In this document: piece after piece, positions 1 to 53,257 of the stretch
How the letters are laid out: each line of letters starts with the position of its first letter
Numbering within the stretch: the stretch's first letter is position 1
Source: a virus
Lineage: Duplodnaviria > Caudoviricetes
Reading direction: 5' to 3' (one strand)
DNA length: 53,257 nt
IMG/VR virus record: IMGVR_UViG_3300019887_000002
Coordinates: 1 to 53,257 of that record
Program-made: the position numbers and the translations under genes
The notes under the pieces: model-generated
Seen by the model: only the letters and a program-made list of their open reading frames with translations
Databases searched by the model: none
Told to the model about the DNA's origin: nothing

Positions 1-42
1 CTGCAGGCTCGCGAAGCACAGAAAGAACTGCAGACAGCGTAA
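1..42 (+). CDS. 3' end of a gene truncated by the window edge
   Basis: Open frame LQAREAQKELQTA* from base 1 to TAA at 40-42. Confidence 0.4.
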   Translation: MQAREAQKELQTA

Positions 43-124
43 CAAGCGATCTAACGTTCTCGTAGACCTTGATGACTTAAGTACAGTAGTTAACGTAGTA
101 ATTAGGAATCAGAGAGGAGACAGC

Positions 125-298
125 ATGCCGCAAGACAAAGAAGTCTCAGTCACTTTCAAAACAAGTGACCTCGAGATACTTCAGGCCCTTCTCAAGGACC
201 TGCTAGACACTGAGTATCACAACTCAGTGAGGGACGAAGACATCGAAGTTGGCGGAGACATTCGACGCCTGCACAACATCATCACAAACGCCCTCTAG
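125..298 (+). CDS. hypothetical protein (57 aa, below ORF track cut-off)
   Basis: AGGAG RBS, ATG 125, MPQDKEVSVTF...IITNAL*. Confidence 0.7.
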   Translation: MPQDKEVSVTFKTSDLEILQALLKDLLDTEYHNSVRDEDIEVGGDIRRLHNIITNAL

Positions 299-469
299 AG
301 TTTGAAGATGGAGGCCTCTCTAAATCAGAGGCCTTCGTCTCCAGAAGCCAGAGACGAAAGGAGGCGGGCTAGGTACAAAGGATAGCGGAGGACTAGAACA
401 AAACTCCAAGGCCGGAGTCTGCTTTGAGGTATGGGCCATCCGTCCCTAAAAACGAGGAGGAACACAAAC

Positions 470-673
470 ATGCGATTCAATTGGAAGCGGGCCGCATTCG
501 CTGCGGGCCTAGCGATCACAAGCTTCGCGCTGGGCCAGTCGTACACTCATGGGGAGCCAGTGTGCCGAACGGCCCACTACATCGAGAGCACGCCGAATAC
601 GCCATCGACACTGAAGGCCGGGTACGTGTACAAGGTGCAAGGAGATGCGGTCCAAACGTACACCTGCAACTAG
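470..673 (+). CDS. small secreted protein
   Basis: GAGGAGG RBS before ATG 470; signal-peptide-like N-terminus MRFNWKRAAFAAGLAITSFALG; Cys pair. Confidence 0.65.
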   Translation: MRFNWKRAAFAAGLAITSFALGQSYTHGEPVCRTAHYIESTPNTPSTLKAGYVYKVQGDAVQTYTCN

Positions 674-1072
674 CCATCCCGCTAGACCATGAGACCACAG
701 GCAGAAGTGTTTGTGGTCTCCGTGGTGTAGCAAGGAAGGTAACATCCGTACCCACGATGACAGATTCGTTAGAAACAGTGCGTCTAAATCACCATGGTTA
801 CCCTGCTGAAGTGGGTTCTCGTCTCGAGTTTCTCGATTTTCTCAGTGAGGTAAGTTTCTAAATCGATGCTGCACGTTACGTAGTAACACACAAGAGACAG
901 GATCGGAAGGGTTTCGTAAAGGTATTTATAAGGTTATATAATTACCTAAATATCATAATACCTAAACGCTAAGAACGAGAAGAGTGTTTTGACTGTTCAC
1001 TTTGACTCCATGCTCTTAAGGACGGTTTAAACAGTCTTTTCCACCTCTAGACACTCGTAGATAAGTATCCCG

Positions 1073-1102
1073 TTGAAAAGGTACTCTCGGATATACTATA
1101 AT
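1073..1102 (+). promoter_or_regulatory. sigma70/SigA-type promoter TTGAAA-N18-TATAAT
   Basis: Member of a genome-wide promoter family with an 18-bp spacer. Confidence 0.7.
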
Positions 1103-1134
1103 AAGGAGAAGAGAAGAAAACAGAGAGGAGCCCG

Positions 1135-1512
1135 ATGTACACGATACCAACAAAGAAGTGTCCGTACTGTCCTGAAGGAGAGCACCCCATTACCGAGTTT
1201 TACGGTAACGGTTGGTGTAAAACGAGGAATGCTGACTACCAACGCAAGCGTGCATCTCGTCTCAAAGAAGAGAAACGTAGAGCACAGGTTCTCTCAGGTC
1301 AAGTGTCTCCTGCGGCGATGACGGACGAAGAGTTCCAGTTGTGGATTAAGTACCGCCGTGAACAAGCAGATCAGGTAGAGCGGGAGCGGGAGCGGGATCG
1401 AGGTACGGAAGGCACTACTGAAGGATCAGGGTCACTCTACAAGGAGGTAAAACAGATCCCAGGGTTCCACATGAGTGACGAGGAAATCCGTTCTCTACAA
1501 GAGGAGGACTAA
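1135..1512 (+). CDS. hypothetical protein with N-terminal Cys motif (CPYC...WC)
   Basis: GAGGAG RBS; ORF track; downstream of promoter. Confidence 0.7.
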   Translation: MYTIPTKKCPYCPEGEHPITEFYGNGWCKTRNADYQRKRASRLKEEKRRAQVLSGQVSPAAMTDEEFQLWIKYRREQADQVERERERDRGTEGTTEGSGSLYKEVKQIPGFHMSDEEIRSLQEED

Positions 1513-1515
1513 CGA

Positions 1516-1677
1516 ATGGCAACGTGGGTTGCGAAGATCAACGATAAGTGGTACCCAGTAGGACAGGTAGCTCGGATCCTGAAAGAAAAGGGCCAGCTAC
1601 CCAACGACCTGAACATGAAGGACCTCGATATGGCCAGTATCCTCATGAAGCTGGGGTTCGAGGTACAGGAGGCATAG
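1516..1677 (+). CDS. hypothetical protein (53 aa)
   Basis: GGAGGA RBS; MATWVAKINDKWYPVGQV...LMKLGFEVQEA*. Confidence 0.7.
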   Translation: MATWVAKINDKWYPVGQVARILKEKGQLPNDLNMKDLDMASILMKLGFEVQEA

Positions 1678-1724
1678 TAGTCAAAAGGTCCAAATCAAGA
1701 CAAAAAATACACCGAAGTACCCGC

Positions 1725-1754
1725 TTGATTTGGGCCTCTTGATTGCTATATAAT
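1725..1754 (+). promoter_or_regulatory. promoter TTGATT-N18-TATAAT
   Basis: Promoter family; upstream CCAAATCAAG (1690-1699) is the inverted copy of CTTGATTTGG. Confidence 0.75.
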
Positions 1755-1864
1755 TGAGTTAGAAACAAAAACAAAACAACATAAGCTGAAGTTACTGAAA
1801 AACAGTAACTACAGTAACAAAAGTAGTGGCATAAGTCTCGGTCTCATTACAGAAAGGGGAACGG

Positions 1865-2302
1865 ATGGACAACACAGAGGTGCAGAAGGCACAGGAGGTC
1901 ATGAAGGGCCTCATGGAACGTATCAACGATGCACTTCGGAAACAACACGACCTCATCGAATCAGGGGTCGTAGGGCCCGAGGAGTACGGATACGCATTGA
2001 ACGACGACGACACGCACGACATGATGTACGTCGAGGAGGTCCTCGATAAGGTCGTGCAGGAAGCAACACAGGATGAGGAACTGCAGGAGGAATCGTGTGT
2101 GATTCCTGATTCCGCAAGTGTCAAGGGCTTCAAGGATCGTATCAAGCGGGCGCTCATCATGTACATCGCGGACTGTGAGAACACTGAATCGATTCCGATG
2201 GTGTACGGTTTCGACGGTTTCATCAAGTACTTGGAACTCCTACAGAATGGCTCAGTAGACCTCATGCACGCACTGTACAAGGAGAACGAGTTCAAGCTGT
2301 AA
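1865..2302 (+). CDS. acidic hypothetical protein
   Basis: AAGGGG RBS; ORF track. Confidence 0.75.
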   Translation: MDNTEVQKAQEVMKGLMERINDALRKQHDLIESGVVGPEEYGYALNDDDTHDMMYVEEVLDKVVQEATQDEELQEESCVIPDSASVKGFKDRIKRALIMYIADCENTESIPMVYGFDGFIKYLELLQNGSVDLMHALYKENEFKL

Positions 2303-2382
2303 GGCCTGAAGGTTGTACCTCAGAGACTGTTGTCTCTGGGGTAGAGCTATTAGGCAGTTCCTATACGAAAGGAAAGAGACAT

Positions 2383-2643
2383 ATGTCAATACCTCCTGAT
2401 GGGTTCGAACGTGAACCTGCAATTCCTGTACCTCTTCAGGTACTGGAGTTTGTCGATGAGCACCCGATCACAAAGGAACTGATTGCAGTGTACGCAATCG
2501 ACCTTTGGACCGCAGGGGACTTCAAGCACACGATCGAGTTCAGTGAGAACCCTGATGCAACGCAAGCGTTCATCAACAAGTACCTGCCACGAATTGAGAG
2601 GTTAGCAGAGAACCTAGTCGAGATTCTCGCAGCACAAGCGTAA
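2383..2643 (+). CDS. hypothetical protein
   Basis: AAGGA RBS; ORF track. Confidence 0.75.
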   Translation: MSIPPDGFEREPAIPVPLQVLEFVDEHPITKELIAVYAIDLWTAGDFKHTIEFSENPDATQAFINKYLPRIERLAENLVEILAAQA

Positions 2644-2659
2644 CAAGAAAGGAGTACGT

Positions 2660-2902
2660 ATGGACGAGGTGCTCATCACTGTTGTTAGCCAAGAAACACA
2701 GGAAGGTTTCACATACCCTGTGACATCGGTGTACCGAATCGAGTTCGAGGCAGGTACTGCACAGGAGTTCGTGGGAATGCTCGAGCATGACCTCGATTGT
2801 CACAGCAAGGTGGTCAGCTTCGAGAGGTTGTACGCAAGACCGCAACACATCGCACAAGAGGAATTGGCACGTATCAAGAACGCGGAGTCAGACGGTCTGT
2901 AA
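2660..2902 (+). CDS. hypothetical protein
   Basis: AAGGAG RBS; ORF track. Confidence 0.75.
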   Translation: MDEVLITVVSQETQEGFTYPVTSVYRIEFEAGTAQEFVGMLEHDLDCHSKVVSFERLYARPQHIAQEELARIKNAESDGL

Positions 2903-2937
2903 ACCAACATAGTTGTATGGTATCCGATTGGACCCTC

Positions 2938-2967
2938 TTGCAAAGGTCCTTTCGAATGCTATATAAT
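2938..2967 (+). promoter_or_regulatory. promoter TTGCAA-N18-TATAAT
   Basis: Promoter family; near-duplicate of the 5006-5061 region. Confidence 0.75.
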
Positions 2968-3006
2968 TAGTCAATCAACAAAATCACACATAACAAAAGG
3001 AGACAT

Positions 3007-3246
3007 ATGGCAGCACACAAAAAGCGGAACGGTGAGCTCCTGATGTGCTTCTCCTGTAAGAAGGACCCTCCTGAACATCAACATTGTGTAGGTGATGGTC
3101 CTCTTTCGGAGTGGTTCTACTGTCACTGTTCCTGTCAACCAACTTGTACGCGTCCTGAATGCAACACAAAAGCGGGACGAGTCAAGAGGAATTGGAAGCC
3201 TATAGCATGTGACAAGTGTCATCTCATCCCTTGTTGTTGCGACTAG
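3007..3246 (+). CDS. Cys/His-rich putative metal-binding protein
   Basis: AAGGAG RBS; multiple CxxC/CxC motifs. Confidence 0.7.
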   Translation: MAAHKKRNGELLMCFSCKKDPPEHQHCVGDGPLSEWFYCHCSCQPTCTRPECNTKAGRVKRNWKPIACDKCHLIPCCCD

Positions 3247-3255
3247 GAGGAGTGC

Positions 3256-3447
3256 ATGTATGACATAGATGAGTACAGGAATTGCAGGTTCGCGGCTGCC
3301 TTGTACTACAAAGTCATAGAGGCTCAGTGCCAGGTGTACGGCTTCAGCGAACTGGACTACCCGGGCACATACGACGCAGTCGCTCTTGAAGTTGTGCAGA
3401 GGCACTTCAGCATTGTTGTAACCAGAGAGGAGTACACATGTCACTAG
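3256..3447 (+). CDS. hypothetical protein
   Basis: AGGAGG RBS. Confidence 0.65.
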   Translation: MYDIDEYRNCRFAAALYYKVIEAQCQVYGFSELDYPGTYDAVALEVVQRHFSIVVTREEYTCH

Positions 3448-3689
3448 ACCTTGCAGAAGGTGTCGAAGACCTCGTAGCTGAGGTGGCTGAGAAGCTGCTT
3501 CGACAGGAGGATCCTGGGAAGGCTCGTCGGTACGACGCAGCAATGACGGTACCGGACCAAGAGTACCTCGATGCGGCACAGAACATCTGGAACAGATTGG
3601 TCATGAAGCGGGGCATCAAGTTGTTGAAGGACATCACTGAAGCACAAGTGTCCGCGTACCGCGACGAGTACGGAGAGGAGCCAGTATGA
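3438..3689 (+). CDS. hypothetical protein
   Basis: GAGGAG RBS; overlaps upstream stop. Confidence 0.7.
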   Translation: MSLDLAEGVEDLVAEVAEKLLRQEDPGKARRYDAAMTVPDQEYLDAAQNIWNRLVMKRGIKLLKDITEAQVSAYRDEYGEEPV

Positions 3690-3835
3690 CACCGGCACAA
3701 CAGAAGCGTACCAGCAAGAAGGAGAACAAGAAGGCTGGTTCGGCGTTCGCACCGACACCGAAGCAGGTCAAGACGGACGGACAGCACGAAGGTATGAAGA
3801 ATCGGCACCTTCGAGGAGTACAGTCTCCCATCTGA
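3686..3835 (+). CDS. small basic hypothetical protein (49 aa)
   Basis: ATGA overlap with upstream gene; GAGGAG RBS. Confidence 0.6.
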   Translation: MTPAQQKRTSKKENKKAGSAFAPTPKQVKTDGQHEGMKNRHLRGVQSPI

Positions 3836-3908
3836 CAGGTTCGCCTGACACATTCGAGAGAGTGTGTCGGACAAACAGGTCAAGGTGGCTTGTTGAAAGG
3901 AGTTCAAT

Positions 3909-4412
3909 ATGGCTTCAGAAAGATTTCAATACCTCGGGCGAGGTGACCTACCTGTACCGGGAGCAATAGGACGTACCATCAATGAGATGGTGGAGTCTGG
4001 TGAAATCATCGAAGAGTTCGACGATCACGGTGACACCGTGTACCATTTGGCGCCTGCTGCAGAAGTCAACGGGGTCAGCATCTTCGACCCTAGTAGAGCT
4101 CTGGACCGAGCGATCGTCATGCTCCAAGGTGTCATTGACGACATCAGTGAGGACCCAACACCTGAGTTGGATGACCTCAAGAAGATCATGTACGCCCTGA
4201 AGCAGGAACTGGAGAATCGAGAGGCTGTAGCACAAGCTCTCGCAGGAGCACTTGATCGAGTAGGGATGGACCCGATCGACGCAATGACGAAGGCCATCGC
4301 ACTCCTGGAGGAACTGAAACGACCGGACCAGTTGACCGCAACAGACATACTAGGCAGGGCAGCACTGGCAACGCTCACTGCAGCACAGTCGTACATCCGC
4401 GATAAGTGGTAA
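3909..4412 (+). CDS. helical hypothetical protein
   Basis: AAGGAG RBS; ORF track. Confidence 0.75.
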   Translation: MASERFQYLGRGDLPVPGAIGRTINEMVESGEIIEEFDDHGDTVYHLAPAAEVNGVSIFDPSRALDRAIVMLQGVIDDISEDPTPELDDLKKIMYALKQELENREAVAQALAGALDRVGMDPIDAMTKAIALLEELKRPDQLTATDILGRAALATLTAAQSYIRDKW

Positions 4413-4636
4413 GAAAGAGAGGGGAGACAGCAGTGATCAAGTTCGTAGCATCACAGGAGGACATCAAGGATGGGTCCGTTGGTCTCGAGTTCTACGTCCC
4501 GAAGGATGTGCACGCTTACGTTGTTGAGCCTGAGATGCACGAGGAGCACCAGACTACAGTTACACTCATGTTCTCCAAGGAACAGTGGGAAGCGTTCTTC
4601 GACTTCGCTATGGGCCTGAAGAACCCTCGCCACTGA
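4406..4636 (+). CDS. hypothetical protein
   Basis: ORF track; start may be the downstream GTG. Confidence 0.65.
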   Translation: MVRKRGETAVIKFVASQEDIKDGSVGLEFYVPKDVHAYVVEPEMHEEHQTTVTLMFSKEQWEAFFDFAMGLKNPRH

Positions 4637-4700
4637 TAGTTGCACTTCAGGTCCTGAAACCTAACAGTAATAATCCAATCCTAGACTAAAGGAGGGCTAC

Positions 4701-5000
4701 ATGAGGGTAAGGTCAGTAGTCGTCGCAGGTGCCATCGTTGCATCTAGCATCTTCGTTCCTGTTGTTGCTCAAGCGGACACGAGGATCTGTGGCAACCCAG
4801 TTTACGCTGGAATGGCAGTAAGTACGTGTTCCGGACAAGAGAAGCAGACACACTGGTACCCGAGCTTCTTCGGGTTCGGATGGGTTGGCAAGTACATCGC
4901 AAGGTCGTACCACAACTCGTACCTACCTGACCTCGCGAAGGTGCTGAACAGCGACACAGGACAGCAGATACGAGACAGTTTCAACAAGATGTTCCCGTAG
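4701..5000 (+). CDS. secreted protein
   Basis: AAGGAGG RBS; Sec signal peptide ending AQA|D; Cys pair. Confidence 0.75.
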   Translation: MRVRSVVVAGAIVASSIFVPVVAQADTRICGNPVYAGMAVSTCSGQEKQTHWYPSFFGFGWVGKYIARSYHNSYLPDLAKVLNSDTGQQIRDSFNKMFP

Positions 5001-5031
5001 TACCTGTTGTATGGTATACGATTGGCCACTC

Positions 5032-5061
5032 TTGAAAGTGGCCTTTCGTAGGCTATATAAT
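5032..5061 (+). promoter_or_regulatory. promoter TTGAAA-N18-TATAAT
   Basis: Promoter family; -35 flanked by GGCCA/TGGCC dyad. Confidence 0.75.
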
Positions 5062-5095
5062 AAGGATAGAAGCAAAAACGAGAGAGGGAACAGTT

Positions 5096-5188
5096 ATGAC
5101 TCCTACCGAGGTTTCACTCATGACCATGGGCTGTACTGTTATGGGTATCATCGTCGGGTGGGTTTCTTGCTGGCTCCTCAATCGATAA
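5096..5188 (+). CDS. small membrane peptide (30 aa)
   Basis: RBS GAGGG; hydrophobic MTPTEVSLMTMGCTVMGIIVGWVSCWLLNR*. Confidence 0.55.
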   Translation: MTPTEVSLMTMGCTVMGIIVGWVSCWLLNR

Positions 5189-5202
5189 GGAAAGGAGAAC
5201 GG

Positions 5203-5529
5203 ATGAGAGGACCAAAGAAGACCTGTAGACGATGCGGAACACACCACTGGCAGCAAGGTGACTACTGCAAACAGTGTCAGGCGTCCCTGGGCAAAGGTGA
5301 GTGGGCAGAGATACTGTCCGAGGATATGGAGAAGGAACGTCAGCGGATCCTAGCAGCTCCAAAAGCGCCTACCTCAGTGTCCAAGTTGATCACGTACCCA
5401 TTCCCGATGTCAGATGGGACGATGGCGTACCTGAACTTGCCAGAGACCATCTTAACGATAGATGTACAGCGACTTCAGAGAATGTTGGACACGTTGCCTT
5501 ACCAATCTGGTGACGGAGAGGAGGTGTAG
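5203..5529 (+). CDS. zinc-ribbon protein
   Basis: AAGGAG RBS before ATG 5203; CRRC...CKQC. Confidence 0.7.
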   Translation: MRGPKKTCRRCGTHHWQQGDYCKQCQASLGKGEWAEILSEDMEKERQRILAAPKAPTSVSKLITYPFPMSDGTMAYLNLPETILTIDVQRLQRMLDTLPYQSGDGEEV

Positions 5530-5632
5530 ACTTGGTTCAGATGTTTGTCGGTGCAGGCCTCTTTGCCGCTGGAGCGACGTTCACTCTTGCGGTGCAGTGG
5601 GTCTCACACAAGATCGAGATCGGAGGAAGGGC

Positions 5633-5821
5633 GTGACGCATGAGAAGGTTCACTTTCGACTCATTAACATGCCGTGTTGCGGTACGCTATACTGTCGAGT
5701 GAACCCGAGGTTGCCGAACTACTGTCCTGAGTGCGGCAACCCAGTCTTTGCTGCAATCCGAATGGACCCGACAAAAGTTCTAATTTCGGATGACAATGCA
5801 GAACTTCGGTTCCATGCCTGA
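5633..5821 (+). CDS. zinc-ribbon protein
   Basis: GGAGG RBS before GTG 5633; PCCG...YCPECG. Confidence 0.65.
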   Translation: MTHEKVHFRLINMPCCGTLYCRVNPRLPNYCPECGNPVFAAIRMDPTKVLISDDNAELRFHA

Positions 5822-6155
5822 AGGCGAGGGCATCTGGTTGTCCGATGAGATGCTGGACCAACTGACACAAGCAGCTCGTAACCAGGTGCTCAACGTATCA
5901 AAGGGCCTACCGGCACGCCGTCCTAAAGGACAGGAACCACAGAAGCAGGAAGTCAAGCTCAAACGGAGGTGGTTCAGAGGGTTGTTTCTTCTGTTCCTAT
6001 CCTTCGTAGCAGACATACCACTAGTAGTTGCAGGATTGGTGTGCCTGATAACCATAGTCGGAGCCCCTGTGGGCTTAGGGTTGTTAGGCACGTCAGGGTT
6101 GTTGATGTCCGGAGCAGTCATGTACCTTGGTAAAAAGGTACCGAGAAGGAGGTAA
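5790..6155 (+). CDS. membrane protein (2 TM)
   Basis: Long hydrophobic C-terminal segments. Confidence 0.7.
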   Translation: MTMQNFGSMPEGEGIWLSDEMLDQLTQAARNQVLNVSKGLPARRPKGQEPQKQEVKLKRRWFRGLFLLFLSFVADIPLVVAGLVCLITIVGAPVGLGLLGTSGLLMSGAVMYLGKKVPRRR

Positions 6156-6157
6156 GT

Positions 6158-6421
6158 ATGGCATACAAGCTTACGGATGTGATCACTGAGGATACGGGCC
6201 AAGAGTTCGATCCTGCTCTGGTCAAGAAGGTCAACAGATTCATCAAGATGGGGTTGCGCAATGCCTTCATGGCAGGCTTCGAGGCGAGTGCTGAGGGGTT
6301 CAACGGTGAGTTGAATCCGTTTGTCAGCGATGACAACAAGTACAAGGAGCTTAAGCCAGGGTTCGAGAAGTGGTACCGTACAGTTGTCGCTGAGACTGCA
6401 CGGTACGTAGGTCTGTTCTAG
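6158..6421 (+). CDS. hypothetical protein
   Basis: AGGAGG RBS. Confidence 0.75.
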   Translation: MAYKLTDVITEDTGQEFDPALVKKVNRFIKMGLRNAFMAGFEASAEGFNGELNPFVSDDNKYKELKPGFEKWYRTVVAETARYVGLF

Positions 6422-6476
6422 CGGAGCTGAACTAGAGGGTTACAGAAAAATTCCAAAAAATTCTTTCTGAACCCTC

Positions 6477-6506
6477 TTGCTTGGTGCCGCTTGTCCGATA
6501 TATAAT
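6477..6506 (+). promoter_or_regulatory. promoter TTGCTT-N18-TATAAT
   Basis: Promoter family; preceded by an AGAGGGTT...AACCCTCT inverted repeat. Confidence 0.75.
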
Positions 6507-6583
6507 TTGTATATTGAAGAGCAACAAACATTGAGTGTTTCACAATAGAGTGGACACCGATGTCGAGTAGTGAAAGGAAGTGA

Positions 6584-7072
6584 ATGGATATGCCCAAGGT
6601 CACCAAGGACGCTCCGTCCGAGACGGAAGTTCTGACCGATGCCGAGGCCCCCCAGGGAGCCGAGGGAAGCACCGAGGCGGGCGCCGCAGACGCGGCTCCC
6701 AAGAGCACCACGTCCAAGAAGGACGCTCGTCCGACCGGCTCGAACCGGAAGCTCCCGGATGGGTTCATCACGCCTGTCGAGGCCGCCAAGGTCGCGAGCC
6801 AGATCAAGGGTGACACCGTGCCCCCGCAGCACATCTACGGGAGCATTCGCAACAGCAAGGCGTTCAACGCGGCCTGCGTCGTCATGAGCGACGAGAAGGA
6901 CGACGCGAACCCCAACGGTCGCCCGATCATCAACAAGGCGAAGTTCGTCGAGTGGTACACCAACAAGGTGCAGGCCAAGACGGCTACTCCTGCAACTGCG
7001 ACGCCTGCTTCGACCGACGTCGCTGCGGCTACTCCCGCAGAAGTCGTGGAGCCCACCACCGTCAACGCCTGA
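6584..7072 (+). CDS. putative HTH/winged-helix DNA-binding protein with disordered Ala/Thr/Pro tails
   Basis: Core ITPVEAAK...VPPQHIYG...GRPII...FVEWY resembles excisionase/MerR-like HTH; strongly GC3-biased codons. Confidence 0.55.
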   Translation: MDMPKVTKDAPSETEVLTDAEAPQGAEGSTEAGAADAAPKSTTSKKDARPTGSNRKLPDGFITPVEAAKVASQIKGDTVPPQHIYGSIRNSKAFNAACVVMSDEKDDANPNGRPIINKAKFVEWYTNKVQAKTATPATATPASTDVAAATPAEVVEPTTVNA

Positions 7073-7167
7073 CGCGTCCCTCTACGGAGGCATACCGTCA
7101 GAACGTTGCCTCTGAGGACCCTATAGTACCAGGGGAACCTGCTACTCTAGGGCCTCGGGGGGAGCGT
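7072..7167 (+). ncRNA. candidate three-way-junction structured RNA
   Basis: Pairings ACGCgTCCC/GGGAGCGT, GGAGGCA/TGCCTCT and a long GGAA-tetraloop hairpin 7114-7156. Confidence 0.45.
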
Positions 7168-7326
7168 TTCAACGAACGAAAGGATTGGTACATGCGGTAC
7201 TTTCACACGTGGTCGCACCAGTTCTCACTAGAGGCACTACGTGCTTTGAGTACGAGCTACTGGCACAACTTCATGTCTCTCTACCATCACTTTGCAGGTC
7301 CAGGAGCATGATCGAAAGGAGATCGA

Positions 7327-7788
7327 TTGGGACGAATAAGACGAGGTGTCTACCTCGTTGCGGTGGTTGGGATGCTAGGCATGATGGCTCCAAAGGCTTT
7401 TGCTGTTCCTACACCTTCACCTGCCTCAGCAGCGTCGGAGTGTACCCCGAATACCAATGTGTGCTTCAACCAGTACGCGTCGGGATGGGACAGCAAGACG
7501 CACGAATATGTGATCAGAGCCAACGTCAGCGAGATCAGCTTGACCTTCGGGAAGATTTCCGCTCGTCGGGCGATCATGATCTTCACCCACCGCTACGACC
7601 CAGACGCCAAGAAGTACGTGCAGTACCTTGTCGCACAGGCACCTTTCTGTTGGCAAGCAGACTGCTACGTAGAGTGGCGAACTACCAACGCCAGCGAGGC
7701 GCAGCTAGCCTTCTGGTGGGGGTCGACGTACAATGACAAGAACCAATCAGTGATTTCCAAGGCCGGCTTCCCTAGCGGCTCGGAGTAG
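7327..7788 (+). CDS. secreted protein
   Basis: AAGGAG RBS, TTG start; signal peptide ending AFA|V; Cys pairs. Confidence 0.7.
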   Translation: MGRIRRGVYLVAVVGMLGMMAPKAFAVPTPSPASAASECTPNTNVCFNQYASGWDSKTHEYVIRANVSEISLTFGKISARRAIMIFTHRYDPDAKKYVQYLVAQAPFCWQADCYVEWRTTNASEAQLAFWWGSTYNDKNQSVISKAGFPSGSE

Positions 7789-7871
7789 AGCTGGCGACAC
7801 GGACATGGCGCTTGCCCCTTGGGCCGACTTCCTTGCGGCCCTTGGGGGAAGTTCTAAGTTAGGAGAGGACA

Positions 7872-7994
7872 ATGCACGAGGTAGCAGTGCTCATAGCAAT
7901 TGGACTGTTGGGGTACTTCATCTTCAGTCCAACGCCGAAGGGTAGCTGCCACAACAAGAACTGTGACTGTCCAGAGTGCTCGCGGAACCGGTAG
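7872..7994 (+). CDS. small membrane protein with Cys cluster (40 aa)
   Basis: AGGAG RBS; MHEVAVLIAIGLLGYFIF...CHNKNCDCPEC. Confidence 0.6.
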   Translation: MHEVAVLIAIGLLGYFIFSPTPKGSCHNKNCDCPECSRNR

Positions 7995-8001
7995 TGGCGG
8001 T

Positions 8002-8204
8002 GGCTTGGGAGCAAGTAATGACGGAGGAACACCGTCGGCGCTACACTCCCGAGCCTCCAGCGCTCCCGGTACAAACCGTACACACTTCAGAAGACCCGAC
8101 AGCTTGTTGGCGGCGACTTAGGTGCGACGTAGTCGTACGCATAGTCTGAAGACAACTAAGCCGGTCGAATACGACTGAGAGGCGACGGTAGTGCCGGGAG
8201 CGCT
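8002..8204 (+). ncRNA. candidate two-domain structured ncRNA
   Basis: 10-bp stem 8002-8011/8046-8055; 14-bp stem 8059-8072/8191-8204 enclosing further helices. Confidence 0.55.
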
Positions 8205-8306
8205 TCAATTTATCCAAACGTACCTAGGAGGGAGGTGATACATGTCAAACCTTGTAGTTGATGTGTCCACTCTCCTAGGAGGAGCCCATTGCGAGGTGCC
8301 CGATGT

Positions 8307-8828
8307 ATGATCGTAACCCTTATGACGACGTGCGTGCTGCTGCCTACCGTACCCTTCTCGAAGCAGGCATCATCTCATGGACTGAGCTCGCAGCGTTCCA
8401 AGAACGTCAGGGAAACTGGACTCCTAACAGTACTGAACAACATACTAACTCAAGTCCTGCTGATACAATCCCCATCGATACCTACCCATCCGACGGTATC
8501 GTTGTCTCAGTCAAGCGTGCAGACGTCATCTCCGCTAGAGACACGACGTCAAACCATCTTGCTTTGTATTCGGGGACCGTGGAAGGGCCAACCTCAGGAG
8601 TCGAACGGGATATGGAACAACACGTTGAGGAAGGACACTAGAGGTGCCTATCAGTTCGAATGGCGAACCTGGGACGAGACGGCAAAGGAAACGGGTAGGA
8701 CTTGGCTTATCGGGGTCGACCCTGCTTTTGCATCGCCTCAGGATCAGAGTGATCAAGCATGGTCACTGTTCACGCTACATGGTATCGGCCGCTGGCCAAG
8801 GAGGGGACAATGTCGGAACGCAGCGTAG
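8307..8828 (+). CDS. resuscitation-promoting-factor (Rpf)-like lytic transglycosylase
   Basis: ESNG...GAYQF..RTW...PA.ASP..Q...A..L...G...WP signature; hydrophobic N-terminus; start uncertain (8289/8307). Confidence 0.75.
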   Translation: MIVTLMTTCVLLPTVPFSKQASSHGLSSQRSKNVRETGLLTVLNNILTQVLLIQSPSIPTHPTVSLSQSSVQTSSPLETRRQTILLCIRGPWKGQPQESNGIWNNTLRKDTRGAYQFEWRTWDETAKETGRTWLIGVDPAFASPQDQSDQAWSLFTLHGIGRWPRRGQCRNAA

Positions 8829-9043
8829 TCCTGACGATCAAGGTTGACACTTCAGGGTTTGTGAAAGCGATTGATGATGCATTGCCTGTTGCACGCGGAG
8901 GAATTCGGTACACGAAGCAGTCGTCGTGTTGGTATATCGAGTGTCAAGGTCAACCGATCTGTGACATGGAAGCTCACATAAATTGGCACGCACAACGTTC
9001 GGTCATCGAGCAGTACGAACGTGAAAGGTTGGGTAGGGAGTAA
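8810..9043 (+). CDS. hypothetical protein
   Basis: AGGAGGGG RBS before ATG 8810. Confidence 0.65.
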   Translation: MSERSVVLTIKVDTSGFVKAIDDALPVARGGIRYTKQSSCWYIECQGQPICDMEAHINWHAQRSVIEQYERERLGRE

Positions 9044-9261
9044 TGGACTTTGACCACGAGTACTATGTGACACCAGGCATCAACGAAGCTGCATGCATCC
9101 GAGAGGCTCAGATGTATGCTCTCCAAGGTGAGACGTCGAAGGTGCACTATCATGGCAAGTACACAGCAGACGGCCAGAGGTTGCAAGGATGTCAAGAGGG
9201 TGGACAGTTCGGTTGTCGTGTGTACAAGTCCAGTATCCAGGACCAGATCAATGTGGGATGA
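9043..9261 (+). CDS. hypothetical protein
   Basis: GGGAG RBS; TAATG coupling. Confidence 0.65.
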   Translation: MDFDHEYYVTPGINEAACIREAQMYALQGETSKVHYHGKYTADGQRLQGCQEGGQFGCRVYKSSIQDQINVG

Positions 9262-9376
9262 CCAGAGTTGGTTCTTCATCCCTCGAGACAGTGACCATCC
9301 GATCTTTTGGATCATCGCCAACCTCGTAGTTGGGTACGTCATCGTCTGTTTCCTACTTCTAGTGGTGGCCAAATGA
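9251..9376 (+). CDS. small membrane protein
   Basis: MWDDQSWFF...IIANLVVGYVIVCFLLLVVAK. Confidence 0.55.
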   Translation: MWDDQSWFFIPRDSDHPIFWIIANLVVGYVIVCFLLLVVAK

Positions 9377-9765
9377 AGACCAACGCTGAGTACGCTGCAT
9401 GGTTGATCGACAACCGCCTTCGACGGAGGGTACAAACACGTGACATCTGTAGATGTCCTAGTAAGAGAGGACATACGGAACCTTCATGGACGATGCTCTT
9501 AGCAGCTGCGGAACTCGCACCCGAGGCAATTGCGATACATGTTCACGACAAGTGTCTGAAGCCGAACACGATCAACTGGCTCCACTCCGTCAAAGAATGC
9601 TCCCACTGTGGTGATTTGTTTGCGAGCCCGTGGGAGATGTGGTGCGAGACGTGTACGATCATTGCAGGCGAAGAGTGGCTTGGGTGGAAACAGGCACGTG
9701 AGAAGGAACTCGAGTTCCGAGCCAATCTTTTGGGTTACAAAAATCCCCCGTTGCTTGGGGCCTAA
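9373..9765 (+). CDS. zinc-finger hypothetical protein
   Basis: ATGA overlap; CSHC...CETC. Confidence 0.65.
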   Translation: MKTNAEYAAWLIDNRLRRRVQTRDICRCPSKRGHTEPSWTMLLAAAELAPEAIAIHVHDKCLKPNTINWLHSVKECSHCGDLFASPWEMWCETCTIIAGEEWLGWKQAREKELEFRANLLGYKNPPLLGA

Positions 9766-9780
9766 GTTCAAGCGTATAAT
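9751..9780 (+). promoter_or_regulatory. promoter TTGCTT-N18-TATAAT
   Basis: Promoter family. Confidence 0.7.
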
Positions 9781-9790
9781 AAGGGTAATC

Positions 9791-10171
9791 ATGACAGACA
9801 GTGTAGCTCCGACGAGTGCGTTACTGGGACACTGCATCAGTGTCTATCAAGCAATGTACGATAACTCCGTCCCGTACCTGGACACTCCTTATAGGATATG
9901 GGACGGATTCAGTACTCACCTCGTGAAGCGGCTCAACCTGTCAGTACCTTACTACACCAAGTGCTTCACGGCCCTCAAGGTCATGGACTGCGTGCGACAG
10001 ATCAGGAGGGGCGGATCCACCACTACCTCTCAGTGGCTGCTCCTCCGCCCTCCTGATGTGTCGTTGTTTGAAGCTCACGTACCAGCAACAAAGCAAGACA
10101 TGCAGGGACAGCAACTCAGGGACCTGCGTAAGCGTGTGCAGGAACTTGAAGACTTCATCAAGGGAGCTTGA
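9791..10171 (+). CDS. putative winged-helix protein with C-terminal coiled coil
   Basis: ATG 10 nt after TATAAT; helix-helix-wing pattern (LSVPYYTKCFTALKVMDCVRQIRRGG). Confidence 0.6.
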   Translation: MTDSVAPTSALLGHCISVYQAMYDNSVPYLDTPYRIWDGFSTHLVKRLNLSVPYYTKCFTALKVMDCVRQIRRGGSTTTSQWLLLRPPDVSLFEAHVPATKQDMQGQQLRDLRKRVQELEDFIKGA

Positions 10172-10172
10172 T

Positions 10173-10484
10173 ATGCCAACGATGGAAAAGGCGAAGCTCT
10201 GTCCGAGATGCGGACACCCTGGTACTCCTACTGGTATCCAACCAGGAGAGGACCGATCGAAGGTACACACGTTTCGGTGTGACAACGAGCGTTGTCAATG
10301 GAACGGTACAGGCTTCATCGTACAGGTGTTGTCTGATGGAACGATTCCAGAGCGCCAACCAGGACCCAAGCAGTTCGATCTGATGCAGGTGCCTGGAGTG
10401 GCTCAGATGGGTCGTGACATCCTTCGTCGCACAGTAGCTGAGGACCCTGAGCTCGCAGCGTTCCTAGAGGACAAGGGGCTATGA
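10173..10484 (+). CDS. zinc-ribbon protein
   Basis: GGGAG RBS; CPRC...CDNERC. Confidence 0.7.
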   Translation: MPTMEKAKLCPRCGHPGTPTGIQPGEDRSKVHTFRCDNERCQWNGTGFIVQVLSDGTIPERQPGPKQFDLMQVPGVAQMGRDILRRTVAEDPELAAFLEDKGL

Positions 10485-10765
10485 AACCTATCCCATTGCC
10501 ATCTGACGTCGAGCTCTCTATAGATCAAGTACGAAGGGTCATTGCAGCGCCAAACGGCTCTCTCATCGATGACAACATTCGTCCTGTGGAAGCTGTAGTG
10601 GAACCAGTGAACTTGGGTACGGAAGAGCAACAGGTGCTTGCTATCCAGCTGACAGTGTGTATCGGTCTGGAGGACGATGACATTTTCAAGCTGTTAGAAG
10701 CAGGCCACTTCTACCTCAGTTTCATTGGCCACGTCGTGCCCTTCAACCTTCGAATGGTGCTCTAA
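10481..10765 (+). CDS. hypothetical protein
   Basis: ATGA overlap. Confidence 0.7.
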   Translation: MKPIPLPSDVELSIDQVRRVIAAPNGSLIDDNIRPVEAVVEPVNLGTEEQQVLAIQLTVCIGLEDDDIFKLLEAGHFYLSFIGHVVPFNLRMVL

Positions 10766-10774
10766 AGTCCCCTC

Positions 10775-10804
10775 TTGATTTGGGACTTGAGACCGATATA
10801 TAAT
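10775..10804 (+). promoter_or_regulatory. promoter TTGATT-N18-TATAAT, probably leaderless
   Basis: ATG 10811 lies 6 nt after TATAAT with no RBS; -35 inside an AAGTCCC/GGGACTT dyad. Confidence 0.8.
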
Positions 10805-10810
10805 TAAGAC

Positions 10811-11035
10811 ATGAGAGAGCGACTGAAAGTCAATCTTCGGGTCATTCCTGAACTTGAAGGACCTGTCATGAAGTTCCGTGCTCCAAGCCGGACTCGTGTC
10901 GGCAAGCAATTCGATCACATCACACTCTTACATCCTGATGGTCACGTAGAGTGTTGTTGTGAAGCAGGAAAGATGGGTAACGAATGTTGGGCTATGACGG
11001 ACGTCAGGGAGGGAAGGTACGTTGGAGAGCTCTGA
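10811..11035 (+). CDS. SWIM-like zinc-finger protein
   Basis: CxC...CW pattern (ECCCEAGKMGNECWAM). Confidence 0.6.
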   Translation: MRERLKVNLRVIPELEGPVMKFRAPSRTRVGKQFDHITLLHPDGHVECCCEAGKMGNECWAMTDVREGRYVGEL

Positions 11036-11261
11036 GTGGCGTCCTGACCACCTAGTCTTGAAAGCGAACGAGATTGATGAGGAGCACATCGCTGAGTACA
11101 TACGGCACATTCGTCAATGCTTGTACGCCTTGGAGATGAGTCACACTCTCCAGGAGTTTGCCGTCGAGTTCGAGTGTATTGCTACCAACACAATTGGCTA
11201 CCGAAACGGGTTACAAGTAGAGATGCAAAACCGTGTTGCAGGCGTAGCTATGAACAACTGA
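11022..11261 (+). CDS. hypothetical protein
   Basis: ORF track, TTG start. Confidence 0.6.
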   Translation: MESSEWRPDHLVLKANEIDEEHIAEYIRHIRQCLYALEMSHTLQEFAVEFECIATNTIGYRNGLQVEMQNRVAGVAMNN

Positions 11262-11276
11262 GTGGAGGTGAAAAGT

Positions 11277-11411
11277 GTGTACGGTGATGCTATAGCTGAA
11301 GGCGACGTACCTGAAGAGGACCTTGCTTCTGACGATGATAAGGTTGTCACAGGTGTCAGCCCGCCCGAGGGACGTGAGGAGGAAGATTGGGAACCAAAGC
11401 CGACCTCATAG
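11277..11411 (+). CDS. small highly acidic protein overlapping the endolysin start (44 aa)
   Basis: GGAGGTG RBS, GTG start; MYGDAIAEGDVPEEDLASDDD...WEPKPTS*. Confidence 0.6.
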   Translation: MYGDAIAEGDVPEEDLASDDDKVVTGVSPPEGREEEDWEPKPTS

Positions 11412-12166
11412 GGGTCCTACAGAGTTTCGTCGGTATCAAAGAGGCTCCTGACGGATCGAACATGACACCAATTGGTGCTGAGTTCGGTTGGAACGGAGTC
11501 GCTTGGTGTTGCGAAACTGTCTCGGTTGCTCTGAAGCGTGCAGGCGTTCCAGGGTTTTGGACTGCGGGAGTACTGGACGCTCGTGAACGTGCCAAGCGAG
11601 GAGAAAATGGAATGCAGTTTGTTCCATTCGCAGGAGCACCTCAGCCTGGAGATGCAATCCTCTTCGACTGGACTGGGGGCAGAGGCACAGGGTCTCCTGA
11701 CAGCTTCCACATCGGTACGATCATCGAGGTTGTAGGCGACACGTTCCATACCATCGAAGGCAACACGTCGAGTGGATGTGCTTGGGTTTGGAGAGATCGT
11801 GCCTTCGTGCAAGGCTTCATCCGCTTCCCATTCGACGCTCCCGTTCCAACACCTACACCACAGGAGGGTGATTTGGGCTGGCCAAGCTTTACTGACCCCA
11901 AGAACGGTAACAAAGTCATCGCGTCTCCAAAGGGTGACTTCTACAACTACAACTCGAAGGGTGCTCCTGGAGGCAACCAGTGGCTTGGTAACCTAAGTCA
12001 GTTCAACGCTGGTGAAGGAACTCCAAATGGACCACTCGTCGCAATCGAGCCGTGGGATGATGGTGGTTCGTTCTCGGGTATCATCGCGTTCTGTGTCGAC
12101 GCGGTCGGCAAGGTACATCCGTACGCTCTTCCGAGCAACGGTGTCTACGGGTACGGGAAGAAGTAA
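11387..12166 (+). CDS. endolysin, CHAP-domain amidase/peptidase
   Basis: AWCC...PGDAILFDW...HIG...TIEGNT CHAP motifs; PT linker; C-terminal putative cell-wall-binding domain. Confidence 0.8.
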   Translation: MGTKADLIGVLQSFVGIKEAPDGSNMTPIGAEFGWNGVAWCCETVSVALKRAGVPGFWTAGVLDARERAKRGENGMQFVPFAGAPQPGDAILFDWTGGRGTGSPDSFHIGTIIEVVGDTFHTIEGNTSSGCAWVWRDRAFVQGFIRFPFDAPVPTPTPQEGDLGWPSFTDPKNGNKVIASPKGDFYNYNSKGAPGGNQWLGNLSQFNAGEGTPNGPLVAIEPWDDGGSFSGIIAFCVDAVGKVHPYALPSNGVYGYGKK

Positions 12167-12351
12167 TGGACTGTCAATGTGGTCAGCCTGACGCTGATCA
12201 AGGTGGCAAACTTCACCAGTGCGATGCGCCGGGCTATTACGCCGATCATCTCTGTGTGTGGTGTCGATTATTCCACCGTATAGGTCCTTGGAGAGCTCCG
12301 TATCTGAGGTACCCTTCGTGTAGAGACAACCCAGTACCTGCTAGGCAGTAG
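12166..12351 (+). CDS. Cys-rich hypothetical protein
   Basis: TAATG coupling; CxC, CxxC. Confidence 0.55.
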   Translation: MDCQCGQPDADQGGKLHQCDAPGYYADHLCVWCRLFHRIGPWRAPYLRYPSCRDNPVPARQ

Positions 12352-12359
12352 GTCAGCAA

Positions 12360-12435
12360 AGTCAACGCGCTGAGTCGAATCGAGGGTAGATATCTACGTA
12401 GCTAGTGGATAACTCTCGATCGACTCGCGTTGACT
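12360..12435. repeat. 76-bp imperfect inverted repeat
   Basis: AGTCAACGCG/CGCGTTGACT, GAGTCG/CGACTC, ATCGAGGGT/ACTCTCGAT, TATCTAC/GTGGATA. Confidence 0.8.
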
Positions 12436-12483
12436 ATAGTCAAAATTGAATTCAACGTATCGATGACGAAAGGAAAAAGCTCA

Positions 12484-12666
12484 ATGACGATGACCGTAGG
12501 GCAGTTGATTGAGAAGCTCACGAAGAAGGACCCAAACGCTCAGGTGATGCTGAACATCTATGAGCCTGGAGAAGAAGGGTTTGATTACGTACCTGATGCA
12601 GTGGGGAATTCACCAGAAGGTGTTGTTCAGATCACCGCACTGTTGAACCCTATTGAGGAGGACTAA
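12484..12666 (+). CDS. hypothetical protein (MTVxxLIxxL family-like)
   Basis: AAGGA RBS; MTVGQLIEKLTKKDPNAQV. Confidence 0.7.
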   Translation: MTMTVGQLIEKLTKKDPNAQVMLNIYEPGEEGFDYVPDAVGNSPEGVVQITALLNPIEED

Positions 12667-12864
12667 ATGTACACAGTGGAAGAAGTTGTCAAGATGCTCC
12701 GTGAGGGTAACCTGTCACGGATCGAAGGTGAAATGGCTATTGACGGTTACATGTTTAAGTGTACAGCTTACAACGTTGGTGACCAGATGATCAGGATTGA
12801 TCTGAAGGCTTCTCGTTCCCAAAGGTTGATGGATGAAGTTGAAGGAGGTAAGCTCGTTCCATGA
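12667..12864 (+). CDS. hypothetical protein
   Basis: GAGGAGG RBS. Confidence 0.7.
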   Translation: MYTVEEVVKMLREGNLSRIEGEMAIDGYMFKCTAYNVGDQMIRIDLKASRSQRLMDEVEGGKLVP

Positions 12865-13067
12865 CTACCAAACGACAGTACCAAGGATCGTTGATATTCG
12901 ATGCGAACGTTCTACGGTCAGCAGTAGTAATCCTCCAGAAGAGGTCCTCCAAGCCTGATGGCTTCTGGATGAAAACACTCTGTCGCGTCATACTTAACTG
13001 TGCCGACAAGATGACTGACGAAGCTGCGGTACTCATAGCAGATGCATTTGGGACTGAAGATGATTGA
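12861..13067 (+). CDS. hypothetical protein
   Basis: ATGA overlap; GGAGG RBS. Confidence 0.65.
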   Translation: MTTKRQYQGSLIFDANVLRSAVVILQKRSSKPDGFWMKTLCRVILNCADKMTDEAAVLIADAFGTEDD

Positions 13068-14514
13068 CGAACGTCAGTTGACGGTTGTAGACAAACTCTA
13101 CCCATTTCAGTTAGAGGATGTTAGGAAGCTCGAAGATCAGACTGGTGTCCTCATTGCCAACGATATGGGGACAGGTAAGACGCCAGAAGCACTAGCTCGT
13201 GACTTCCTTCTTCGACAGAGACACCCAGGAGCGTTCAAGACTCTGATCGTCGCACCAATGACAGTGCTCCCTGCATGGGAGTTGCACCTCGACCAGTTCT
13301 GTCCAAGTTTGTACTACGTGACAGTCAACCCAAAAGACCGGGAAGGTTCGTGGCGACTCTTTCGAAGGACAGGGTCGGATGTACTCCTAACACACTGGGA
13401 TGCCCTTCGACTCATGCCGTGGCTACAGAGTATCATTTGGGACCATGTAATCGGTGACGAAATTCACCGAGCGAAGAACCGGAAGGCTCAACAGACAAGG
13501 TACTTCAAAGCCATCAAGGCAAAGTACAAGACAGGCCTCTCAGGTACGCCAGCTACGAATCAACCTCAAGATCTGTGGTCGATCCTTAACTGGCTTTACC
13601 CTCAGGATAAGTACTTCAAGAGTTACTGGAGGTTCTACAACACTCACGTCGACTTCAAGATCAAGTACCCGGAGGGCTACCACCAGATCGTAGGACCGAA
13701 GGACGAAGACATACTCCTGAATAAGATCCGGCCTTTCTACGCACGACGGAGGAAAAAGGACGTGCTGCCTGACCTACCTGACAAGTACTACACGCAGATC
13801 CCAGTGATCCTCGGACAACAGCAGCGCAAGCCTTATGATGACATGCGTCGAGAAATGCTTGCGTGGGTTGGAGAACATCAGGATCAACCACTCGAAGCCC
13901 CTGTGGTCATTGCAAGGATGATCCGGTTGCAGCAGCTTGCTGATGCGTACGCTTCACTCAGTGAGAAGCTGGTCAACAAGAAGGACAAGGAGACTGGAGA
14001 GGTAACCCAGGTGATGAAGACGATCGTCACCTTAACAGAGCCGTCAGCTAAGTTGGATGCCTGGCAGGAGAAGGTAGAAGAGGCACCGGACAAGTCGTTG
14101 GTCGTCTTCACTACTTTCAAAGGTATGGTTCACTTGGTATGTCAGCGACTAGACAAGATGGGTATCTCGTACGTGACACTGACAGGAGACACGCCGAATG
14201 ACGAGCGCGGTCAAGCAGTTGCAAGCTTTCAGGATGGGACCGCGCGAGTATTCGTTGGGACCATTCAAGCTGGAGGTATCGGCATCACACTTACCCGAGC
14301 TGATACGGCAGACTTCCTTGACCGTACATGGAGTCCAGCTCTCAATCAACAGGCTGAGGATCGGCTGCATCGTATTGGTCAAAAGAACGCGGTTGAGATC
14401 AGAGACTATGTGGCGCGTGATACGGTGGATCTCGGTAGACTCCAGCGTCTAGAGATGAAGTGGGATTGGATCAAACGTCTTCTCGGGGGATCCTTCTTAG
14501 TTGGAAACAAATAA
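13060..14514 (+). CDS. SNF2-family (SF2) DNA helicase
   Basis: DMGTGKT, DEIH, SGTP, QAEDRLHRIGQ motifs. Confidence 0.92.
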   Translation: MIDERQLTVVDKLYPFQLEDVRKLEDQTGVLIANDMGTGKTPEALARDFLLRQRHPGAFKTLIVAPMTVLPAWELHLDQFCPSLYYVTVNPKDREGSWRLFRRTGSDVLLTHWDALRLMPWLQSIIWDHVIGDEIHRAKNRKAQQTRYFKAIKAKYKTGLSGTPATNQPQDLWSILNWLYPQDKYFKSYWRFYNTHVDFKIKYPEGYHQIVGPKDEDILLNKIRPFYARRRKKDVLPDLPDKYYTQIPVILGQQQRKPYDDMRREMLAWVGEHQDQPLEAPVVIARMIRLQQLADAYASLSEKLVNKKDKETGEVTQVMKTIVTLTEPSAKLDAWQEKVEEAPDKSLVVFTTFKGMVHLVCQRLDKMGISYVTLTGDTPNDERGQAVASFQDGTARVFVGTIQAGGIGITLTRADTADFLDRTWSPALNQQAEDRLHRIGQKNAVEIRDYVARDTVDLGRLQRLEMKWDWIKRLLGGSFLVGNK

Positions 14515-14530
14515 TTCATCGTTTTCCCTC

Positions 14531-14560
14531 TAGATTGGGGACAATTAATTCATATATAAT
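14531..14560 (+). promoter_or_regulatory. promoter TAGATT-N18-TATAAT
   Basis: Promoter family. Confidence 0.7.
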
Positions 14561-14602
14561 ATGATTATTAGGAAAACCAACTAGAGGAAAGGTGGAAAGC
14601 AA

Positions 14603-14998
14603 ATGGTTCAGTTTGTAGAAGTTGCTCCTGAGGACATTCCTAACTTACGGGAGACGCACCGGGGACGCGTGAGCTACCCAATCATCAAGGGCTTCATGGA
14701 GACGGGTCTAGCTTGTGTCAAGCTTGACAGGACGGGCATGCAGCAGAACATCCAGTACCTCACGTCGGTGCTCGGTGCCTACATCAGGAATCACAACCTG
14801 CCGATCAAGACGTTCGTTCGACAAGGTGAGATGTACCTGCTCCGGAAAGACCTCAACGCTGATGGTTCGGAGAACCCGAATTGGAAGGAAGAGGAGCAGA
14901 GCAAGAGTGGTGAGATACCTGTTGGAGTAGCTACTCCGATCAACGCTGAGACGGTAACCGAACGGTTCGAAGCTGAGCAGAACCTCACCACGAAGTGA
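14603..14998 (+). CDS. hypothetical protein (possible DNA-binding)
   Basis: AAGGTGG RBS; ORF track. Confidence 0.75.
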   Translation: MVQFVEVAPEDIPNLRETHRGRVSYPIIKGFMETGLACVKLDRTGMQQNIQYLTSVLGAYIRNHNLPIKTFVRQGEMYLLRKDLNADGSENPNWKEEEQSKSGEIPVGVATPINAETVTERFEAEQNLTTK

Positions 14999-15645
14999 AG
15001 AAGGTACTCATTGTTGTAGCCCGACGTTACAATGGCCATGAACTCTGGACCAGTTTAGGAGTCCTCCAGAAGTCAGGTGTCGGGTTCGAAGTGATCTCAT
15101 CAGACAAGTTGATCTGGGATGAGGTGACTGGACAAGCAAACACGATCGAACGGACCATTGATGATGTTGACAACCTCCCTGATGATGTTGACGGGTTGAT
15201 GGTCGTCTCAGGTAACATGAAGGACACGGAAGCGTACTGGACTAACGAACGGGTGCTTCGGTACGTGAGCGAAGCTTACGCAGCTGACCTGCCTATCGCG
15301 GCAATCTGTTGTTCGGTACCGACGATCAGGTCAGCTGCGTACAAGCGTCGAGTGTCCTTCTTCCCTCTGGTCCGCTCACGGATGCTACTAGGTGACGCAG
15401 GAGCGATCCTATCGAACCTGTCGATGGAAGTAGACGGAAGGTTGGTCACAGCTGAGAACCAGATGATGAGCCAGATGTGGGCAACCAACTACGTCGCAGT
15501 CCTTCGTGGTGAGGAGCCAGCACTCACATTGAGAGAGTCAGGGTTCGTTGCAGGACGTGGACGAGAACGCAAGCCCATTCCAGAGGTCGAACGTCTGAAG
15601 GCGTCAAGAAAAACCATCGTTGTCCCACTTGATGAGGGCCTCTAG
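14995..15645 (+). CDS. DJ-1/PfpI (ThiJ) family protein
   Basis: MKKVLIVV...GHE, DGLMVVSG, PIAAICC nucleophile elbow, VDGRLVTA. Confidence 0.85.
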   Translation: MKKVLIVVARRYNGHELWTSLGVLQKSGVGFEVISSDKLIWDEVTGQANTIERTIDDVDNLPDDVDGLMVVSGNMKDTEAYWTNERVLRYVSEAYAADLPIAAICCSVPTIRSAAYKRRVSFFPLVRSRMLLGDAGAILSNLSMEVDGRLVTAENQMMSQMWATNYVAVLRGEEPALTLRESGFVAGRGRERKPIPEVERLKASRKTIVVPLDEGL

Positions 15646-15658
15646 ACCGATATATAAT
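15629..15658 (+). promoter_or_regulatory. promoter TTGATG-N18-TATAAT
   Basis: Promoter family. Confidence 0.75.
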
Positions 15659-15669
15659 AAAGGAAGACA

Positions 15670-15861
15670 ATGAATGAGCGACTAGTAGTTGACCTATCAT
15701 CAGTTCGGATCGTAGTAGACCTGTCTGACAGTCCACCTAGAACTTGGGAGGACAAGTTACTTGAAGGTAGCAAGTACCTGAAGTCAAGGTCGCTTCCTAT
15801 GAGCGACATCAGGGACATGACACCAGAAGAGCTTAGGGAGCACCTGTACCTTGACTACTAA
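15670..15861 (+). CDS. hypothetical protein with tandem RLVVDLS motif
   Basis: AAGGA RBS. Confidence 0.65.
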   Translation: MNERLVVDLSSVRIVVDLSDSPPRTWEDKLLEGSKYLKSRSLPMSDIRDMTPEELREHLYLDY

Positions 15862-16099
15862 CCGATTGGTAGTTGACCTCAGTGACTGTCGAGTTGCTGA
15901 CGAAGCGTACCGTTTAGCTCTTGAACTAATAAACGGTATCGGTGGCATCTTCAGTCCTCTCTGTCCTGACGATATTGCGGATGAACTACTTGATGAGTGG
16001 GAGGAAGACCTAGATCGGGATCCATTTTGGACAGGCGATCTAGCTGCACTAGTTACTGTCAACTCAATCTCATTCGTACATGACCGAGTTGTGTTGTGA
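15851..16099 (+). CDS. acidic hypothetical protein with RLVVDLS motif
   Basis: GGGAG RBS, TTG start. Confidence 0.65.
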   Translation: MTTNRLVVDLSDCRVADEAYRLALELINGIGGIFSPLCPDDIADELLDEWEEDLDRDPFWTGDLAALVTVNSISFVHDRVVL

Positions 16100-16263
16100 C
16101 TGACGACCGACCGTGTCCGTACTGTTGGCACCCAACGTCAGATGAGAAGCGTTTGCTCGAGGAAGAGGGTGTTCTAGTTGAACCAGAAGGAGGGTTTGCA
16201 CCGATACATCCACTATGCCAAGAGGCCTTAGACAGTTACCTCGAGGAGCACACAGGTGACTGA
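16096..16263 (+). CDS. small zinc-binding protein (55 aa)
   Basis: GTGA overlap; CPYC...HPLC. Confidence 0.55.
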   Translation: MTDDRPCPYCWHPTSDEKRLLEEEGVLVEPEGGFAPIHPLCQEALDSYLEEHTGD

Positions 16264-17311
16264 TCGGTACATCATCAGGACGTCTGAACGTCTCGCGTTC
16301 AAGAGATGTCGACGTCAATGGGACTACTCATCTGACAACCGTCAAGGATTGGAACCGATCAGGAATGCAGTAGCTCTCAACTTCGGGACGGCAGTCCATG
16401 CAGCGATGGCTGTCTACTACGATCCCAAGACTTGGGGTGACGACGTTCGAGTCGAGACGATTACTGCCTTTGACCTTTCAATCCTAAGCATGAAGGGTGA
16501 TGTACCTGACGACAAGTACCAGGAACTGAAGGACCTCGGTCGTGGAATGTTGAAGTACTACTTCATGTGGGCTCCTAGGTACGATCGAGGACAACCTATA
16601 TTAGTGGAGCAGGAGTTCGAAGTACCTATTCCAGATCCTTATGGTCTGAGCGACCAATTGTACTGGGAAGGCATTCCTGTTTTCTATCAGGGACGATTCG
16701 ACAAGCTGGAAGTTGATGACGGAGAGTACTGGCTTGACGACTACAAGACTTGTGTCTCATTCTGTGATCCAGAGATACTTGAACTGGATGAGCAGTGCAA
16801 GTCATATGCGTGGGCTGCACAGCTTCAACTAGGCATCCCGATTGTCGGTATCAAGTACACTGAACTGAGAAAGTCAGTACCTCATCCGCCCAAAGAGTTG
16901 GTACGTGGAGGGCTATCAGTTGCAAAGAATCAACTCACCACGTTCGAACTGTTTGTAGCGACAGCAAGGAGACTTGGATACCCACTCGAACCGTACCTTG
17001 ACTACTTGGACTTTCTCAAAGAGAGTCCCAAACAGTTCGTTCGTAGGTCTCGAAACCACTACAGTCAGAAGGAGTTAGAGAACCAAGGCATCCAGATTGG
17101 GTTGGAAGCCATCGACATGTTGAACGATCCATCAATCTACCCGTCACCAAATAGGATGGAGTGTCAACGATGTGCCTTCCGTACCCCTTGTCTTGCAGAG
17201 AACGATGGGAGTGATGTTGAGTGGATCCTTAATGACTCGTACCAGAAGAGGAAGGAACCACGCAATCTCATTCTCGTGGATGACGATGACTTCGAGTACG
17301 ACTCTCTGTGA
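16256..17311 (+). CDS. PD-(D/E)XK (RecB/Cas4-like) exonuclease
   Basis: CRR, FGTAVH, VEQEF, GRFD, DYKT, C-terminal CxxCxxxxxC. Confidence 0.88.
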   Translation: MTDRYIIRTSERLAFKRCRRQWDYSSDNRQGLEPIRNAVALNFGTAVHAAMAVYYDPKTWGDDVRVETITAFDLSILSMKGDVPDDKYQELKDLGRGMLKYYFMWAPRYDRGQPILVEQEFEVPIPDPYGLSDQLYWEGIPVFYQGRFDKLEVDDGEYWLDDYKTCVSFCDPEILELDEQCKSYAWAAQLQLGIPIVGIKYTELRKSVPHPPKELVRGGLSVAKNQLTTFELFVATARRLGYPLEPYLDYLDFLKESPKQFVRRSRNHYSQKELENQGIQIGLEAIDMLNDPSIYPSPNRMECQRCAFRTPCLAENDGSDVEWILNDSYQKRKEPRNLILVDDDDFEYDSL

Positions 17312-17325
17312 GAGGGGGTGAATAA

Positions 17326-18207
17326 TTGGCACTATCAAAAGAAGAACTTGCATCACTAATGGACAACACTCCTGAAGAGGCAGAGGAGACTCCGAAACCT
17401 GAACCTGTTGCCGAAGTTGCACAGGAAGAGGATGACGAAGAGTTCGAAGCTCCTGTCCAACTGACTCCAGACAACGTCAAGTCTATTGGTGGCCTTCCGA
17501 TTCAGCGTGTTGGAGACATGCCTCACAGGTACATTAAGTTCCTCATCTTCGCGGACCCTGGTGCAGGGAAGACGTGGCTTACTGGCTCAGCATCAGTGGT
17601 CGAAGAGATGTCGCCTGTATTGCTACTCGACATTGATGGGGGAGACCTTACTCTATTCAGGACTTTCCCAGACGTTGAGGTTGTTAGGGTCAAGGACTGG
17701 AAGTCGATGCAGTCTTTGTACAAGGACCTCCGTAAAGGTGACTTCGAGTACAAGACGTTCGGAGTCGACAGTTTGACTGAGCTCCAGAAGTTCAACATGG
17801 ACCAACTCATGTTCGAAGCGTGGAAGGCAGATCACGATAAGGATAGAGATAAGCCAGGATGGGACGAGTTCAACAAGAACGGTAACCAGACACGAAGGGT
17901 TGTCCGTCTCTTCAGAGACCTTCCTGTCAACGTCATCTTCACCTGTCACGTGATGTACAAGCAGAATAAGGAGGGACAGATCATCGGGAGGATGCCCGAT
18001 CTAACTGGTAAGTTGTCGCGACAAGTTCCAGGGTTCATTGATACGGTCGGGTATTTGTACCCAAAGGTTATAGATGGAGAAGTTGTCCGTCTCATGCAGA
18101 CATTTAGCGACGGCAAGACGATCGCTAAGGACCGCTCAGGACGGCTACCCAAGATCGTTCGTAACCCAGACATGCAAATGATTTACAACGCCTACTTTGG
18201 AAAGTAG
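17326..18207 (+). CDS. AAA_24 / Sak4-like ATPase recombinase
   Basis: DPGAGKT, LLDIDGG, VDSLTE, FTCH, AKDR motifs. Confidence 0.85.
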   Translation: MALSKEELASLMDNTPEEAEETPKPEPVAEVAQEEDDEEFEAPVQLTPDNVKSIGGLPIQRVGDMPHRYIKFLIFADPGAGKTWLTGSASVVEEMSPVLLLDIDGGDLTLFRTFPDVEVVRVKDWKSMQSLYKDLRKGDFEYKTFGVDSLTELQKFNMDQLMFEAWKADHDKDRDKPGWDEFNKNGNQTRRVVRLFRDLPVNVIFTCHVMYKQNKEGQIIGRMPDLTGKLSRQVPGFIDTVGYLYPKVIDGEVVRLMQTFSDGKTIAKDRSGRLPKIVRNPDMQMIYNAYFGK

Positions 18208-18225
18208 GAGAAAGGTACCAAGAAC

Positions 18226-18696
18226 ATGAGTGACGTTGATACCGAGCAGTGGGACCTTCGCGTCAACCTGAGTGGAGTTGCAGTTGGCTTCGAAGCACTT
18301 CCTGCGGGCACGTACAACATGACCGTCGAAGAGTGGGAGATGACCGAGACAGGTCCGAAGTCCAAGACCCCCGGAGCTCCCATGGTCAAGTGGACCTTCG
18401 CTGTCGACGGCGGAGAGTTCGAAGGCCGGAAGATCTTCTCCAACAACACCTTCTCGAAGGGCGCACTCCCGTTCTTCAAGGAGTTGCTCGTCGCAACCGG
18501 ACGGTTCAAGTCCGAGCAGCTGAACGGTGAGATCGACGTTGAGGAGGCTTGCAACGAGATCCTCGACGCACACATTCGAGTCACCGTCAAGGTGCGAGAC
18601 TACGAGGGTGATGACACCAATCAGATCAAGCGCATCCGTCCTGTCGGAGACGGCAAGGATGGCTCGGCAGACTCCATCGACGACCTGCTCCCGTAG
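18226..18696 (+). CDS. DUF669-like single-stranded DNA-binding protein
   Basis: FEALPAGTY...GRKIF pattern, acidic tail, follows Sak4. Confidence 0.8.
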   Translation: MSDVDTEQWDLRVNLSGVAVGFEALPAGTYNMTVEEWEMTETGPKSKTPGAPMVKWTFAVDGGEFEGRKIFSNNTFSKGALPFFKELLVATGRFKSEQLNGEIDVEEACNEILDAHIRVTVKVRDYEGDDTNQIKRIRPVGDGKDGSADSIDDLLP

Positions 18697-18699
18697 AGG

Positions 18700-20877
18700 G
18701 TGCTGGTACCAAAAGTCGGGCTGTTCTTGAAGTTCGTTCTGGGAGACGCACAGGGAGTCCTGTGCGTCTCCCGACGTCCTGCAGGAACGAAACAGTTTGA
18801 AGAGGAATACTTCAACTACCCGGGAGAGATCAAGGCTACTCTTGAGTGGCTAGCCGCCTCGGAAAGAGGTTACGATCTATACTTCTGCCCAAATTTACTC
18901 GCTGGCAACAAGCGTGACAAGGCTAGTGTCCTTTCATGCGGATGTGCTTGGGCGGATCTCGATTCGTGTAAGCCAGAGAACATGCTAATTCCTCCTACCA
19001 TTGTCGTTGAAACTTCTCCCCAGAGATACCAAGGGTACTGGGTGTTCGATGAAGCTGTCGAACCTGCAGTAGCAGAGGACATCTCCAGACGCATTGCTTA
19101 CTACCATGCAGAACAGGGAGCAGACAAGAGTGGTTGGGATCTATCACAACTGCTTCGGATCCCATACTCGTACAACTACAAGTACGGTAACAACCCAGCA
19201 GCCATTCAGATTAGGAAGGCAACCAACGAGCATTACACTCCCGACTCCTTCTCAGTCTATCCACAGGCCGAGGGGTTTGAGTACACGGAGATTCCGTTTC
19301 CAACTGAATGGCCTCAGGAAGATGCAGATGCAACTCTGCAGAAACATCGTACACACTTTCATCCACGAGTCTGGGACCTATACAATACGGTGCCTGACGA
19401 GCACAAGTGGTCGACAGCACTCTGGCAACTAGAGATGTTGTTGTTCGAAGGTGGAATGGTTCGTGAGGAAGTGTTCATAGTTGCCAAGGCTGCAAAGTGT
19501 AACAAGTACGAACGGGATGGCAGATCAGACAAGCTCCTGTGGAAAGATGTATGTAGGGCGTGGGCAAGGGCAGTTGAGAAGACAAAAGCTATTGCCTTCG
19601 GTCAGTATGATCCGCCTCACGAACAAATGTTAACGGACGGAGAACGAGAATGGGTAACTTCGAACCTGAGCATCGTGGAACGTTACATATCGTGGGCTCG
19701 CCAACTTGGCGACGCTGCATGGCAGTATCATCAGGCAGGTGCTTTCATTACATTGTCCTCGCTATTAGCAGGTTCAGTTCGACTTCCTACATCCTATGGG
19801 ATGATGGTACCGAATTTGTGGTTTATGATTTTAGCGGATACAACTCTCACGCGGAAGACTACGGCGATGGACATCTCCGTCGATTTGTTGACAGAGATCG
19901 ACCCAGATATAGTGCTGGCGACGGATGGGAGTATCGAGGGCTTGATGACGTCATTGTCTATGCGTCCGGGTCAACCATCTTTGTTCTTACGGGATGAGTT
20001 CTCCGGCTTACTATCTGCTATGGAGCACAAGGACTACATGTCAGGTATGGCTGAGATGTTCACTAAGTTGTACGACGGTAAGTTCCAAAAGCGGGTACTC
20101 CGGAAGGAGATCATCGAGGTACGCGACCCCAGATTGATCCTGTTCGCAGGAGGTATCAAGACTCGCGTACAAGACATCTTGACGTACGAACAGGTTGCAT
20201 CCGGGTTCATTCCAAGATTCATCATTGTCAGTGCAGAAGCTGACATCGCTGCACTGAAGCCTCTAGGACCCCCAAGTGAACGATCGAACCTTGAACGTGC
20301 GAAGCTACTCTTTGAACTAACTAAGATCAAGAATCACTACTGCCAGACGACCGAAGTCAAAGTTGGTATGAAGGTCTTCCGTCAACCGAAGCAGTGGGAC
20401 GCACGGCTCACCGAAGAAGCGTGGGCGTTGTACAACAAGTACGAAACAACTACACTTGCAATAGCAAACAGAGCAGGACGTAAAGATGTCTTGACACCTA
20501 CAATGGACAGACTCTGCAAGAGTGGTCTGAAGTGTGCAGTCATCTTGGCTGCTGTCAGACATCTTGGTGACCAGATTGTTGTAGAGGAGCAAGACCTTGT
20601 ACGTGCATTCTACTACGTCGAACAGTGGAGAGGTTTCGCTACTGATTTGATTCAGAACATCGGTAAGTCGATCCAGGAGAGAGGATTGGAACAGATTGAG
20701 AGAGCTATAGTCAGATCACCCGGTGTAATGCGTAGTACATTGATGCAGTACTTCCATCTGACGGCAAGAGATACTGACATGGTACTCCAGACCCTAGAGC
20801 AACGTGGAACTATTTCTCGTGTCAAGAATGGTAGGTCAGAGACTTTGTGGCCAAGCAAACTACAGGAGGTCAAGTGA
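18700..20877 (+). CDS. RepB-type primase fused to DUF3987-like helicase/ATPase domain
   Basis: WADLD, VETSP.RYQGYW, LLRIP primase motifs; C-terminal RKTT, RDEF, SGFIPRF. Confidence 0.82.
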   Translation: MLVPKVGLFLKFVLGDAQGVLCVSRRPAGTKQFEEEYFNYPGEIKATLEWLAASERGYDLYFCPNLLAGNKRDKASVLSCGCAWADLDSCKPENMLIPPTIVVETSPQRYQGYWVFDEAVEPAVAEDISRRIAYYHAEQGADKSGWDLSQLLRIPYSYNYKYGNNPAAIQIRKATNEHYTPDSFSVYPQAEGFEYTEIPFPTEWPQEDADATLQKHRTHFHPRVWDLYNTVPDEHKWSTALWQLEMLLFEGGMVREEVFIVAKAAKCNKYERDGRSDKLLWKDVCRAWARAVEKTKAIAFGQYDPPHEQMLTDGEREWVTSNLSIVERYISWARQLGDAAWQYHQAGAFITLSSLLAGSVRLPTSYGMMVPNLWFMILADTTLTRKTTAMDISVDLLTEIDPDIVLATDGSIEGLMTSLSMRPGQPSLFLRDEFSGLLSAMEHKDYMSGMAEMFTKLYDGKFQKRVLRKEIIEVRDPRLILFAGGIKTRVQDILTYEQVASGFIPRFIIVSAEADIAALKPLGPPSERSNLERAKLLFELTKIKNHYCQTTEVKVGMKVFRQPKQWDARLTEEAWALYNKYETTTLAIANRAGRKDVLTPTMDRLCKSGLKCAVILAAVRHLGDQIVVEEQDLVRAFYYVEQWRGFATDLIQNIGKSIQERGLEQIERAIVRSPGVMRSTLMQYFHLTARDTDMVLQTLEQRGTISRVKNGRSETLWPSKLQEVK

Positions 20878-21635
20878 CACAGACCCAGCGGACGTTCGCT
20901 CACCCTTCCGATCCTAAAGCAGTCGTCCTCCTCAGTGGAGGACTCGACAGTACCGTCCTCGCATACATGATGTCGGAGAAGTACAACTGTCACTTCCTCT
21001 CGTTCAACTACGGACAGCGACACAGCAAGGAAATCCTATACGCTGGGCAGACGGCTCGTCGGTTGGGCTCTCCTCACAACGTCATTGACTTGACGTCGCT
21101 AGGCCTCCTGTTGAAAGGCTCTGCACTGTCTGACCCCAACGTGGCTGTTCCAGAAGGCCACTACTCAGCAGACAACATGGCGATCACGGTTGTGCCCAAC
21201 CGCAATGCAACTATGCTCTCGTGTGCCACTGCTGTTGCCGTTGCAGAGAAAGCTTCCGTCGTCGCTTTCGCACCTCACTTTGGTGACTACCAGCAGTACC
21301 CTGATTGCAGGACTCGATTCGTTGACCGCCTCCAAGAGGCTCTGACGATCGGCAACGAGGGATTCATGCTTGGAGGTTTCCGTATCGAGGCACCCTTCAT
21401 TGCTATGTCAAAGGCGGACATCGTCACAATTGGTGAGAACCTTAAGGTTCCCTTCGCAAGTACCTGGAGTTGCTACAAAGGCGGAAGCGTTCACTGCGGT
21501 CGGTGTGGAACTTGTGTGGAGAGAGCAGAAGCATTCTGGGAAGCGCAAGTTGCAGATCCGACAACGTACGCCGACAACGAGTACTGGAGTCAAGTGACAG
21601 GTAAGTGGCCGATCATTCTTGGAGGATCCAAATGA
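20874..21635 (+). CDS. queC: 7-cyano-7-deazaguanine synthase
   Basis: SGGLDS, YGQRH, VPNRN, YPDCR, SCY...CGRCGTC. Confidence 0.96.
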   Translation: MTQTQRTFAHPSDPKAVVLLSGGLDSTVLAYMMSEKYNCHFLSFNYGQRHSKEILYAGQTARRLGSPHNVIDLTSLGLLLKGSALSDPNVAVPEGHYSADNMAITVVPNRNATMLSCATAVAVAEKASVVAFAPHFGDYQQYPDCRTRFVDRLQEALTIGNEGFMLGGFRIEAPFIAMSKADIVTIGENLKVPFASTWSCYKGGSVHCGRCGTCVERAEAFWEAQVADPTTYADNEYWSQVTGKWPIILGGSK

Positions 21636-22075
21636 CGATTGAAGTCGGTTCCATTCGTGTAATGCATAACGTGGAGATGGCTCACCGTCTCACGAAGACA
21701 CCTGGTAGGTGCCAGAACATCCATGGCCACAGTTGGAAGGTGATCCTCACACTAACTGGGGAGATCGACGAGAAGGGTGTACTAGTCGAGTTCGGTTACC
21801 TCAAGATGGCGTTCCGTGACTTCCTCAACACGAACTTCGATCACCACCTCCTACTCAACTGGACTGATCCAATGTTCAGGAATGTAATGCTAGAAGGTGC
21901 TCTCCTACCAGGTGCCACTCAAATGGAAGGAGAACCTACAACCGAGAACTTCGCCAAGCTCATCTACGACTGGGCTGTACAAGAGTTGATCGGCAAGATC
22001 GGGAACGTATATAGTGCACGAGTTGAAGTCTGGGAGACTGCAACAAACTGTGCTGTGTACCCTGCGGAGGGATGA
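21632..22075 (+). CDS. queD: 6-carboxy-5,6,7,8-tetrahydropterin synthase
   Basis: AHRL...CQNIHGH, DH, PTTEN, VWET. Confidence 0.95.
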   Translation: MTIEVGSIRVMHNVEMAHRLTKTPGRCQNIHGHSWKVILTLTGEIDEKGVLVEFGYLKMAFRDFLNTNFDHHLLLNWTDPMFRNVMLEGALLPGATQMEGEPTTENFAKLIYDWAVQELIGKIGNVYSARVEVWETATNCAVYPAEG

Positions 22076-22076
22076 C

Positions 22077-22313
22077 ATGGCTAGAGTGTACGAGTTGATA
22101 CCAGGAGACAGAGTGAAGGTAGTGAGTATGTCAGGTACCTTCATAGCATCGTGTGACCACCCTCTCTTCGATGGTTTCATGTTGGTCATCTGGAGAATGG
22201 AAGATGGTACGTGGAGTCACGATGCTCTCCTCGCAACACAAGAGGTTGGTGAAGTTGTTCCAAACGAGGATCGGGTTGCAAACCTTCAACAGGCACTACT
22301 GAGGAGAGTTTGA
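22077..22313 (+). CDS. hypothetical protein within the que cluster
   Basis: GGAGG RBS; SH3-like beta pattern. Confidence 0.7.
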   Translation: MARVYELIPGDRVKVVSMSGTFIASCDHPLFDGFMLVIWRMEDGTWSHDALLATQEVGEVVPNEDRVANLQQALLRRV

Positions 22314-23087
22314 ATGGAAGGCAATCGAGCATTCAAGAGAGGACACCTTCGTGTAAGTGGAGATGGCATCTTCTACACACTTCAAGGGGAAGGGATCACA
22401 CAAGGTATTCCAGCTATCTTCCTCCGTCTACACGAGTGCAACCTGAAGTGCAAGTGGGGCGAAACGATTTGTGACGCCTCGTACACGTGGGACAAGTCTG
22501 ACAACAGGTACTGGCAGGAGTCTCTAGACGTTCCTATGGAGTCTCTTACCCAAGACTTGTGGAAAGCAATGCAAGGTCACAACTGCTACAGAATCGTGAT
22601 CACAGGTGGCGAACCAATGATGCAGCGAGGAGCACTGGACACTCTGCTTCAAAATCTCTTCAGCCGGTTACCGACACCCTTTGGGAAGATTTGGGTAGAG
22701 TTTGAAACCAACGGGACGATTGCTCCCACCAAATTCATGGTAGAGAGCGCTAACAGGTACTTGGTTCAATTCAACGTCTCTCCAAAGTTGGCAACGTCAG
22801 GTAACGGTTCCTGGCGGGCACTCAAACCTGAAGTGTTGAAGGAGTACGCAGAAACAAACTCCTGGTTCAAGTTCGTGGTGGACGATGTCTTCGACGAGGA
22901 TGAGATCGTGGACATCGTGGAACAGGTACACTTGAATCCTATGCGTGTCATCCTCATGCCTCAGGGCGTTGATCCGATGACTCTGTGGAAGAACCAGCAG
23001 TTGTGTGCAGAGATCGCTATGAAGCGTGGATGGCGAATGACAACTCGTCTACAGATCGCTCTCTGGGGGAATACTCGTGGCACCTAA
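22314..23087 (+). CDS. queE: 7-carboxy-7-deazaguanine synthase (radical SAM)
   Basis: FYTLQGEG, CNLKC...CD, ITGGEP, ETNG, NVSPKL. Confidence 0.95.
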   Translation: MEGNRAFKRGHLRVSGDGIFYTLQGEGITQGIPAIFLRLHECNLKCKWGETICDASYTWDKSDNRYWQESLDVPMESLTQDLWKAMQGHNCYRIVITGGEPMMQRGALDTLLQNLFSRLPTPFGKIWVEFETNGTIAPTKFMVESANRYLVQFNVSPKLATSGNGSWRALKPEVLKEYAETNSWFKFVVDDVFDEDEIVDIVEQVHLNPMRVILMPQGVDPMTLWKNQQLCAEIAMKRGWRMTTRLQIALWGNTRGT

Positions 23088-23253
23088 CCTTGGGCTAGCA
23101 ACAACTCGCGAACTCCTAACAGAACTTGCTGTGCGTATGGAAGTTACGCAGAACAGTACTAACGGTCGAGCTCTCGGACGACTGTGCCGAAATGCTCTGG
23201 AGCATCTCGCAAAAAACGTACTGGACTATCGGACAGTTAGTTCGGAGGGTTAG
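23077..23253 (+). CDS. hypothetical protein (58 aa)
   Basis: GGGGG RBS, GTG start; MAPNLGLATTRELL...LDYRTV. Confidence 0.6.
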   Translation: MAPNLGLATTRELLTELAVRMEVTQNSTNGRALGRLCRNALEHLAKNVLDYRTVSSEG

Positions 23254-23823
23254 ATGGCAGAGTCATACCAACGTAGATTGACAGTACCTATGGCCGCAGA
23301 ACTCCTCAGGCGCTTATTGCCTGATGAGAACTGGGAAGACGAACATCTAAGGAGGACACCAGAACGCTTCGTGCAGATGTTGCATGAGCTTACAGACAGG
23401 ACACCGCATGAGTTCGACTTCACGATCTTCCCGAACGACGGGATTGACGAGATGGTCGTCGTTCAAGACATACCGTTCCGCTCACTATGTGCCCATCACT
23501 TGTTGCCATTCATCGGTGTGGCCCACATCGCATACATCCCAGACAAGAAGGTCGCGGGCCTGTCGAAGCTCCCACGCACTGTGCAGTACTGGTCGGCTGG
23601 GTTGTGGAGCCAAGAACGGCTGACAGAGAAGATCACCAGGTACCTAGAGGAGATGTTGGAACCGGTAGGCGTCGCGGTCGTCATGAAAGCGGAACACATG
23701 TGTATGTCACTCAGGGGTGCACAGGCACATGGCACTAAGACAACGACATCTAAAATGCTTGGAGTGTTCCTCGATCCATCTCGAGGTGCTCGACAGGAGT
23801 TCCTCAATCTGATTTCACATTAG
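23254..23823 (+). CDS. folE: GTP cyclohydrolase I
   Basis: TPER, SLCAHHLLPF, GLSK, QERLT, HMCM. Confidence 0.96.
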   Translation: MAESYQRRLTVPMAAELLRRLLPDENWEDEHLRRTPERFVQMLHELTDRTPHEFDFTIFPNDGIDEMVVVQDIPFRSLCAHHLLPFIGVAHIAYIPDKKVAGLSKLPRTVQYWSAGLWSQERLTEKITRYLEEMLEPVGVAVVMKAEHMCMSLRGAQAHGTKTTTSKMLGVFLDPSRGARQEFLNLISH

Positions 23824-23830
23824 GACCCTC

Positions 23831-23860
23831 TTGATTTGGGACTAACTCCAGATATATAAT
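23831..23860 (+). promoter_or_regulatory. promoter TTGATT-N18-TATAAT
   Basis: Promoter family; heads the hydrolase-DpdA-polymerase unit. Confidence 0.8.
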
Positions 23861-23880
23861 TAGAACATAGGAGGGAAGCT

Positions 23881-24216
23881 GTGAGGAAAGCGTTGACAAT
23901 GTTGCAAGATGACACTGAGTGGAATGACAGTTTCATTCAGGAGATGGCTAACCGTATGGCTGTCGGCCGTCATAGGTACGGAAGTATCTACGGTCCTGAG
24001 CACGTAGGTCGTGACATGATCCGAGCTATGCGCAGCCGGATTACTCACTACGAGGAAACAGGCAACACAGAAGTGCTCCGGGATATTGCTAACTTCGCGA
24101 TGATCGAAGCATCAGTTCCTCATCATCCGAAAGCACACTTCAAACCACTCGAGCATGAAGATACGCCCCCTGTGTATCGTGACGGCAAGCCCTGGACTTT
24201 GGAGAGCGAACGATGA
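23881..24216 (+). CDS. putative all-alpha (MazG-like) nucleotide pyrophosphohydrolase
   Basis: G..RYG...GNTEVLRDIANFAMIE pattern resembles phage dATP/dGTP diphosphohydrolase-like proteins. Confidence 0.5.
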   Translation: MRKALTMLQDDTEWNDSFIQEMANRMAVGRHRYGSIYGPEHVGRDMIRAMRSRITHYEETGNTEVLRDIANFAMIEASVPHHPKAHFKPLEHEDTPPVYRDGKPWTLESER

Positions 24217-24959
24217 AGCTCGCAATCATCAGTCCTAACAGTCTGCTGGACAGGTATAGTCAGACGGACTACCACCTGATCCTTCCTGACATGCTCAAGG
24301 ACCCGGAGTACTACAGGTTCTACCACTCAGTTGCTAGGGGTTGGAAGGTACTAGACAACGGTGCACACGAAGAAGGAACGCGTTCACCTAACGAACTGTT
24401 CAGGATCGCTGAGATACTCCAAGTGGATGAGATCGTTGTACCTGATGTCATCGGTGACAGAGGTACCACTCTTGATATGGCAGCTAGCTTTGAGCCGCAT
24501 GCTTACGAGGCAAATCCACGGTATCAATACATGGGAGTCGTTCAAGGTTCATCTGCTGGTGAGGCGTGGGAGTGTCTCAGAGAGCTGACGGACTACTTCC
24601 CATGGATTAAGTCCATTGGTATTCCCCAACACCTCTGTAGGTTCGACCAACACATCCGTGTCGAGATGGCTGAAACAATCGATCAGTGGATGGGGCATCA
24701 GGTACACCTACTCGGCAACAATAGTAGGTGGCCTAGAGAGGTTAAGCACTTGTCGGATCTCAAATGCGTCGTTGGACATGACACGACGTACCCTGTCAAG
24801 ATGGGTCTGAGAGGCTACTACATCAGTGATAGGGAAGTACCAAACGTCCCAAGAGACCCCGACTACTTCGAGTTCTACCGAGATGTTGTTGAATTGCAAG
24901 ACTACGTCATCAAGGAGAACATTCGTGTCTACAAGTCCTGGTGCGATGGAACAACGTAG
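24213..24959 (+). CDS. dpdA: DpdA-like (TGT-fold) DNA guanine transglycosylase
   Basis: TIM-barrel TGT motifs VLDNGA, PDV, VVQG, IGIP, VHLLG, HDTT; adjacent to preQ0 genes. Confidence 0.75.
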   Translation: MKLAIISPNSLLDRYSQTDYHLILPDMLKDPEYYRFYHSVARGWKVLDNGAHEEGTRSPNELFRIAEILQVDEIVVPDVIGDRGTTLDMAASFEPHAYEANPRYQYMGVVQGSSAGEAWECLRELTDYFPWIKSIGIPQHLCRFDQHIRVEMAETIDQWMGHQVHLLGNNSRWPREVKHLSDLKCVVGHDTTYPVKMGLRGYYISDREVPNVPRDPDYFEFYRDVVELQDYVIKENIRVYKSWCDGTT

Positions 24960-27267
24960 ACATCCGCTCGCACTATGTGAGTCCTGTCCACTCAACACGG
25001 AGGAGTCTGTTTATGTCCCTTCAGACGGGCCCGACAGAGCCGAACTCGTCATCATCGGAGAAGCTCCCGGACGAGATGAAGCAAGGAGAGGACGACCCTT
25101 CACTGGACAGTCGGGCAAACTCCTTGATACAGTTCTTGCGCACAACAAACTGGAACGTTCCAGAATATTTGTCACGAATACGGTTCTCTGCAGAGACAAA
25201 GAGAATCGTACTCCAACAGCCACGGAGATCGGATGCTGCCTTCCCCGACTCATCGCCGAGGTCAAGAGCAGAAGCCCAAGCACTATACTTGCACTTGGTA
25301 ACTCAGCTGCGAAGACGATCCTCCGAACCACTGACGGAGTTACCAAGCTCCGAGTTGGACAAGGACACGAGTCCCCACTCTTTCCCGGAGTAAAGGTCAT
25401 AGCAACATTCCACCCAGCAGCAACAATGCGTCAGCCCGGAGCCTTCCCATCGATGGTAACTGACTTCGCGAAGGTCAGAGTCAAGGGAGACGTACGATGG
25501 ATCGATCCTGAGATCAGCATCGTGAACAATCCTGACAACGCCAATGTAGTACTTGACGCACTAGCAACCAAGCCCCGTATCACTATCGATATCGAAACAG
25601 GCAAAGAGAAGGACGAGGACTTCGACAGACCTGAGAACCTTCTCTGTGTCGGTTTCAGTTATCGTCCAGGGGCTGTAGTTGTCATCGGAGAGAGAGCCTT
25701 ACAGCATCCAGGAGTGAAGCAGCATCTAGTTGACATGCTCAACAGGCATCCTCACATTGGAGCACAGAATGGTAAGTCAGACCTCGGATGGCTTCGAGCA
25801 GGTACTCTTGCCTTCGACACAATGCTTGCATCGTATGCATGTGATGAGAGGAAGGGTATTCATAGCCTGGAATATCAAGGTACAGAACACCTCGGTGCTC
25901 CGAATTGGAAGGCAGAGTTCAAACGGAAACTTCGTACCAAGACCGACTACGGCAGTTGTTCTCGAGACGATCTCTACATCTACAACGGACAGGATTGTGT
26001 TGGAACTTGGTTGCTCGAAGACTATTGGGAGGCCCGACTTAGAGCTGAGGGTCTTACAGGACTTCATGAACACCTGGTGAATGTAAGCAACACACTCATG
26101 CCTGTGGAGCAAGAAGGTGTGAAGCTCGATCTGGCGTACAACCTTAGGTTACAGGCTGAGTACGATGAACTACTTGCCAGACTGATGATGAGCCTTAACA
26201 GGTGGATCGACAACCCAAGGTCGTGGCAACAGATCAAGAGAGCCCTCCTGGAACTACACGTACAGGTAGACAACACTCAAGCGGAAGAGATCCAAGCAGC
26301 CCTCGAGATGGCTATAGGACCTGAAGGTAACCAACTCGATCCTGTCGACAGAGCACAAGTCATCGAACTATGTACAGACCTACTAGAGTACAAGAAACAA
26401 TTCAAACAGGAGTCGACATATGTCAGAGGAATCCGGGAACGACTCGATCGCAACGGACGCATCTACGCCTCCTTCCTCATCCACGGCACAACCCATGGAC
26501 GACTTTCTTCTCGCAATCCGAACCTTCAGAACATTACTCGAGGGGACCGCATTCGAGGTCAGTTCGTCCCTGAAGAGGGTAACCTTTTCGTTCAGGCTGA
26601 CTATCGGACCATCGAGCTCCGAACACTAGCAGTTGAGTCAGGAGATGCTTATCTGTTCAGTGTACTGTCGGACCTTGAACGAGACATTCACAATGAGACA
26701 GGTGCTAGGTTCTATCACGACTTCTGGGATGTCACACCAGCAGCACGGAAGGAACGTCGCATCAGAGCCAAGGCTGTTGTGTTCGGACTCCCATACGGAC
26801 GTACTGCGTTCAGTGTAGCAGAAGAGTACGGACTAGCACCTCAAGTTGCAGAAGCTTACTACCGAGAGTTCTTCGGACTTATCCCTGGAGTAGTTGAATT
26901 CCAAAAGAGAGTCAAGCTCGACGTGTTGAGTGGCAAGGATCTCATAACACCTTTCGGAAGGCATCATCGGGTTCCTCTCATCACACCACAGAACCGCAAG
27001 GATGTAATCAAAGAGGCGTACTCGTTCTACCCTCAAAGCATTGCGAACGACATCAACCTGCATGCCATGATCAGATTGGTCAATGCAGGTGTGCACGTTC
27101 GCATTCCAGTACACGACTCATTGCTGGCAGAGTTCAGAGCAGAGGACGCTAAAGAAGGTGCACAGTTTATGAAGGAGACAATGGAACAGACAGCAGCAGA
27201 CGTGTACAACAAAGAGATGCCATTTCCTGTAGATGTAGAAATTGGTCCGAACTGGGGTGCAGTATGA
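24946..27267 (+). CDS. polA: DNA polymerase family A with N-terminal family-4 uracil-DNA glycosylase domain and 3'-5' exonuclease
   Basis: UDG: CESCPL, GEAPG, PFTG, FHPA; exo DIET; Pol: GRLSSRNPNLQN, DYRTIELR, KAVVFGLPYG, VHDS. Confidence 0.93.
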   Translation: MEQRRHPLALCESCPLNTEESVYVPSDGPDRAELVIIGEAPGRDEARRGRPFTGQSGKLLDTVLAHNKLERSRIFVTNTVLCRDKENRTPTATEIGCCLPRLIAEVKSRSPSTILALGNSAAKTILRTTDGVTKLRVGQGHESPLFPGVKVIATFHPAATMRQPGAFPSMVTDFAKVRVKGDVRWIDPEISIVNNPDNANVVLDALATKPRITIDIETGKEKDEDFDRPENLLCVGFSYRPGAVVVIGERALQHPGVKQHLVDMLNRHPHIGAQNGKSDLGWLRAGTLAFDTMLASYACDERKGIHSLEYQGTEHLGAPNWKAEFKRKLRTKTDYGSCSRDDLYIYNGQDCVGTWLLEDYWEARLRAEGLTGLHEHLVNVSNTLMPVEQEGVKLDLAYNLRLQAEYDELLARLMMSLNRWIDNPRSWQQIKRALLELHVQVDNTQAEEIQAALEMAIGPEGNQLDPVDRAQVIELCTDLLEYKKQFKQESTYVRGIRERLDRNGRIYASFLIHGTTHGRLSSRNPNLQNITRGDRIRGQFVPEEGNLFVQADYRTIELRTLAVESGDAYLFSVLSDLERDIHNETGARFYHDFWDVTPAARKERRIRAKAVVFGLPYGRTAFSVAEEYGLAPQVAEAYYREFFGLIPGVVEFQKRVKLDVLSGKDLITPFGRHHRVPLITPQNRKDVIKEAYSFYPQSIANDINLHAMIRLVNAGVHVRIPVHDSLLAEFRAEDAKEGAQFMKETMEQTAADVYNKEMPFPVDVEIGPNWGAV

Positions 27268-27422
27268 AAGATCCGAAGATCGTATGGACAGTCAAAGTTT
27301 CAACACCTCAGGAAGTGTACGGCGAGGTGTACAAACACAAGTGGATTGCACTAGTGGTATCTGCAATCCTCCTGAAGAAAAATGACATCGTAGTAGTCAG
27401 GAGGGAGTGGATCGATCCATGA
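27264..27422 (+). CDS. hypothetical protein (52 aa)
   Basis: ATGA overlaps at both ends. Confidence 0.55.
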   Translation: MKDPKIVWTVKVSTPQEVYGEVYKHKWIALVVSAILLKKNDIVVVRREWIDP

Positions 27423-27640
27423 AGTGTTCGAAGTGTAACAACCAGGCACGACGAAACAGCGAGTTCTGTTTCGATTGTGGACCGAAGAAGATAGCAACCA
27501 AGAGACACCGTAACCCGAGAAGGTACAGGCCTATTGAACAGGATAGGAGGCGGGCACCAGAGACACCTGTACCTATGATCGATCCACTTGTACCAAAGAT
27601 CATCGACAAACAGTTCCTACTAGGAAAGAGGCCGATATGA
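27419..27640 (+). CDS. basic zinc-ribbon protein
   Basis: CSKC...CFDC. Confidence 0.65.
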   Translation: MKCSKCNNQARRNSEFCFDCGPKKIATKRHRNPRRYRPIEQDRRRAPETPVPMIDPLVPKIIDKQFLLGKRPI

Positions 27641-28194
27641 GAATACTCAGGACACTTGTAGCTGGCACGATCATACTTGTTGGAGTTGCTACTGTTTCAA
27701 CATTAAAGATGGGCATCGATACATCACGCAACGTACCACCATCAGCCATTGCAATGATAGGTCCTGTTGCTCCTGGACCAACCGACAACCGAATCACACA
27801 AGCAAACATCCACGAGACCATCTGTACAAGTGGATGGACCAAAAAGGTTCGTCCAAACTCTATGTACACAGGTTTCGTCAAGAAACTAGAAATGGGCAAC
27901 GGAGGCGATGTTCCGTCTCCTGCAGCAGCCGGACGGATGTACCACGTAGTTGGCACTCATCTCAACCAACCTCTGAGCCTGTACGAACTGGATCACAACG
28001 TTCCACTCGAGTTGGGAGGTAACCCTGAGGACCCGATCAATCTCAAGCTCCAGATTTGGGATGGCCCTGATGGTGCTCACCTAAAGGACCATGCAGAGAA
28101 CAAAGTGCACGCTCTCGTGTGTAGCGGAGCAATGAGACTTGTAGATGGTCAGCAAGTGTTCCTGTCAGATAATTGGAAGCCGTACGCGAACTAA
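27637..28194 (+). CDS. secreted/membrane-anchored HNH-like nuclease-fold protein
   Basis: N-terminal hydrophobic signal; YELDHNVPLELGG...INL motif; paired Cys. Confidence 0.7.
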   Translation: MRILRTLVAGTIILVGVATVSTLKMGIDTSRNVPPSAIAMIGPVAPGPTDNRITQANIHETICTSGWTKKVRPNSMYTGFVKKLEMGNGGDVPSPAAAGRMYHVVGTHLNQPLSLYELDHNVPLELGGNPEDPINLKLQIWDGPDGAHLKDHAENKVHALVCSGAMRLVDGQQVFLSDNWKPYAN

Positions 28195-28204
28195 GGAGGA
28201 AGTA

Positions 28205-28324
28205 GTGGCGCCAGTACTCGAAATTGGTCACACAGCTATCAAGTTCGGATGGGGATTCCTAGTCATTCTAGGTTGGCTCACTTTCATGATCATCGGACTA
28301 TCACAAAGCAAAAAGGAGGACTAG
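28205..28324 (+). CDS. small membrane peptide (39 aa)
   Basis: AGGAGG RBS; FGWGFLVILGWLTFMIIGL. Confidence 0.55.
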   Translation: MAPVLEIGHTAIKFGWGFLVILGWLTFMIIGLSQSKKED

Positions 28325-28659
28325 TGGCAAGTAAGCAGATGCCTGTTGGCACAAAGAAACAGAACCCTAACGGGTACTGGAGGATCAAGTGCGAGGATGG
28401 CTCGTGGCGATTCCTGCATCACGTCAACATCGAGAAGGCTCTAGGTCGTTCTCTAGGTGCTGGTGAACGAGTTACCTTCAAAGATGGTGACAGAGGTAAC
28501 TGCAACCCTGACAACCTCGTGGTGCGAATCGTTGGCAATACATCTCCAGGTAAGAGACGTGCACATCTCGAAGCCAAGCTCCAGGAGATCGTTGCAGAAC
28601 TGGAGCACCTAGGAGTGACTGTCGAGTACACGTTGCTCGAAGAATCTAAAGCTTCGTAA
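28324..28659 (+). CDS. HNH_3-type endonuclease-like protein (possibly inactive)
   Basis: GYWRIK...LHH...LGR.L...V.FKDGDR.N.PDNL. Confidence 0.75.
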   Translation: MASKQMPVGTKKQNPNGYWRIKCEDGSWRFLHHVNIEKALGRSLGAGERVTFKDGDRGNCNPDNLVVRIVGNTSPGKRRAHLEAKLQEIVAELEHLGVTVEYTLLEESKAS

Positions 28660-28681
28660 CGTTGAATTCACGTTGACTCAT

Positions 28682-28756
28682 ATTCAAAGCGAGTCAAACG
28701 CGATTGGTCCAAGAGCTTACGCATTAGTAACGCTAGTTTGACTCAGCGCTTTGAAT
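28682..28756. repeat. 75-bp imperfect inverted repeat
   Basis: ATTCAAAGCG/CGCTTTGAAT and GAGTCAAAC/GTTTGACTC arms. Confidence 0.75.
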
Positions 28757-28792
28757 CACGATGTCCGAACAGTTTGAGAGGAGGATTGACAG

Positions 28793-29287
28793 ATGCAAGT
28801 TGTAGTCGCCTTTGACCCAGGAGGCACAACCGGAATGACAGTTGCTCGGAAGAAAGATCCAGGACGTAGGGTCTCTGGAGAATGGACTTGGGAGTTCTAC
28901 GAACTAGGTCCATCACAGCATCACGCAATACTCTGGCGTGATCTCAACCATCTCAACGTTCTGATCCCAAAGAGCGTCGACCTAACAGTAGTGTGTGAGT
29001 CCTTCGACCATAGAGCCAACGAAGCAGCTGAACTGATCTCGTGCGAGTACATCGGCATCATCGTCCTGTGGTGTACTGTTAAGGAAGTGCGCCTAGTAAT
29101 GCAGACACCTTCCGAGGCAAAGAACTTCTGGACAGATAACAAACTCAAGCACCTGGGTCTCTACCACCCAACTAAAGGCGACCACTCGAACGATGCTACC
29201 AGACATGCACTCCGCTTTATCACACAGTGGAGAGACAAGACGTTCATCTACCAACTGAAAGGAATCAACGGTGCCTCGGCTGTTTGA
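28793..29287 (+). CDS. RuvC-like Holliday junction resolvase
   Basis: AFDPGGTTG, VCESF, HSNDA.RH. Confidence 0.85.
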   Translation: MQVVVAFDPGGTTGMTVARKKDPGRRVSGEWTWEFYELGPSQHHAILWRDLNHLNVLIPKSVDLTVVCESFDHRANEAAELISCEYIGIIVLWCTVKEVRLVMQTPSEAKNFWTDNKLKHLGLYHPTKGDHSNDATRHALRFITQWRDKTFIYQLKGINGASAV

Positions 29288-30752
29288 AACAGGTGTCGGA
29301 CTAACTACCCCTCTCGATCAACTACAGGATGCAGCTCACAAGGCAGCACGCATCTGGAGGAACAACGCACGAGTTGACCAACGGATGCCTCCTGGAGACT
29401 GGAGAGTTTGGCTCATCGTCGGTGACAGAGGTTCTGGGAAGACATATGCTGAGACACTAGCAGCCTTGGCCGCTCTTGACGGGCCTAAGAGGAACATTGG
29501 TTTCGTCGCTCCATCCTTGAGTGCTGCCAAGATGGTTAACTTGGACGGAGAGTCAGGCATCTTGGCAGCAGTCGGTGGTGAAGAGAACGTTGGTAAGGTC
29601 ATCAGAGGACAGAATGATGTCTACTGCATCTTCAACAATGGCAGTCAGATTGAGTTCCGCTCCTCTGCCAGTCCTGAGAGCATACGAGGTAGGAACTGGG
29701 ACCTCTGTATCTGGGATGAAGTCATTGCAGCGAAGCACCCACTTGCAACCTGGCAACAGATCCAAGCTGCTACACGCAAAGGTCGCGCCCGTGTGGTGAT
29801 TGGTACTTCATGGGACGCTGATCACCCAGACAAAGGCAAGCCTCGGTACGAGGAAGCCAAAGCAGTTCTCTCCAGCATCCTGAAGCGAGAAGGTAGTGGA
29901 GTTATTGTCACGTTCATGAAGTCGTCCGACAACACTGCACTCTCCAAGGAGTGGCTAAAGGAGAACATTGGACACACGGACCTCGACAACCTTCTCAACG
30001 TCGACCCAAGCGCCGGCTTCTTCCGCTCCCCTATGTTTCAATACCACAGGGCGATGGAGGATAGGATTGAACTTGGAGACAAGAAGGTTAGGTACGGAAG
30101 GCTCTATCGCTTCGTTGTCGTACATCCTGTGATGCAGGACGACTCTCCGTGTATCCTCCTACATATCGGGACGTTCAAGAGTCACGGGAAGAGGTACATA
30201 GTCATCTTGGATGAGATCCGAGAATACATGCCTGCTGCGATGGCAGTCGAACGTGGACGAGAGGTTATGAAGACCCTCAAAGCCAACTACGTCCTGTACG
30301 ATGCAGCACACTACTTCGGACCTCCAGAGACGGATCCACGCTTCAGGTTGATCAAGGTACCACCTCCCCCTCATACAGCCTTCCCGGTACAGAAGGCCCT
30401 AGCCGAAGGTAGGTTGTGGTTACAACCAGAGATGAAAGAGGACCTGCTCGCATACGTACCTGAAGGTATAGAGTCTAAGAGGGCTGACAGAGTGATCGCC
30501 TTGTCTCTTGCAACAACTGAGGTTGACGCACTCGACTATAGGAAGACACCTCCAAGAGTACGGCCCGTGTGGTTCAGGATCTTGAAGTGGCTAGGGGTAG
30601 CGTACTTGACTTACAACTTCTTCATCTTCTCGTTCATCCTGATGCTCCTCCTACTACCGTTCGACTTCATTGCAATACTCCTACTCATTAGGATGAGGAA
30701 GAGGAAGAAGGCAGAAGTTGAGAAGCGGATGAAGACGATGGGATTGATCTAA
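29271..30752 (+). CDS. second terminase-large-subunit homologue with degenerate nuclease and C-terminal membrane anchor
   Basis: Q motif/PPGDWRVWL, Walker A GDRGSGKT, PESIRG, Walker B CIWDE; ~35-aa hydrophobic C-terminal segment followed by RMRKRKK. Confidence 0.8.
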   Translation: MPRLFETGVGLTTPLDQLQDAAHKAARIWRNNARVDQRMPPGDWRVWLIVGDRGSGKTYAETLAALAALDGPKRNIGFVAPSLSAAKMVNLDGESGILAAVGGEENVGKVIRGQNDVYCIFNNGSQIEFRSSASPESIRGRNWDLCIWDEVIAAKHPLATWQQIQAATRKGRARVVIGTSWDADHPDKGKPRYEEAKAVLSSILKREGSGVIVTFMKSSDNTALSKEWLKENIGHTDLDNLLNVDPSAGFFRSPMFQYHRAMEDRIELGDKKVRYGRLYRFVVVHPVMQDDSPCILLHIGTFKSHGKRYIVILDEIREYMPAAMAVERGREVMKTLKANYVLYDAAHYFGPPETDPRFRLIKVPPPPHTAFPVQKALAEGRLWLQPEMKEDLLAYVPEGIESKRADRVIALSLATTEVDALDYRKTPPRVRPVWFRILKWLGVAYLTYNFFIFSFILMLLLLPFDFIAILLLIRMRKRKKAEVEKRMKTMGLI

Positions 30753-31378
30753 CGCTTACGTGGACGGCCTCTCCCACGACTGGAACTACGTCGTCTAACC
30801 CTATGATGCGTTGCGTAGTACCTCTTAAGGCTAGCTTTGATCTTTGCTTTGGTCACTGCTGAGAGATGCCTACCTTTAAGGGCCGCACTAATCTTTGCTC
30901 GTGTCGTCGTACTAACTGTACGACCCTTTAGTGCGGCACTAATCTTGGCCCGCGTAGCTGCAGACACTTGACGGCCTTTCAAGGCAGCACTGATCTTTGC
31001 TCGTGTGGCTGCTGACTCGATCCTGCCCTTAAGAGCTGCACTGATCTTAGCTCTGGAGGCTGCAGAAATAGTACGACCCTTGAGTGCTGCAGATATCTTT
31101 GCACGAGCTGCCGGACTTAAAGTCCGTCCCTTGTTAGCTGCTGCAATCTTTGCTCGTGTAGCTGCAGAGACTACCCTGCCTTTGTTTGCAGCAGATATCT
31201 TTGCTCTCGTTGCCGCAGACATTGGGTGGCCTGGATGGTGTCTACCTTTGAGAGCAGCACTAATTTTGGCTCGTGCTGCAGGAGATAGAGGTCGGTGCTT
31301 CCTGCCTTTGTTAGCGGCACTGATCCTTGCCTTAGTGACTGCTGAGAGGTGTCGTCCAGTCTTGTGAATGTAGGGCAC
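30749..31378 (-). CDS. very basic NUMOD3-repeat DNA-binding protein with C-terminal AT-hook
   Basis: 10 copies of SAATRAKISAALKGR-like unit; ends RGRGRPRKR; GTG start directly after the upstream stop. Confidence 0.8.
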   Translation of the reverse strand: MPYIHKTGRHLSAVTKARISAANKGRKHRPLSPAARAKISAALKGRHHPGHPMSAATRAKISAANKGRVVSAATRAKIAAANKGRTLSPAARAKISAALKGRTISAASRAKISAALKGRIESAATRAKISAALKGRQVSAATRAKISAALKGRTVSTTTRAKISAALKGRHLSAVTKAKIKASLKRYYATHHRVRRRSSSRGRGRPRKR

Positions 31379-32137
31379 CTAGAACCTTTTGGCAAGGTAG
31401 TTCAACCTGGCACCTAGAAACCACATTACATTCGTTGATGTATCCGCTGCTATAGTGCCATTACGATCTAAGACCATTGTAATTAAACCACCAGCAGTAA
31501 TTGGTGCATTAATATTGAAGAGTGCTGGTATGACTGCATATCCGTTATAAGAAGGCACGGTTACACTTCCTGTTGCAGCCCCCGAGTCAGCGACAGTTCC
31601 TCCTGGAGTACCCGACGCGATAGCCTTACCTTGTCCGTCGCATCGAAAGTCACCAGTACCTCCACCCTGATAGTGGATATCTACTTGAATCACTCCACTA
31701 GTATAGTCCCAAGGCACCTCCGTAGTACCTACAACACCGTCAGCAAATCCATGACGCAGACCCCAAGCGAACGCCATATTTGCCCAACCTCCGAAGGAGG
31801 TGTAACTAGGACCACCTAGTCCAGCATCGAACTGTTTAGCAGGTATCCAACGACTGTTCAGGTACGTACCACTCTGAGCACCTATCACTAACAAGTCGCC
31901 ATTATCGTCAAGTACCCAAACTGTATCTAGTGCTTGCAGTGTAACGAGTGTAGTGATATTGAAGGCATTGGCAGTTGCAGCTCCTTTTAGTCGCAGGTCA
32001 ACTGTCCCGTTGGCATGAACGGTGTCTACAACAGCCTGGTGCCTATCAATAGGATGCCCAGGACGTCCTCCAGGACCTCTGATAGGACGCTTAAACAAAC
32101 CCGCCATTGGGTACAGAGGGTTCTGGTTAGGATCCAT
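31379..32137 (-). CDS. minor tail protein
   Basis: N-terminal OB-like AVVDTV...DTVWVL...LLVIG module; end of tail cluster. Confidence 0.7.
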   Translation of the reverse strand: MDPNQNPLYPMAGLFKRPIRGPGGRPGHPIDRHQAVVDTVHANGTVDLRLKGAATANAFNITTLVTLQALDTVWVLDDNGDLLVIGAQSGTYLNSRWIPAKQFDAGLGGPSYTSFGGWANMAFAWGLRHGFADGVVGTTEVPWDYTSGVIQVDIHYQGGGTGDFRCDGQGKAIASGTPGGTVADSGAATGSVTVPSYNGYAVIPALFNINAPITAGGLITMVLDRNGTIAADTSTNVMWFLGARLNYLAKRF

Positions 32138-33264
32138 TACGCAGCGATCCTCCTAGCAACACATTGCATAGGAGCAACATCGTCCAGAGGCATTGTGACT
32201 GTGTCCAAAACGAACTTCTGGTTGACACCTGACTTCGCTCTCTGAACGTATATACAGTCCCATGCCTCCAGCATCGGCACAACAACAGACGAGAATCTGA
32301 ACCCAACGATTTGACCTTTAGACAGAGTGAGCAGTGAATTCGCAACCGCCAATGCTTGGTCTGCTGTTGTAATCATCGGACTCTTGTATGCAGGAGCTAC
32401 AGAGCCACCAAAGGCAATGTTGTTACTTGCTGGATCAGTAGGATCGATGTTCTGTGCTACAGCACGAACAGGTACGGAGTTACCTGTACTCTCTCCAGTC
32501 ACAAGCTGGTAGTTGTAAACCTTGTCTTCGTTCCAGTCCGTCGACAAGTCCAGGATGACATTTCGCGGTCCCTCTACGAACGTCCACAGGGGCTGTGCAT
32601 TATCGACGTTGGGGATCTCATCGATCACGATCTGACCTTGCCAGTCGAAGTACACTTGCTTCGCGGAGTCAGTTCCCAACTTGACACTGACGTCCCAAGG
32701 GTTGTCACTAGTTTGATATGTTGCTCCTGCTAAAGCGTACCCAGGACTCGAACCCATACGAAACGTATAGCCTGGTGTCCCTGAATTGATGATCTGTTGT
32801 ATTGCCGTGTACACATCTAGGCCTGCTGCTAGTGAGTACACGTCAACGAATCCTGATCGCTGTACCTTCTTCGCGCGGTCGTACCCCATGATCGTAATAG
32901 TCAGCCCCTGGCCAGAATCCTCTACTTGTGTCTGGTCAATACGGAACACACCGAGCGGAACGAATTCAGGAGGAGTAGCATCTTGGAAGTCTACTCCACG
33001 ATACAGCCATAGTTCGTTTCCAGTAGTTGGAGCAAGTAAGTCAGCAGTAGTACGAGGACTCAACGACCCTGTGGGGTCAGTCAGTTCGACTCGACACGAT
33101 CGGCGGATAGAGTTGGTTGAAGAGATAGTAATGTACCCGCTAGTAATTGCTAGTGTCTTCAACCAACTTGGTTGTATCTGCGAACCTGTCCAAACTTCTG
33201 CTTTGGTCACAACCTTGTGGCCCGTCATCAGGGCTGCTTGTAACTTGAGGGAGGCAGGAATCAT
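32137..33264 (-). CDS. minor tail/baseplate hub protein (DUF5047-like)
   Basis: IRRSC.VEL, VPLGVFRI, GYDR, FDWQG motifs; synteny. Confidence 0.8.
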   Translation of the reverse strand: MIPASLKLQAALMTGHKVVTKAEVWTGSQIQPSWLKTLAITSGYITISSTNSIRRSCRVELTDPTGSLSPRTTADLLAPTTGNELWLYRGVDFQDATPPEFVPLGVFRIDQTQVEDSGQGLTITIMGYDRAKKVQRSGFVDVYSLAAGLDVYTAIQQIINSGTPGYTFRMGSSPGYALAGATYQTSDNPWDVSVKLGTDSAKQVYFDWQGQIVIDEIPNVDNAQPLWTFVEGPRNVILDLSTDWNEDKVYNYQLVTGESTGNSVPVRAVAQNIDPTDPASNNIAFGGSVAPAYKSPMITTADQALAVANSLLTLSKGQIVGFRFSSVVVPMLEAWDCIYVQRAKSGVNQKFVLDTVTMPLDDVAPMQCVARRIAA

Positions 33265-35276
33265 GGGATGTCTACCTCTTCTGCAGTGAGTTCGATGTGC
33301 CACCAAATTGGATTGAAACTCATCATCCAGTCGACTGCGATGTCGGGTTGAATACGAAGGTACCACTGGTCACCTGTTGGTGCTTGAAGTAGTACTGTTT
33401 GCTGGTTATTTCTGATCGCTACAAGTTGACCGTACACCGACTGTGACGTGATCTCTAGGATGACAGATAGTACTTGACCCAGGATCGTATCGTACACAGG
33501 TACCCTTCTAGTTCTACCTAACGGTGAGAACATGCCAAGCGACTCGTGACTAGTAATCGGTAGTGCAGGGCCGACCTTGCCTTGAGTCTGTGCCATAGCA
33601 TTAGGCAGAGACATGTTCAACGAAGGCTTTTGCGGTACCTTCAGTTGCCACTCGGAGATGGTTACTGTTGCTGTAACTGTCGAGGTGTACTGACTCCCGA
33701 CGTACACGCCAGCAGCTTGTGTTCCCAGGATCTTGGCTCGATAAGTCCTAACTATACCGCTCCTAGCTTCATAGTCGTATAGTGTCACCGACTGGTTCGA
33801 ACCGATTGCTGTACCGGTCAAACGATGGGAGATCCAGGTAGTTCCTCCGTCATCACTGTAGTCGATCACCCATACAGCTGCACCAGTACCATTCACCCAA
33901 GCCTGGGAGGCTCCAAGGATGATGCCCATCATATCAACGAAGTGCTTCTCGGACAAGGCACAACCTTGAGCCTCCATGATGATACGTGCATAAGCAGAAC
34001 TCGCTGGTGCTGTAGCATTGAAGGTGATAGGTGTCCACCCTGTAGTAACATCTGCAGTGGTTCCTGAAAAGGATGTGCTAAGAGATGTGCCACTAATGTC
34101 GAACCACTCTATACCTACTCGACACAACCGCCCTGTGGAGTTAGCTCGGAAGGACGCCATGACAGAGTATGTTGCTCCGACATTTACTGGTACTCCTCCT
34201 GTACCTCCCGTAGATCCATCTTGCATAGTACCAGCAGCAACTGCTGACATCTGTAGACAGCTAGCTCCGTGAGCTCCGAAAACCCCAGACTTCCCAGCAT
34301 TACAATTCAGGATTCCTACTTGGATACCAGCTCCATTGACCTCAACATCTGCTTGTTCGCGAGTCAGTAGGTTCAGTACAGTTCCAAGTGCTAACGCTAC
34401 ACGAGCATTAGGGTTGTCTGCAGTAGCTGTAAACGTTGGGACCGCTGGAGCATCTATGATGGAGGTAAAGACTGTGTTAGACTGCCAGGGACCCCATCTC
34501 AAGTTTGATCCCACGTCAGACAATTTGATGTATGCTGAGTAGTTGGTAGCTGGAGCCATATCGTAACCGACTTGAATGGAGTTACTCGGAGTCAGTAGTT
34601 GTCCAGAGTCCCATAGTTGAATGCCTCCTCCGAAGTCAGGGCTGCCTCCTACTGGAGGATTGGCGAAGTCGTACAGTTTCAACCAAGCAGCAGCCTGTTG
34701 GTCACCCTCGTCATCACTGAGAGTGTAGGAGATATTGACACGCGTACGATCAATTGGGTTGCCAGCTACAATAGCTGCAGCCTTAGGCGCGCGATTGTAC
34801 TCTACAACTAACCACACTTCGAAGATGTAGTAGCCTGCCGCGTTCGCTTGTGTAGCTAAATTAACGATAAGATTGTTGACTGATGCAGGTGTCCACGCTA
34901 CGTTGTTAGGGTCTAATAGCCAAGCTTGAGTATCACTGCTACCTGCAGCGATACCAATCCCGGGGACGACAACGCTACCGGACCACGATACGCCATTAGA
35001 TAAAGATGCAAGAAGGTTGAATGGGGAGCCTGAATAGCGTGCTCTCACTCTAACACGTACAGATCGAATTTGAATCTCCGATAACACTACACCACCAAAG
35101 GCCGAACTACTCATCTGTTCTTGTAGAACACAGTTAGGTGGCGAACTAGCTAGCGTTACATAGGTGGTGTCTACACCATCCGATAGCGCTTGCCAAGCTG
35201 TGCCTCCCGTACTAACAGTCCAGCCAGAGTTCTGTACATCTAAGATTGGTGTAAGTAGTGCTATCTGGTTAGCCAC
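33261..35276 (-). CDS. minor tail protein (distal-tail-like) with inserted carbohydrate-binding-like domain
   Basis: Follows TMP; beta-rich; GATYS..ASFR...IEWFD...APASSAYARI pattern. Confidence 0.75.
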   Translation of the reverse strand: MANQIALLTPILDVQNSGWTVSTGGTAWQALSDGVDTTYVTLASSPPNCVLQEQMSSSAFGGVVLSEIQIRSVRVRVRARYSGSPFNLLASLSNGVSWSGSVVVPGIGIAAGSSDTQAWLLDPNNVAWTPASVNNLIVNLATQANAAGYYIFEVWLVVEYNRAPKAAAIVAGNPIDRTRVNISYTLSDDEGDQQAAAWLKLYDFANPPVGGSPDFGGGIQLWDSGQLLTPSNSIQVGYDMAPATNYSAYIKLSDVGSNLRWGPWQSNTVFTSIIDAPAVPTFTATADNPNARVALALGTVLNLLTREQADVEVNGAGIQVGILNCNAGKSGVFGAHGASCLQMSAVAAGTMQDGSTGGTGGVPVNVGATYSVMASFRANSTGRLCRVGIEWFDISGTSLSTSFSGTTADVTTGWTPITFNATAPASSAYARIIMEAQGCALSEKHFVDMMGIILGASQAWVNGTGAAVWVIDYSDDGGTTWISHRLTGTAIGSNQSVTLYDYEARSGIVRTYRAKILGTQAAGVYVGSQYTSTVTATVTISEWQLKVPQKPSLNMSLPNAMAQTQGKVGPALPITSHESLGMFSPLGRTRRVPVYDTILGQVLSVILEITSQSVYGQLVAIRNNQQTVLLQAPTGDQWYLRIQPDIAVDWMMSFNPIWWHIELTAEEVDIP

Positions 35277-37699
35277 TAGCGGGAGTTCACCTCCTGTACC
35301 AATCGTGATATCGCCTGGTTAAGAAGTTGCTGGAGTCCTGGCAGAGCTTCCTGGGTGATACTTGCGTTGCTAAAGTCAATAGCTCCCGGAGCTACGTACA
35401 CTATTTTACTTCCTACTCCAAGTCCTCCTAGACCAGGAAGACCAGGCATAGCACTGTTCATTGCACCTTGCACCATTGAAGCAGAACCCGTGATTCCTTG
35501 AACCAAACCCTGCATGATATTCTTCCCATACTCAGCCATAAGCTTGGAAGGTGAACTAAGTCCAAATAAGCTACGAAGAGGTCCTGGGATGATATCTTTC
35601 AGGAAGCGTTCGAACTGGTGAGTAAACCAATCCTTGATCGACAGGAACCCTTGCCAAAGACCTCCAACAACATCTCTTCCGGCCTGCCAAAGTATGCCTG
35701 CCAAACCTGCGACAGCATTGACGAGTATTTCTCCGGCACCCTTAACAATGCCTTGTATAGCATCCCAGATACCGTGCCAGATGCCTTTCAGGTCTTCACC
35801 AAGTTTACTCCACTTGCCTGTGATCAAATCAAGAAACAAACTGATGATGGAAACGACAATTTCAATCGCACCCTTAACAACACCAAAGATGATGTCCCAT
35901 GCACCACGTAGGATACCGATCACATGGTTAAGACCGTGATCCCAGAGCCAGGCTATGATGTCGATTGCTGTTGTAATGATTGCTAGTATGACCTTGACAA
36001 CGAAGTCGACAATCATACTGATCTCTGACCACCAACGACGTGTGTGATCAGCAATGAACTTCCAGGTACTTTGTAGTTGATCGCCTACATGAGCAACAAA
36101 TGCTTGGAGTTTGTCCAAATCTTTCTGGAACACATCCCAGAGGTTCTCAGCAGCGTTAACAACCCAGTGAATGTCTGACTCCACTGTGTGCCAAGCACTG
36201 CTTCCTACAGTAACTAAGTGATCCCAGAGTCTAGTTATGTCGTCAACAGCCTGCTTCACATCTAAGCGCACGGCTGACCAGACTTCAGAGGACACCCGTT
36301 TGATATCATTCCAATTCTTGATGACACCAAACCCGATAAGAGGTAGCAGGATCAAAGCAGCCATTAGTCCTGCCACTACAGCTACTGCTGCTCCTATACC
36401 TCCGACAAGTGGTGCTAGCGCGGCAATCAGTATCAGCACACCTCCTGCTACAGCTATTACGATACCGCCGATTAGTAGGAAGACAGAGAGGAAAGCAGCA
36501 CCATAAATGATTGCATCACGGAGGTGTGGGTTGAGACCTTGGAACCACTGCAATACCTGAGCACCATATCCTATCAACTTGGCGACTACAGGAATGAACA
36601 AGTCACCTATCTCTGTTCGGAGAATCTCCCAGTTGTTCTTCAGGAGTTGCAATTGTGCTGCAGGTTGCTTCGCCATAATGTCATAGGCAGCAGCTTGAGC
36701 ACCCGCAGAGTTACGAACTGCATTTGTCATCTCACCGAACAAATTGGTATTGTCGTGCACAGCTAAGTTCAGGAACCTCATTGCCTGGATAGTACCTCCA
36801 GCACCATACGTGAGGTCCTTGAGTGCAGCTGAAATATCTACATCAGACATACCTTGGAAGTGCTTCCTGAGGTCAGCGACAACATCCACCATCGGACGGA
36901 ACTTGCCGGAAGCATCAGCAACAGCAATACCAATACCTTCTAGGTTAGTCTTCCAAACAGGATTGGAAAACAAGTCCATCGCACGTGCAGCTGACGTAGA
37001 TGCCATTGCGGCGCTCAAGCCATTCCTAGTTAGGAAGGCGAGCATGCCACCTAAGTCTTCTACAGTCTGACCAGCACGAACTGCAGACGGGATTGCTCTA
37101 CCAATAGTAGAAGCCAACTCCGCATAAGTTAAAACACCCTTCTTAACAGTTTCAAATTGCACATCCATTACACGGTTGACATCTTCTACAGGTATCTTAA
37201 ACGCGTTCATAATCGATATGGATGCACGAGCAGCTGCCTGAACATCTACCTGTCCTGCTACTGCACCTTTTGAAAACGCTGACAGCAATTTCTCAGCACC
37301 CTGTACGTTGACATCCATCGATGAGAAGATGTCATATAGAGACGTCTGCATCTGATCGAATGGTGCAGCAATACTAGAGGCTACTTCCCTACCGACTCGT
37401 TTGATGTCCTCTAGCTTCACACCCATCTGATCAACCTGCGTCAGAGTGAGCGCAGAAACATTACTGTACTCGATGGCAGCTTTTGTTGCTGAACCAAAGA
37501 AGACTACTCCAGCCCCACCGATGGCAGCCATACCAAGACCGACACCGACCATAGCAGAGCCAATATTCTTAAGTTGCCCTGCTGTCAGACTGCCTGTAGC
37601 TCCTAGACCAGCAACACTACCGGCAACCTGATCTAGGACCCGCGACGCTTGGTCACGAGCCCTAATGAGAAGGAGGACGTCACGAATACCTAATGGCAT
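35276..37699 (-). CDS. tape measure protein (TP901-like)
   Basis: IRARDQAS N-terminus, TP901 core, TM segment, Trp-periodic repeats, SPSK motif. Confidence 0.92.
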   Translation of the reverse strand: MPLGIRDVLLLIRARDQASRVLDQVAGSVAGLGATGSLTAGQLKNIGSAMVGVGLGMAAIGGAGVVFFGSATKAAIEYSNVSALTLTQVDQMGVKLEDIKRVGREVASSIAAPFDQMQTSLYDIFSSMDVNVQGAEKLLSAFSKGAVAGQVDVQAAARASISIMNAFKIPVEDVNRVMDVQFETVKKGVLTYAELASTIGRAIPSAVRAGQTVEDLGGMLAFLTRNGLSAAMASTSAARAMDLFSNPVWKTNLEGIGIAVADASGKFRPMVDVVADLRKHFQGMSDVDISAALKDLTYGAGGTIQAMRFLNLAVHDNTNLFGEMTNAVRNSAGAQAAAYDIMAKQPAAQLQLLKNNWEILRTEIGDLFIPVVAKLIGYGAQVLQWFQGLNPHLRDAIIYGAAFLSVFLLIGGIVIAVAGGVLILIAALAPLVGGIGAAVAVVAGLMAALILLPLIGFGVIKNWNDIKRVSSEVWSAVRLDVKQAVDDITRLWDHLVTVGSSAWHTVESDIHWVVNAAENLWDVFQKDLDKLQAFVAHVGDQLQSTWKFIADHTRRWWSEISMIVDFVVKVILAIITTAIDIIAWLWDHGLNHVIGILRGAWDIIFGVVKGAIEIVVSIISLFLDLITGKWSKLGEDLKGIWHGIWDAIQGIVKGAGEILVNAVAGLAGILWQAGRDVVGGLWQGFLSIKDWFTHQFERFLKDIIPGPLRSLFGLSSPSKLMAEYGKNIMQGLVQGITGSASMVQGAMNSAMPGLPGLGGLGVGSKIVYVAPGAIDFSNASITQEALPGLQQLLNQAISRLVQEVNSR

Positions 37700-37705
37700 A
37701 CTCTC

Positions 37706-38271
37706 CTACTGTCTAGGCATGTCTCGCTGACGCTTCTTCTCGAAGGCTTCCAGTACCATCAAGCCTCCAATTACATAAAAACTATCCTCCCTCAATACCA
37801 CCGAAGGAGGACAGTTCCAAATCTGCGATAGCTCTATTACGTGTATGAGTCGTTCGACGTCTGGTTCAGGCCTCCGACTCATGAGGATGGAGGCCTCTAT
37901 CCGTTTGGGAGTGTTTCATCCTGTACGAACTCATGGAGGCTGTCAATCAGCTCGGCAATCTCTTGTCCGATACGAGGGTCAAGCTTCGTGAACGAGAGTG
38001 GCTTATTGAAGTCGATTGGCTGATCATTCTCATCAGTCAAGTTGTGGTTGACAACACACAGCCCGAACTCATATAGGGTTGTCTTCTTGTTGGCCATCTG
38101 CAACTCGCCTAACAGTTCCTTCGCCTTCCCTCCAACCGTCATCTTGCCAGCCATGTCTACACGTTGTAGCCACTGGTCGTATGACATGCGACGAAGTTCC
38201 ACGAACCCGTCAGGAGGAGCTGTCTTGAGATCGCACCTCTTTACAGATGCATCGACTGTTGCTCTTGGCAT
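37706..38271 (-). CDS. tail assembly chaperone, -1 frameshift (G-T) product
   Basis: Slippery CCCAAAC at 37903-37909; -1 frame open to TAG at 37706. Confidence 0.85.
37897..38271 (-). CDS. tail assembly chaperone (G)
   Basis: Between major tail and TMP. Confidence 0.85.
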   Translation of the reverse strand: MPRATVDASVKRCDLKTAPPDGFVELRRMSYDQWLQRVDMAGKMTVGGKAKELLGELQMANKKTTLYEFGLCVVNHNLTDENDQPIDFNKPLSFTKLDPRIGQEIAELIDSLHEFVQDETLPNG

Positions 38272-39209
38272 TACACGCTCTCCAGTGTTGTAACGACAAT
38301 CTCGTAGGCCTTGCCAGTACCTGCGTCCAAGTTACCTTGCCGTGTCTGTGTTGCTCTGATGATGTCACCCTCTCCTGTCAAACCAGTAATCTGATACGTA
38401 GTCTTGACAGCTGCAGCACATGTGACCTGAACGATGTTGTTGGTATCAAGAGTTGCGATGACTCGTGTGCTCTCAACCGTACCTGCTTTGAAAGCATCCA
38501 ACTCAGCACGACTCTGCCAGTCACGCTCACACGTGAAAGTGACATCACGTTGCTTGAAGCCAACGAACCTAGGCTTACGATCGGTGTACTGACGGAACTC
38601 AGGCGCTGCGTTGTCCTTCACATCAAGGGAGAAGGTATCGACATCAGCAACTTGAGTTCCAGTGGGCAACTGGACGTTGTACGAACCTGAGCCCATCGGA
38701 GAAGTTGTTGGAAATACAGGCGACCCTGGAACTGACTGAGTCGCTTCATCCATACCGATGATGTCACACTGGAACATGCCAATACCATCAGTACCGACTG
38801 TGATCTTGAAGTTCGAAACGGTACATCCAACCCATCCCTGAGCGATACCGTCACGAACTGTCGTGATCGACAACGTCTTGTTGGGAGGAGTGAATGACGA
38901 AGAGGGCGTGTAAGTGTAGACCGCAGGAGGACCTACAACCTTGGCAACAGTGTTCCGACTAGCGTGTAGGAAGTACACCAAGGCTTCAGTAAGCAACTCC
39001 ATGTCGATCGGACCGCCAATGTGAGTGTTACCAACAACCGTTCCAATCGCGTCGACAGACTGACGAATCGTCCGTCGTTGTACCTGGGCCTCCATGAACT
39101 CCATCTTCTCAGATTTGATCGGGAAGAACTTAGTGGGTGCTACATAGGTACCCATCGTCACTTCAAAAGCGACACCCAAGAATCCTCCACCACCAATACC
39201 GACTGTCAT
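38271..39209 (-). CDS. major tail tube protein
   Basis: GFLGVAFE.T.GTYVAPT.F N-terminus; synteny. Confidence 0.85.
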   Translation of the reverse strand: MTVGIGGGGFLGVAFEVTMGTYVAPTKFFPIKSEKMEFMEAQVQRRTIRQSVDAIGTVVGNTHIGGPIDMELLTEALVYFLHASRNTVAKVVGPPAVYTYTPSSSFTPPNKTLSITTVRDGIAQGWVGCTVSNFKITVGTDGIGMFQCDIIGMDEATQSVPGSPVFPTTSPMGSGSYNVQLPTGTQVADVDTFSLDVKDNAAPEFRQYTDRKPRFVGFKQRDVTFTCERDWQSRAELDAFKAGTVESTRVIATLDTNNIVQVTCAAAVKTTYQITGLTGEGDIIRATQTRQGNLDAGTGKAYEIVVTTLESV

Positions 39210-39493
39210 TTCGTCTCACCTCCTGTGGTCACTTGAGGCTGAGGATCGACAGGAGTAGGAGTCGAGTCAGGCTTTCTGTCCCAAAAAGGATCGTCCGTAC
39301 CCTTAGTAGGACCTTCTGGAGGAGCCTCAAAGCCCAACTTACCATCTGGAGGGAGAGTAAAACCGTTCGCCTTCGCAGCCGCCACCTCCTCGTCGGTGAC
39401 ATCATATCCTTTCCCGTTCTCGAGATCACCGAAACCTGGAATGCTGATCATATGACCAGGAGGCAAGTTCGGGAAGTTGAGTTCTATATGCAC
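39206..39493 (-). CDS. hypothetical virion-associated protein
   Basis: AGGAGG RBS; synteny. Confidence 0.65.
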   Translation of the reverse strand: MHIELNFPNLPPGHMISIPGFGDLENGKGYDVTDEEVAAAKANGFTLPPDGKLGFEAPPEGPTKGTDDPFWDRKPDSTPTPVDPQPQVTTGGETK

Positions 39494-39966
39494 TACACAC
39501 CTCCTAGCATGAGTTTGTTCTTACCATCCCAAGTTAGTCGTGCAGCTCGAATCAGTGCAGCTGTTGCTCCTGTTGTCCTTCGTACAGTGTATCCGTACTC
39601 AATGGAAGAAACGAATCCATGTATGACAAGTCCTCCCAAGGTTCGATCAGTATGCAACTTGGATCTGACTGAGTAAGCAAGTTGGTCAGCCTCTTTGCGT
39701 GTAGTCTCGCCTGGCTGGACTTTAGAAGCATACACAATAAGTATGATACGGATGTCATTGTCAGTTCGATAAGGAGCACCACTGAGTATGCTAGTGATCC
39801 CACTCGACTCCACCGTGACTGTTGGGAAGCGTGGTATAAGCGCCTCGTCGCCGTACCAAACATCTTGTAGAGGAGTCGTAAGCAAACCCCCCAAACTCGG
39901 ATCAGCAGACAACATATCCACGATGTACTGCGTGAGAACGGATACATCGGCGATCGCATCAGCCAC
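39493..39966 (-). CDS. tail terminator-like protein
   Basis: Likely GTG start 39966; FPTVTVE, DRTLGG motifs; synteny. Confidence 0.7.
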   Translation of the reverse strand: MADAIADVSVLTQYIVDMLSADPSLGGLLTTPLQDVWYGDEALIPRFPTVTVESSGITSILSGAPYRTDNDIRIILIVYASKVQPGETTRKEADQLAYSVRSKLHTDRTLGGLVIHGFVSSIEYGYTVRRTTGATAALIRAARLTWDGKNKLMLGGV

Positions 39967-40450
39967 CAAGGTCCTCTGTCTCTGAGGAGACAAACCCCAA
40001 CTCGACCAACTTCTCTTCGAACCACAGGGCGAAGATGTCGTCGATTGCAACGAGGTCTTCCTCCTGTAGCTCCGCCCAAGGGCGTGCAGGCATCTTCCAA
40101 GTACCTGCCTGGTGAAAGGTTCCGTACCCAACATTCTCTGGAAGACCTTCGATGGCTGCTTGGTCTCCACCTATTGTCCAAGCGTCTAGTGACCCTGCGA
40201 ACCGTTGAAGCTCGCCTGTTTCTATGAGAATCTCACCACCAACCTTTTGTGCAGTAGTTCCCTCAGCTAGAGGTTCCCAGGCAGGACGCCCTCCCACATC
40301 AAAGTTCTGAGACAATGAAGGTGCCGCAACCTTTTCGACTGCTCGTGTGAGAGGTTCACGAAACGTTGTGATTTGAGTACTGAACCCTAAGATGGCACCA
40401 ACAATAACCTCAGCAGGAGGTGTGATCTCAACGTAGAGGTCTACGGACAC
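39959..40450 (-). CDS. virion morphogenesis/tail completion protein (Mu G-like)
   Basis: W.PL, IL.ETG.L, YGTFHQ.G...MPARP. Confidence 0.82.
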   Translation of the reverse strand: MSVDLYVEITPPAEVIVGAILGFSTQITTFREPLTRAVEKVAAPSLSQNFDVGGRPAWEPLAEGTTAQKVGGEILIETGELQRFAGSLDAWTIGGDQAAIEGLPENVGYGTFHQAGTWKMPARPWAELQEEDLVAIDDIFALWFEEKLVELGFVSSETEDLGG

Positions 40451-40920
40451 TAAAACCGCCTAGCCATGGTGAACTTGATGTCCTCATCTCCAGGCTCTCC
40501 AATAGGATTGCCTAGTTGATCAAACTGTTGAGTTAGTGCCGTTGAGTCGTTCGGCTCGAAGAGTGGAGCGTACAAAGGTTCGTCCAGAGGGTCGACACTT
40601 GGAATAGTCATAGTCCCTTCCATAAGGGACTGGACAATCTGCATGGCAGAGTCTTCCAGGCTTCTTGAGTATGCACTACCCTCTGGACTGACCTCTGAGT
40701 ACTGTCGTTCATAGGTCCAGCATGACACCAACATTGCTAGGACCTTACGGATCAACGGTGGGGTAGAAGTCGCATCCGTCCACCCCACCGTTGCATACCG
40801 TCTGTCTAATTGCCCGAACACCAGCTGAGCTGCCGTGTCCTCAAACTCGGCATCAATTTGAGTGATCTGAAGTTTAGCTTGCTCCAGCCACTGTTGAACT
40901 TCAGCCAGTGAAACGTGCAT
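40450..40920 (-). CDS. head-to-tail adaptor (Mu gp36-like)
   Basis: Synteny; RY...TPPLI pattern. Confidence 0.7.
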   Translation of the reverse strand: MHVSLAEVQQWLEQAKLQITQIDAEFEDTAAQLVFGQLDRRYATVGWTDATSTPPLIRKVLAMLVSCWTYERQYSEVSPEGSAYSRSLEDSAMQIVQSLMEGTMTIPSVDPLDEPLYAPLFEPNDSTALTQQFDQLGNPIGEPGDEDIKFTMARRF

Positions 40921-41285
40921 TACTTACCTTTCGGAGTTGGTGTGTCCTGAACGGATGCCGGAGGAGGGACAGGTTCAGCCGGTTGCTGTTGGGTAGCTGC
41001 GATGAGGATCTGATCCCTTCTGACAGTCAAGTCGTCGGGGTTACCAGTACCTACTGGCATGAGTGCGAGCTGAGTAGACAAGGCAGCAACCTGAGCTTCC
41101 ATCTCTGCCCGCGTCATCCCAGGAGGGACCGTGACAGCCCGAGTGACGTTAACTGCAGAACCTCCTTCGATCAGTTCCTTCATGATGGCATCAGGTATCC
41201 CGGAGAGCTCTTCTCCTGGTTGATACTCCGTAACCTTGCCGTCTGGATCTCCGTGGCGAACTCTGGTTATTGCGTATATTGGCAT
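40920..41285 (-). CDS. hypothetical protein after capsid gene
   Basis: GGAGGAGG RBS; VRHG...YQPGE pattern. Confidence 0.7.
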   Translation of the reverse strand: MPIYAITRVRHGDPDGKVTEYQPGEELSGIPDAIMKELIEGGSAVNVTRAVTVPPGMTRAEMEAQVAALSTQLALMPVGTGNPDDLTVRRDQILIAATQQQPAEPVPPPASVQDTPTPKGK

Positions 41286-41298
41286 CCAACCTCCTCCC

Positions 41299-42342
41299 TT
41301 AAGCTACGGCAGCCTTGATAACGTACGCTGCGATGGACTTGTTGTTTGCGTCGAGTGCGGTCAGCTTGAGGTCGTATCTTCGACTGACACGAACGATGTC
41401 ACTCTTTCGCTTCTCTTCCCTCCACCGCTCAGTTACCATCTCCTGGCCACCTGCATAGCCCCAGTTGAACTCGTACCCGTAAGCAGGGATCTTGAGTCCT
41501 GGCCGGTCTGGCACGTAGGCTAGAAGGACATCCTTCCCCCAGAGGTACCCAAGTGCCGCAGTCTGTCCCGGGTTAGCAGAGTTGAAACCGACGCCAGGAA
41601 CGACCACGCTTGGGATGCCAAGGATAGCTGCGATGAGTTCAGCGGTCAAGACGCCTCGTTGCGAGTACTTGATCCGCTCGATGAAGTCTGGGTGATCCTC
41701 CAGGATTGACATGACCTGGTAAGGAATGATCCCAGTATTGGGTTCGATGAACATTGACGCGTGAACGGTCCTCATTGCTGTGCGCACGTCGAGGATCGGG
41801 TTGGAGTTGACGTAGTCGCTCCACTGAGTGGTTCCAGAGAGAGTGACGACGTTCCCTGCAGGATAGTTACCTGTAGTCATCACCATCGATTGCATGGCGA
41901 TCTCACGAGCCAGCAGAATCTTGCTGGTCACCAACTCCGTTCCGTCACGGTCTGGTGAAAGTGGGGAGTCTGCGTTCTGTCGCTCTTCATCTGTGACTGG
42001 AATCTGCAACGAGTGCTCTGAGGCAAAGTACTGGTCCTTTGCAGCCTTGAGACCAGGAATCTCATTGGCCTCGGTTCCTGGAGCTCGAATGTCTCCACCA
42101 GGATCGACAGCCCACGCCTCACGTCCGAAGATGTAGTACATGTTCGACTGCTTCTGTACCGTAACCATCGGGAAGAGTCTCTCACCAACAAACTGGTTGT
42201 TAGGCCAGGCGATCGAGATGTTGGTGAGGATGACATCGATGTGTACGTTATCGCCGCCTCGTGGATCGTAGACAGCAAACTGCTGACCTACTTCCGGATC
42301 ATCCAGAAGATTGACGTCCGATCTACGGTTCCTTCTACGCAT
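41299..42342 (-). CDS. major capsid protein
   Basis: IDVILTNISIAW, RAPGT, QWSDY.NSNPI; strong codon bias; synteny. Confidence 0.9.
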   Translation of the reverse strand: MRRRNRRSDVNLLDDPEVGQQFAVYDPRGGDNVHIDVILTNISIAWPNNQFVGERLFPMVTVQKQSNMYYIFGREAWAVDPGGDIRAPGTEANEIPGLKAAKDQYFASEHSLQIPVTDEERQNADSPLSPDRDGTELVTSKILLAREIAMQSMVMTTGNYPAGNVVTLSGTTQWSDYVNSNPILDVRTAMRTVHASMFIEPNTGIIPYQVMSILEDHPDFIERIKYSQRGVLTAELIAAILGIPSVVVPGVGFNSANPGQTAALGYLWGKDVLLAYVPDRPGLKIPAYGYEFNWGYAGGQEMVTERWREEKRKSDIVRVSRRYDLKLTALDANNKSIAAYVIKAAVA

Positions 42343-42358
42343 GTGTCACCCCCTCCCC

Positions 42359-42763
42359 TTACGGTACGGTGTGCTTGGTGCCGATCATCAGCCAACAATC
42401 CACTTGATCGTTAGCAGCTGCCGACGCGTACATGAGTCGTCCTACGATGGTCTGGTTTGCTGTTGCTGCAGCAAGTGCAGTGACCCTACCGTCAGCTGCT
42501 GCTCGAACGTAGGTACCAAGAGCGTAAGCGGCATCGACAACCACCCTGCTGATACCCATCATTCGAACGTCGGCCTTCCGCTTGCCTGCAACAATTGCAG
42601 CGTCACCCGCAAGCAAGTTCTCCTGACAAATCCCAAGAGGATCTGCTCCAAGAGAACCAGCAACAGCAGCAGTCTCCTTACCTGTCTGCGTAACGACATA
42701 CCATGCAGGACAGGCAGCACTAAACCCGAACCCCTTGTCGAGTACGTAATTTGGTCCCGGCAA
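42359..42763 (-). CDS. capsid decoration/cement protein (DUF2190-like)
   Basis: Ala/Gly-rich, DGR motif, between protease and MCP. Confidence 0.75.
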   Translation of the reverse strand: MPGPNYVLDKGFGFSAACPAWYVVTQTGKETAAVAGSLGADPLGICQENLLAGDAAIVAGKRKADVRMMGISRVVVDAAYALGTYVRAAADGRVTALAAATANQTIVGRLMYASAAANDQVDCWLMIGTKHTVP

Positions 42764-42768
42764 TTAAC

Positions 42769-43929
42769 TCACCTCCCCCGCTGGTCGAGTGGAACGGAGA
42801 AGGACTCGCGACGGTACTCCTCAAACAGTTGGGGTTCATCTGCTGACACTTGCTCCAACGCGTCAGCATACCCCATCTTTTCATCCTTCATCTTCTTTAG
42901 GACCATATTGTTGAACCGTTCACCAGAAGTACCGCTCTTGTTACCGGGGTCATCCTCTTCTGGACGCTTCCCACCTCTCTCACCAAGCTGGATGAGGCCC
43001 GTCTTGCTGAGGTCCGTGAAAACCTCTAACATCTTCTCGGACAACTGCATTGCATCGGTTGGTGGTGACTGAGCCAACTTACGAACCTTGTCTTTGATGG
43101 CTGGAGGAATTGCATACTTACCACCCTGCTCCATCTCTGACAGCTTCAAGTTGAACTCGGACATTCGGCGCGAAGTCTCCAACTCAACGATCTTCTTGCC
43201 CTGCTCGGCCATCTGAGTCGTGGCAAGAGTCAGAGCGTCGGCCATCTGCTTCAACACCGGGTTCTTCTTGAGGTCCTCTTCCGTGAACGTGAGAGTTGGA
43301 GCTGGAGGATCCTTTACGGGAGGTTCCCCCATCTTCTTGAGGGCTTCTTCGACCTCTTCATCTGTTGCATCCTCCTTCAGCTTCACGAGCTGTCGGATTT
43401 TCTTTGGGTCCAAACTTGCACCTCCCTTCGGTGGTCCTTCACTGAACATCTCGGACAGATTGACGGGTACCAAGTCTTTGAGGAAGGGCCTGTTCGTAAG
43501 CCCTCCTCCAAAGAGTACATCCTGATATGTAGTTTTCGTCTGAGGGTTCTCCCATACGTCCTTGAACTCTGGTGAGAAGTACCGCCACTCTCCTGCTTGG
43601 ATAGCCGTCCGGGCAGCATCGGTCCAACTTACACCTAACCACAGGCCGTCTGATTGTAACTTTGCGTCACGAACCCACCCGGCAGCCTTCTCACCCAGAG
43701 AAGGATCCTGCTTGTGAGCATAGTCGATATCCGGGTCGATGCCTCTGACCTTCTGCTGAATGTTCGCAGCCATCCGGGCCAGTCGCTCTGTGGTGATATC
43801 GATCTCACCGTACGCTGGGTGGGTGAACTTGCCTGGACGGAAGGCGTGGACCCAAGAAAGACCGGCCGCATCAGCCAACATCTGAGAGCCAGCAATGTCT
43901 ACAAGAAAGCCGAGGTGTTGTTCCATCAT
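42769..43929 (-). CDS. capsid maturation protease/scaffold (Mu gpI-like)
   Basis: IDYAH, AAGW, WRYFSPEF, GLTNRPFL. Confidence 0.9.
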   Translation of the reverse strand: MMEQHLGFLVDIAGSQMLADAAGLSWVHAFRPGKFTHPAYGEIDITTERLARMAANIQQKVRGIDPDIDYAHKQDPSLGEKAAGWVRDAKLQSDGLWLGVSWTDAARTAIQAGEWRYFSPEFKDVWENPQTKTTYQDVLFGGGLTNRPFLKDLVPVNLSEMFSEGPPKGGASLDPKKIRQLVKLKEDATDEEVEEALKKMGEPPVKDPPAPTLTFTEEDLKKNPVLKQMADALTLATTQMAEQGKKIVELETSRRMSEFNLKLSEMEQGGKYAIPPAIKDKVRKLAQSPPTDAMQLSEKMLEVFTDLSKTGLIQLGERGGKRPEEDDPGNKSGTSGERFNNMVLKKMKDEKMGYADALEQVSADEPQLFEEYRRESFSVPLDQRGR

Positions 43930-43937
43930 TACTCCTG

Positions 43938-43967
43938 ATTATACAGGTGGTTCTCGAGTGAAAGCAA
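43938..43967 (-). promoter_or_regulatory. late promoter TTGCTT-N18-TATAAT
   Basis: Promoter family on the - strand, 8 nt before the protease ATG. Confidence 0.75.
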
Positions 43968-43988
43968 GCATCCTTTATATCCTAGTAA

Positions 43989-44342
43989 CTAAGCCATTAC
44001 GATCTCGACTGGACCGTAAGCATATGTCAATCTCCTTCCACTAGTAATTATGTCCAATCTGTAGAACTTGTGTGTTGCAATGTCTCCATGACTCCAGTTA
44101 ACCACGACTTGTCCACTAGTTTCTGGCGGAGCAACGACTGATATCTGACCTGTACCTGTTGAGTACTTGATAACTCCTACGTCTGAGTTCATTTGTTCCT
44201 GTGAAGTTTTGATGTAAAGTTCAACGGTCGTTCCAGCAAGATTCGGGACGTCTACAACTGACGAGTTTGCACGTCTGGATGAAAGTGCGAAGACAGTTGT
44301 TGGATCGTCCTCACGTACTATCTTCAGAGGCAGTAGACTCAT
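43989..44342 (-). CDS. BppU-N-like/Ig-like virion protein
   Basis: NLAGTTV.LYIK...GQVVV...YRLDI pattern. Confidence 0.6.
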   Translation of the reverse strand: MSLLPLKIVREDDPTTVFALSSRRANSSVVDVPNLAGTTVELYIKTSQEQMNSDVGVIKYSTGTGQISVVAPPETSGQVVVNWSHGDIATHKFYRLDIITSGRRLTYAYGPVEIVMA

Positions 44343-46297
44343 CGGGCACTATCCTCCTTCGCAAGTAGATCCAACCCAGTAACAGTTGCTACCTGATGTA
44401 GTCCATCTACAGTAGCCTCCAACTTAAGTCCTGTCACATAGGCGACTAGAATATCAAACTGTCTACCTAGTATTCCTGTTAGGAACGGCTGCGCAGGTTG
44501 TGCAATTTGCGTATCTACTATCTGGCCTACTCTGACTGAACGATAGTGTGTCGGAAGTAACGCGACTTCAACAGTACCGGCTATCCCAATAACTACAGAC
44601 TTCATAGGCACAACGATTGAAGCACCGTCAACAGTTTGAACTTGTCCTACATGAACTACCTTCAGAGGATGGACAGGTTGTGCACTATTCACATCTAGAG
44701 ACTGTCCAGCATGTACTGTCTTAGCAACAGTAACAGGTTGAGCAATCTCTACATTAGATGGTTGAACGGTTGAGTGTATACGTACTGGCCTAGCTGTCTG
44801 TGTTGTATCTACCTCTGTAACCTGTCCTACATTCCTAACCTTGAGATGAGTGGCTGTTTGTACGCTATCAACTTCAGTAGCTTGATTGATACTTCTGACC
44901 TTAAGATGAGTGACAGGTAGTGCAACGTCCGTTTCAACGGCTTGTACTACTGTAGCATTACCTACATGTACAACTGCTTGAGCACTGTCAGTTTCTAGTG
45001 ACTGGCCAACAGAAAGTTGCTTAGTAGTTGTTGGGTGAAGCGTTACGTCCGTCTCTGTAGACTGCCCAATTGAACGGGTTTTCACCTTACTCAGTATTAG
45101 TACTGAGTCAACCTCAGTACTCTGACCTACACCCTTAACTTTGCTATGTGTAACTACTTGTGCAATGTCAGTTGTCGTTGGTAGAGCTACAGACCTGACC
45201 CTAACTGCAGTGGTATGTTGAGCTAGATCTGTTTCAACAGGCTGGGAAACAGTCACAGCACGAGTATGCCCTACACTTGCTGTCGTGTCTACTTCGGCTG
45301 CTTGAGCTATAACATGTACCCGTACAGGTCTAACAACCTGAGCGAGTTCAACTTCTGTAGCTTGTCCTACTGTTCGAAGTTTGAGGTGTGTGACAGGCTG
45401 AGCTAGTTCTGTCTCTGTCGTCTGCCCAACACTTCGTACCTTGAGACGTACTGTAGCCTGAGCAAGATCAGTTTCAGTGGGTTGAGTGACTGTCTTTGAG
45501 TGAACTCGAGTGGCACCTAATACTGTATCTGTCTCTGTAGCTTGCCCAACACTTCTGGTCTTAAGGTGGGTAACCGGTTGAGCAAGTTCAGTTTCAGTTG
45601 TTTGGCCTACTGAGATAGTGTGGGTAGCAATGAACAGAGCACCGATAGTGTTTGACGTGGTTGCAGCACTCGTTTGGGTAGGTGCTACAGTACCCGATCC
45701 AACACTAAGATTGTAAATGTACGGATTACCATTAGCATCTGTAGCAGTGACCCAGCCCGAAGCAGGAGTACCTCCAGGAGCACCATAACCAGACCCAGAC
45801 GGTGCCCTAGCTTTGTAAACAGCAACCTCACTACCATGGAGAGCTGTCACAGATGGGTACGTAATAGTTGTGGACGAAGTGTTGTTTCTTGTGCCTGTTC
45901 CTGCTGCCGAGTCGTGTTTCCAAATAATTGCAGTGTTACCCCAATCAAAGGTCCTGTTACTTAAGTCCGTACCCAAACCTGTTAGGGAGCCTGATGAAGT
46001 CCAACTAATGGACTCCTTCTGCGTGGCATTAGCATTTGTTACAGTACCGTACCAAATCTCATGCCTATTGACAGTACTCCCATTGTCGTAGTAGGCAACC
46101 GCTAGAGCCCATGCACCTGGTGTACCTGAACCAGAAGCAGGACAGTTACCTCCTGAAACAGTCGCAACCGTTTGAGTAGCTGACGCCCACTTAAAATGGC
46201 AGATACGTATAGCACCTAGAGAGGCTGCTGCAGTAAGAGTCAGAGAAGTGAGGGCTGTTCCTGTAGCAGAGTCGAGGCTCCCTACAGCAGTAGTCAC
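44339..46297 (-). CDS. putative fibre protein with ~19 tandem 20-aa beta repeats
   Basis: Repeat unit like RSVGQATETDLAQPVTHLKV; N-terminal beta-rich globular domain. Confidence 0.7.
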   Translation of the reverse strand: MTTAVGSLDSATGTALTSLTLTAAASLGAIRICHFKWASATQTVATVSGGNCPASGSGTPGAWALAVAYYDNGSTVNRHEIWYGTVTNANATQKESISWTSSGSLTGLGTDLSNRTFDWGNTAIIWKHDSAAGTGTRNNTSSTTITYPSVTALHGSEVAVYKARAPSGSGYGAPGGTPASGWVTATDANGNPYIYNLSVGSGTVAPTQTSAATTSNTIGALFIATHTISVGQTTETELAQPVTHLKTRSVGQATETDTVLGATRVHSKTVTQPTETDLAQATVRLKVRSVGQTTETELAQPVTHLKLRTVGQATEVELAQVVRPVRVHVIAQAAEVDTTASVGHTRAVTVSQPVETDLAQHTTAVRVRSVALPTTTDIAQVVTHSKVKGVGQSTEVDSVLILSKVKTRSIGQSTETDVTLHPTTTKQLSVGQSLETDSAQAVVHVGNATVVQAVETDVALPVTHLKVRSINQATEVDSVQTATHLKVRNVGQVTEVDTTQTARPVRIHSTVQPSNVEIAQPVTVAKTVHAGQSLDVNSAQPVHPLKVVHVGQVQTVDGASIVVPMKSVVIGIAGTVEVALLPTHYRSVRVGQIVDTQIAQPAQPFLTGILGRQFDILVAYVTGLKLEATVDGLHQVATVTGLDLLAKEDSAR

Positions 46298-46503
46298 TAG
46301 TGCGGGTCAGTTAGTGTCAGAGCACTTATGATAGCGGACTTACAAGCTGACTGATCAACTTGTATAGCAGCACTTTTGGTGGACAACTGGTAGGTCATAG
46401 TACCTACTTTAGCTACGCACTTAGCAACGCAGGTTAGGGTGCGACCTTCTGAGCCGACATAGGTCAGATTGTAAGTCGTTCCGTTGACCATCGTCACAGG
46501 CAT
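46297..46503 (-). CDS. hypothetical protein
   Basis: TAATG coupling. Confidence 0.6.
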   Translation of the reverse strand: MPVTMVNGTTYNLTYVGSEGRTLTCVAKCVAKVGTMTYQLSTKSAAIQVDQSACKSAIISALTLTDPH

Positions 46504-46937
46504 TAGCTCGCCCTATAGAATCCTGCAGCAGCGAACTGGACGGTTAGGTCACTCGCGTCTGTGGTAACAACGAAGTCATGAGCAGTAAGGGGAATTCGAG
46601 TGGTATCTGCTGCAGCCTCCTCATAGAACACGATCAGCTTCGCTGTTGTGTTGTTCGTTGCTCCTCCAGCAACCGTCCACGTCTGATTTGGTACAGACAC
46701 ATCAACGCGGTCGTTTGTATTGTCAACTGTCACGGTGCCAGTAAGACCTGTTTTCCGAGCATAGTTGGTGAAGTCCGCTTCAGTTGAACCCGACAGTACA
46801 GCAGTGAGTGTTGCACGATCACGCATGAGGGCATCAGACTCAACTGTCTTGAGGATCATCACCCCTAAGTTGGTAGCCGTGTCACGCACCTTCTCAGCTG
46901 ACGCACCCTTTGCAATGTTGAACACAAAATCTGCCAT
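46503..46937 (-). CDS. putative virion structural protein
   Basis: MADFVFNIAKG...NYARK...IPL..HDF; follows portal. Confidence 0.65.
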   Translation of the reverse strand: MADFVFNIAKGASAEKVRDTATNLGVMILKTVESDALMRDRATLTAVLSGSTEADFTNYARKTGLTGTVTVDNTNDRVDVSVPNQTWTVAGGATNNTTAKLIVFYEEAAADTTRIPLTAHDFVVTTDASDLTVQFAAAGFYRAS

Positions 46938-48439
46938 TATCCCTCCTGACTAGGATTCGACTTGCCCGAATTATCTGCACCAGCATTCTTACCAGGTAGA
47001 CCTTTGTTCATGTTGCCTGCCTGAGATTGTCTTGGCAACTCAGGAGCAGGAGCACCAGGCAACTGAGGAGCAGTGACCATCCGTTTGGTAGCAACGTCCT
47101 TACGAGGCAAGTCCATCTCTTCACGTGACCATGTCTCAAGAGGATCATCAGGCTCTATAATACCTGCACCGATCAAGTTCCTGAGTGCGAAACTGATCGT
47201 TCTCCAGTCGATAGTATCGCCAAGTCGGCGGCACTTCAGCTTCGGGAAGTCGATAATGTTCGCCCCAAAGTTGTACTGCACCAACTGAGGAATACCATAC
47301 GAGTTGAAAACATCAGCAACCTGATCAGCAACGAACCTAACTGACTTCAGGAAGAGTTCCTGATCTGCTGTAACAGCAGTTCCTCCTCGTGTCATGTCAA
47401 GGAAGGGAGCCAAGATGTTTTTGGCGATCTCCATGTCATGGTGTTCGATGGATCGCATGATGTCAACAGGTTGTCCCTCCATCTTCAACATGATGATATC
47501 CCAATTAGGAGGGAGAATGATATGGGCCTTCTCATTCGTACGAAGGTTACGGCCCATCTCATCAGCAAGTTTCCTGTCTGCTTCCGAGAAGTTCGGTGGA
47601 AGGTGGATAACAGGAATCCCAATGCCATGACGTTCCTTTTGGATAGCATCGATCTTGTACAAGTTATCCTTGTAGAACCAGTGCTTGTACGCCGTACGAA
47701 GGACAGACGTACCCTGAATGTTCCCTGACTCTTTCTCGAACGTGAACACCAACAACTTTGAGATGTCAATATCAACAGGTTGATACAGTTGTGGACCGTA
47801 AATCCACAACGTTTGTGGTCCTCCATGCAGATCGAAGTCCCACCTGTACACATCGAGAGGATGTCTCGGAGCCAACTTGCCCCAAACATACTTGCCGTCT
47901 CCAGCAGGACTGGGCACCCAGACCTTCTCGAACATGTAGTACCCGAAGTCCAACATGAGGAGAGCTTCCCGAAGTTGCTGTGGCCAAGAGACCGTCTGCC
48001 ACTTCGTCAGACAGTTCCAACAGAACTCTGCAATCTTCTTGTCACGAAGTTTGTCAGAAGCTGGGTCCATATACCAACGTGCAGCAACAACAGGAGTCTT
48101 GACAAGGTTTAGAGTACCCCGAATCTGCCCGTCACTCTTACGCATCTGCTCGTAGACACGCAGACCTCGGATACCACGAAGTTCAGGGTTGTAATCCTCT
48201 CGGATCAAACGGCTATAGGTCGTCGTACCAGAAACAGCAGCAGCTCCGATTTCACCTGTTGGTGGTTTCTCTACATACTTCTGAGTCACAATCAAAGCAC
48301 CGCCCGATACCCCAATCGGGTCGTAGTCTGCAAACAACTGTTGGAAGTCTGTCGTCTCCAGAGTCCGCACAGCCCCATTGCTCTCGACCACAGGCCCCGA
48401 TGATTCAGGTTCGTCGAACTCATTCCAAAGTTCTGGCAT
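46937..48439 (-). CDS. portal protein (Mu gp29/DUF935-like)
   Basis: D.QI.G.L..VK, GY..FEKVW, G.SVLR.AY..W..K, ER.G.GIP. Confidence 0.9.
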   Translation of the reverse strand: MPELWNEFDEPESSGPVVESNGAVRTLETTDFQQLFADYDPIGVSGGALIVTQKYVEKPPTGEIGAAAVSGTTTYSRLIREDYNPELRGIRGLRVYEQMRKSDGQIRGTLNLVKTPVVAARWYMDPASDKLRDKKIAEFCWNCLTKWQTVSWPQQLREALLMLDFGYYMFEKVWVPSPAGDGKYVWGKLAPRHPLDVYRWDFDLHGGPQTLWIYGPQLYQPVDIDISKLLVFTFEKESGNIQGTSVLRTAYKHWFYKDNLYKIDAIQKERHGIGIPVIHLPPNFSEADRKLADEMGRNLRTNEKAHIILPPNWDIIMLKMEGQPVDIMRSIEHHDMEIAKNILAPFLDMTRGGTAVTADQELFLKSVRFVADQVADVFNSYGIPQLVQYNFGANIIDFPKLKCRRLGDTIDWRTISFALRNLIGAGIIEPDDPLETWSREEMDLPRKDVATKRMVTAPQLPGAPAPELPRQSQAGNMNKGLPGKNAGADNSGKSNPSQEG

Positions 48440-49860
48440 TAGAACATCTTTCCGGTAGTGAAGTAGCCTGCTTCGGGCAAAGACAACTCTGAACCGTCGT
48501 CAGCTTCTGGTGTCCAAACCTCATTAAGGTGATGCTGCGCTCCGAGTACGAACAAACTCATGAGTGCGTAGCGGAGGGCATCAAGTGCGTTGTCTTCTTG
48601 ACCCATCCGCTTAACGGGCCCTGCCGCGTTCGACTCTGGCTGATTCCTATCTTCATCCGGACCTTTGTAGTTGATGAACTCCCGAATCGTGTTAGGACAA
48701 CTCCAGTCGACAAACAACATAGGTAGGAGTTCAGGCGTCCCATATTCATCGACAGTTCTACCGGTGTCATACCTCTTCAGGAACCTCTTAAGATTGTCGA
48801 CACCTTGACGCCAATTCACCTTAGCATCAGGGTCAACGATGCATGGTGCGAGGTACTGAGACACTGTTGCAGCCGCTTCAGGGTCTGCAGCGTCACCAAA
48901 GCAGCAGTCGATCTTGTACCCTGGAGGCTGTTCTCGTGCTTTCATCTCATCGATGTGGTCTCGAAGTTGCTTGTACGACTTGTAGTGCTCTCTCCAGACG
49001 GTAATGTTGTCCCATGGATCTACTTGGAACTCAATTGCAGCTAGAGGATGTACGAAACCCCAATCGAAGGCGATGTAGTTGGGCCATGCGGGGTTGTATT
49101 TGCACGTCCTGATGTGTACATTCTCGTCAAACTCCGCGTAGATCCTGCCTACGAAGCTGGCGAAGTCTGCCGCGATCTCCTGTGAGAAGAGATCCTTATC
49201 CATAGCCATCTCGAGGGAAAGGATCTCTGGGTCCTGACGTCCTCCCGGGTAGATAGCACGGTTCTCCCAGGAAGGGAAGTGGAAGGAAGCGTACTCCTCA
49301 TTTTCCGGGTTCAGACCGAGTTTGTACAGATCGTAGAACCAGTTGTGGCCTTCAGGAGTTGAAGCGAAGTCAGCAACACCCCTCTTGTCAGAAAGGGCAG
49401 GACGTAGAAACCGTTGGAAAGTACTTGCTCTGTGCTTAGCTGCCTCTGCAACGATCACTGAGTCTAACCCTTCGCCGACGAGTGTGTCCGGATACTTCGC
49501 TGACTTCACTTCAAGCCTAGTTCCCCAAGGCATCTGAATGTACATCTCACCTTGACGAGTGTTGTACGACTTCTTAACGCGCTTGTCTTGACCTAATTTC
49601 TGTCCTACGATAAGATCGTTCCAGATGTACCTGAATTCCTTCTCGCCTTCGTCGTACTCTCGGCCTACGATCCAGTGCCAAGTATCGGGCTTGAAGAGCC
49701 TCATCTCCATGTCTCTCGCGACCATTGTAGTCTTGCCAAAACGGCGCCCGCACGCTGCGACGCGGAACCGTGCCGTGTTGTTGTGATACCTCCACTGCTG
49801 TGTGTGAGGATTGTATCCGATCTTCTCGAAGTACTTTGCCCTGTCGATTAGCAGTCCCAT
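48439..49860 (-). CDS. terL: terminase large subunit (packaging)
   Basis: GRRFGKT, VGEGLD...AEAA, STPEG.NWFY; nuclease FDWG and DNALDALRY intact. Confidence 0.93.
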   Translation of the reverse strand: MGLLIDRAKYFEKIGYNPHTQQWRYHNNTARFRVAACGRRFGKTTMVARDMEMRLFKPDTWHWIVGREYDEGEKEFRYIWNDLIVGQKLGQDKRVKKSYNTRQGEMYIQMPWGTRLEVKSAKYPDTLVGEGLDSVIVAEAAKHRASTFQRFLRPALSDKRGVADFASTPEGHNWFYDLYKLGLNPENEEYASFHFPSWENRAIYPGGRQDPEILSLEMAMDKDLFSQEIAADFASFVGRIYAEFDENVHIRTCKYNPAWPNYIAFDWGFVHPLAAIEFQVDPWDNITVWREHYKSYKQLRDHIDEMKAREQPPGYKIDCCFGDAADPEAAATVSQYLAPCIVDPDAKVNWRQGVDNLKRFLKRYDTGRTVDEYGTPELLPMLFVDWSCPNTIREFINYKGPDEDRNQPESNAAGPVKRMGQEDNALDALRYALMSLFVLGAQHHLNEVWTPEADDGSELSLPEAGYFTTGKMF

Positions 49861-49870
49861 TATTCACCGT

Positions 49871-50527
49871 TCAGTTAGGAGGACAAATAATAGGACATTG
49901 AACGTTGAGTAAAGGTGTAGGAGACTGTGAAGGTTGTGGCGTCACAGTAGATGTCACAGTAGGTGTGACTGTTGGAGTGACTGAAGACGTAGGTATAGGT
50001 CTAGACCTGGGAGTAATTGTCACCGTTGGTCCTGGAACCGGGAATGGCGAAGGAATGATTACCAAGACACCGTCCTTACCATCTTTTCCGTTCGTCCCGT
50101 CCTTCCCATCTTTTCCATCTTTTCCGTCCTTCCCAGGTTTGCCCCCGGGTCCGGGGACTGTACTCGCAGCCCCAGCAGATCCAGTCTCACCTTTCAATCC
50201 TCGTGCAATACCTACAGCCCGGTGAAGTTCATTGAGAATACGAGGGCGGTCCTCTGGTGGGGCGTTCTCGAGTTGGCTTTCAAGTTGACTGATTCGAATA
50301 AGAGCGCTCTTGTACCGTTCTCCTTGCTGACCGTAACGGTACACCACGAAGACAAGGGCTACTGACAGCAGGACCATTATTATCGTACAGGCGTAGACCG
50401 GCCACCCTGAAGGGAACCTTCCCATCGGAGACATATGGGTAAGTTTTTCTTCCAGGCTCTTAGCCTCGGTCCTCAAGTCAGCCTGATGGTGCAGCACACT
50501 CTCCGGAGCTGTCGATGGAATACTCAT
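49871..50527 (-). CDS. membrane-anchored collagen-like protein
   Basis: TM helix, coiled coil, GKD repeats, Pro/Thr-rich tail, terminal CPIIC. Confidence 0.75.
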   Translation of the reverse strand: MSIPSTAPESVLHHQADLRTEAKSLEEKLTHMSPMGRFPSGWPVYACTIIMVLLSVALVFVVYRYGQQGERYKSALIRISQLESQLENAPPEDRPRILNELHRAVGIARGLKGETGSAGAASTVPGPGGKPGKDGKDGKDGKDGTNGKDGKDGVLVIIPSPFPVPGPTVTITPRSRPIPTSSVTPTVTPTVTSTVTPQPSQSPTPLLNVQCPIICPPN

Positions 50528-50907
50528 GCCACCGCCTTCACCTGTTTTTCAAAGTCCTCACGTATCCCCCGCAACTTCGTTTCAAGTTCCTGCACTACTG
50601 CGTGCAATCGTGCGATCTCAGCACGGTCAATTTCCCCAGTAGCTAGAGCTACGATAAGATCCTGCTTAGCTTTGACGAGTTCCACCTCGCCTACTCGCAG
50701 AGCGTCAATCACTCCTTGCATCCGAAGCACCTCGGCATTAAGTCCGAAATTGAGATGCTCGAACAGACTTACTGCGTCGCTGACTACGGTCGTAGCCAAC
50801 TTGGCAGAGGTAGACCGGTGACTAACGAGCACGGCTTGTACGAGTCCAATCGCTGCTACTGAGATTGCAATAATCCCACCCACTAAGAGCGGAGTTGGAA
50901 TGTTCAT
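50524..50907 (-). CDS. membrane protein with coiled coil
   Basis: N-terminal TM; heptads. Confidence 0.7.
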   Translation of the reverse strand: MNIPTPLLVGGIIAISVAAIGLVQAVLVSHRSTSAKLATTVVSDAVSLFEHLNFGLNAEVLRMQGVIDALRVGEVELVKAKQDLIVALATGEIDRAEIARLHAVVQELETKLRGIREDFEKQVKAVA

Positions 50908-51029
50908 TGCTTGGGGTGCTCACGGTCGTAGAGGTAGATTGTGGTCCAACAGATCATCAACACAATCAGGACAGCAGCAATCGCCCAGGGTACCTGAACG
51001 TTGCACCAACAACTGGCCGCTAGGATCAC
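50904..51029 (-). CDS. small membrane protein
   Basis: GTGA overlap; VPWAIAAVLIVLMICWTTIYL. Confidence 0.5.
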   Translation of the reverse strand: MILAASCWCNVQVPWAIAAVLIVLMICWTTIYLYDREHPKQ

Positions 51030-51307
51030 GCTGGAGGTTGTCCTGTGACCTGATCGATGAGACCTTGGAACGCAGCACTCGGACCACCCTTCTTCCACCC
51101 TGCTATGAATCCAATCACCACAGGAAGGAGGCCTGCTAGGATCGTCCAAACGTTCAGGTGACCAGTTGCTGCTGCAACTCCAATGATCCCACCACCAGCG
51201 ATGGTACTTGCTGTCGTCTGTGCTGCGACCTTTGGATGGATTGCAGTAGCAGGCAGATTCCCTTGTGCGTCAGGTACTGTCTTATTGCTAAGCCACTGGA
51301 ACTGCAT
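51026..51307 (-). CDS. putative holin
   Basis: PKVAA...2 TM...FIAGW pattern typical of actinophage holins; AGGAGG RBS. Confidence 0.65.
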   Translation of the reverse strand: MQFQWLSNKTVPDAQGNLPATAIHPKVAAQTTASTIAGGGIIGVAAATGHLNVWTILAGLLPVVIGFIAGWKKGGPSAAFQGLIDQVTGQPPA

Positions 51308-51316
51308 CTCTCCTCC

Positions 51317-51496
51317 TTAGCAGTTCGGGACGCCAACGAGGGCGATCTTAGCGGTGGGATCCGTTTCGAAGCCTGCGTTCGCTGAAGCATGGATCGCAAC
51401 AGGTGTGTGGACACACACTGAGCCGACATGACTGAAAGCAGCGAAAGCACTGGTCGCGAGTCCGATGAAAGCCAACGCTAACTGCAGGAAGTCCAT
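51317..51496 (-). CDS. small secreted/membrane protein
   Basis: GGGGG RBS; MDFLQLALAFIGLATSAFAAF. Confidence 0.55.
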   Translation of the reverse strand: MDFLQLALAFIGLATSAFAAFSHVGSVCVHTPVAIHASANAGFETDPTAKIALVGVPNC

Positions 51497-51509
51497 AGCT
51501 ACGTTCCCC

Positions 51510-51716
51510 CTATCTTGCCGTGTTGTCCCAACAGTTGACTTGGGCATCAGTAAGGCGCTTAGGACCAGTGTACGATGCCCCATCCGAAGCTTTCACCGTA
51601 CACGTGGTCCCAGCGCCTACTGAGGTGATCTTTGCTGCTATCCACTTCCCACTTGCTCGTCGCCAAGCGACAGTCCGGTTCACCTTTCGACGATCGGGGC
51701 TGTTTGCTCTTCCCAT
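51510..51716 (-). CDS. small basic beta-barrel (SH3-like) protein
   Basis: ATG right after the upstream stop; VAWRRASGKWIAAKIT. Confidence 0.6.
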   Translation of the reverse strand: MGRANSPDRRKVNRTVAWRRASGKWIAAKITSVGAGTTCTVKASDGASYTGPKRLTDAQVNCWDNTAR

Positions 51717-51717
51717 G

Positions 51718-51792
51718 TTAGTTCGGGAACTTCCAGAGGTTGATCGCAAACATGACTACGCACAAGAACAGGATACCTCCGAGGATGATCAC
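51718..51792 (-). CDS. 24-aa membrane peptide
   Basis: GTGA overlap; MIILGGILFLCVVMFAINLWKFPN*. Confidence 0.45.
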   Translation of the reverse strand: MIILGGILFLCVVMFAINLWKFPN

Positions 51793-52013
51793 GGCCCCAC
51801 TCGGTTGAAGTAGACGTTTGTCTGAGTGCGTGCCGTACCTGCTGCAACGTTGTCGACGATCTTGCCCGTACCGATCCTCGAACCGAGGCGAAGCTTGGCT
51901 CCAGAAGAGGACCCAGGACCGAGGATCGTTGCGGCCAGCGTACGACCGTTGGCGCCTCGGTAGATAACGCCTGGGGCCTTATTCTTAGTCAGGACTGGCG
52001 TACGAAGAGGCAT
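51789..52013 (-). CDS. small basic beta-barrel protein
   Basis: TGATG coupling; VIYRGANGRTLAATIL. Confidence 0.6.
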   Translation of the reverse strand: MPLRTPVLTKNKAPGVIYRGANGRTLAATILGPGSSSGAKLRLGSRIGTGKIVDNVAAGTARTQTNVYFNRVGP

Positions 52014-52225
52014 CAGACGTGAGGTTGGCCTGGACTCATGCCTCCGCCCGAAATCGGTTTCGATGTGTGCTTGTCCACCAGGTCCTTGAGATCGTGTGCG
52101 AGAGGCGAGAGATCGTGCCCAACTGTGGCTGCCTTGCTGGCCCAACCGAAGAGTTTGGCAATTGAGTCCAGGATGCTGTGCTTCGGGTGCTGTGCTGCAT
52201 CTGCCGTCGTTGGCTGTATCGCCAT
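52013..52225 (-). CDS. hypothetical protein
   Basis: AGGAGG RBS before ATG 52225. Confidence 0.6.
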   Translation of the reverse strand: MAIQPTTADAAQHPKHSILDSIAKLFGWASKAATVGHDLSPLAHDLKDLVDKHTSKPISGGGMSPGQPHV

Positions 52226-52282
52226 TGGTTTCCTCCTATACCACCCTGCGATCTCGGATTCGTGAATGTCGAATGTCATGCA

Positions 52283-52570
52283 CTAGCAGGCAGGCGAGCC
52301 TGCACCGCTCCCTCTTGGGGTTGAACCCTTGGCCATCTGGCTCGAGGAACGTTCGGACCCTGCGATGTCCCCAGTGTCGACTGCCTTGCGTGCAGCAGTA
52401 CTGGAACTCTTCACCGTGCTGGTCTGATTGGACCCTCCTGCTGACTTCGACGGACCACGACCACTCATGCCACCCTTACCTCCACTCTTCGCCATCTCGT
52501 TCTCCTTTCCTAGTAACAGATCAACTTCAATCACCAGCTGCTCTATATCTGGTACACGTAGGAGAGCCAT
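52283..52570 (-). CDS. Gly/Ser/Lys-rich low-complexity protein
   Basis: ORF track; an internal RBS suggests an alternative start at MAKSGG. Confidence 0.55.
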   Translation of the reverse strand: MALLRVPDIEQLVIEVDLLLGKENEMAKSGGKGGMSGRGPSKSAGGSNQTSTVKSSSTAARKAVDTGDIAGSERSSSQMAKGSTPRGSGAGSPAC

Positions 52571-52893
52571 CAGGCCCCCTTCAACGGAGGCTCTACAGCG
52601 ATGCCCTGCATCATTGCTTCGAGAGGGTCCATCGGCCTCGTAAGCGGGTTCGCTCCGGTGAGGGGTCCGAGGTTCCTGTCGATGACATAGCGCGCAGCAG
52701 TCATACGCTGCTTCTCATCCTGGCTCCAGAGGGCTGTGTGAATGACTGACTGGATTGCTGGGAGGAGTCCTTTCCTCAACTCCCGCTTTGCAGCCACTTC
52801 CAAGTCCTCGTGTTCAGGGTTCCATTCCTCAGCCAGTGACTGAAGAGTCTCGTCAAGCTGCCTTCGCTGATCTGGTGTCATCGGTTCGCTCAT
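52570..52893 (-). CDS. putative terminase small subunit
   Basis: Helical; RMTAARYVIDRNLG motif; first gene of the late arm. Confidence 0.6.
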   Translation of the reverse strand: MSEPMTPDQRRQLDETLQSLAEEWNPEHEDLEVAAKRELRKGLLPAIQSVIHTALWSQDEKQRMTAARYVIDRNLGPLTGANPLTRPMDPLEAMMQGIAVEPPLKGA

Positions 52894-52899
52894 GCCTAT

Positions 52900-52929
52900 A
52901 TAATAAAGGAGGAGTGCGATGACACACAA
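52900..52929 (-). promoter_or_regulatory. leaderless late promoter TTGTGT-N18-TATTAT-N6-ATG
   Basis: Same spacing as the promoter family; ATG at 52893. Confidence 0.65.
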
Positions 52930-53039
52930 GGGTACAAAGCGTGGTCAGGATATACTAGTAACACTTCCTCAAAGTACAAATCCTGGTGACCCTGTTTTTA
53001 GTCTCTTCCCGGCGAGGACCCCTCCGGGCGTTCACCCTC

Positions 53040-53257
53040 AATGTACCTCCCAGGTAATATAGTTCCTAATTGTAAGGCTCCAAATTACTTCGTTCCAAAC
53101 TAGTTTTACTTGTGAGATAGACATTATGACTATTACGACTATACATACATACTATTAGACAATCATGTAGTAGTAATGACATACATCAATCAAACATTGT
53201 AGTTGTCTCTCATACATGTATGATGTATGATGTTGTTAGTAAGAAAGAGTAATAAAG
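53040..53257. other. AT-rich non-coding region with short TACAT/ATGTA repeats
   Basis: Sharp composition change; ATACAT, TATGAT, GACTA repeats. Confidence 0.55.

What the first reader, a model, noticed from the sequence alone, without database searches (positions are those of the whole stretch)
29271..30752. A second, membrane-anchored, apparently nuclease-dead terminase large subunit in the replication arm
Seen: the genome already has a canonical TerL next to the portal (48439-49860). This 493-aa ORF at the end of the early/replication arm is also TerL-like, with an adenine-binding Q region (VDQRMPPGDWRVWLI), Walker A GDRGSGKT, PESIRG, Walker B LCIWDE and a degenerate motif III (GTS). In the RNase-H-like half, the usual catalytic acids appear replaced: VVVHP where DP is expected, and ADRVIA where D..DA is expected. 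The protein ends in a ~35-residue hydrophobic segment (WLGVAYLTYNFFIFSFILMLLLLPFDFIAILLLI) and a basic stop-transfer RMRKRKK. Known: TerL is normally soluble and single-copy, the N-terminus resembles GTA-type terminases, and Avs STAND defence receptors detect terminase ATPase folds. Inference: this is a repurposed packaging motor. It could be (a) a membrane-tethered decoy for terminase-sensing immunity, (b) a dominant-negative trap for the TerS/portal of competing phages, or (c) a membrane DNA translocase or replication tether. It is the best candidate here for an undescribed system.
Basis: partly seen in the sequence, partly recalled or inferred. Interest (0 to 1): 0.9.

Follow-up and report, generated by a model that had tools for sequence, protein, structure and literature searches.

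The report
Membrane-anchored, nuclease-dead second terminase
A soil phage carries, besides its normal DNA-packaging enzyme, a rare extra copy from another terminase lineage that keeps the ATP-binding motor, has lost the DNA-cutting residues and has gained a membrane-anchor tail; what it does is unknown.

Summary
ORF 29271-30752 (+) is a real 493-aa gene.

**What it is**
- It has a full-length TerL fold. Pfam Terminase_6N matches at E=3.8e-9. All top Foldseek hits are full-length terminases. An independent single-sequence model matches residues 255-432 to Terminase_6C at TM 0.69-0.76.
- Against 68 relatives it keeps the Q motif, K57/T58, R139 and D149-E150. It has lost the nuclease ligands: D285H, D409I, R369T, and E344D.
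- A 34-residue hydrophobic stretch (440-473) lies between basic flanks.
- The only close relative, P0003 (73% identical), keeps the tail and H285. Independent soil assemblies cover the domain/tail junction with no indel. The tail is therefore not an artefact.

**Context**
- The gene belongs to a different TerL subfamily from the phage's own intact TerL at 48439-49860 (-).
- It is accessory. None of 80 syntenic loci and none of 27 long related records shows a second TerL.

**Function**
Function is inferred only. My best guess is a membrane-tethered, non-cutting terminase mimic used in phage-phage or phage-host conflict.

It is a new variant of a known kind, of moderate interest.

The parts
29271..30752 (+). 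Whole gene: 493-aa TerL-like protein (P0001). GTG start; stop at 30750-30752.
   Evidence: Pfam Terminase_6N E=3.8e-9; phrog_2 E=1.6e-13; 165 bits against a profile of 68 relatives, aligned 19-430
29325..29978 (+). ATPase domain (about residues 19-236). Q37, Walker A 51-58 (29421-29444), R139, Walker B 145-150 (29703-29720), and a degenerate coupling motif GTS 178-180 (29802-29810) followed by a 6-residue insertion.
   Evidence: 23 of 26 highly conserved columns kept; G52D, W147I, T180S changed
30033..30566 (+). RNase-H-like nuclease-fold domain (residues 255-432) with replaced metal ligands: D285H (30123-30125), E344D, R369T, D409I. D406 is kept.
   Evidence: 2 of 6 conserved columns kept; hhalign P=0.001 with motifs in order; Atlas model TM 0.69-0.76 to Terminase_6C clusters; Foldseek
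30588..30689 (+). Hydrophobic segment, residues 440-473. It has no K/R and one buried Asp (D465) after P463.
   Evidence: Kyte-Doolittle up to 2.92; predicted helix 433-489; 28 of 34 residues identical and 32 of 34 similar in P0003
30690..30749 (+). Basic C-terminal tail, residues 474-493 (9 K/R, 2 D/E).
   Evidence: kept in P0003 (14 of 20 identical, 18 of 20 similar)
28793..29287 (+). Upstream RuvC-like (Holliday-junction-resolvase-like) gene. Its last 17 nt overlap the TerL-like start. In most related phages it is the last gene of the + arm.
   Evidence: phrog_1981 E=7.7e-22, phrog_1770 E=0.0032; homologue in L002 at E=2e-15; 80 related loci
30749..31378 (-). Convergent neighbour: a 209-aa protein made of NUMOD3 DNA-binding repeats (ten 51-nt repeats) with no recognised nuclease domain. 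It overlaps the TerL-like stop by 4 nt and is also absent from L002.
48439..49860 (-). The phage's own packaging TerL (P0153), next to the portal gene at 46937-48439 (-).
   Evidence: only 12 bits against the profile that gives P0001 165 bits

Best explanation
**Shown.** The gene encodes a complete large-terminase fold of the Terminase_6 'GRGxGKT' (GTA-like) subfamily. This is a different subfamily from the phage's own packaging TerL. The protein keeps the nucleotide-binding core: Q motif, P-loop Lys/Thr, the conserved Arg before Walker B, and Walker B Asp-Glu. It has lost two of the acidic metal ligands and a conserved Arg of the nuclease site. It carries an added C-terminal hydrophobic helix with basic flanks, and its only close relative keeps that helix. 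It is an accessory gene at the junction of the replication arm and the structural arm, translationally coupled to the last replication-arm gene.

**Inferred.** The protein sits at the cytoplasmic face of the membrane. It still binds ATP and probably DNA or terminase partners such as TerS or portal, but it cannot cut DNA, so it cannot start or finish packaging.

**Most likely role.** It is a membrane-tethered terminase mimic used in conflict. My first choice is a trap that sequesters the packaging-initiation complex of co-infecting phages that use this TerL type. Because it is so unlike the phage's own TerL, it would not poison the phage's own motor.
For: **Fold**
- Pfam and PHROG terminase matches.
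- 1505 phmmer hits, nearly all to the ATPase region; P0040 aligned over residues 26-421.
- AF2 with a 70-row alignment gave pLDDT 84.4.
- Full-length TerLs lead both Foldseek lists: PDB D6E TerL at E=1e-13, then the PhiV-1 terminase of the Avs3 complex, T4 gp17, Sf6 gp2 and, further down, HK97; in BFVD every named hit but one in the top 50 carries a terminase, intein or HNH-type name and many rows are unnamed.
- The Atlas's own single-sequence model of residues 255-432 matches Terminase_6C clusters at TM 0.69-0.76.

**Motifs, counted in 68 relatives**
- Kept: Q37 (68/68), K57 (68/68), T58 (63/68), R139 (64/68), D149 (65/68), E150 (68/68).
- Changed: D285H (D in 65/68), E344D (E in 63/68), R369T (R in 64/68), D409I (D in 55/68).
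- 23 of 26 conserved ATPase columns are kept, against 2 of 6 nuclease columns. Identity to relatives is 33% in the ATPase half and 16% in the nuclease half, while relatives among themselves show 41% and 32%.

**Tail is real and under constraint**
- P0003 keeps it with no gap: 47/61 identical and 57/61 similar, against 127/175 and 146/175 in the domain.
- Contigs from another sample and study cover 30312-30712 with 0 differences and no indel.
- Codon choice matches the genome.
- A variant strain shows 2 synonymous changes and one I212V change.

**Different lineage from own TerL**
- 165 bits against 12 bits on the same profile.
- BLASTP between the two finds only 51 residues at E=0.002.

**Accessory**
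- In L002 the order is PolA, HNH, RuvC-like, then straight into the convergent arm.
- 0 of 80 syntenic loci have a TerL-like ORF within 7 kb; 65 of them have at least 1600 nt downstream.
- 0 of 27 long related records have two Terminase_6N matches, while this record has two.
Against: - No experiment or expression data bears on function. No RNA run was listed.
- Only two family members are known, and P0003 is a 237-aa product from a 1001-nt contig. The N-terminal half is therefore seen in one genome only.
- G52D in the P-loop, GTS in place of TTT, and a 6-residue insertion after it may mean the ATPase does not drive translocation.
- The membrane anchor is a hydropathy and helix prediction only. 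Nine K/R after the hydrophobic stretch argue against simple C-tail insertion.
- Nothing links the protein to a rival phage, TerS or portal.
- A gene at a variable junction could also be a neutral passenger.
- The nuclease-domain homology is weak by sequence alone (hhalign probability 22%; no Pfam Terminase_6C hit).
Confidence: 0.35

Rival explanations
1. It serves the phage's own DNA metabolism. It would be a membrane tether or platform that holds replicating or concatemeric phage DNA, or procapsid portals, at the membrane. It might work with the translationally coupled RuvC-like resolvase.
For: - It is the last gene of the replication arm and overlaps the RuvC-like gene by 17 nt.
- The ATP-binding motifs are kept.
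- GC content and codon use match the genome, so it is long resident.
Against: - It is absent at the same position in 80 related loci and in L002, where the RuvC-like gene stands alone. It is therefore not part of the core machinery.
- It is from a different TerL subfamily than the phage's own TerL, which makes docking on the phage's own portal or TerS less likely.
Confidence: 0.2
2. It is a decoy or sponge for host sensors of terminase (Avs1-3, Upx). It would bind the sensor at the membrane so that no active oligomer forms.
For: - The full TerL fold with a kept ATP site is what these sensors read. Avs2 contacts the terminase ATPase and its ATP (PMC13601566, abstract and passages read).
- The PhiV-1 terminase chain of the Avs3 complex is among the fold hits (8dgc_E).
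- It is an accessory gene in a variable slot.
Against: - The published TerL-ATPase-like accessory proteins (T4 vs.8, Ksap1/2) activate Avs2 rather than inhibit it (PMC13601566, Results passage and Discussion read).
- SeAvs3 is said there to read active-site residues and to bind the nuclease domain in its native form. Here the nuclease site is altered.
- An extra TerL made before the late genes would warn the host earlier.
- PADLOC gives no Avs-related or anti-defence hit.
Confidence: 0.1
3. It is a membrane DNA translocase, built on a terminase ATPase and analogous to FtsK or SpoIIIE. It might pull the phage's own genome in or move DNA at the membrane.
For: The Walker A Lys/Thr, Walker B DE and the conserved Arg are kept, together with a hydrophobic anchor.
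Against: - The coupling motif TTT, present in 54 to 66 of 68 relatives, reads GTS with an insertion after it.
- One C-terminal helix makes no channel.
- The gene lies about 29 kb into the record, so it would be expressed only after most of the genome is inside the cell.
- It is not conserved in relatives.
Confidence: 0.08
4. It is a decaying, functionless remnant of an acquired terminase gene whose reading frame happens to run into a hydrophobic stretch.
For: - Nuclease ligands are lost, and the nuclease half has diverged about twice as far as the ATPase half.
- The family is extremely rare: 2 sequences found.
- It is absent from relatives.
Against: - The ORF has 493 intact codons.
- A 73%-identical relative has no frame break over 237 residues, and its changes are mostly conservative, including in the tail.
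- 23 of 26 conserved ATPase columns are kept.
- Variant-strain SNPs are 2 synonymous and 1 conservative, but n=3.
- It has a ribosome site and is translationally coupled.
Confidence: 0.12

Closest known systems
Large terminase subunits of the Terminase_6N/6C type, in particular the 'GRGxGKT ... DE ... TTT' subfamily that includes proteins named 'phage terminase large subunit-like' (GTA-like by my recollection)
   Same: - Same two-domain fold and motif order.
- 165 bits against a profile of 68 such proteins, aligned over residues 19-430.
- Q motif, P-loop Lys/Thr, Arg and Walker B DE are kept.
   Different: - Nuclease ligands are replaced (D285H, D409I, R369T; E344D).
- The coupling motif reads GTS.
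- A 60-residue C-terminal extension carries a hydrophobic helix. Among the 152 stored proteins only P0001, P0003 and one frameshift-like product (P0076) have such a segment.
- It is not next to a portal or TerS gene.
- It is second to an intact TerL in the same genome.
T4 vs.8 and Ksap1/2: TerL-ATPase-like accessory proteins of phages (PMC13601566)
   Same: They are extra, lineage-restricted phage proteins with a terminase-ATPase-like fold and Walker A/B motifs. Their function is unknown and the authors suggest an anti-defence role (Discussion read).
   Different: They are described there as ATPase-like only, with no nuclease-domain contact. No membrane segment is mentioned in the parts I read. 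I had no sequence of them to compare, and the supplementary figures were closed.
Pham3880 'terminase-like protein' of cluster C1 mycobacteriophages (PMC5050341, passages read)
   Same: It is a second terminase-like ATPase gene in a phage genome that also has a TerL.
   Different: It is a different family in large myoviruses and carries inteins. No membrane tail or dead nuclease is described in the passages read. I did not compare it by sequence.
Membrane-anchored ASCE DNA pumps (FtsK/SpoIIIE, type IV coupling proteins). Comparison from recollection.
   Same: A P-loop DNA-motor ATPase joined to a membrane segment.
   Different: Those have N-terminal multi-span anchors and a RecA/FtsK-type hexameric motor. 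This protein has a terminase-type ATPase and one C-terminal hydrophobic stretch. It is not a member of that group.
Packaging interference by satellites (SaPI/PICI proteins that capture or redirect helper terminase subunits). Comparison from recollection; search listing only.
   Same: The proposed logic is the same: block a rival's packaging by engaging its terminase components.
   Different: The known agents are small TerS-binding proteins or alternative TerS proteins, not a TerL paralogue, and they are not membrane-bound. No binding is shown here.

Membership tests
Large terminase subunit (TerL), Terminase_6 type | N-terminal ASCE ATPase with Q motif, Walker A and Walker B | tested here: met
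   Pfam PF03237 E=3.8e-9, 37 bits against a cut-off of 22. Q37, R53, K57, T58, D149 and E150 are kept. G52D is the only P-loop departure.
Large terminase subunit (TerL), Terminase_6 type | Coupling motif (TTT) after strand 4 | tested here: inconclusive
   It reads G178-T179-S180, where 54, 58 and 66 of 68 relatives have T, and a 6-residue insertion follows. The effect on activity is unknown.
Large terminase subunit (TerL), Terminase_6 type | C-terminal RNase-H-like nuclease fold | tested here: met
   Atlas single-sequence model of residues 255-432: TM 0.69-0.76 to Terminase_6C clusters. Foldseek alignments of 440-480 columns to full-length TerLs. hhalign P=0.001. There is no Pfam Terminase_6C hit.
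Large terminase subunit (TerL), Terminase_6 type | Acidic metal-binding residues of the nuclease site | tested here: not met
   D285H (D in 65/68), D409I (D in 55/68), E344D (E in 63/68), R369T (R in 64/68). P0003 also has H285 and T409, and additionally G406.
Large terminase subunit (TerL), Terminase_6 type | Gene in the packaging module beside the portal or TerS gene; one per genome | tested here: not met
   It lies at the end of the replication arm. The gene at 48439-49860 (-), beside the portal gene, fills the packaging position.
Tail-anchored membrane proteins | A single hydrophobic segment near the C-terminus with a cytoplasmic N-terminal domain | tested here: inconclusive
   The hydrophobic run 440-473 reaches Kyte-Doolittle 2.92 and lies in a predicted helix 433-489. 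It is followed by 20 residues with 9 K/R, which is unusual for a translocated tail. No dedicated topology predictor was available.
Holins | Small protein with one to three TM segments, a charged C-terminus, and a place in a lysis cassette | tested here: not met
   The protein has 493 aa. The tail has no match to ORFs of 80 related loci or to phage records. Candidate lysis enzymes lie elsewhere: CHAP at 11387-12166 and a transglycosylase-like gene at 8289-8828.
MADS defence system, Mad8 | Match to the PADLOC mad8 model within a mad1-mad8 operon | tested here: not met
   One weak match, E=1.1e-5 and 23 bits, over residues 45-333. No other mad genes are nearby. I read it as general P-loop likeness.
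T4 vs.8-type TerL-ATPase-like accessory proteins | Sequence kinship with vs.8 | not tested
   No vs.8 sequence came from any call. I know the family only from PMC13601566 (passages and Discussion read).

The most novel reading that the evidence does not exclude
A phage-encoded weapon against other phages, built from a terminase. The membrane-tethered, ATP-binding, non-cutting TerL would capture the TerS-DNA complex or portal of co-infecting phages that use this terminase type. Alternatively, it would assemble into a ring on them so that its buried-Asp helices cluster and breach the membrane. Either way it would be a new class of superinfection exclusion or abortive system carried by a virus.
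Probability: 0.22. Interest if true: 0.8.

Novelty: new variant of a known kind. Interest (0 to 1): 0.55.

Why it matters
Terminases are treated as single-purpose, soluble, essential packaging enzymes, and as hallmark genes for counting and classifying phages.

A conserved extra copy that keeps the motor's nucleotide site, loses the nuclease and gains a membrane segment shows the fold can be recruited to another job. It joins the recently noticed TerL-ATPase-like accessory proteins of unknown function (PMC13601566).

If it acts in phage-phage exclusion or in evasion of terminase-sensing immunity, it would be a new mechanism that is easy to test by expression in a laboratory host.

It is also a practical warning for terL-based virus counting and phylogeny, because one genome can carry two terL-like genes of unrelated lineages.

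Its rarity limits its general weight. Two sequences were found in the collections searched.

Tried and rejected
**More family members**
- The word-based protein search was run three times: whole protein, residues 255-432 plus tail at near lengths, and shorter lengths. It found only P0001, P0002 (an ordinary TerL) and P0003.
- The profile-free scan of 1.8 bn representatives found P0003 as the only close hit.
- Pattern scans found no relative. I ran them on viral contigs, metagenome contigs with P0003 and genome contigs.
- tblastn of the tail against phages and of the C-terminal half against plasmids found nothing.
- P0003's genomic context could not be seen. Whether it is a contig-end fragment or a stand-alone nuclease-like-plus-tail protein is open. 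Its first residue aligns to M255, just after the low-confidence interdomain linker. In the window there is no ribosome site before that ATG.

**Models**
The single-sequence AF2 model was useless apart from the tail helix (pLDDT 41).

**Ideas dropped**
- Assembly artefact or frameshift: rejected.
- Recent duplication of the phage's own TerL: rejected.
- Fusion with a holin. The slot after the RuvC-like gene holds cell-wall hydrolases in some relatives: 3 of 10 ORFs tested, alongside 2 SNF2, 1 Exo_endo_phos and 4 unknown. Small hydrophobic ORFs also occur there; 10 were tested, none is named a holin, 3 match PHROGs of unknown function and 7 match nothing. The tail matches none of the 3999 ORFs of the 80 loci.
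- Mobile cassette: no flanking repeats and no GC shift.
- Defence-system membership: only the weak mad8 match.
- P0076, the only other listed hit with a hydrophobic segment, looks like a frame-shifted product.

**Other blanks**
- L002's record (57% complete) matches neither TerL, so only its syntenic slot is informative.
- The Pfam model finds a TerL in only 8 of 27 related records. 'No second copy' is therefore limited by sensitivity. The direct protein search found only two weak matches, to the single TerLs of 2 records.
- No RNA holder was listed, so I can say nothing on expression.
- NCBIfam gave nothing. PDB by sequence gave nothing.

**Literature**
Searches for a second, duplicated or membrane-bound terminase, or for an Avs decoy, gave no paper describing a membrane-anchored or nuclease-dead extra TerL in that library. 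'Second terL' in PMC8626947 refers to a tree, and 'two large terminase genes' in PMC10773633 refers to a split gene (passages read).

**Not run**
Full report
**The sequence.** The window is one whole IMG/VR virus record, linear and estimated 83% complete.
- ORF 29271-30752 (+) is open for 493 codons. It starts at a GTG preceded by an AGGA-type site, and it overlaps the upstream gene by 17 nt.
- A 19-residue Kyte-Doolittle scan finds one hydrophobic region, 440-477, with a peak of 2.92.
- The flanks are basic. Residues 420-439 have 6 K/R and residues 474-493 have 9 K/R. The 34 hydrophobic residues hold no K/R and one Asp, D465, after P463.

**There really are two terminase-like genes.**
- This ORF matches Pfam Terminase_6N (E=3.8e-9) and PHROG phrog_2 (E=1.6e-13).
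- The gene at 48439-49860, on the minus strand, matches phrog_2 over residues 15-437 (E=1.4e-35). It lies beside a Mu-type portal gene. It is 39% identical over 90% of its length to the TerL of Arthrobacter phage Wollypog. By my reading it shows the usual nuclease motifs.
- A six-frame search of the record with the Pfam model gives exactly these two places.
- The two proteins share only a 51-residue BLASTP match (E=0.002).
- A profile built from 68 relatives of the first gives it 165 bits in one alignment over residues 19-430. The phage's own TerL gets 12 bits.
- The extra gene is therefore not a recent duplicate. It belongs to another TerL subfamily. Its GC content and codon use match the genome, so the acquisition is not recent.

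**Fold.**
- phmmer against 1.8 billion representatives gave 1505 hits at E≤1e-3. Nearly all cover only residues 25-180. One ordinary 425-aa terminase, P0040, aligned over 26-421.
- With a 70-row alignment, AlphaFold2 gave mean pLDDT 84.4. A low-confidence linker lies at 237-248 and one long helix at 433-489.
- Foldseek against the PDB puts full-length terminases first: D6E at E=1e-13, then the PhiV-1 terminase of the Avs3 complex, T4 gp17, Sf6 gp2 and, further down, HK97. In BFVD every named hit but one in the top 50 carries a terminase, intein or HNH-type name, and many rows are unnamed.
- My model leaned on an alignment of terminases, so I looked for independent support for the C-terminal half. 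The ESM Atlas's own single-sequence model of residues 255-432 matches Terminase_6C clusters at TM 0.69-0.76 over 159-169 residues.
- By sequence alone the C-terminal half is weak. There is no Pfam Terminase_6C hit. hhalign of the two family members against the relatives' C-terminal halves gives P=0.001 and probability 22%, with the three motifs in the expected order.

**Active sites, counted in 68 full-length relatives.**
- Kept: Q37 (68/68), R53, G54, G56 and K57 (each 68/68), T58 (63/68), R139 (64/68), G140 (67/68), D149 (65/68), E150 (68/68).
- Changed in the ATPase: G52D (G in 68/68), R59Y (R in 55/68), and TTT to G178-T179-S180 with a 6-residue insertion after it.
- Changed in the nuclease: D285H (D in 65/68), E344D (E in 63/68), R369T (R in 64/68), D409I (D in 55/68). 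D406 is kept (D in 47/68).
- Overall, 23 of 26 highly conserved ATPase columns are kept, against 2 of 6 nuclease columns.
- Identity to relatives is 33% in the ATPase half and 16% in the nuclease half. Relatives among themselves show 41% and 32%. Seven of the 68 relatives have a ratio as low as this protein's.
- From recollection, an Asp at the second P-loop position is normal in Rab and Rho GTPases, so G52D need not abolish nucleotide binding.
- My reading is that nucleotide binding is probably retained, coupling to translocation is doubtful, and nuclease activity is very likely lost.

**Is the tail real?**
- The only close relative, P0003 (237 aa, 73% identical, from a 1001-nt JGI contig), aligns to residues 255-493 and ends at the same residue.
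- It keeps H285, the hydrophobic run, P-F-D and the basic tail.
- The tail is at least as conserved as the domain: 47/61 identical, 57/61 similar and no gaps, against 127/175, 146/175 and 4 gap columns.
- Logan contigs of four soil metagenome runs from three studies lie on the region with no insertion or deletion. A contig from a different sample and study than the best holder covers 30312-30712 with 0 differences. A 5-kb contig runs from 30499 into the downstream genes. A 98%-identical variant strain shows three changes in the ORF, two synonymous and one I212V.
- The refutation 'frameshift or assembly artefact' fails.

**Accessory status.**
- A relative with 40% identical PolA (L002) has the same order: PolA, small ORFs, HNH (E=2e-20), RuvC-like (E=2e-15). 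It then turns straight into the convergent tail-fibre arm. It has neither the TerL-like gene nor the NUMOD3-repeat gene.
- An alignment of the two RuvC-like proteins fetched 80 further loci.
- Among their 3999 ORFs of 60 aa or more, the TerL profile hit one 112-aa P-loop ORF at E=8e-4. phmmer with P0001, P0003 and P0153 hit nothing at E≤1e-3. Sixty-five of the 80 loci have at least 1600 nt downstream of the RuvC-like gene.
- In 27 long related records, 13 of them at least 90% complete, none has two Terminase_6N matches, 8 have one and 19 have none. The direct protein search finds only weak matches to the single TerLs of 2 records.
- In relatives the slot after the RuvC-like gene is variable. 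It holds cell-wall hydrolases, SNF2 helicases, a phosphatase-family nuclease and unknowns.
- No flanking repeats mark an insertion.

**What it most likely does.**
- Shown: a terminase fold with a kept nucleotide site, a disabled nuclease site, a conserved hydrophobic C-terminal helix, an accessory position and a foreign lineage.
- Inferred: it sits at the membrane, binds ATP and terminase partners or DNA, and cannot cut.
- I rank a conflict role first at about 0.35, and within it a trap for rival phages' packaging complexes above a decoy for host sensors. There are two reasons. The protein is so unlike the phage's own TerL that it would spare the phage's own motor. The published TerL-ATPase-like accessory proteins activate Avs2 rather than block it, and SeAvs3 is described as reading active-site residues and the native nuclease domain (PMC13601566; abstract, passages and Discussion read).
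- A role in the phage's own DNA handling at the membrane, perhaps with the coupled RuvC-like resolvase, comes second at 0.2. It is weakened by the gene's absence from relatives.
- A membrane translocase (0.08) is weakened by the degenerate coupling motif.
- A decaying remnant (0.12) is weakened by the intact frame and the conservative divergence in two genomes.
- The basic tail after the hydrophobic run fits a hairpin or interfacial insertion with both ends in the cytoplasm better than a classic tail anchor. This could not be tested here.

**Comparison with what is known.**
- By fold and ATPase motifs it belongs to the TerL superfamily. It fails the family's functional definition on the nuclease ligands, on genomic position and on solubility.
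- Extra terminase-like genes are on record: T4 vs.8 (PMC13601566) and Pham3880 of C1 mycobacteriophages (PMC5050341, passages).
- In the library searched I found no description of a full-length, nuclease-dead, membrane-tailed one.
- I file it as a new variant of a known kind. Interest is moderate: surprising to a packaging specialist and easy to test, but known from two metagenomic sequences with no functional evidence.

Noticed in passing
window 20847-24959 (+), and 14995-15645 (+): A 7-deazaguanine (preQ0) gene set: QueC (20847-21635), QueD-like (21605-22075), a radical-SAM/4Fe-4S protein (22314-23087) and GTP cyclohydrolase (23254-23823). A DJ-1/PfpI-family protein lies further upstream. 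The 248-aa ORF just before PolA has a positional counterpart in L002 and may be the DNA transglycosylase; that was not shown. The phage probably modifies its DNA.
   Followed up: partly
window 24826-27267 (+): The family-A DNA polymerase has an N-terminal uracil-DNA-glycosylase-superfamily domain (UDG E=5.5e-30, DNA_pol_A E=9.4e-56). The L002 homologue has the same build.
   Followed up: partly
window 30749-31378 (-): A 209-aa protein made almost entirely of NUMOD3 repeats (9 Pfam repeats; ten 51-nt DNA repeats) with no recognisable nuclease domain. It is convergent with the TerL-like gene, overlaps it by 4 nt, and is absent from L002.
   Followed up: partly
window 27637-28194 (+): A 185-aa ORF with an N-terminal hydrophobic segment (residues 1-27) and, by eye, a His-Me/HNH-like 'DH..P...GG' stretch. 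It has no Pfam, PHROG, PADLOC or NCBIfam hit.
   Followed up: no
window 49871-51149 (-): Directly upstream of the phage's own TerL lie three ORFs with hydrophobic segments: a 218-aa collagen-repeat protein (TM-like 40-67), a 127-aa ORF and an 81-aa ORF. No TerS was recognised.
   Followed up: partly
window 8289-8828 (+) and 11387-12166 (+): A transglycosylase-like (Rpf-type) domain (E=3.7e-4, below the Pfam cut-off) and a CHAP domain (E=4e-6). Together with the own TerL's nearest relatives in Arthrobacter and Microbacterium phages, they hint at a Gram-positive, perhaps actinobacterial, soil host. The window has no tRNA genes.
   Followed up: no
window 48439-49860 (-), residues about 133-140 of P0153: By my reading, the own TerL's Walker B region is V-I-V-A-E, with Ala where an acidic residue usually precedes the Glu. 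I did not check this against relatives.
   Followed up: no
L003 (GenBank MK929790.1, Caulobacter phage RW) 2087-4889: Two CDSs are annotated 'large terminase subunit' (222 aa and 480 aa), separated by a SAM-dependent methyltransferase gene. This looks like a split or interrupted TerL rather than a second copy.
   Followed up: no
loci L004-L083, just downstream of the RuvC-like gene: In this phage group the arm junction is a variable slot. It holds endolysin-type enzymes (Amidase_2, Peptidase_M15_4 with PG_binding_1, Glyco_hydro_25), SNF2 helicases, an Exo_endo_phos protein and many small hydrophobic ORFs of unknown PHROGs.
   Followed up: partly
protein P0076 (hit): This 380-aa terminase hit changes after its 'VVAIDPAV' motif into a hydrophobic, then Ser/Pro/Arg-rich stretch, as a frame-shifted gene call would.
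   Followed up: no

Follow-up and report, generated by a model that had tools for sequence, protein, structure and literature searches.

The window, that is, the whole stretch of 53,257 nucleotides that was analysed, contains a gene on the minus strand (30749..31378, GTG start, TAG stop) for a nuclease-free protein of 209 amino acids that is made up of an array of ten NUMOD3 units and an arginine-rich C-terminal tail. This intact gene is real and under selection, and the best reading of its sequence is a DNA-coating role, in which the protein would bind along the minor groove of DNA. Relative to the initial annotation, the new results are the accessory status of the gene in this phage and the resemblance of its product to a wider group of nuclease-less, acid-free NUMOD3 proteins encoded in morphogenesis modules.

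Composition and domain content of the protein

The ten units occupy residues 12-189 (30812..31345), with one short helix predicted per unit. The earlier description of ten repeats of about 17 residues, no aspartic acid and a single glutamic acid in 209 residues agreed with our repeat and composition counts; the protein also contains 30 arginines, 25 lysines and 47 alanines, and has a computed pI of about 12 and a net charge of about +54. The assignment of the repeats to NUMOD3 was confirmed by a Pfam scan, in which PF07460 matched nine stretches of the protein (104.6 bits, E 2.4e-30; curated cut-off 20.4 bits). A six-frame NUMOD3 search of the record gave nine matches, every one inside the open reading frame at 30749..31378.

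A 5009-base contig from a public soil run spans positions 30499-33000 with zero differences, and short contigs from a second soil study are exact matches to pieces of the array and to the array start. Since the identical sequence is found in contigs from public soil runs, the array is no assembly artefact. No RNA run was listed among the public runs with the sequence.

The product had been named protamine- or histone-like, which is appropriate for its charge and composition but not in the sense of homology. No histone-like or nucleoid (HU, H-NS, Lsr2) or protamine family was listed by Pfam for the protein, and a PDB sequence search gave no match. In the single-sequence AlphaFold2 model (pLDDT 66.5, pTM 0.22), each of the ten units forms a helix, and the helices do not pack into a globule; no match to this low-confidence model was found by Foldseek in the PDB, and the matches in the ESM Atlas were at noise level (score 0.82). 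Arginine and lysine together account for 26% of the residues, and true protamines have a content far above this value.

The earlier view that the repeat module is present without its nuclease is correct for the open reading frame itself and for all adjoining frames. The Pfam listing of the protein contains no nuclease family, and no helix-turn-helix or other specificity module. In six-frame searches of the record there was no GIY-YIG match, and the sole HNH match (HNH_3, 28411-28524) is located on the opposite strand about 2.2 kb from the NUMOD3 gene. The intact open reading frame has its start exactly at the array.

The arginine-rich tail (residues 190-209, 30752..30811) gives the protein the C-terminal end RRRSSSRGRGRPRKR, which was read in the translation as annotated and includes the RGRP core (residues 203-206, 30761..30772). 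Residues 201-209 are RGRGRPRKR, so that the core is placed between basic residues, as in the AT-hook, for which PMC11526092 gives an R-G-R-P core with positively charged flanks. By chance, RGRP appeared in 1.4% of the shuffled versions of the 24-residue tail. The AT-hook thus holds at the level of the motif but not as a Pfam match: no AT-hook family was found at E up to 10 in the whole protein or in the last 30 residues alone, a null result that is weak evidence because HMMER filters drop weak short matches. The tail is similar to the AT-hooks of HMGA in its core and basic flanks, and differs from them in that the motif is a single copy at the extreme C-terminus and has no Pfam match. The 20-residue tail also holds HHRVRRR, which is without the tryptophan of the HRVW-poly-Arg motif in the nuclease-less group described below.

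Uniformity of the repeat units

The units start at residues 12, 32, 54, 71, 88, 105, 122, 139, 156 and 173, with spacings of 20, 22 and then seven times 17 residues, and the array thus begins at the N-terminus. At the DNA level, the ten repeat copies, most of them 51 nt apart, are 61-73% identical. Where two units have the same residue, the codons differ in 62% of the positions, and serine is encoded by both TCN and AGY. A comparison between units gave pS 0.74 and pN 0.22, in line with the earlier suggestion that the varied codons reflect selection on the repeats at the protein level. With synonymous sites saturated and pN low, we conclude that selection keeps the units uniform.

The mean identity between units is 0.764 at the protein level, which ranks sixth among 153 NUMOD3 arrays. 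This value exceeds those of all 135 other arrays, most of which are nuclease-bearing (median 0.489, maximum 0.752), and is within the range of the nuclease-less arrays (median 0.707, n=17). Position 3 of the unit is acidic in none of the ten units and alanine in seven, and aspartic and glutamic acid make up 0.6% of the array, as compared to 5-14% in nuclease-bearing arrays. The tenth and last unit is a divergent cap that ends in …SLKRYYA. The uniformity of the units and the selection on them argue for a putative low-specificity coating of DNA, as opposed to a decayed endonuclease.

Genomic location and neighbouring genes

The record represents a phage from soil with a GC content of 51%. Its structural arm on the minus strand has the gene order TerL, portal, protease, major head, tape measure and tail, and the NUMOD3 gene is placed last, as had been noted. 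The start region (31376..31390, minus strand) contains an SD-like AAAAGG (31385-31390), separated by a spacer of 6 nt from the GTG codon (31376-31378). Promoter and terminator scans gave nothing above shuffles. The GTG codon directly adjoins the TAG codon (31379-31381) that ends the upstream gene, and lies in the frame of that gene. This upstream gene (31379..32137, minus strand) encodes a 252-residue protein whose family was not recognised, and it is probably a distal tail protein gene that was co-acquired with the NUMOD3 gene. GC3 is 0.40 for the NUMOD3 gene and similarly low, 0.38, for the upstream gene.

Read-through of the TAG codon from the upstream gene into the NUMOD3 frame was considered and is unsupported. 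The record contains no tRNA genes, hence no suppressor tRNA, and TAG is the stop in 19 of 78 rough gene calls. Furthermore, the four homologs of the 252-residue protein are stand-alone proteins of 211-253 residues with the same C-terminal end, and two adjacent genes share a frame by chance in one case out of three. A search for TGT/DpdA gave no match.

The convergent gene on the plus strand (29271..30752) encodes a terminase-like protein of 493 residues, predicted to be membrane-anchored, whose N-terminal domain resembles a terminase ATPase and whose C-terminus is hydrophobic. The overlap of the two stops was confirmed, with TAA at 30750-30752 on the plus strand and TAG at 30749-30751 on the minus strand. 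The proposal that the two genes form a functional pair was not upheld: GC3 is 0.59 in the terminase-like gene versus 0.40 in the NUMOD3 gene, and three relatives are without both genes. The suggested co-occurrence of the NUMOD3 gene with this terminase offered no comparison, as the terminase-like gene has no relatives for such a test. It is a neighbour, and nothing marks it as a partner.

Occurrence among relatives

A related capsid protein was found in 187 relatives, and the search for NUMOD3 covered 20 phage records among them. Only one of the 20 contained NUMOD3, as a single motif elsewhere in the genome. In the three relatives with conserved junction flanks, both the NUMOD3 gene and the terminase-like gene are missing, and the upstream 252-residue gene is likewise missing from relatives. 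The NUMOD3 gene is thus accessory in this phage lineage, and its absence from 19 of the 20 capsid relatives and from the three flank-sharing relatives indicates that it is dispensable for this virion type. The site after the tail genes is occupied by a GH25 endolysin cassette in three of the four tail-syntenic relatives.

A megablast search of positions 29000-33000 against cultured phages gave no match, while a tblastn search with the 209-residue protein (P0001) gave five weak matches, all endonuclease-type or hypothetical. Searches for related loci with the 409-residue tail protein, the terminase-like protein, the 252-residue protein and a homolog of the latter (P0124) provided no usable context.

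Nuclease-less NUMOD3 proteins in other phages

We delimited a group of nuclease-less NUMOD3 proteins that are encoded in the morphogenesis modules of uncultured high-GC phages and actinobacterial prophages, with members such as those at loci L013, L016, L024, L028, L253 (Kitasatospora plasmid), L259 (Amycolatopsis) and L252 (Actinocrispum). Look-alike modules in culturable soil actinomycetes include those on plasmid pCMC57_01 of Kitasatospora sp. CMC57 and in a prophage region of Amycolatopsis kentuckyensis. The group is defined by an array that starts at the N-terminus, alanine rather than glutamic acid at position 3, and an aspartic plus glutamic acid share of at most about 2%. The 209-residue protein fits this definition by its first unit at residue 12, its position 3 (acidic in 0/10, alanine in 7/10) and its share of 0.6%.

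In a first set, synteny was common to 18 of 19 nuclease-less loci. In a second set, an acid-free array is located 27-640 nt after a head-tail adaptor-like gene in 49 of 80 loci, a count that overstates independence because the loci were picked by the adaptor-like protein, were seeded from loci already known to have the gene and include near-duplicates. About 20 further adaptor loci encode another hyper-basic protein in the place of the array. The array gene is located between the major head and Neck1 genes in L013, and between TerL and portal in L252. The reading frames of these look-alikes are backed by GC3 values of 0.77-0.95.

The 209-residue protein and the nuclease-less group have one and the same unit consensus, and both have arrays without acidic residues, with high unit uniformity and an arginine-rich end. 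The terminal cap, …L[KR]xYYA, is also present in P0038, P0104, L054 and L057. Both are encoded within blocks of virion morphogenesis genes, but at different places. In most members of the group the linkers are rich in histidine and the basic tail is about 100 residues long, and their genes follow the adaptor gene in DNA of 61-72% GC, whereas the protein studied here has linkers of two residues and a tail of 20 residues, and its gene follows the tail genes among unrelated neighbours in DNA of 51% GC. Only one of its nine linkers is His-rich (HHPGHPM), and six of the ten units score as the nuclease-less type when position 3 is left out, for which reasons common descent with the group is unproven. 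Searches against cultured phages with a member of the nuclease-less family and with its adaptor-like neighbour gave no match. A search with the tail part of one family member found three proteins, which suggests that the tails diverge too fast to be traced.

A proposed role in DNA coating

The best reading is that the protein is a stand-alone DNA-binding polycation whose near-uniform minor-groove helices would coat or neutralise DNA, with accompanying the phage's own DNA as the likeliest task; we hold this proposal tentatively, with slightly more doubt than confidence. The ten near-uniform helices on short linkers, together with the tail and its RGRP core, would bind along the minor groove largely irrespective of sequence, and the DNA would thereby be coated or neutralised. 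Such a low sequence preference is suggested because the units closely resemble one another and lack acidic residues, whereas those of site-specific homing endonucleases are varied and contain glutamic acid. The protein may, with less certainty, be produced late together with the virion parts. This putative timing and the look-alikes in head and neck gene blocks are the reasons for which the phage's own DNA appears the likeliest target. The DNA could be condensed or neutralised in the head, or its ends or whole length could be protected on entry. The location of the gene after the tail genes, outside the head-neck block, counts against such a task, as does its absence from most of the capsid relatives.

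There are parallels among other viruses. The internal proteins of T4 are strongly basic, made late and travel with the packaged DNA. Adenovirus pVII, which is called protamine-like in published abstracts, and baculovirus P6.9 are also strongly basic, late and accompany packaged DNA, and have no sequence relation to the 209-residue protein.

A broader proposal, which we consider doubtful, is that "phage protamines" constitute, in some tailed phages, a fast-evolving hyper-basic class among the head and neck genes that would neutralise, condense or shield the genome. NUMOD3 arrays that have lost their acidic residues would be one form that recurs, and Lys/Arg/His repeat proteins of unrelated origin would be others, either packaged with the genome or plugged onto it. 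The 209-residue protein would be a horizontally acquired member, and its minor-groove mode would allow it to coat DNA whose major groove probably bears modifications from the phage's own 7-deazaguanine pathway.

Alternative explanations

Regulatory and counter-defence functions are common among accessory genes at variable loci, which counts in favour of a site-specific or regulatory binder. In this unlikely alternative, a domesticated homing-endonuclease domain would serve as a repressor or anti-silencer, for example to switch off early or host genes at a late stage, or to displace a host nucleoid protein. A precedent is CapR of the Vibrio cholerae PLE satellite, described in PMC8096241 as a DNA-binding repressor related to a homing-endonuclease domain. 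Like CapR, the 209-residue protein would be a DNA binder derived from homing endonucleases, with a non-homing task in a setting of phage conflict; however, CapR is a sequence-specific promoter repressor, and nothing about the 209-residue protein points to one site. PMC3664794 describes NUMOD3 as a helix that binds the minor groove and of which I-BmoI has up to three copies; such modules hold I-BmoI, I-TevI and I-HmuI at defined sites, which also favours a specific binder. The DNA-binding domains of I-TevI and I-BmoI (GIY-YIG) and I-HmuI (HNH) likewise contain tandem repeats of the PF07460 module with a short helix per unit (predicted by the low-confidence model in our case). The 209-residue protein differs from them in having no nuclease and no helix-turn-helix, ten units rather than one to three, a polybasic tail, and uniform units without the glutamic acid that most endonuclease units have at position 3. 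Recognition of a long specific site needs the opposite of such uniformity, which is higher than in any of the 135 comparison arrays. Moreover, the gene is the last cistron of a late structural arm and no early gene, and the Pfam scan revealed no specificity module.

A functionless remnant of a free-standing homing endonuclease, which lost its nuclease domain after insertion at the variable arm junction, appears clearly improbable. NUMOD3 typically occurs in GIY-YIG and HNH endonucleases, to which most of the 3200 database relatives belong, and the absence of the gene from relatives at a variable locus is consistent with a remnant, as homing endonucleases also lodge at such loci. However, the intact frame starts exactly at the array with no trace of a nuclease in nearby frames, and between units pN is much lower than pS. 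In its lack of acidic residues and its unit consensus, the protein agrees with the nuclease-less group and not with endonuclease arrays, and two soil studies yielded the identical sequence.

Least probable of all, and hardly credible, is a tail-end or lysis-linked polycation that acts on anionic cell-wall polymers or perturbs the envelope, maybe partly as a read-through extension of the 252-residue protein, for although the two genes share a frame and a low GC3 with only TAG between them, and the endolysin cassette occupies the corresponding site in relatives, NUMOD3 is a module for the DNA minor groove and the read-through is unsupported in view of the features of the TAG codon and the homologs described above.

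Significance

The general view of tailed phages is that the packaged DNA is essentially naked, with few special internal proteins. For this stretch of phage DNA alone, the practical gain is smaller, in that the gene is real, intact and selected, yet accessory. A recurrent gene for a hyper-basic, predicted DNA-binding protein at a fixed place between head and neck genes, either built from NUMOD3 units or swapped for other polycations, would point to an unrecognised handling of the charge, ends or protection of phage DNA. Such a gene would further provide a clear example of how part of a selfish element is turned into a structural or protective tool.

A complete NUMOD3 cistron without a nuclease

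The NUMOD3 gene is located at positions 30749-31378 (-), where the initial annotation had placed it, and it encodes a protein of 209 residues from a GTG start codon. The ten repeats, the lack of aspartic acid and the single glutamic acid that had been noted from the sequence were all recovered by a script, with units starting at residues 12, 32, 54, 71, 88, 105, 122, 139, 156 and 173. Each of the last seven spacings is exactly 17 residues. The protein also contains 30 Arg, 25 Lys and 47 Ala, and has a computed pI of about 12 and a net charge of about +54. A Pfam search bore out the proposed NUMOD3 identity (104.6 bits against a cut-off of 20.4, E-value 2.4e-30, nine stretches) and gave no other credible family for the 209-aa protein. 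Among PHROGs, the matches are confined to the NUMOD3 parts of homing-endonuclease families. The structure predicted by AlphaFold2 from the single sequence, which is of modest confidence (pLDDT 66.5, pTM 0.22), consists of ten helices, one per unit, that are joined by short linkers without globular packing. Neither the sequence nor this model had a match in the PDB. The proposed AT-hook fared less well: the RGRP core of the C-terminal tail fits the definition given in PMC11526092, but it has no support from an AT-hook profile in Pfam, and shuffling the tail yields RGRP in 1.4% of cases.

The array begins eleven residues past the start codon, the GTG directly abuts the TAG of the upstream gene, and an AAAAGG motif lies six bases upstream of the start, which indicates that the ORF is a complete cistron encoding the DNA-binding module only. 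Consistently with the claimed absence of a nuclease module, no GIY-YIG and no HNH was detected in a six-frame search of the whole 53-kb record. A single HNH_3 match is present at 28411-28524, on the opposite strand to the NUMOD3 gene, and its gene is also present in relatives.

Selection for uniform units

The array DNA contains ten copies with a mostly 51-nt period and a mutual identity of only 61-73%. The ten 15-residue unit cores have a mean identity of 76% at the protein level and 64% at the DNA level, and 62% of the positions with the same residue in two units use different codons. A Nei-Gojobori count across the 45 unit pairs gave a pS of 0.74 and a pN of 0.22. Synonymous sites are thus saturated, so gene conversion cannot account for the uniformity of the units, and the protein sequence has been held, as the initial annotation had concluded from the varied codons. 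In a comparison of 153 arrays with at least five units, taken from database hits and viral loci, the uniformity of the window array (0.764) ranks sixth. It is higher than in all 135 “other” arrays, most of which include a nuclease (median 0.489, maximum 0.752), and falls inside the range of 17 nuclease-less arrays (median 0.707).

Relatives without a nuclease domain

The NUMOD3 protein has at least 3200 relatives in the protein database. About one third of the 120 relatives listed contain GIY-YIG according to precomputed Pfam assignments, and several that are listed as NUMOD3-only have a GIY-YIG-like N-terminus on reading. A scan of viral contigs with the NUMOD3 protein identified 111 relatives, 80 of which were kept. 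As judged by reading the ORFs, 24 of these 80 are nuclease-less: 19 start with the array, and five have long N-termini resembling over-called starts. At position 3 of the unit, both this group and the window protein have Ala in place of Glu, and the unit consensus of the group is identical to the commonest unit in the window. Acidic residues make up 0-1.7% of most nuclease-less arrays as compared to 5-14% of the nuclease-bearing ones, and the window protein is likewise nearly acid-free. Some members further resemble it in the terminal cap (…L[KR]xYYA) and in having an end rich in Arg. However, the likeness is limited: only six of the ten window units score as the nuclease-less type once position 3 is omitted, and the window array has short linkers of two residues, as endonuclease arrays do. 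In two other viral loci, L021 (1319-2158) and L087 (4989-5474), the NUMOD3 array appears by eye to be N-terminal and an HNH-like part C-terminal, the reverse of the usual order.

The 19 nuclease-less loci found first have a GC content of 61-72%, and their reading frames are backed by GC3 values of 0.77-0.95. The gene order is conserved in 18 of them: the major head protein gene and some small genes are followed by the gene for a 221-aa protein that weakly matches a head-tail adaptor, then by the basic NUMOD3 gene and by genes for proteins of 191 and 387 aa, the latter belonging to the same PHROG as window 38271-39209. In a second sample, seeded with the adaptor-like protein (alignment A1; 80 of 125 relatives kept), 49 of the 80 loci contain an acid-free NUMOD3-like array 27-640 nt after the adaptor-like gene, in a sample that is centred on phages already known for the gene and includes near-duplicates. 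The other 31, read by eye, comprise one that is too short, 20 with a different hyper-basic ORF at the same place and 10 with none or an unclear one. These 20 ORFs contain 32-69% Lys+Arg+His and at most 3% acidic residues, and several begin with one or two NUMOD3-like units. Extreme basic repeat proteins (Lys+Arg+His 53-69%, for example …YHLKHKR…) occupy the NUMOD3 place just after the adaptor-like gene in L232, L235, L236, L237, L204, L210, L187 and L227, which are related modules from high-GC phages. A Kitasatospora plasmid and an Amycolatopsis genome also contain the conserved module with the NUMOD3 gene. Two further lineages have the gene at other positions among virion genes. In locus L013, an acid-free NUMOD3 gene is flanked by the genes for the major head protein and Neck1, and the module consists of PHROG types that the window has as well. 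In an apparent prophage on an Actinocrispum wychmicini contig (L252, 4791-5414), the gene between TerL and portal encodes an acid-free NUMOD3 protein of 207 aa.

Genomic setting in the phage

The IMG/VR contig is linear and estimated to be 83% complete. The plus arm (1-30752) encodes a CHAP endolysin, helicase, exonuclease, Sak4, SSB, primase, a QueC/QueD/QueE/GTP-cyclohydrolase set, DNA polymerase and an HNH gene. The minus arm encodes TerL, portal, protease, major head protein, neck genes, tape measure and tail genes, and ends with a 252-aa gene without known family (31379-32137, -) followed by the NUMOD3 gene. The latter is thus, as annotated, the last gene of the tail operon, and the stop codons of the two arms overlap where it meets the convergent terminase-like gene. 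GC3 is similar in the NUMOD3 gene (0.40) and the 252-aa gene (0.38), unlike the terminase-like gene (0.59). The QueC-, QueD- and QueE-like genes and GTP cyclohydrolase lie in a row adjoining DNA polymerase (20847-23823, +). This set represents the 7-deazaguanine pathway, and the phage DNA may therefore carry a major-groove modification; TGT/DpdA had no match in the record. A 218-aa protein with collagen-like/tail-fibre PHROG matches is encoded at an unusual place, directly upstream of the terminase gene (49871-50527, -).

The window tail protein has distant relatives (24-32% identity) in cultured phages, all of which infect Actinobacteria (168 of 168 matching records; 105 Gordonia, 32 Brevibacterium, the rest other actinobacterial hosts). 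The stretch is present in public soil metagenome runs of two studies, and one contig covers 30499-33000 with zero differences; none of the public runs listed as holding it is an RNA run.

Viral contigs contain 187 relatives of the major head protein, 80 of which were kept (55-74% identity), and gene presence was scored in 20 longer records with a related head protein (31-133 kb, four at least 90% complete). Only one of the 20 contains NUMOD3, and there it is one motif within a 194-aa ORF located elsewhere. The 409-aa tail protein has a recognisable homologue in four. In three of these four tail-syntenic relatives, the genes closing the plus arm are homologous to the polymerase, HNH and 164-aa genes of the window, and the minus arm follows directly, without a terminase-like gene, a NUMOD3 gene or a 252-aa gene. 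The place after the tail genes is occupied in three of the four by a GH25 endolysin and small membrane-type genes. Since the flanks are kept but the contents differ, the arm junction is a variable locus, where the NUMOD3 gene represents an accessory acquisition, probably gained together with the 252-aa gene. The HNH_3 gene and a following 150-164-aa gene (phrog_1981, function unknown) close the plus arm in the window (28249-29287, +) and in three relatives (L170, L171 and L173). The GH25 endolysin ends the structural arm in the relatives L170 (4411-5424), L173 (4777-5739) and L172 (3677-4672), whereas the CHAP-domain endolysin of the window is located on the other arm (11387-12166), indicating that the lysis genes have been both exchanged and relocated.

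The terminase-like gene (29271-30752, +) encodes 493 aa and is the second beside the true TerL at 48439-49860. In the N-terminal part of the protein, residues 49-185 match the ATPase of the terminase large subunit (Terminase_6N), while the C-terminus consists of a strongly hydrophobic stretch followed by a Lys/Arg-rich one. No relatives were found in viral contigs, and it is absent from all 20 related records, the sole match being to the true terminase of one record. The suggestion that it forms a functional pair with the NUMOD3 gene is based on adjacency; both genes are absent from the three relatives with conserved flanks.

Possible roles of the NUMOD3 protein

We tentatively favour, at slightly below an even chance, the reading that the NUMOD3 protein is a minor-groove DNA-coating polycation of low specificity that is made late with the virion parts, may be present in the virion and acts on the phage's own DNA. 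The analysis establishes the identity of the module, the lack of a nuclease, the selection on the units, the place late in the operon and the repeated occurrence of similar genes in morphogenesis blocks; that the protein binds DNA, does so with low specificity and enters virions is inferred. That it is instead a specific regulator comparable to CapR, the PLE satellite repressor described in PMC8096241, seems unlikely; uniform units would be expected where DNA is bound without recognition of an extended specific site. Still less probable is a dead endonuclease remnant, as the array is a complete cistron under selection. An envelope-directed or read-through tail polycation is very improbable: the 252-aa and NUMOD3 genes share a frame and are separated by only a TAG, which the GTG start follows at once (31376-31381, -), but a fusion is unsupported, as the four homologues of the 252-aa protein (211-253 aa) end at the same C-terminus. 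The window contains no suppressor tRNA; one in-frame TAG occurs in the tail-protein homologue of a related record (G002:C1:9195-10328).

Nuclease-free NUMOD3 proteins are already generically named by NCBI. The titles and abstracts listed for NUMOD3 mention no such phage proteins, and the literature listed on internal proteins of tailed phages that are protamine-like or highly basic includes nothing of this kind. What appears to be new is the acid-free variant with uniform units and its repeated placement among virion genes. As a DNA-coating polycation, the NUMOD3 protein would neutralise or condense the DNA in the head, or protect it on entry.
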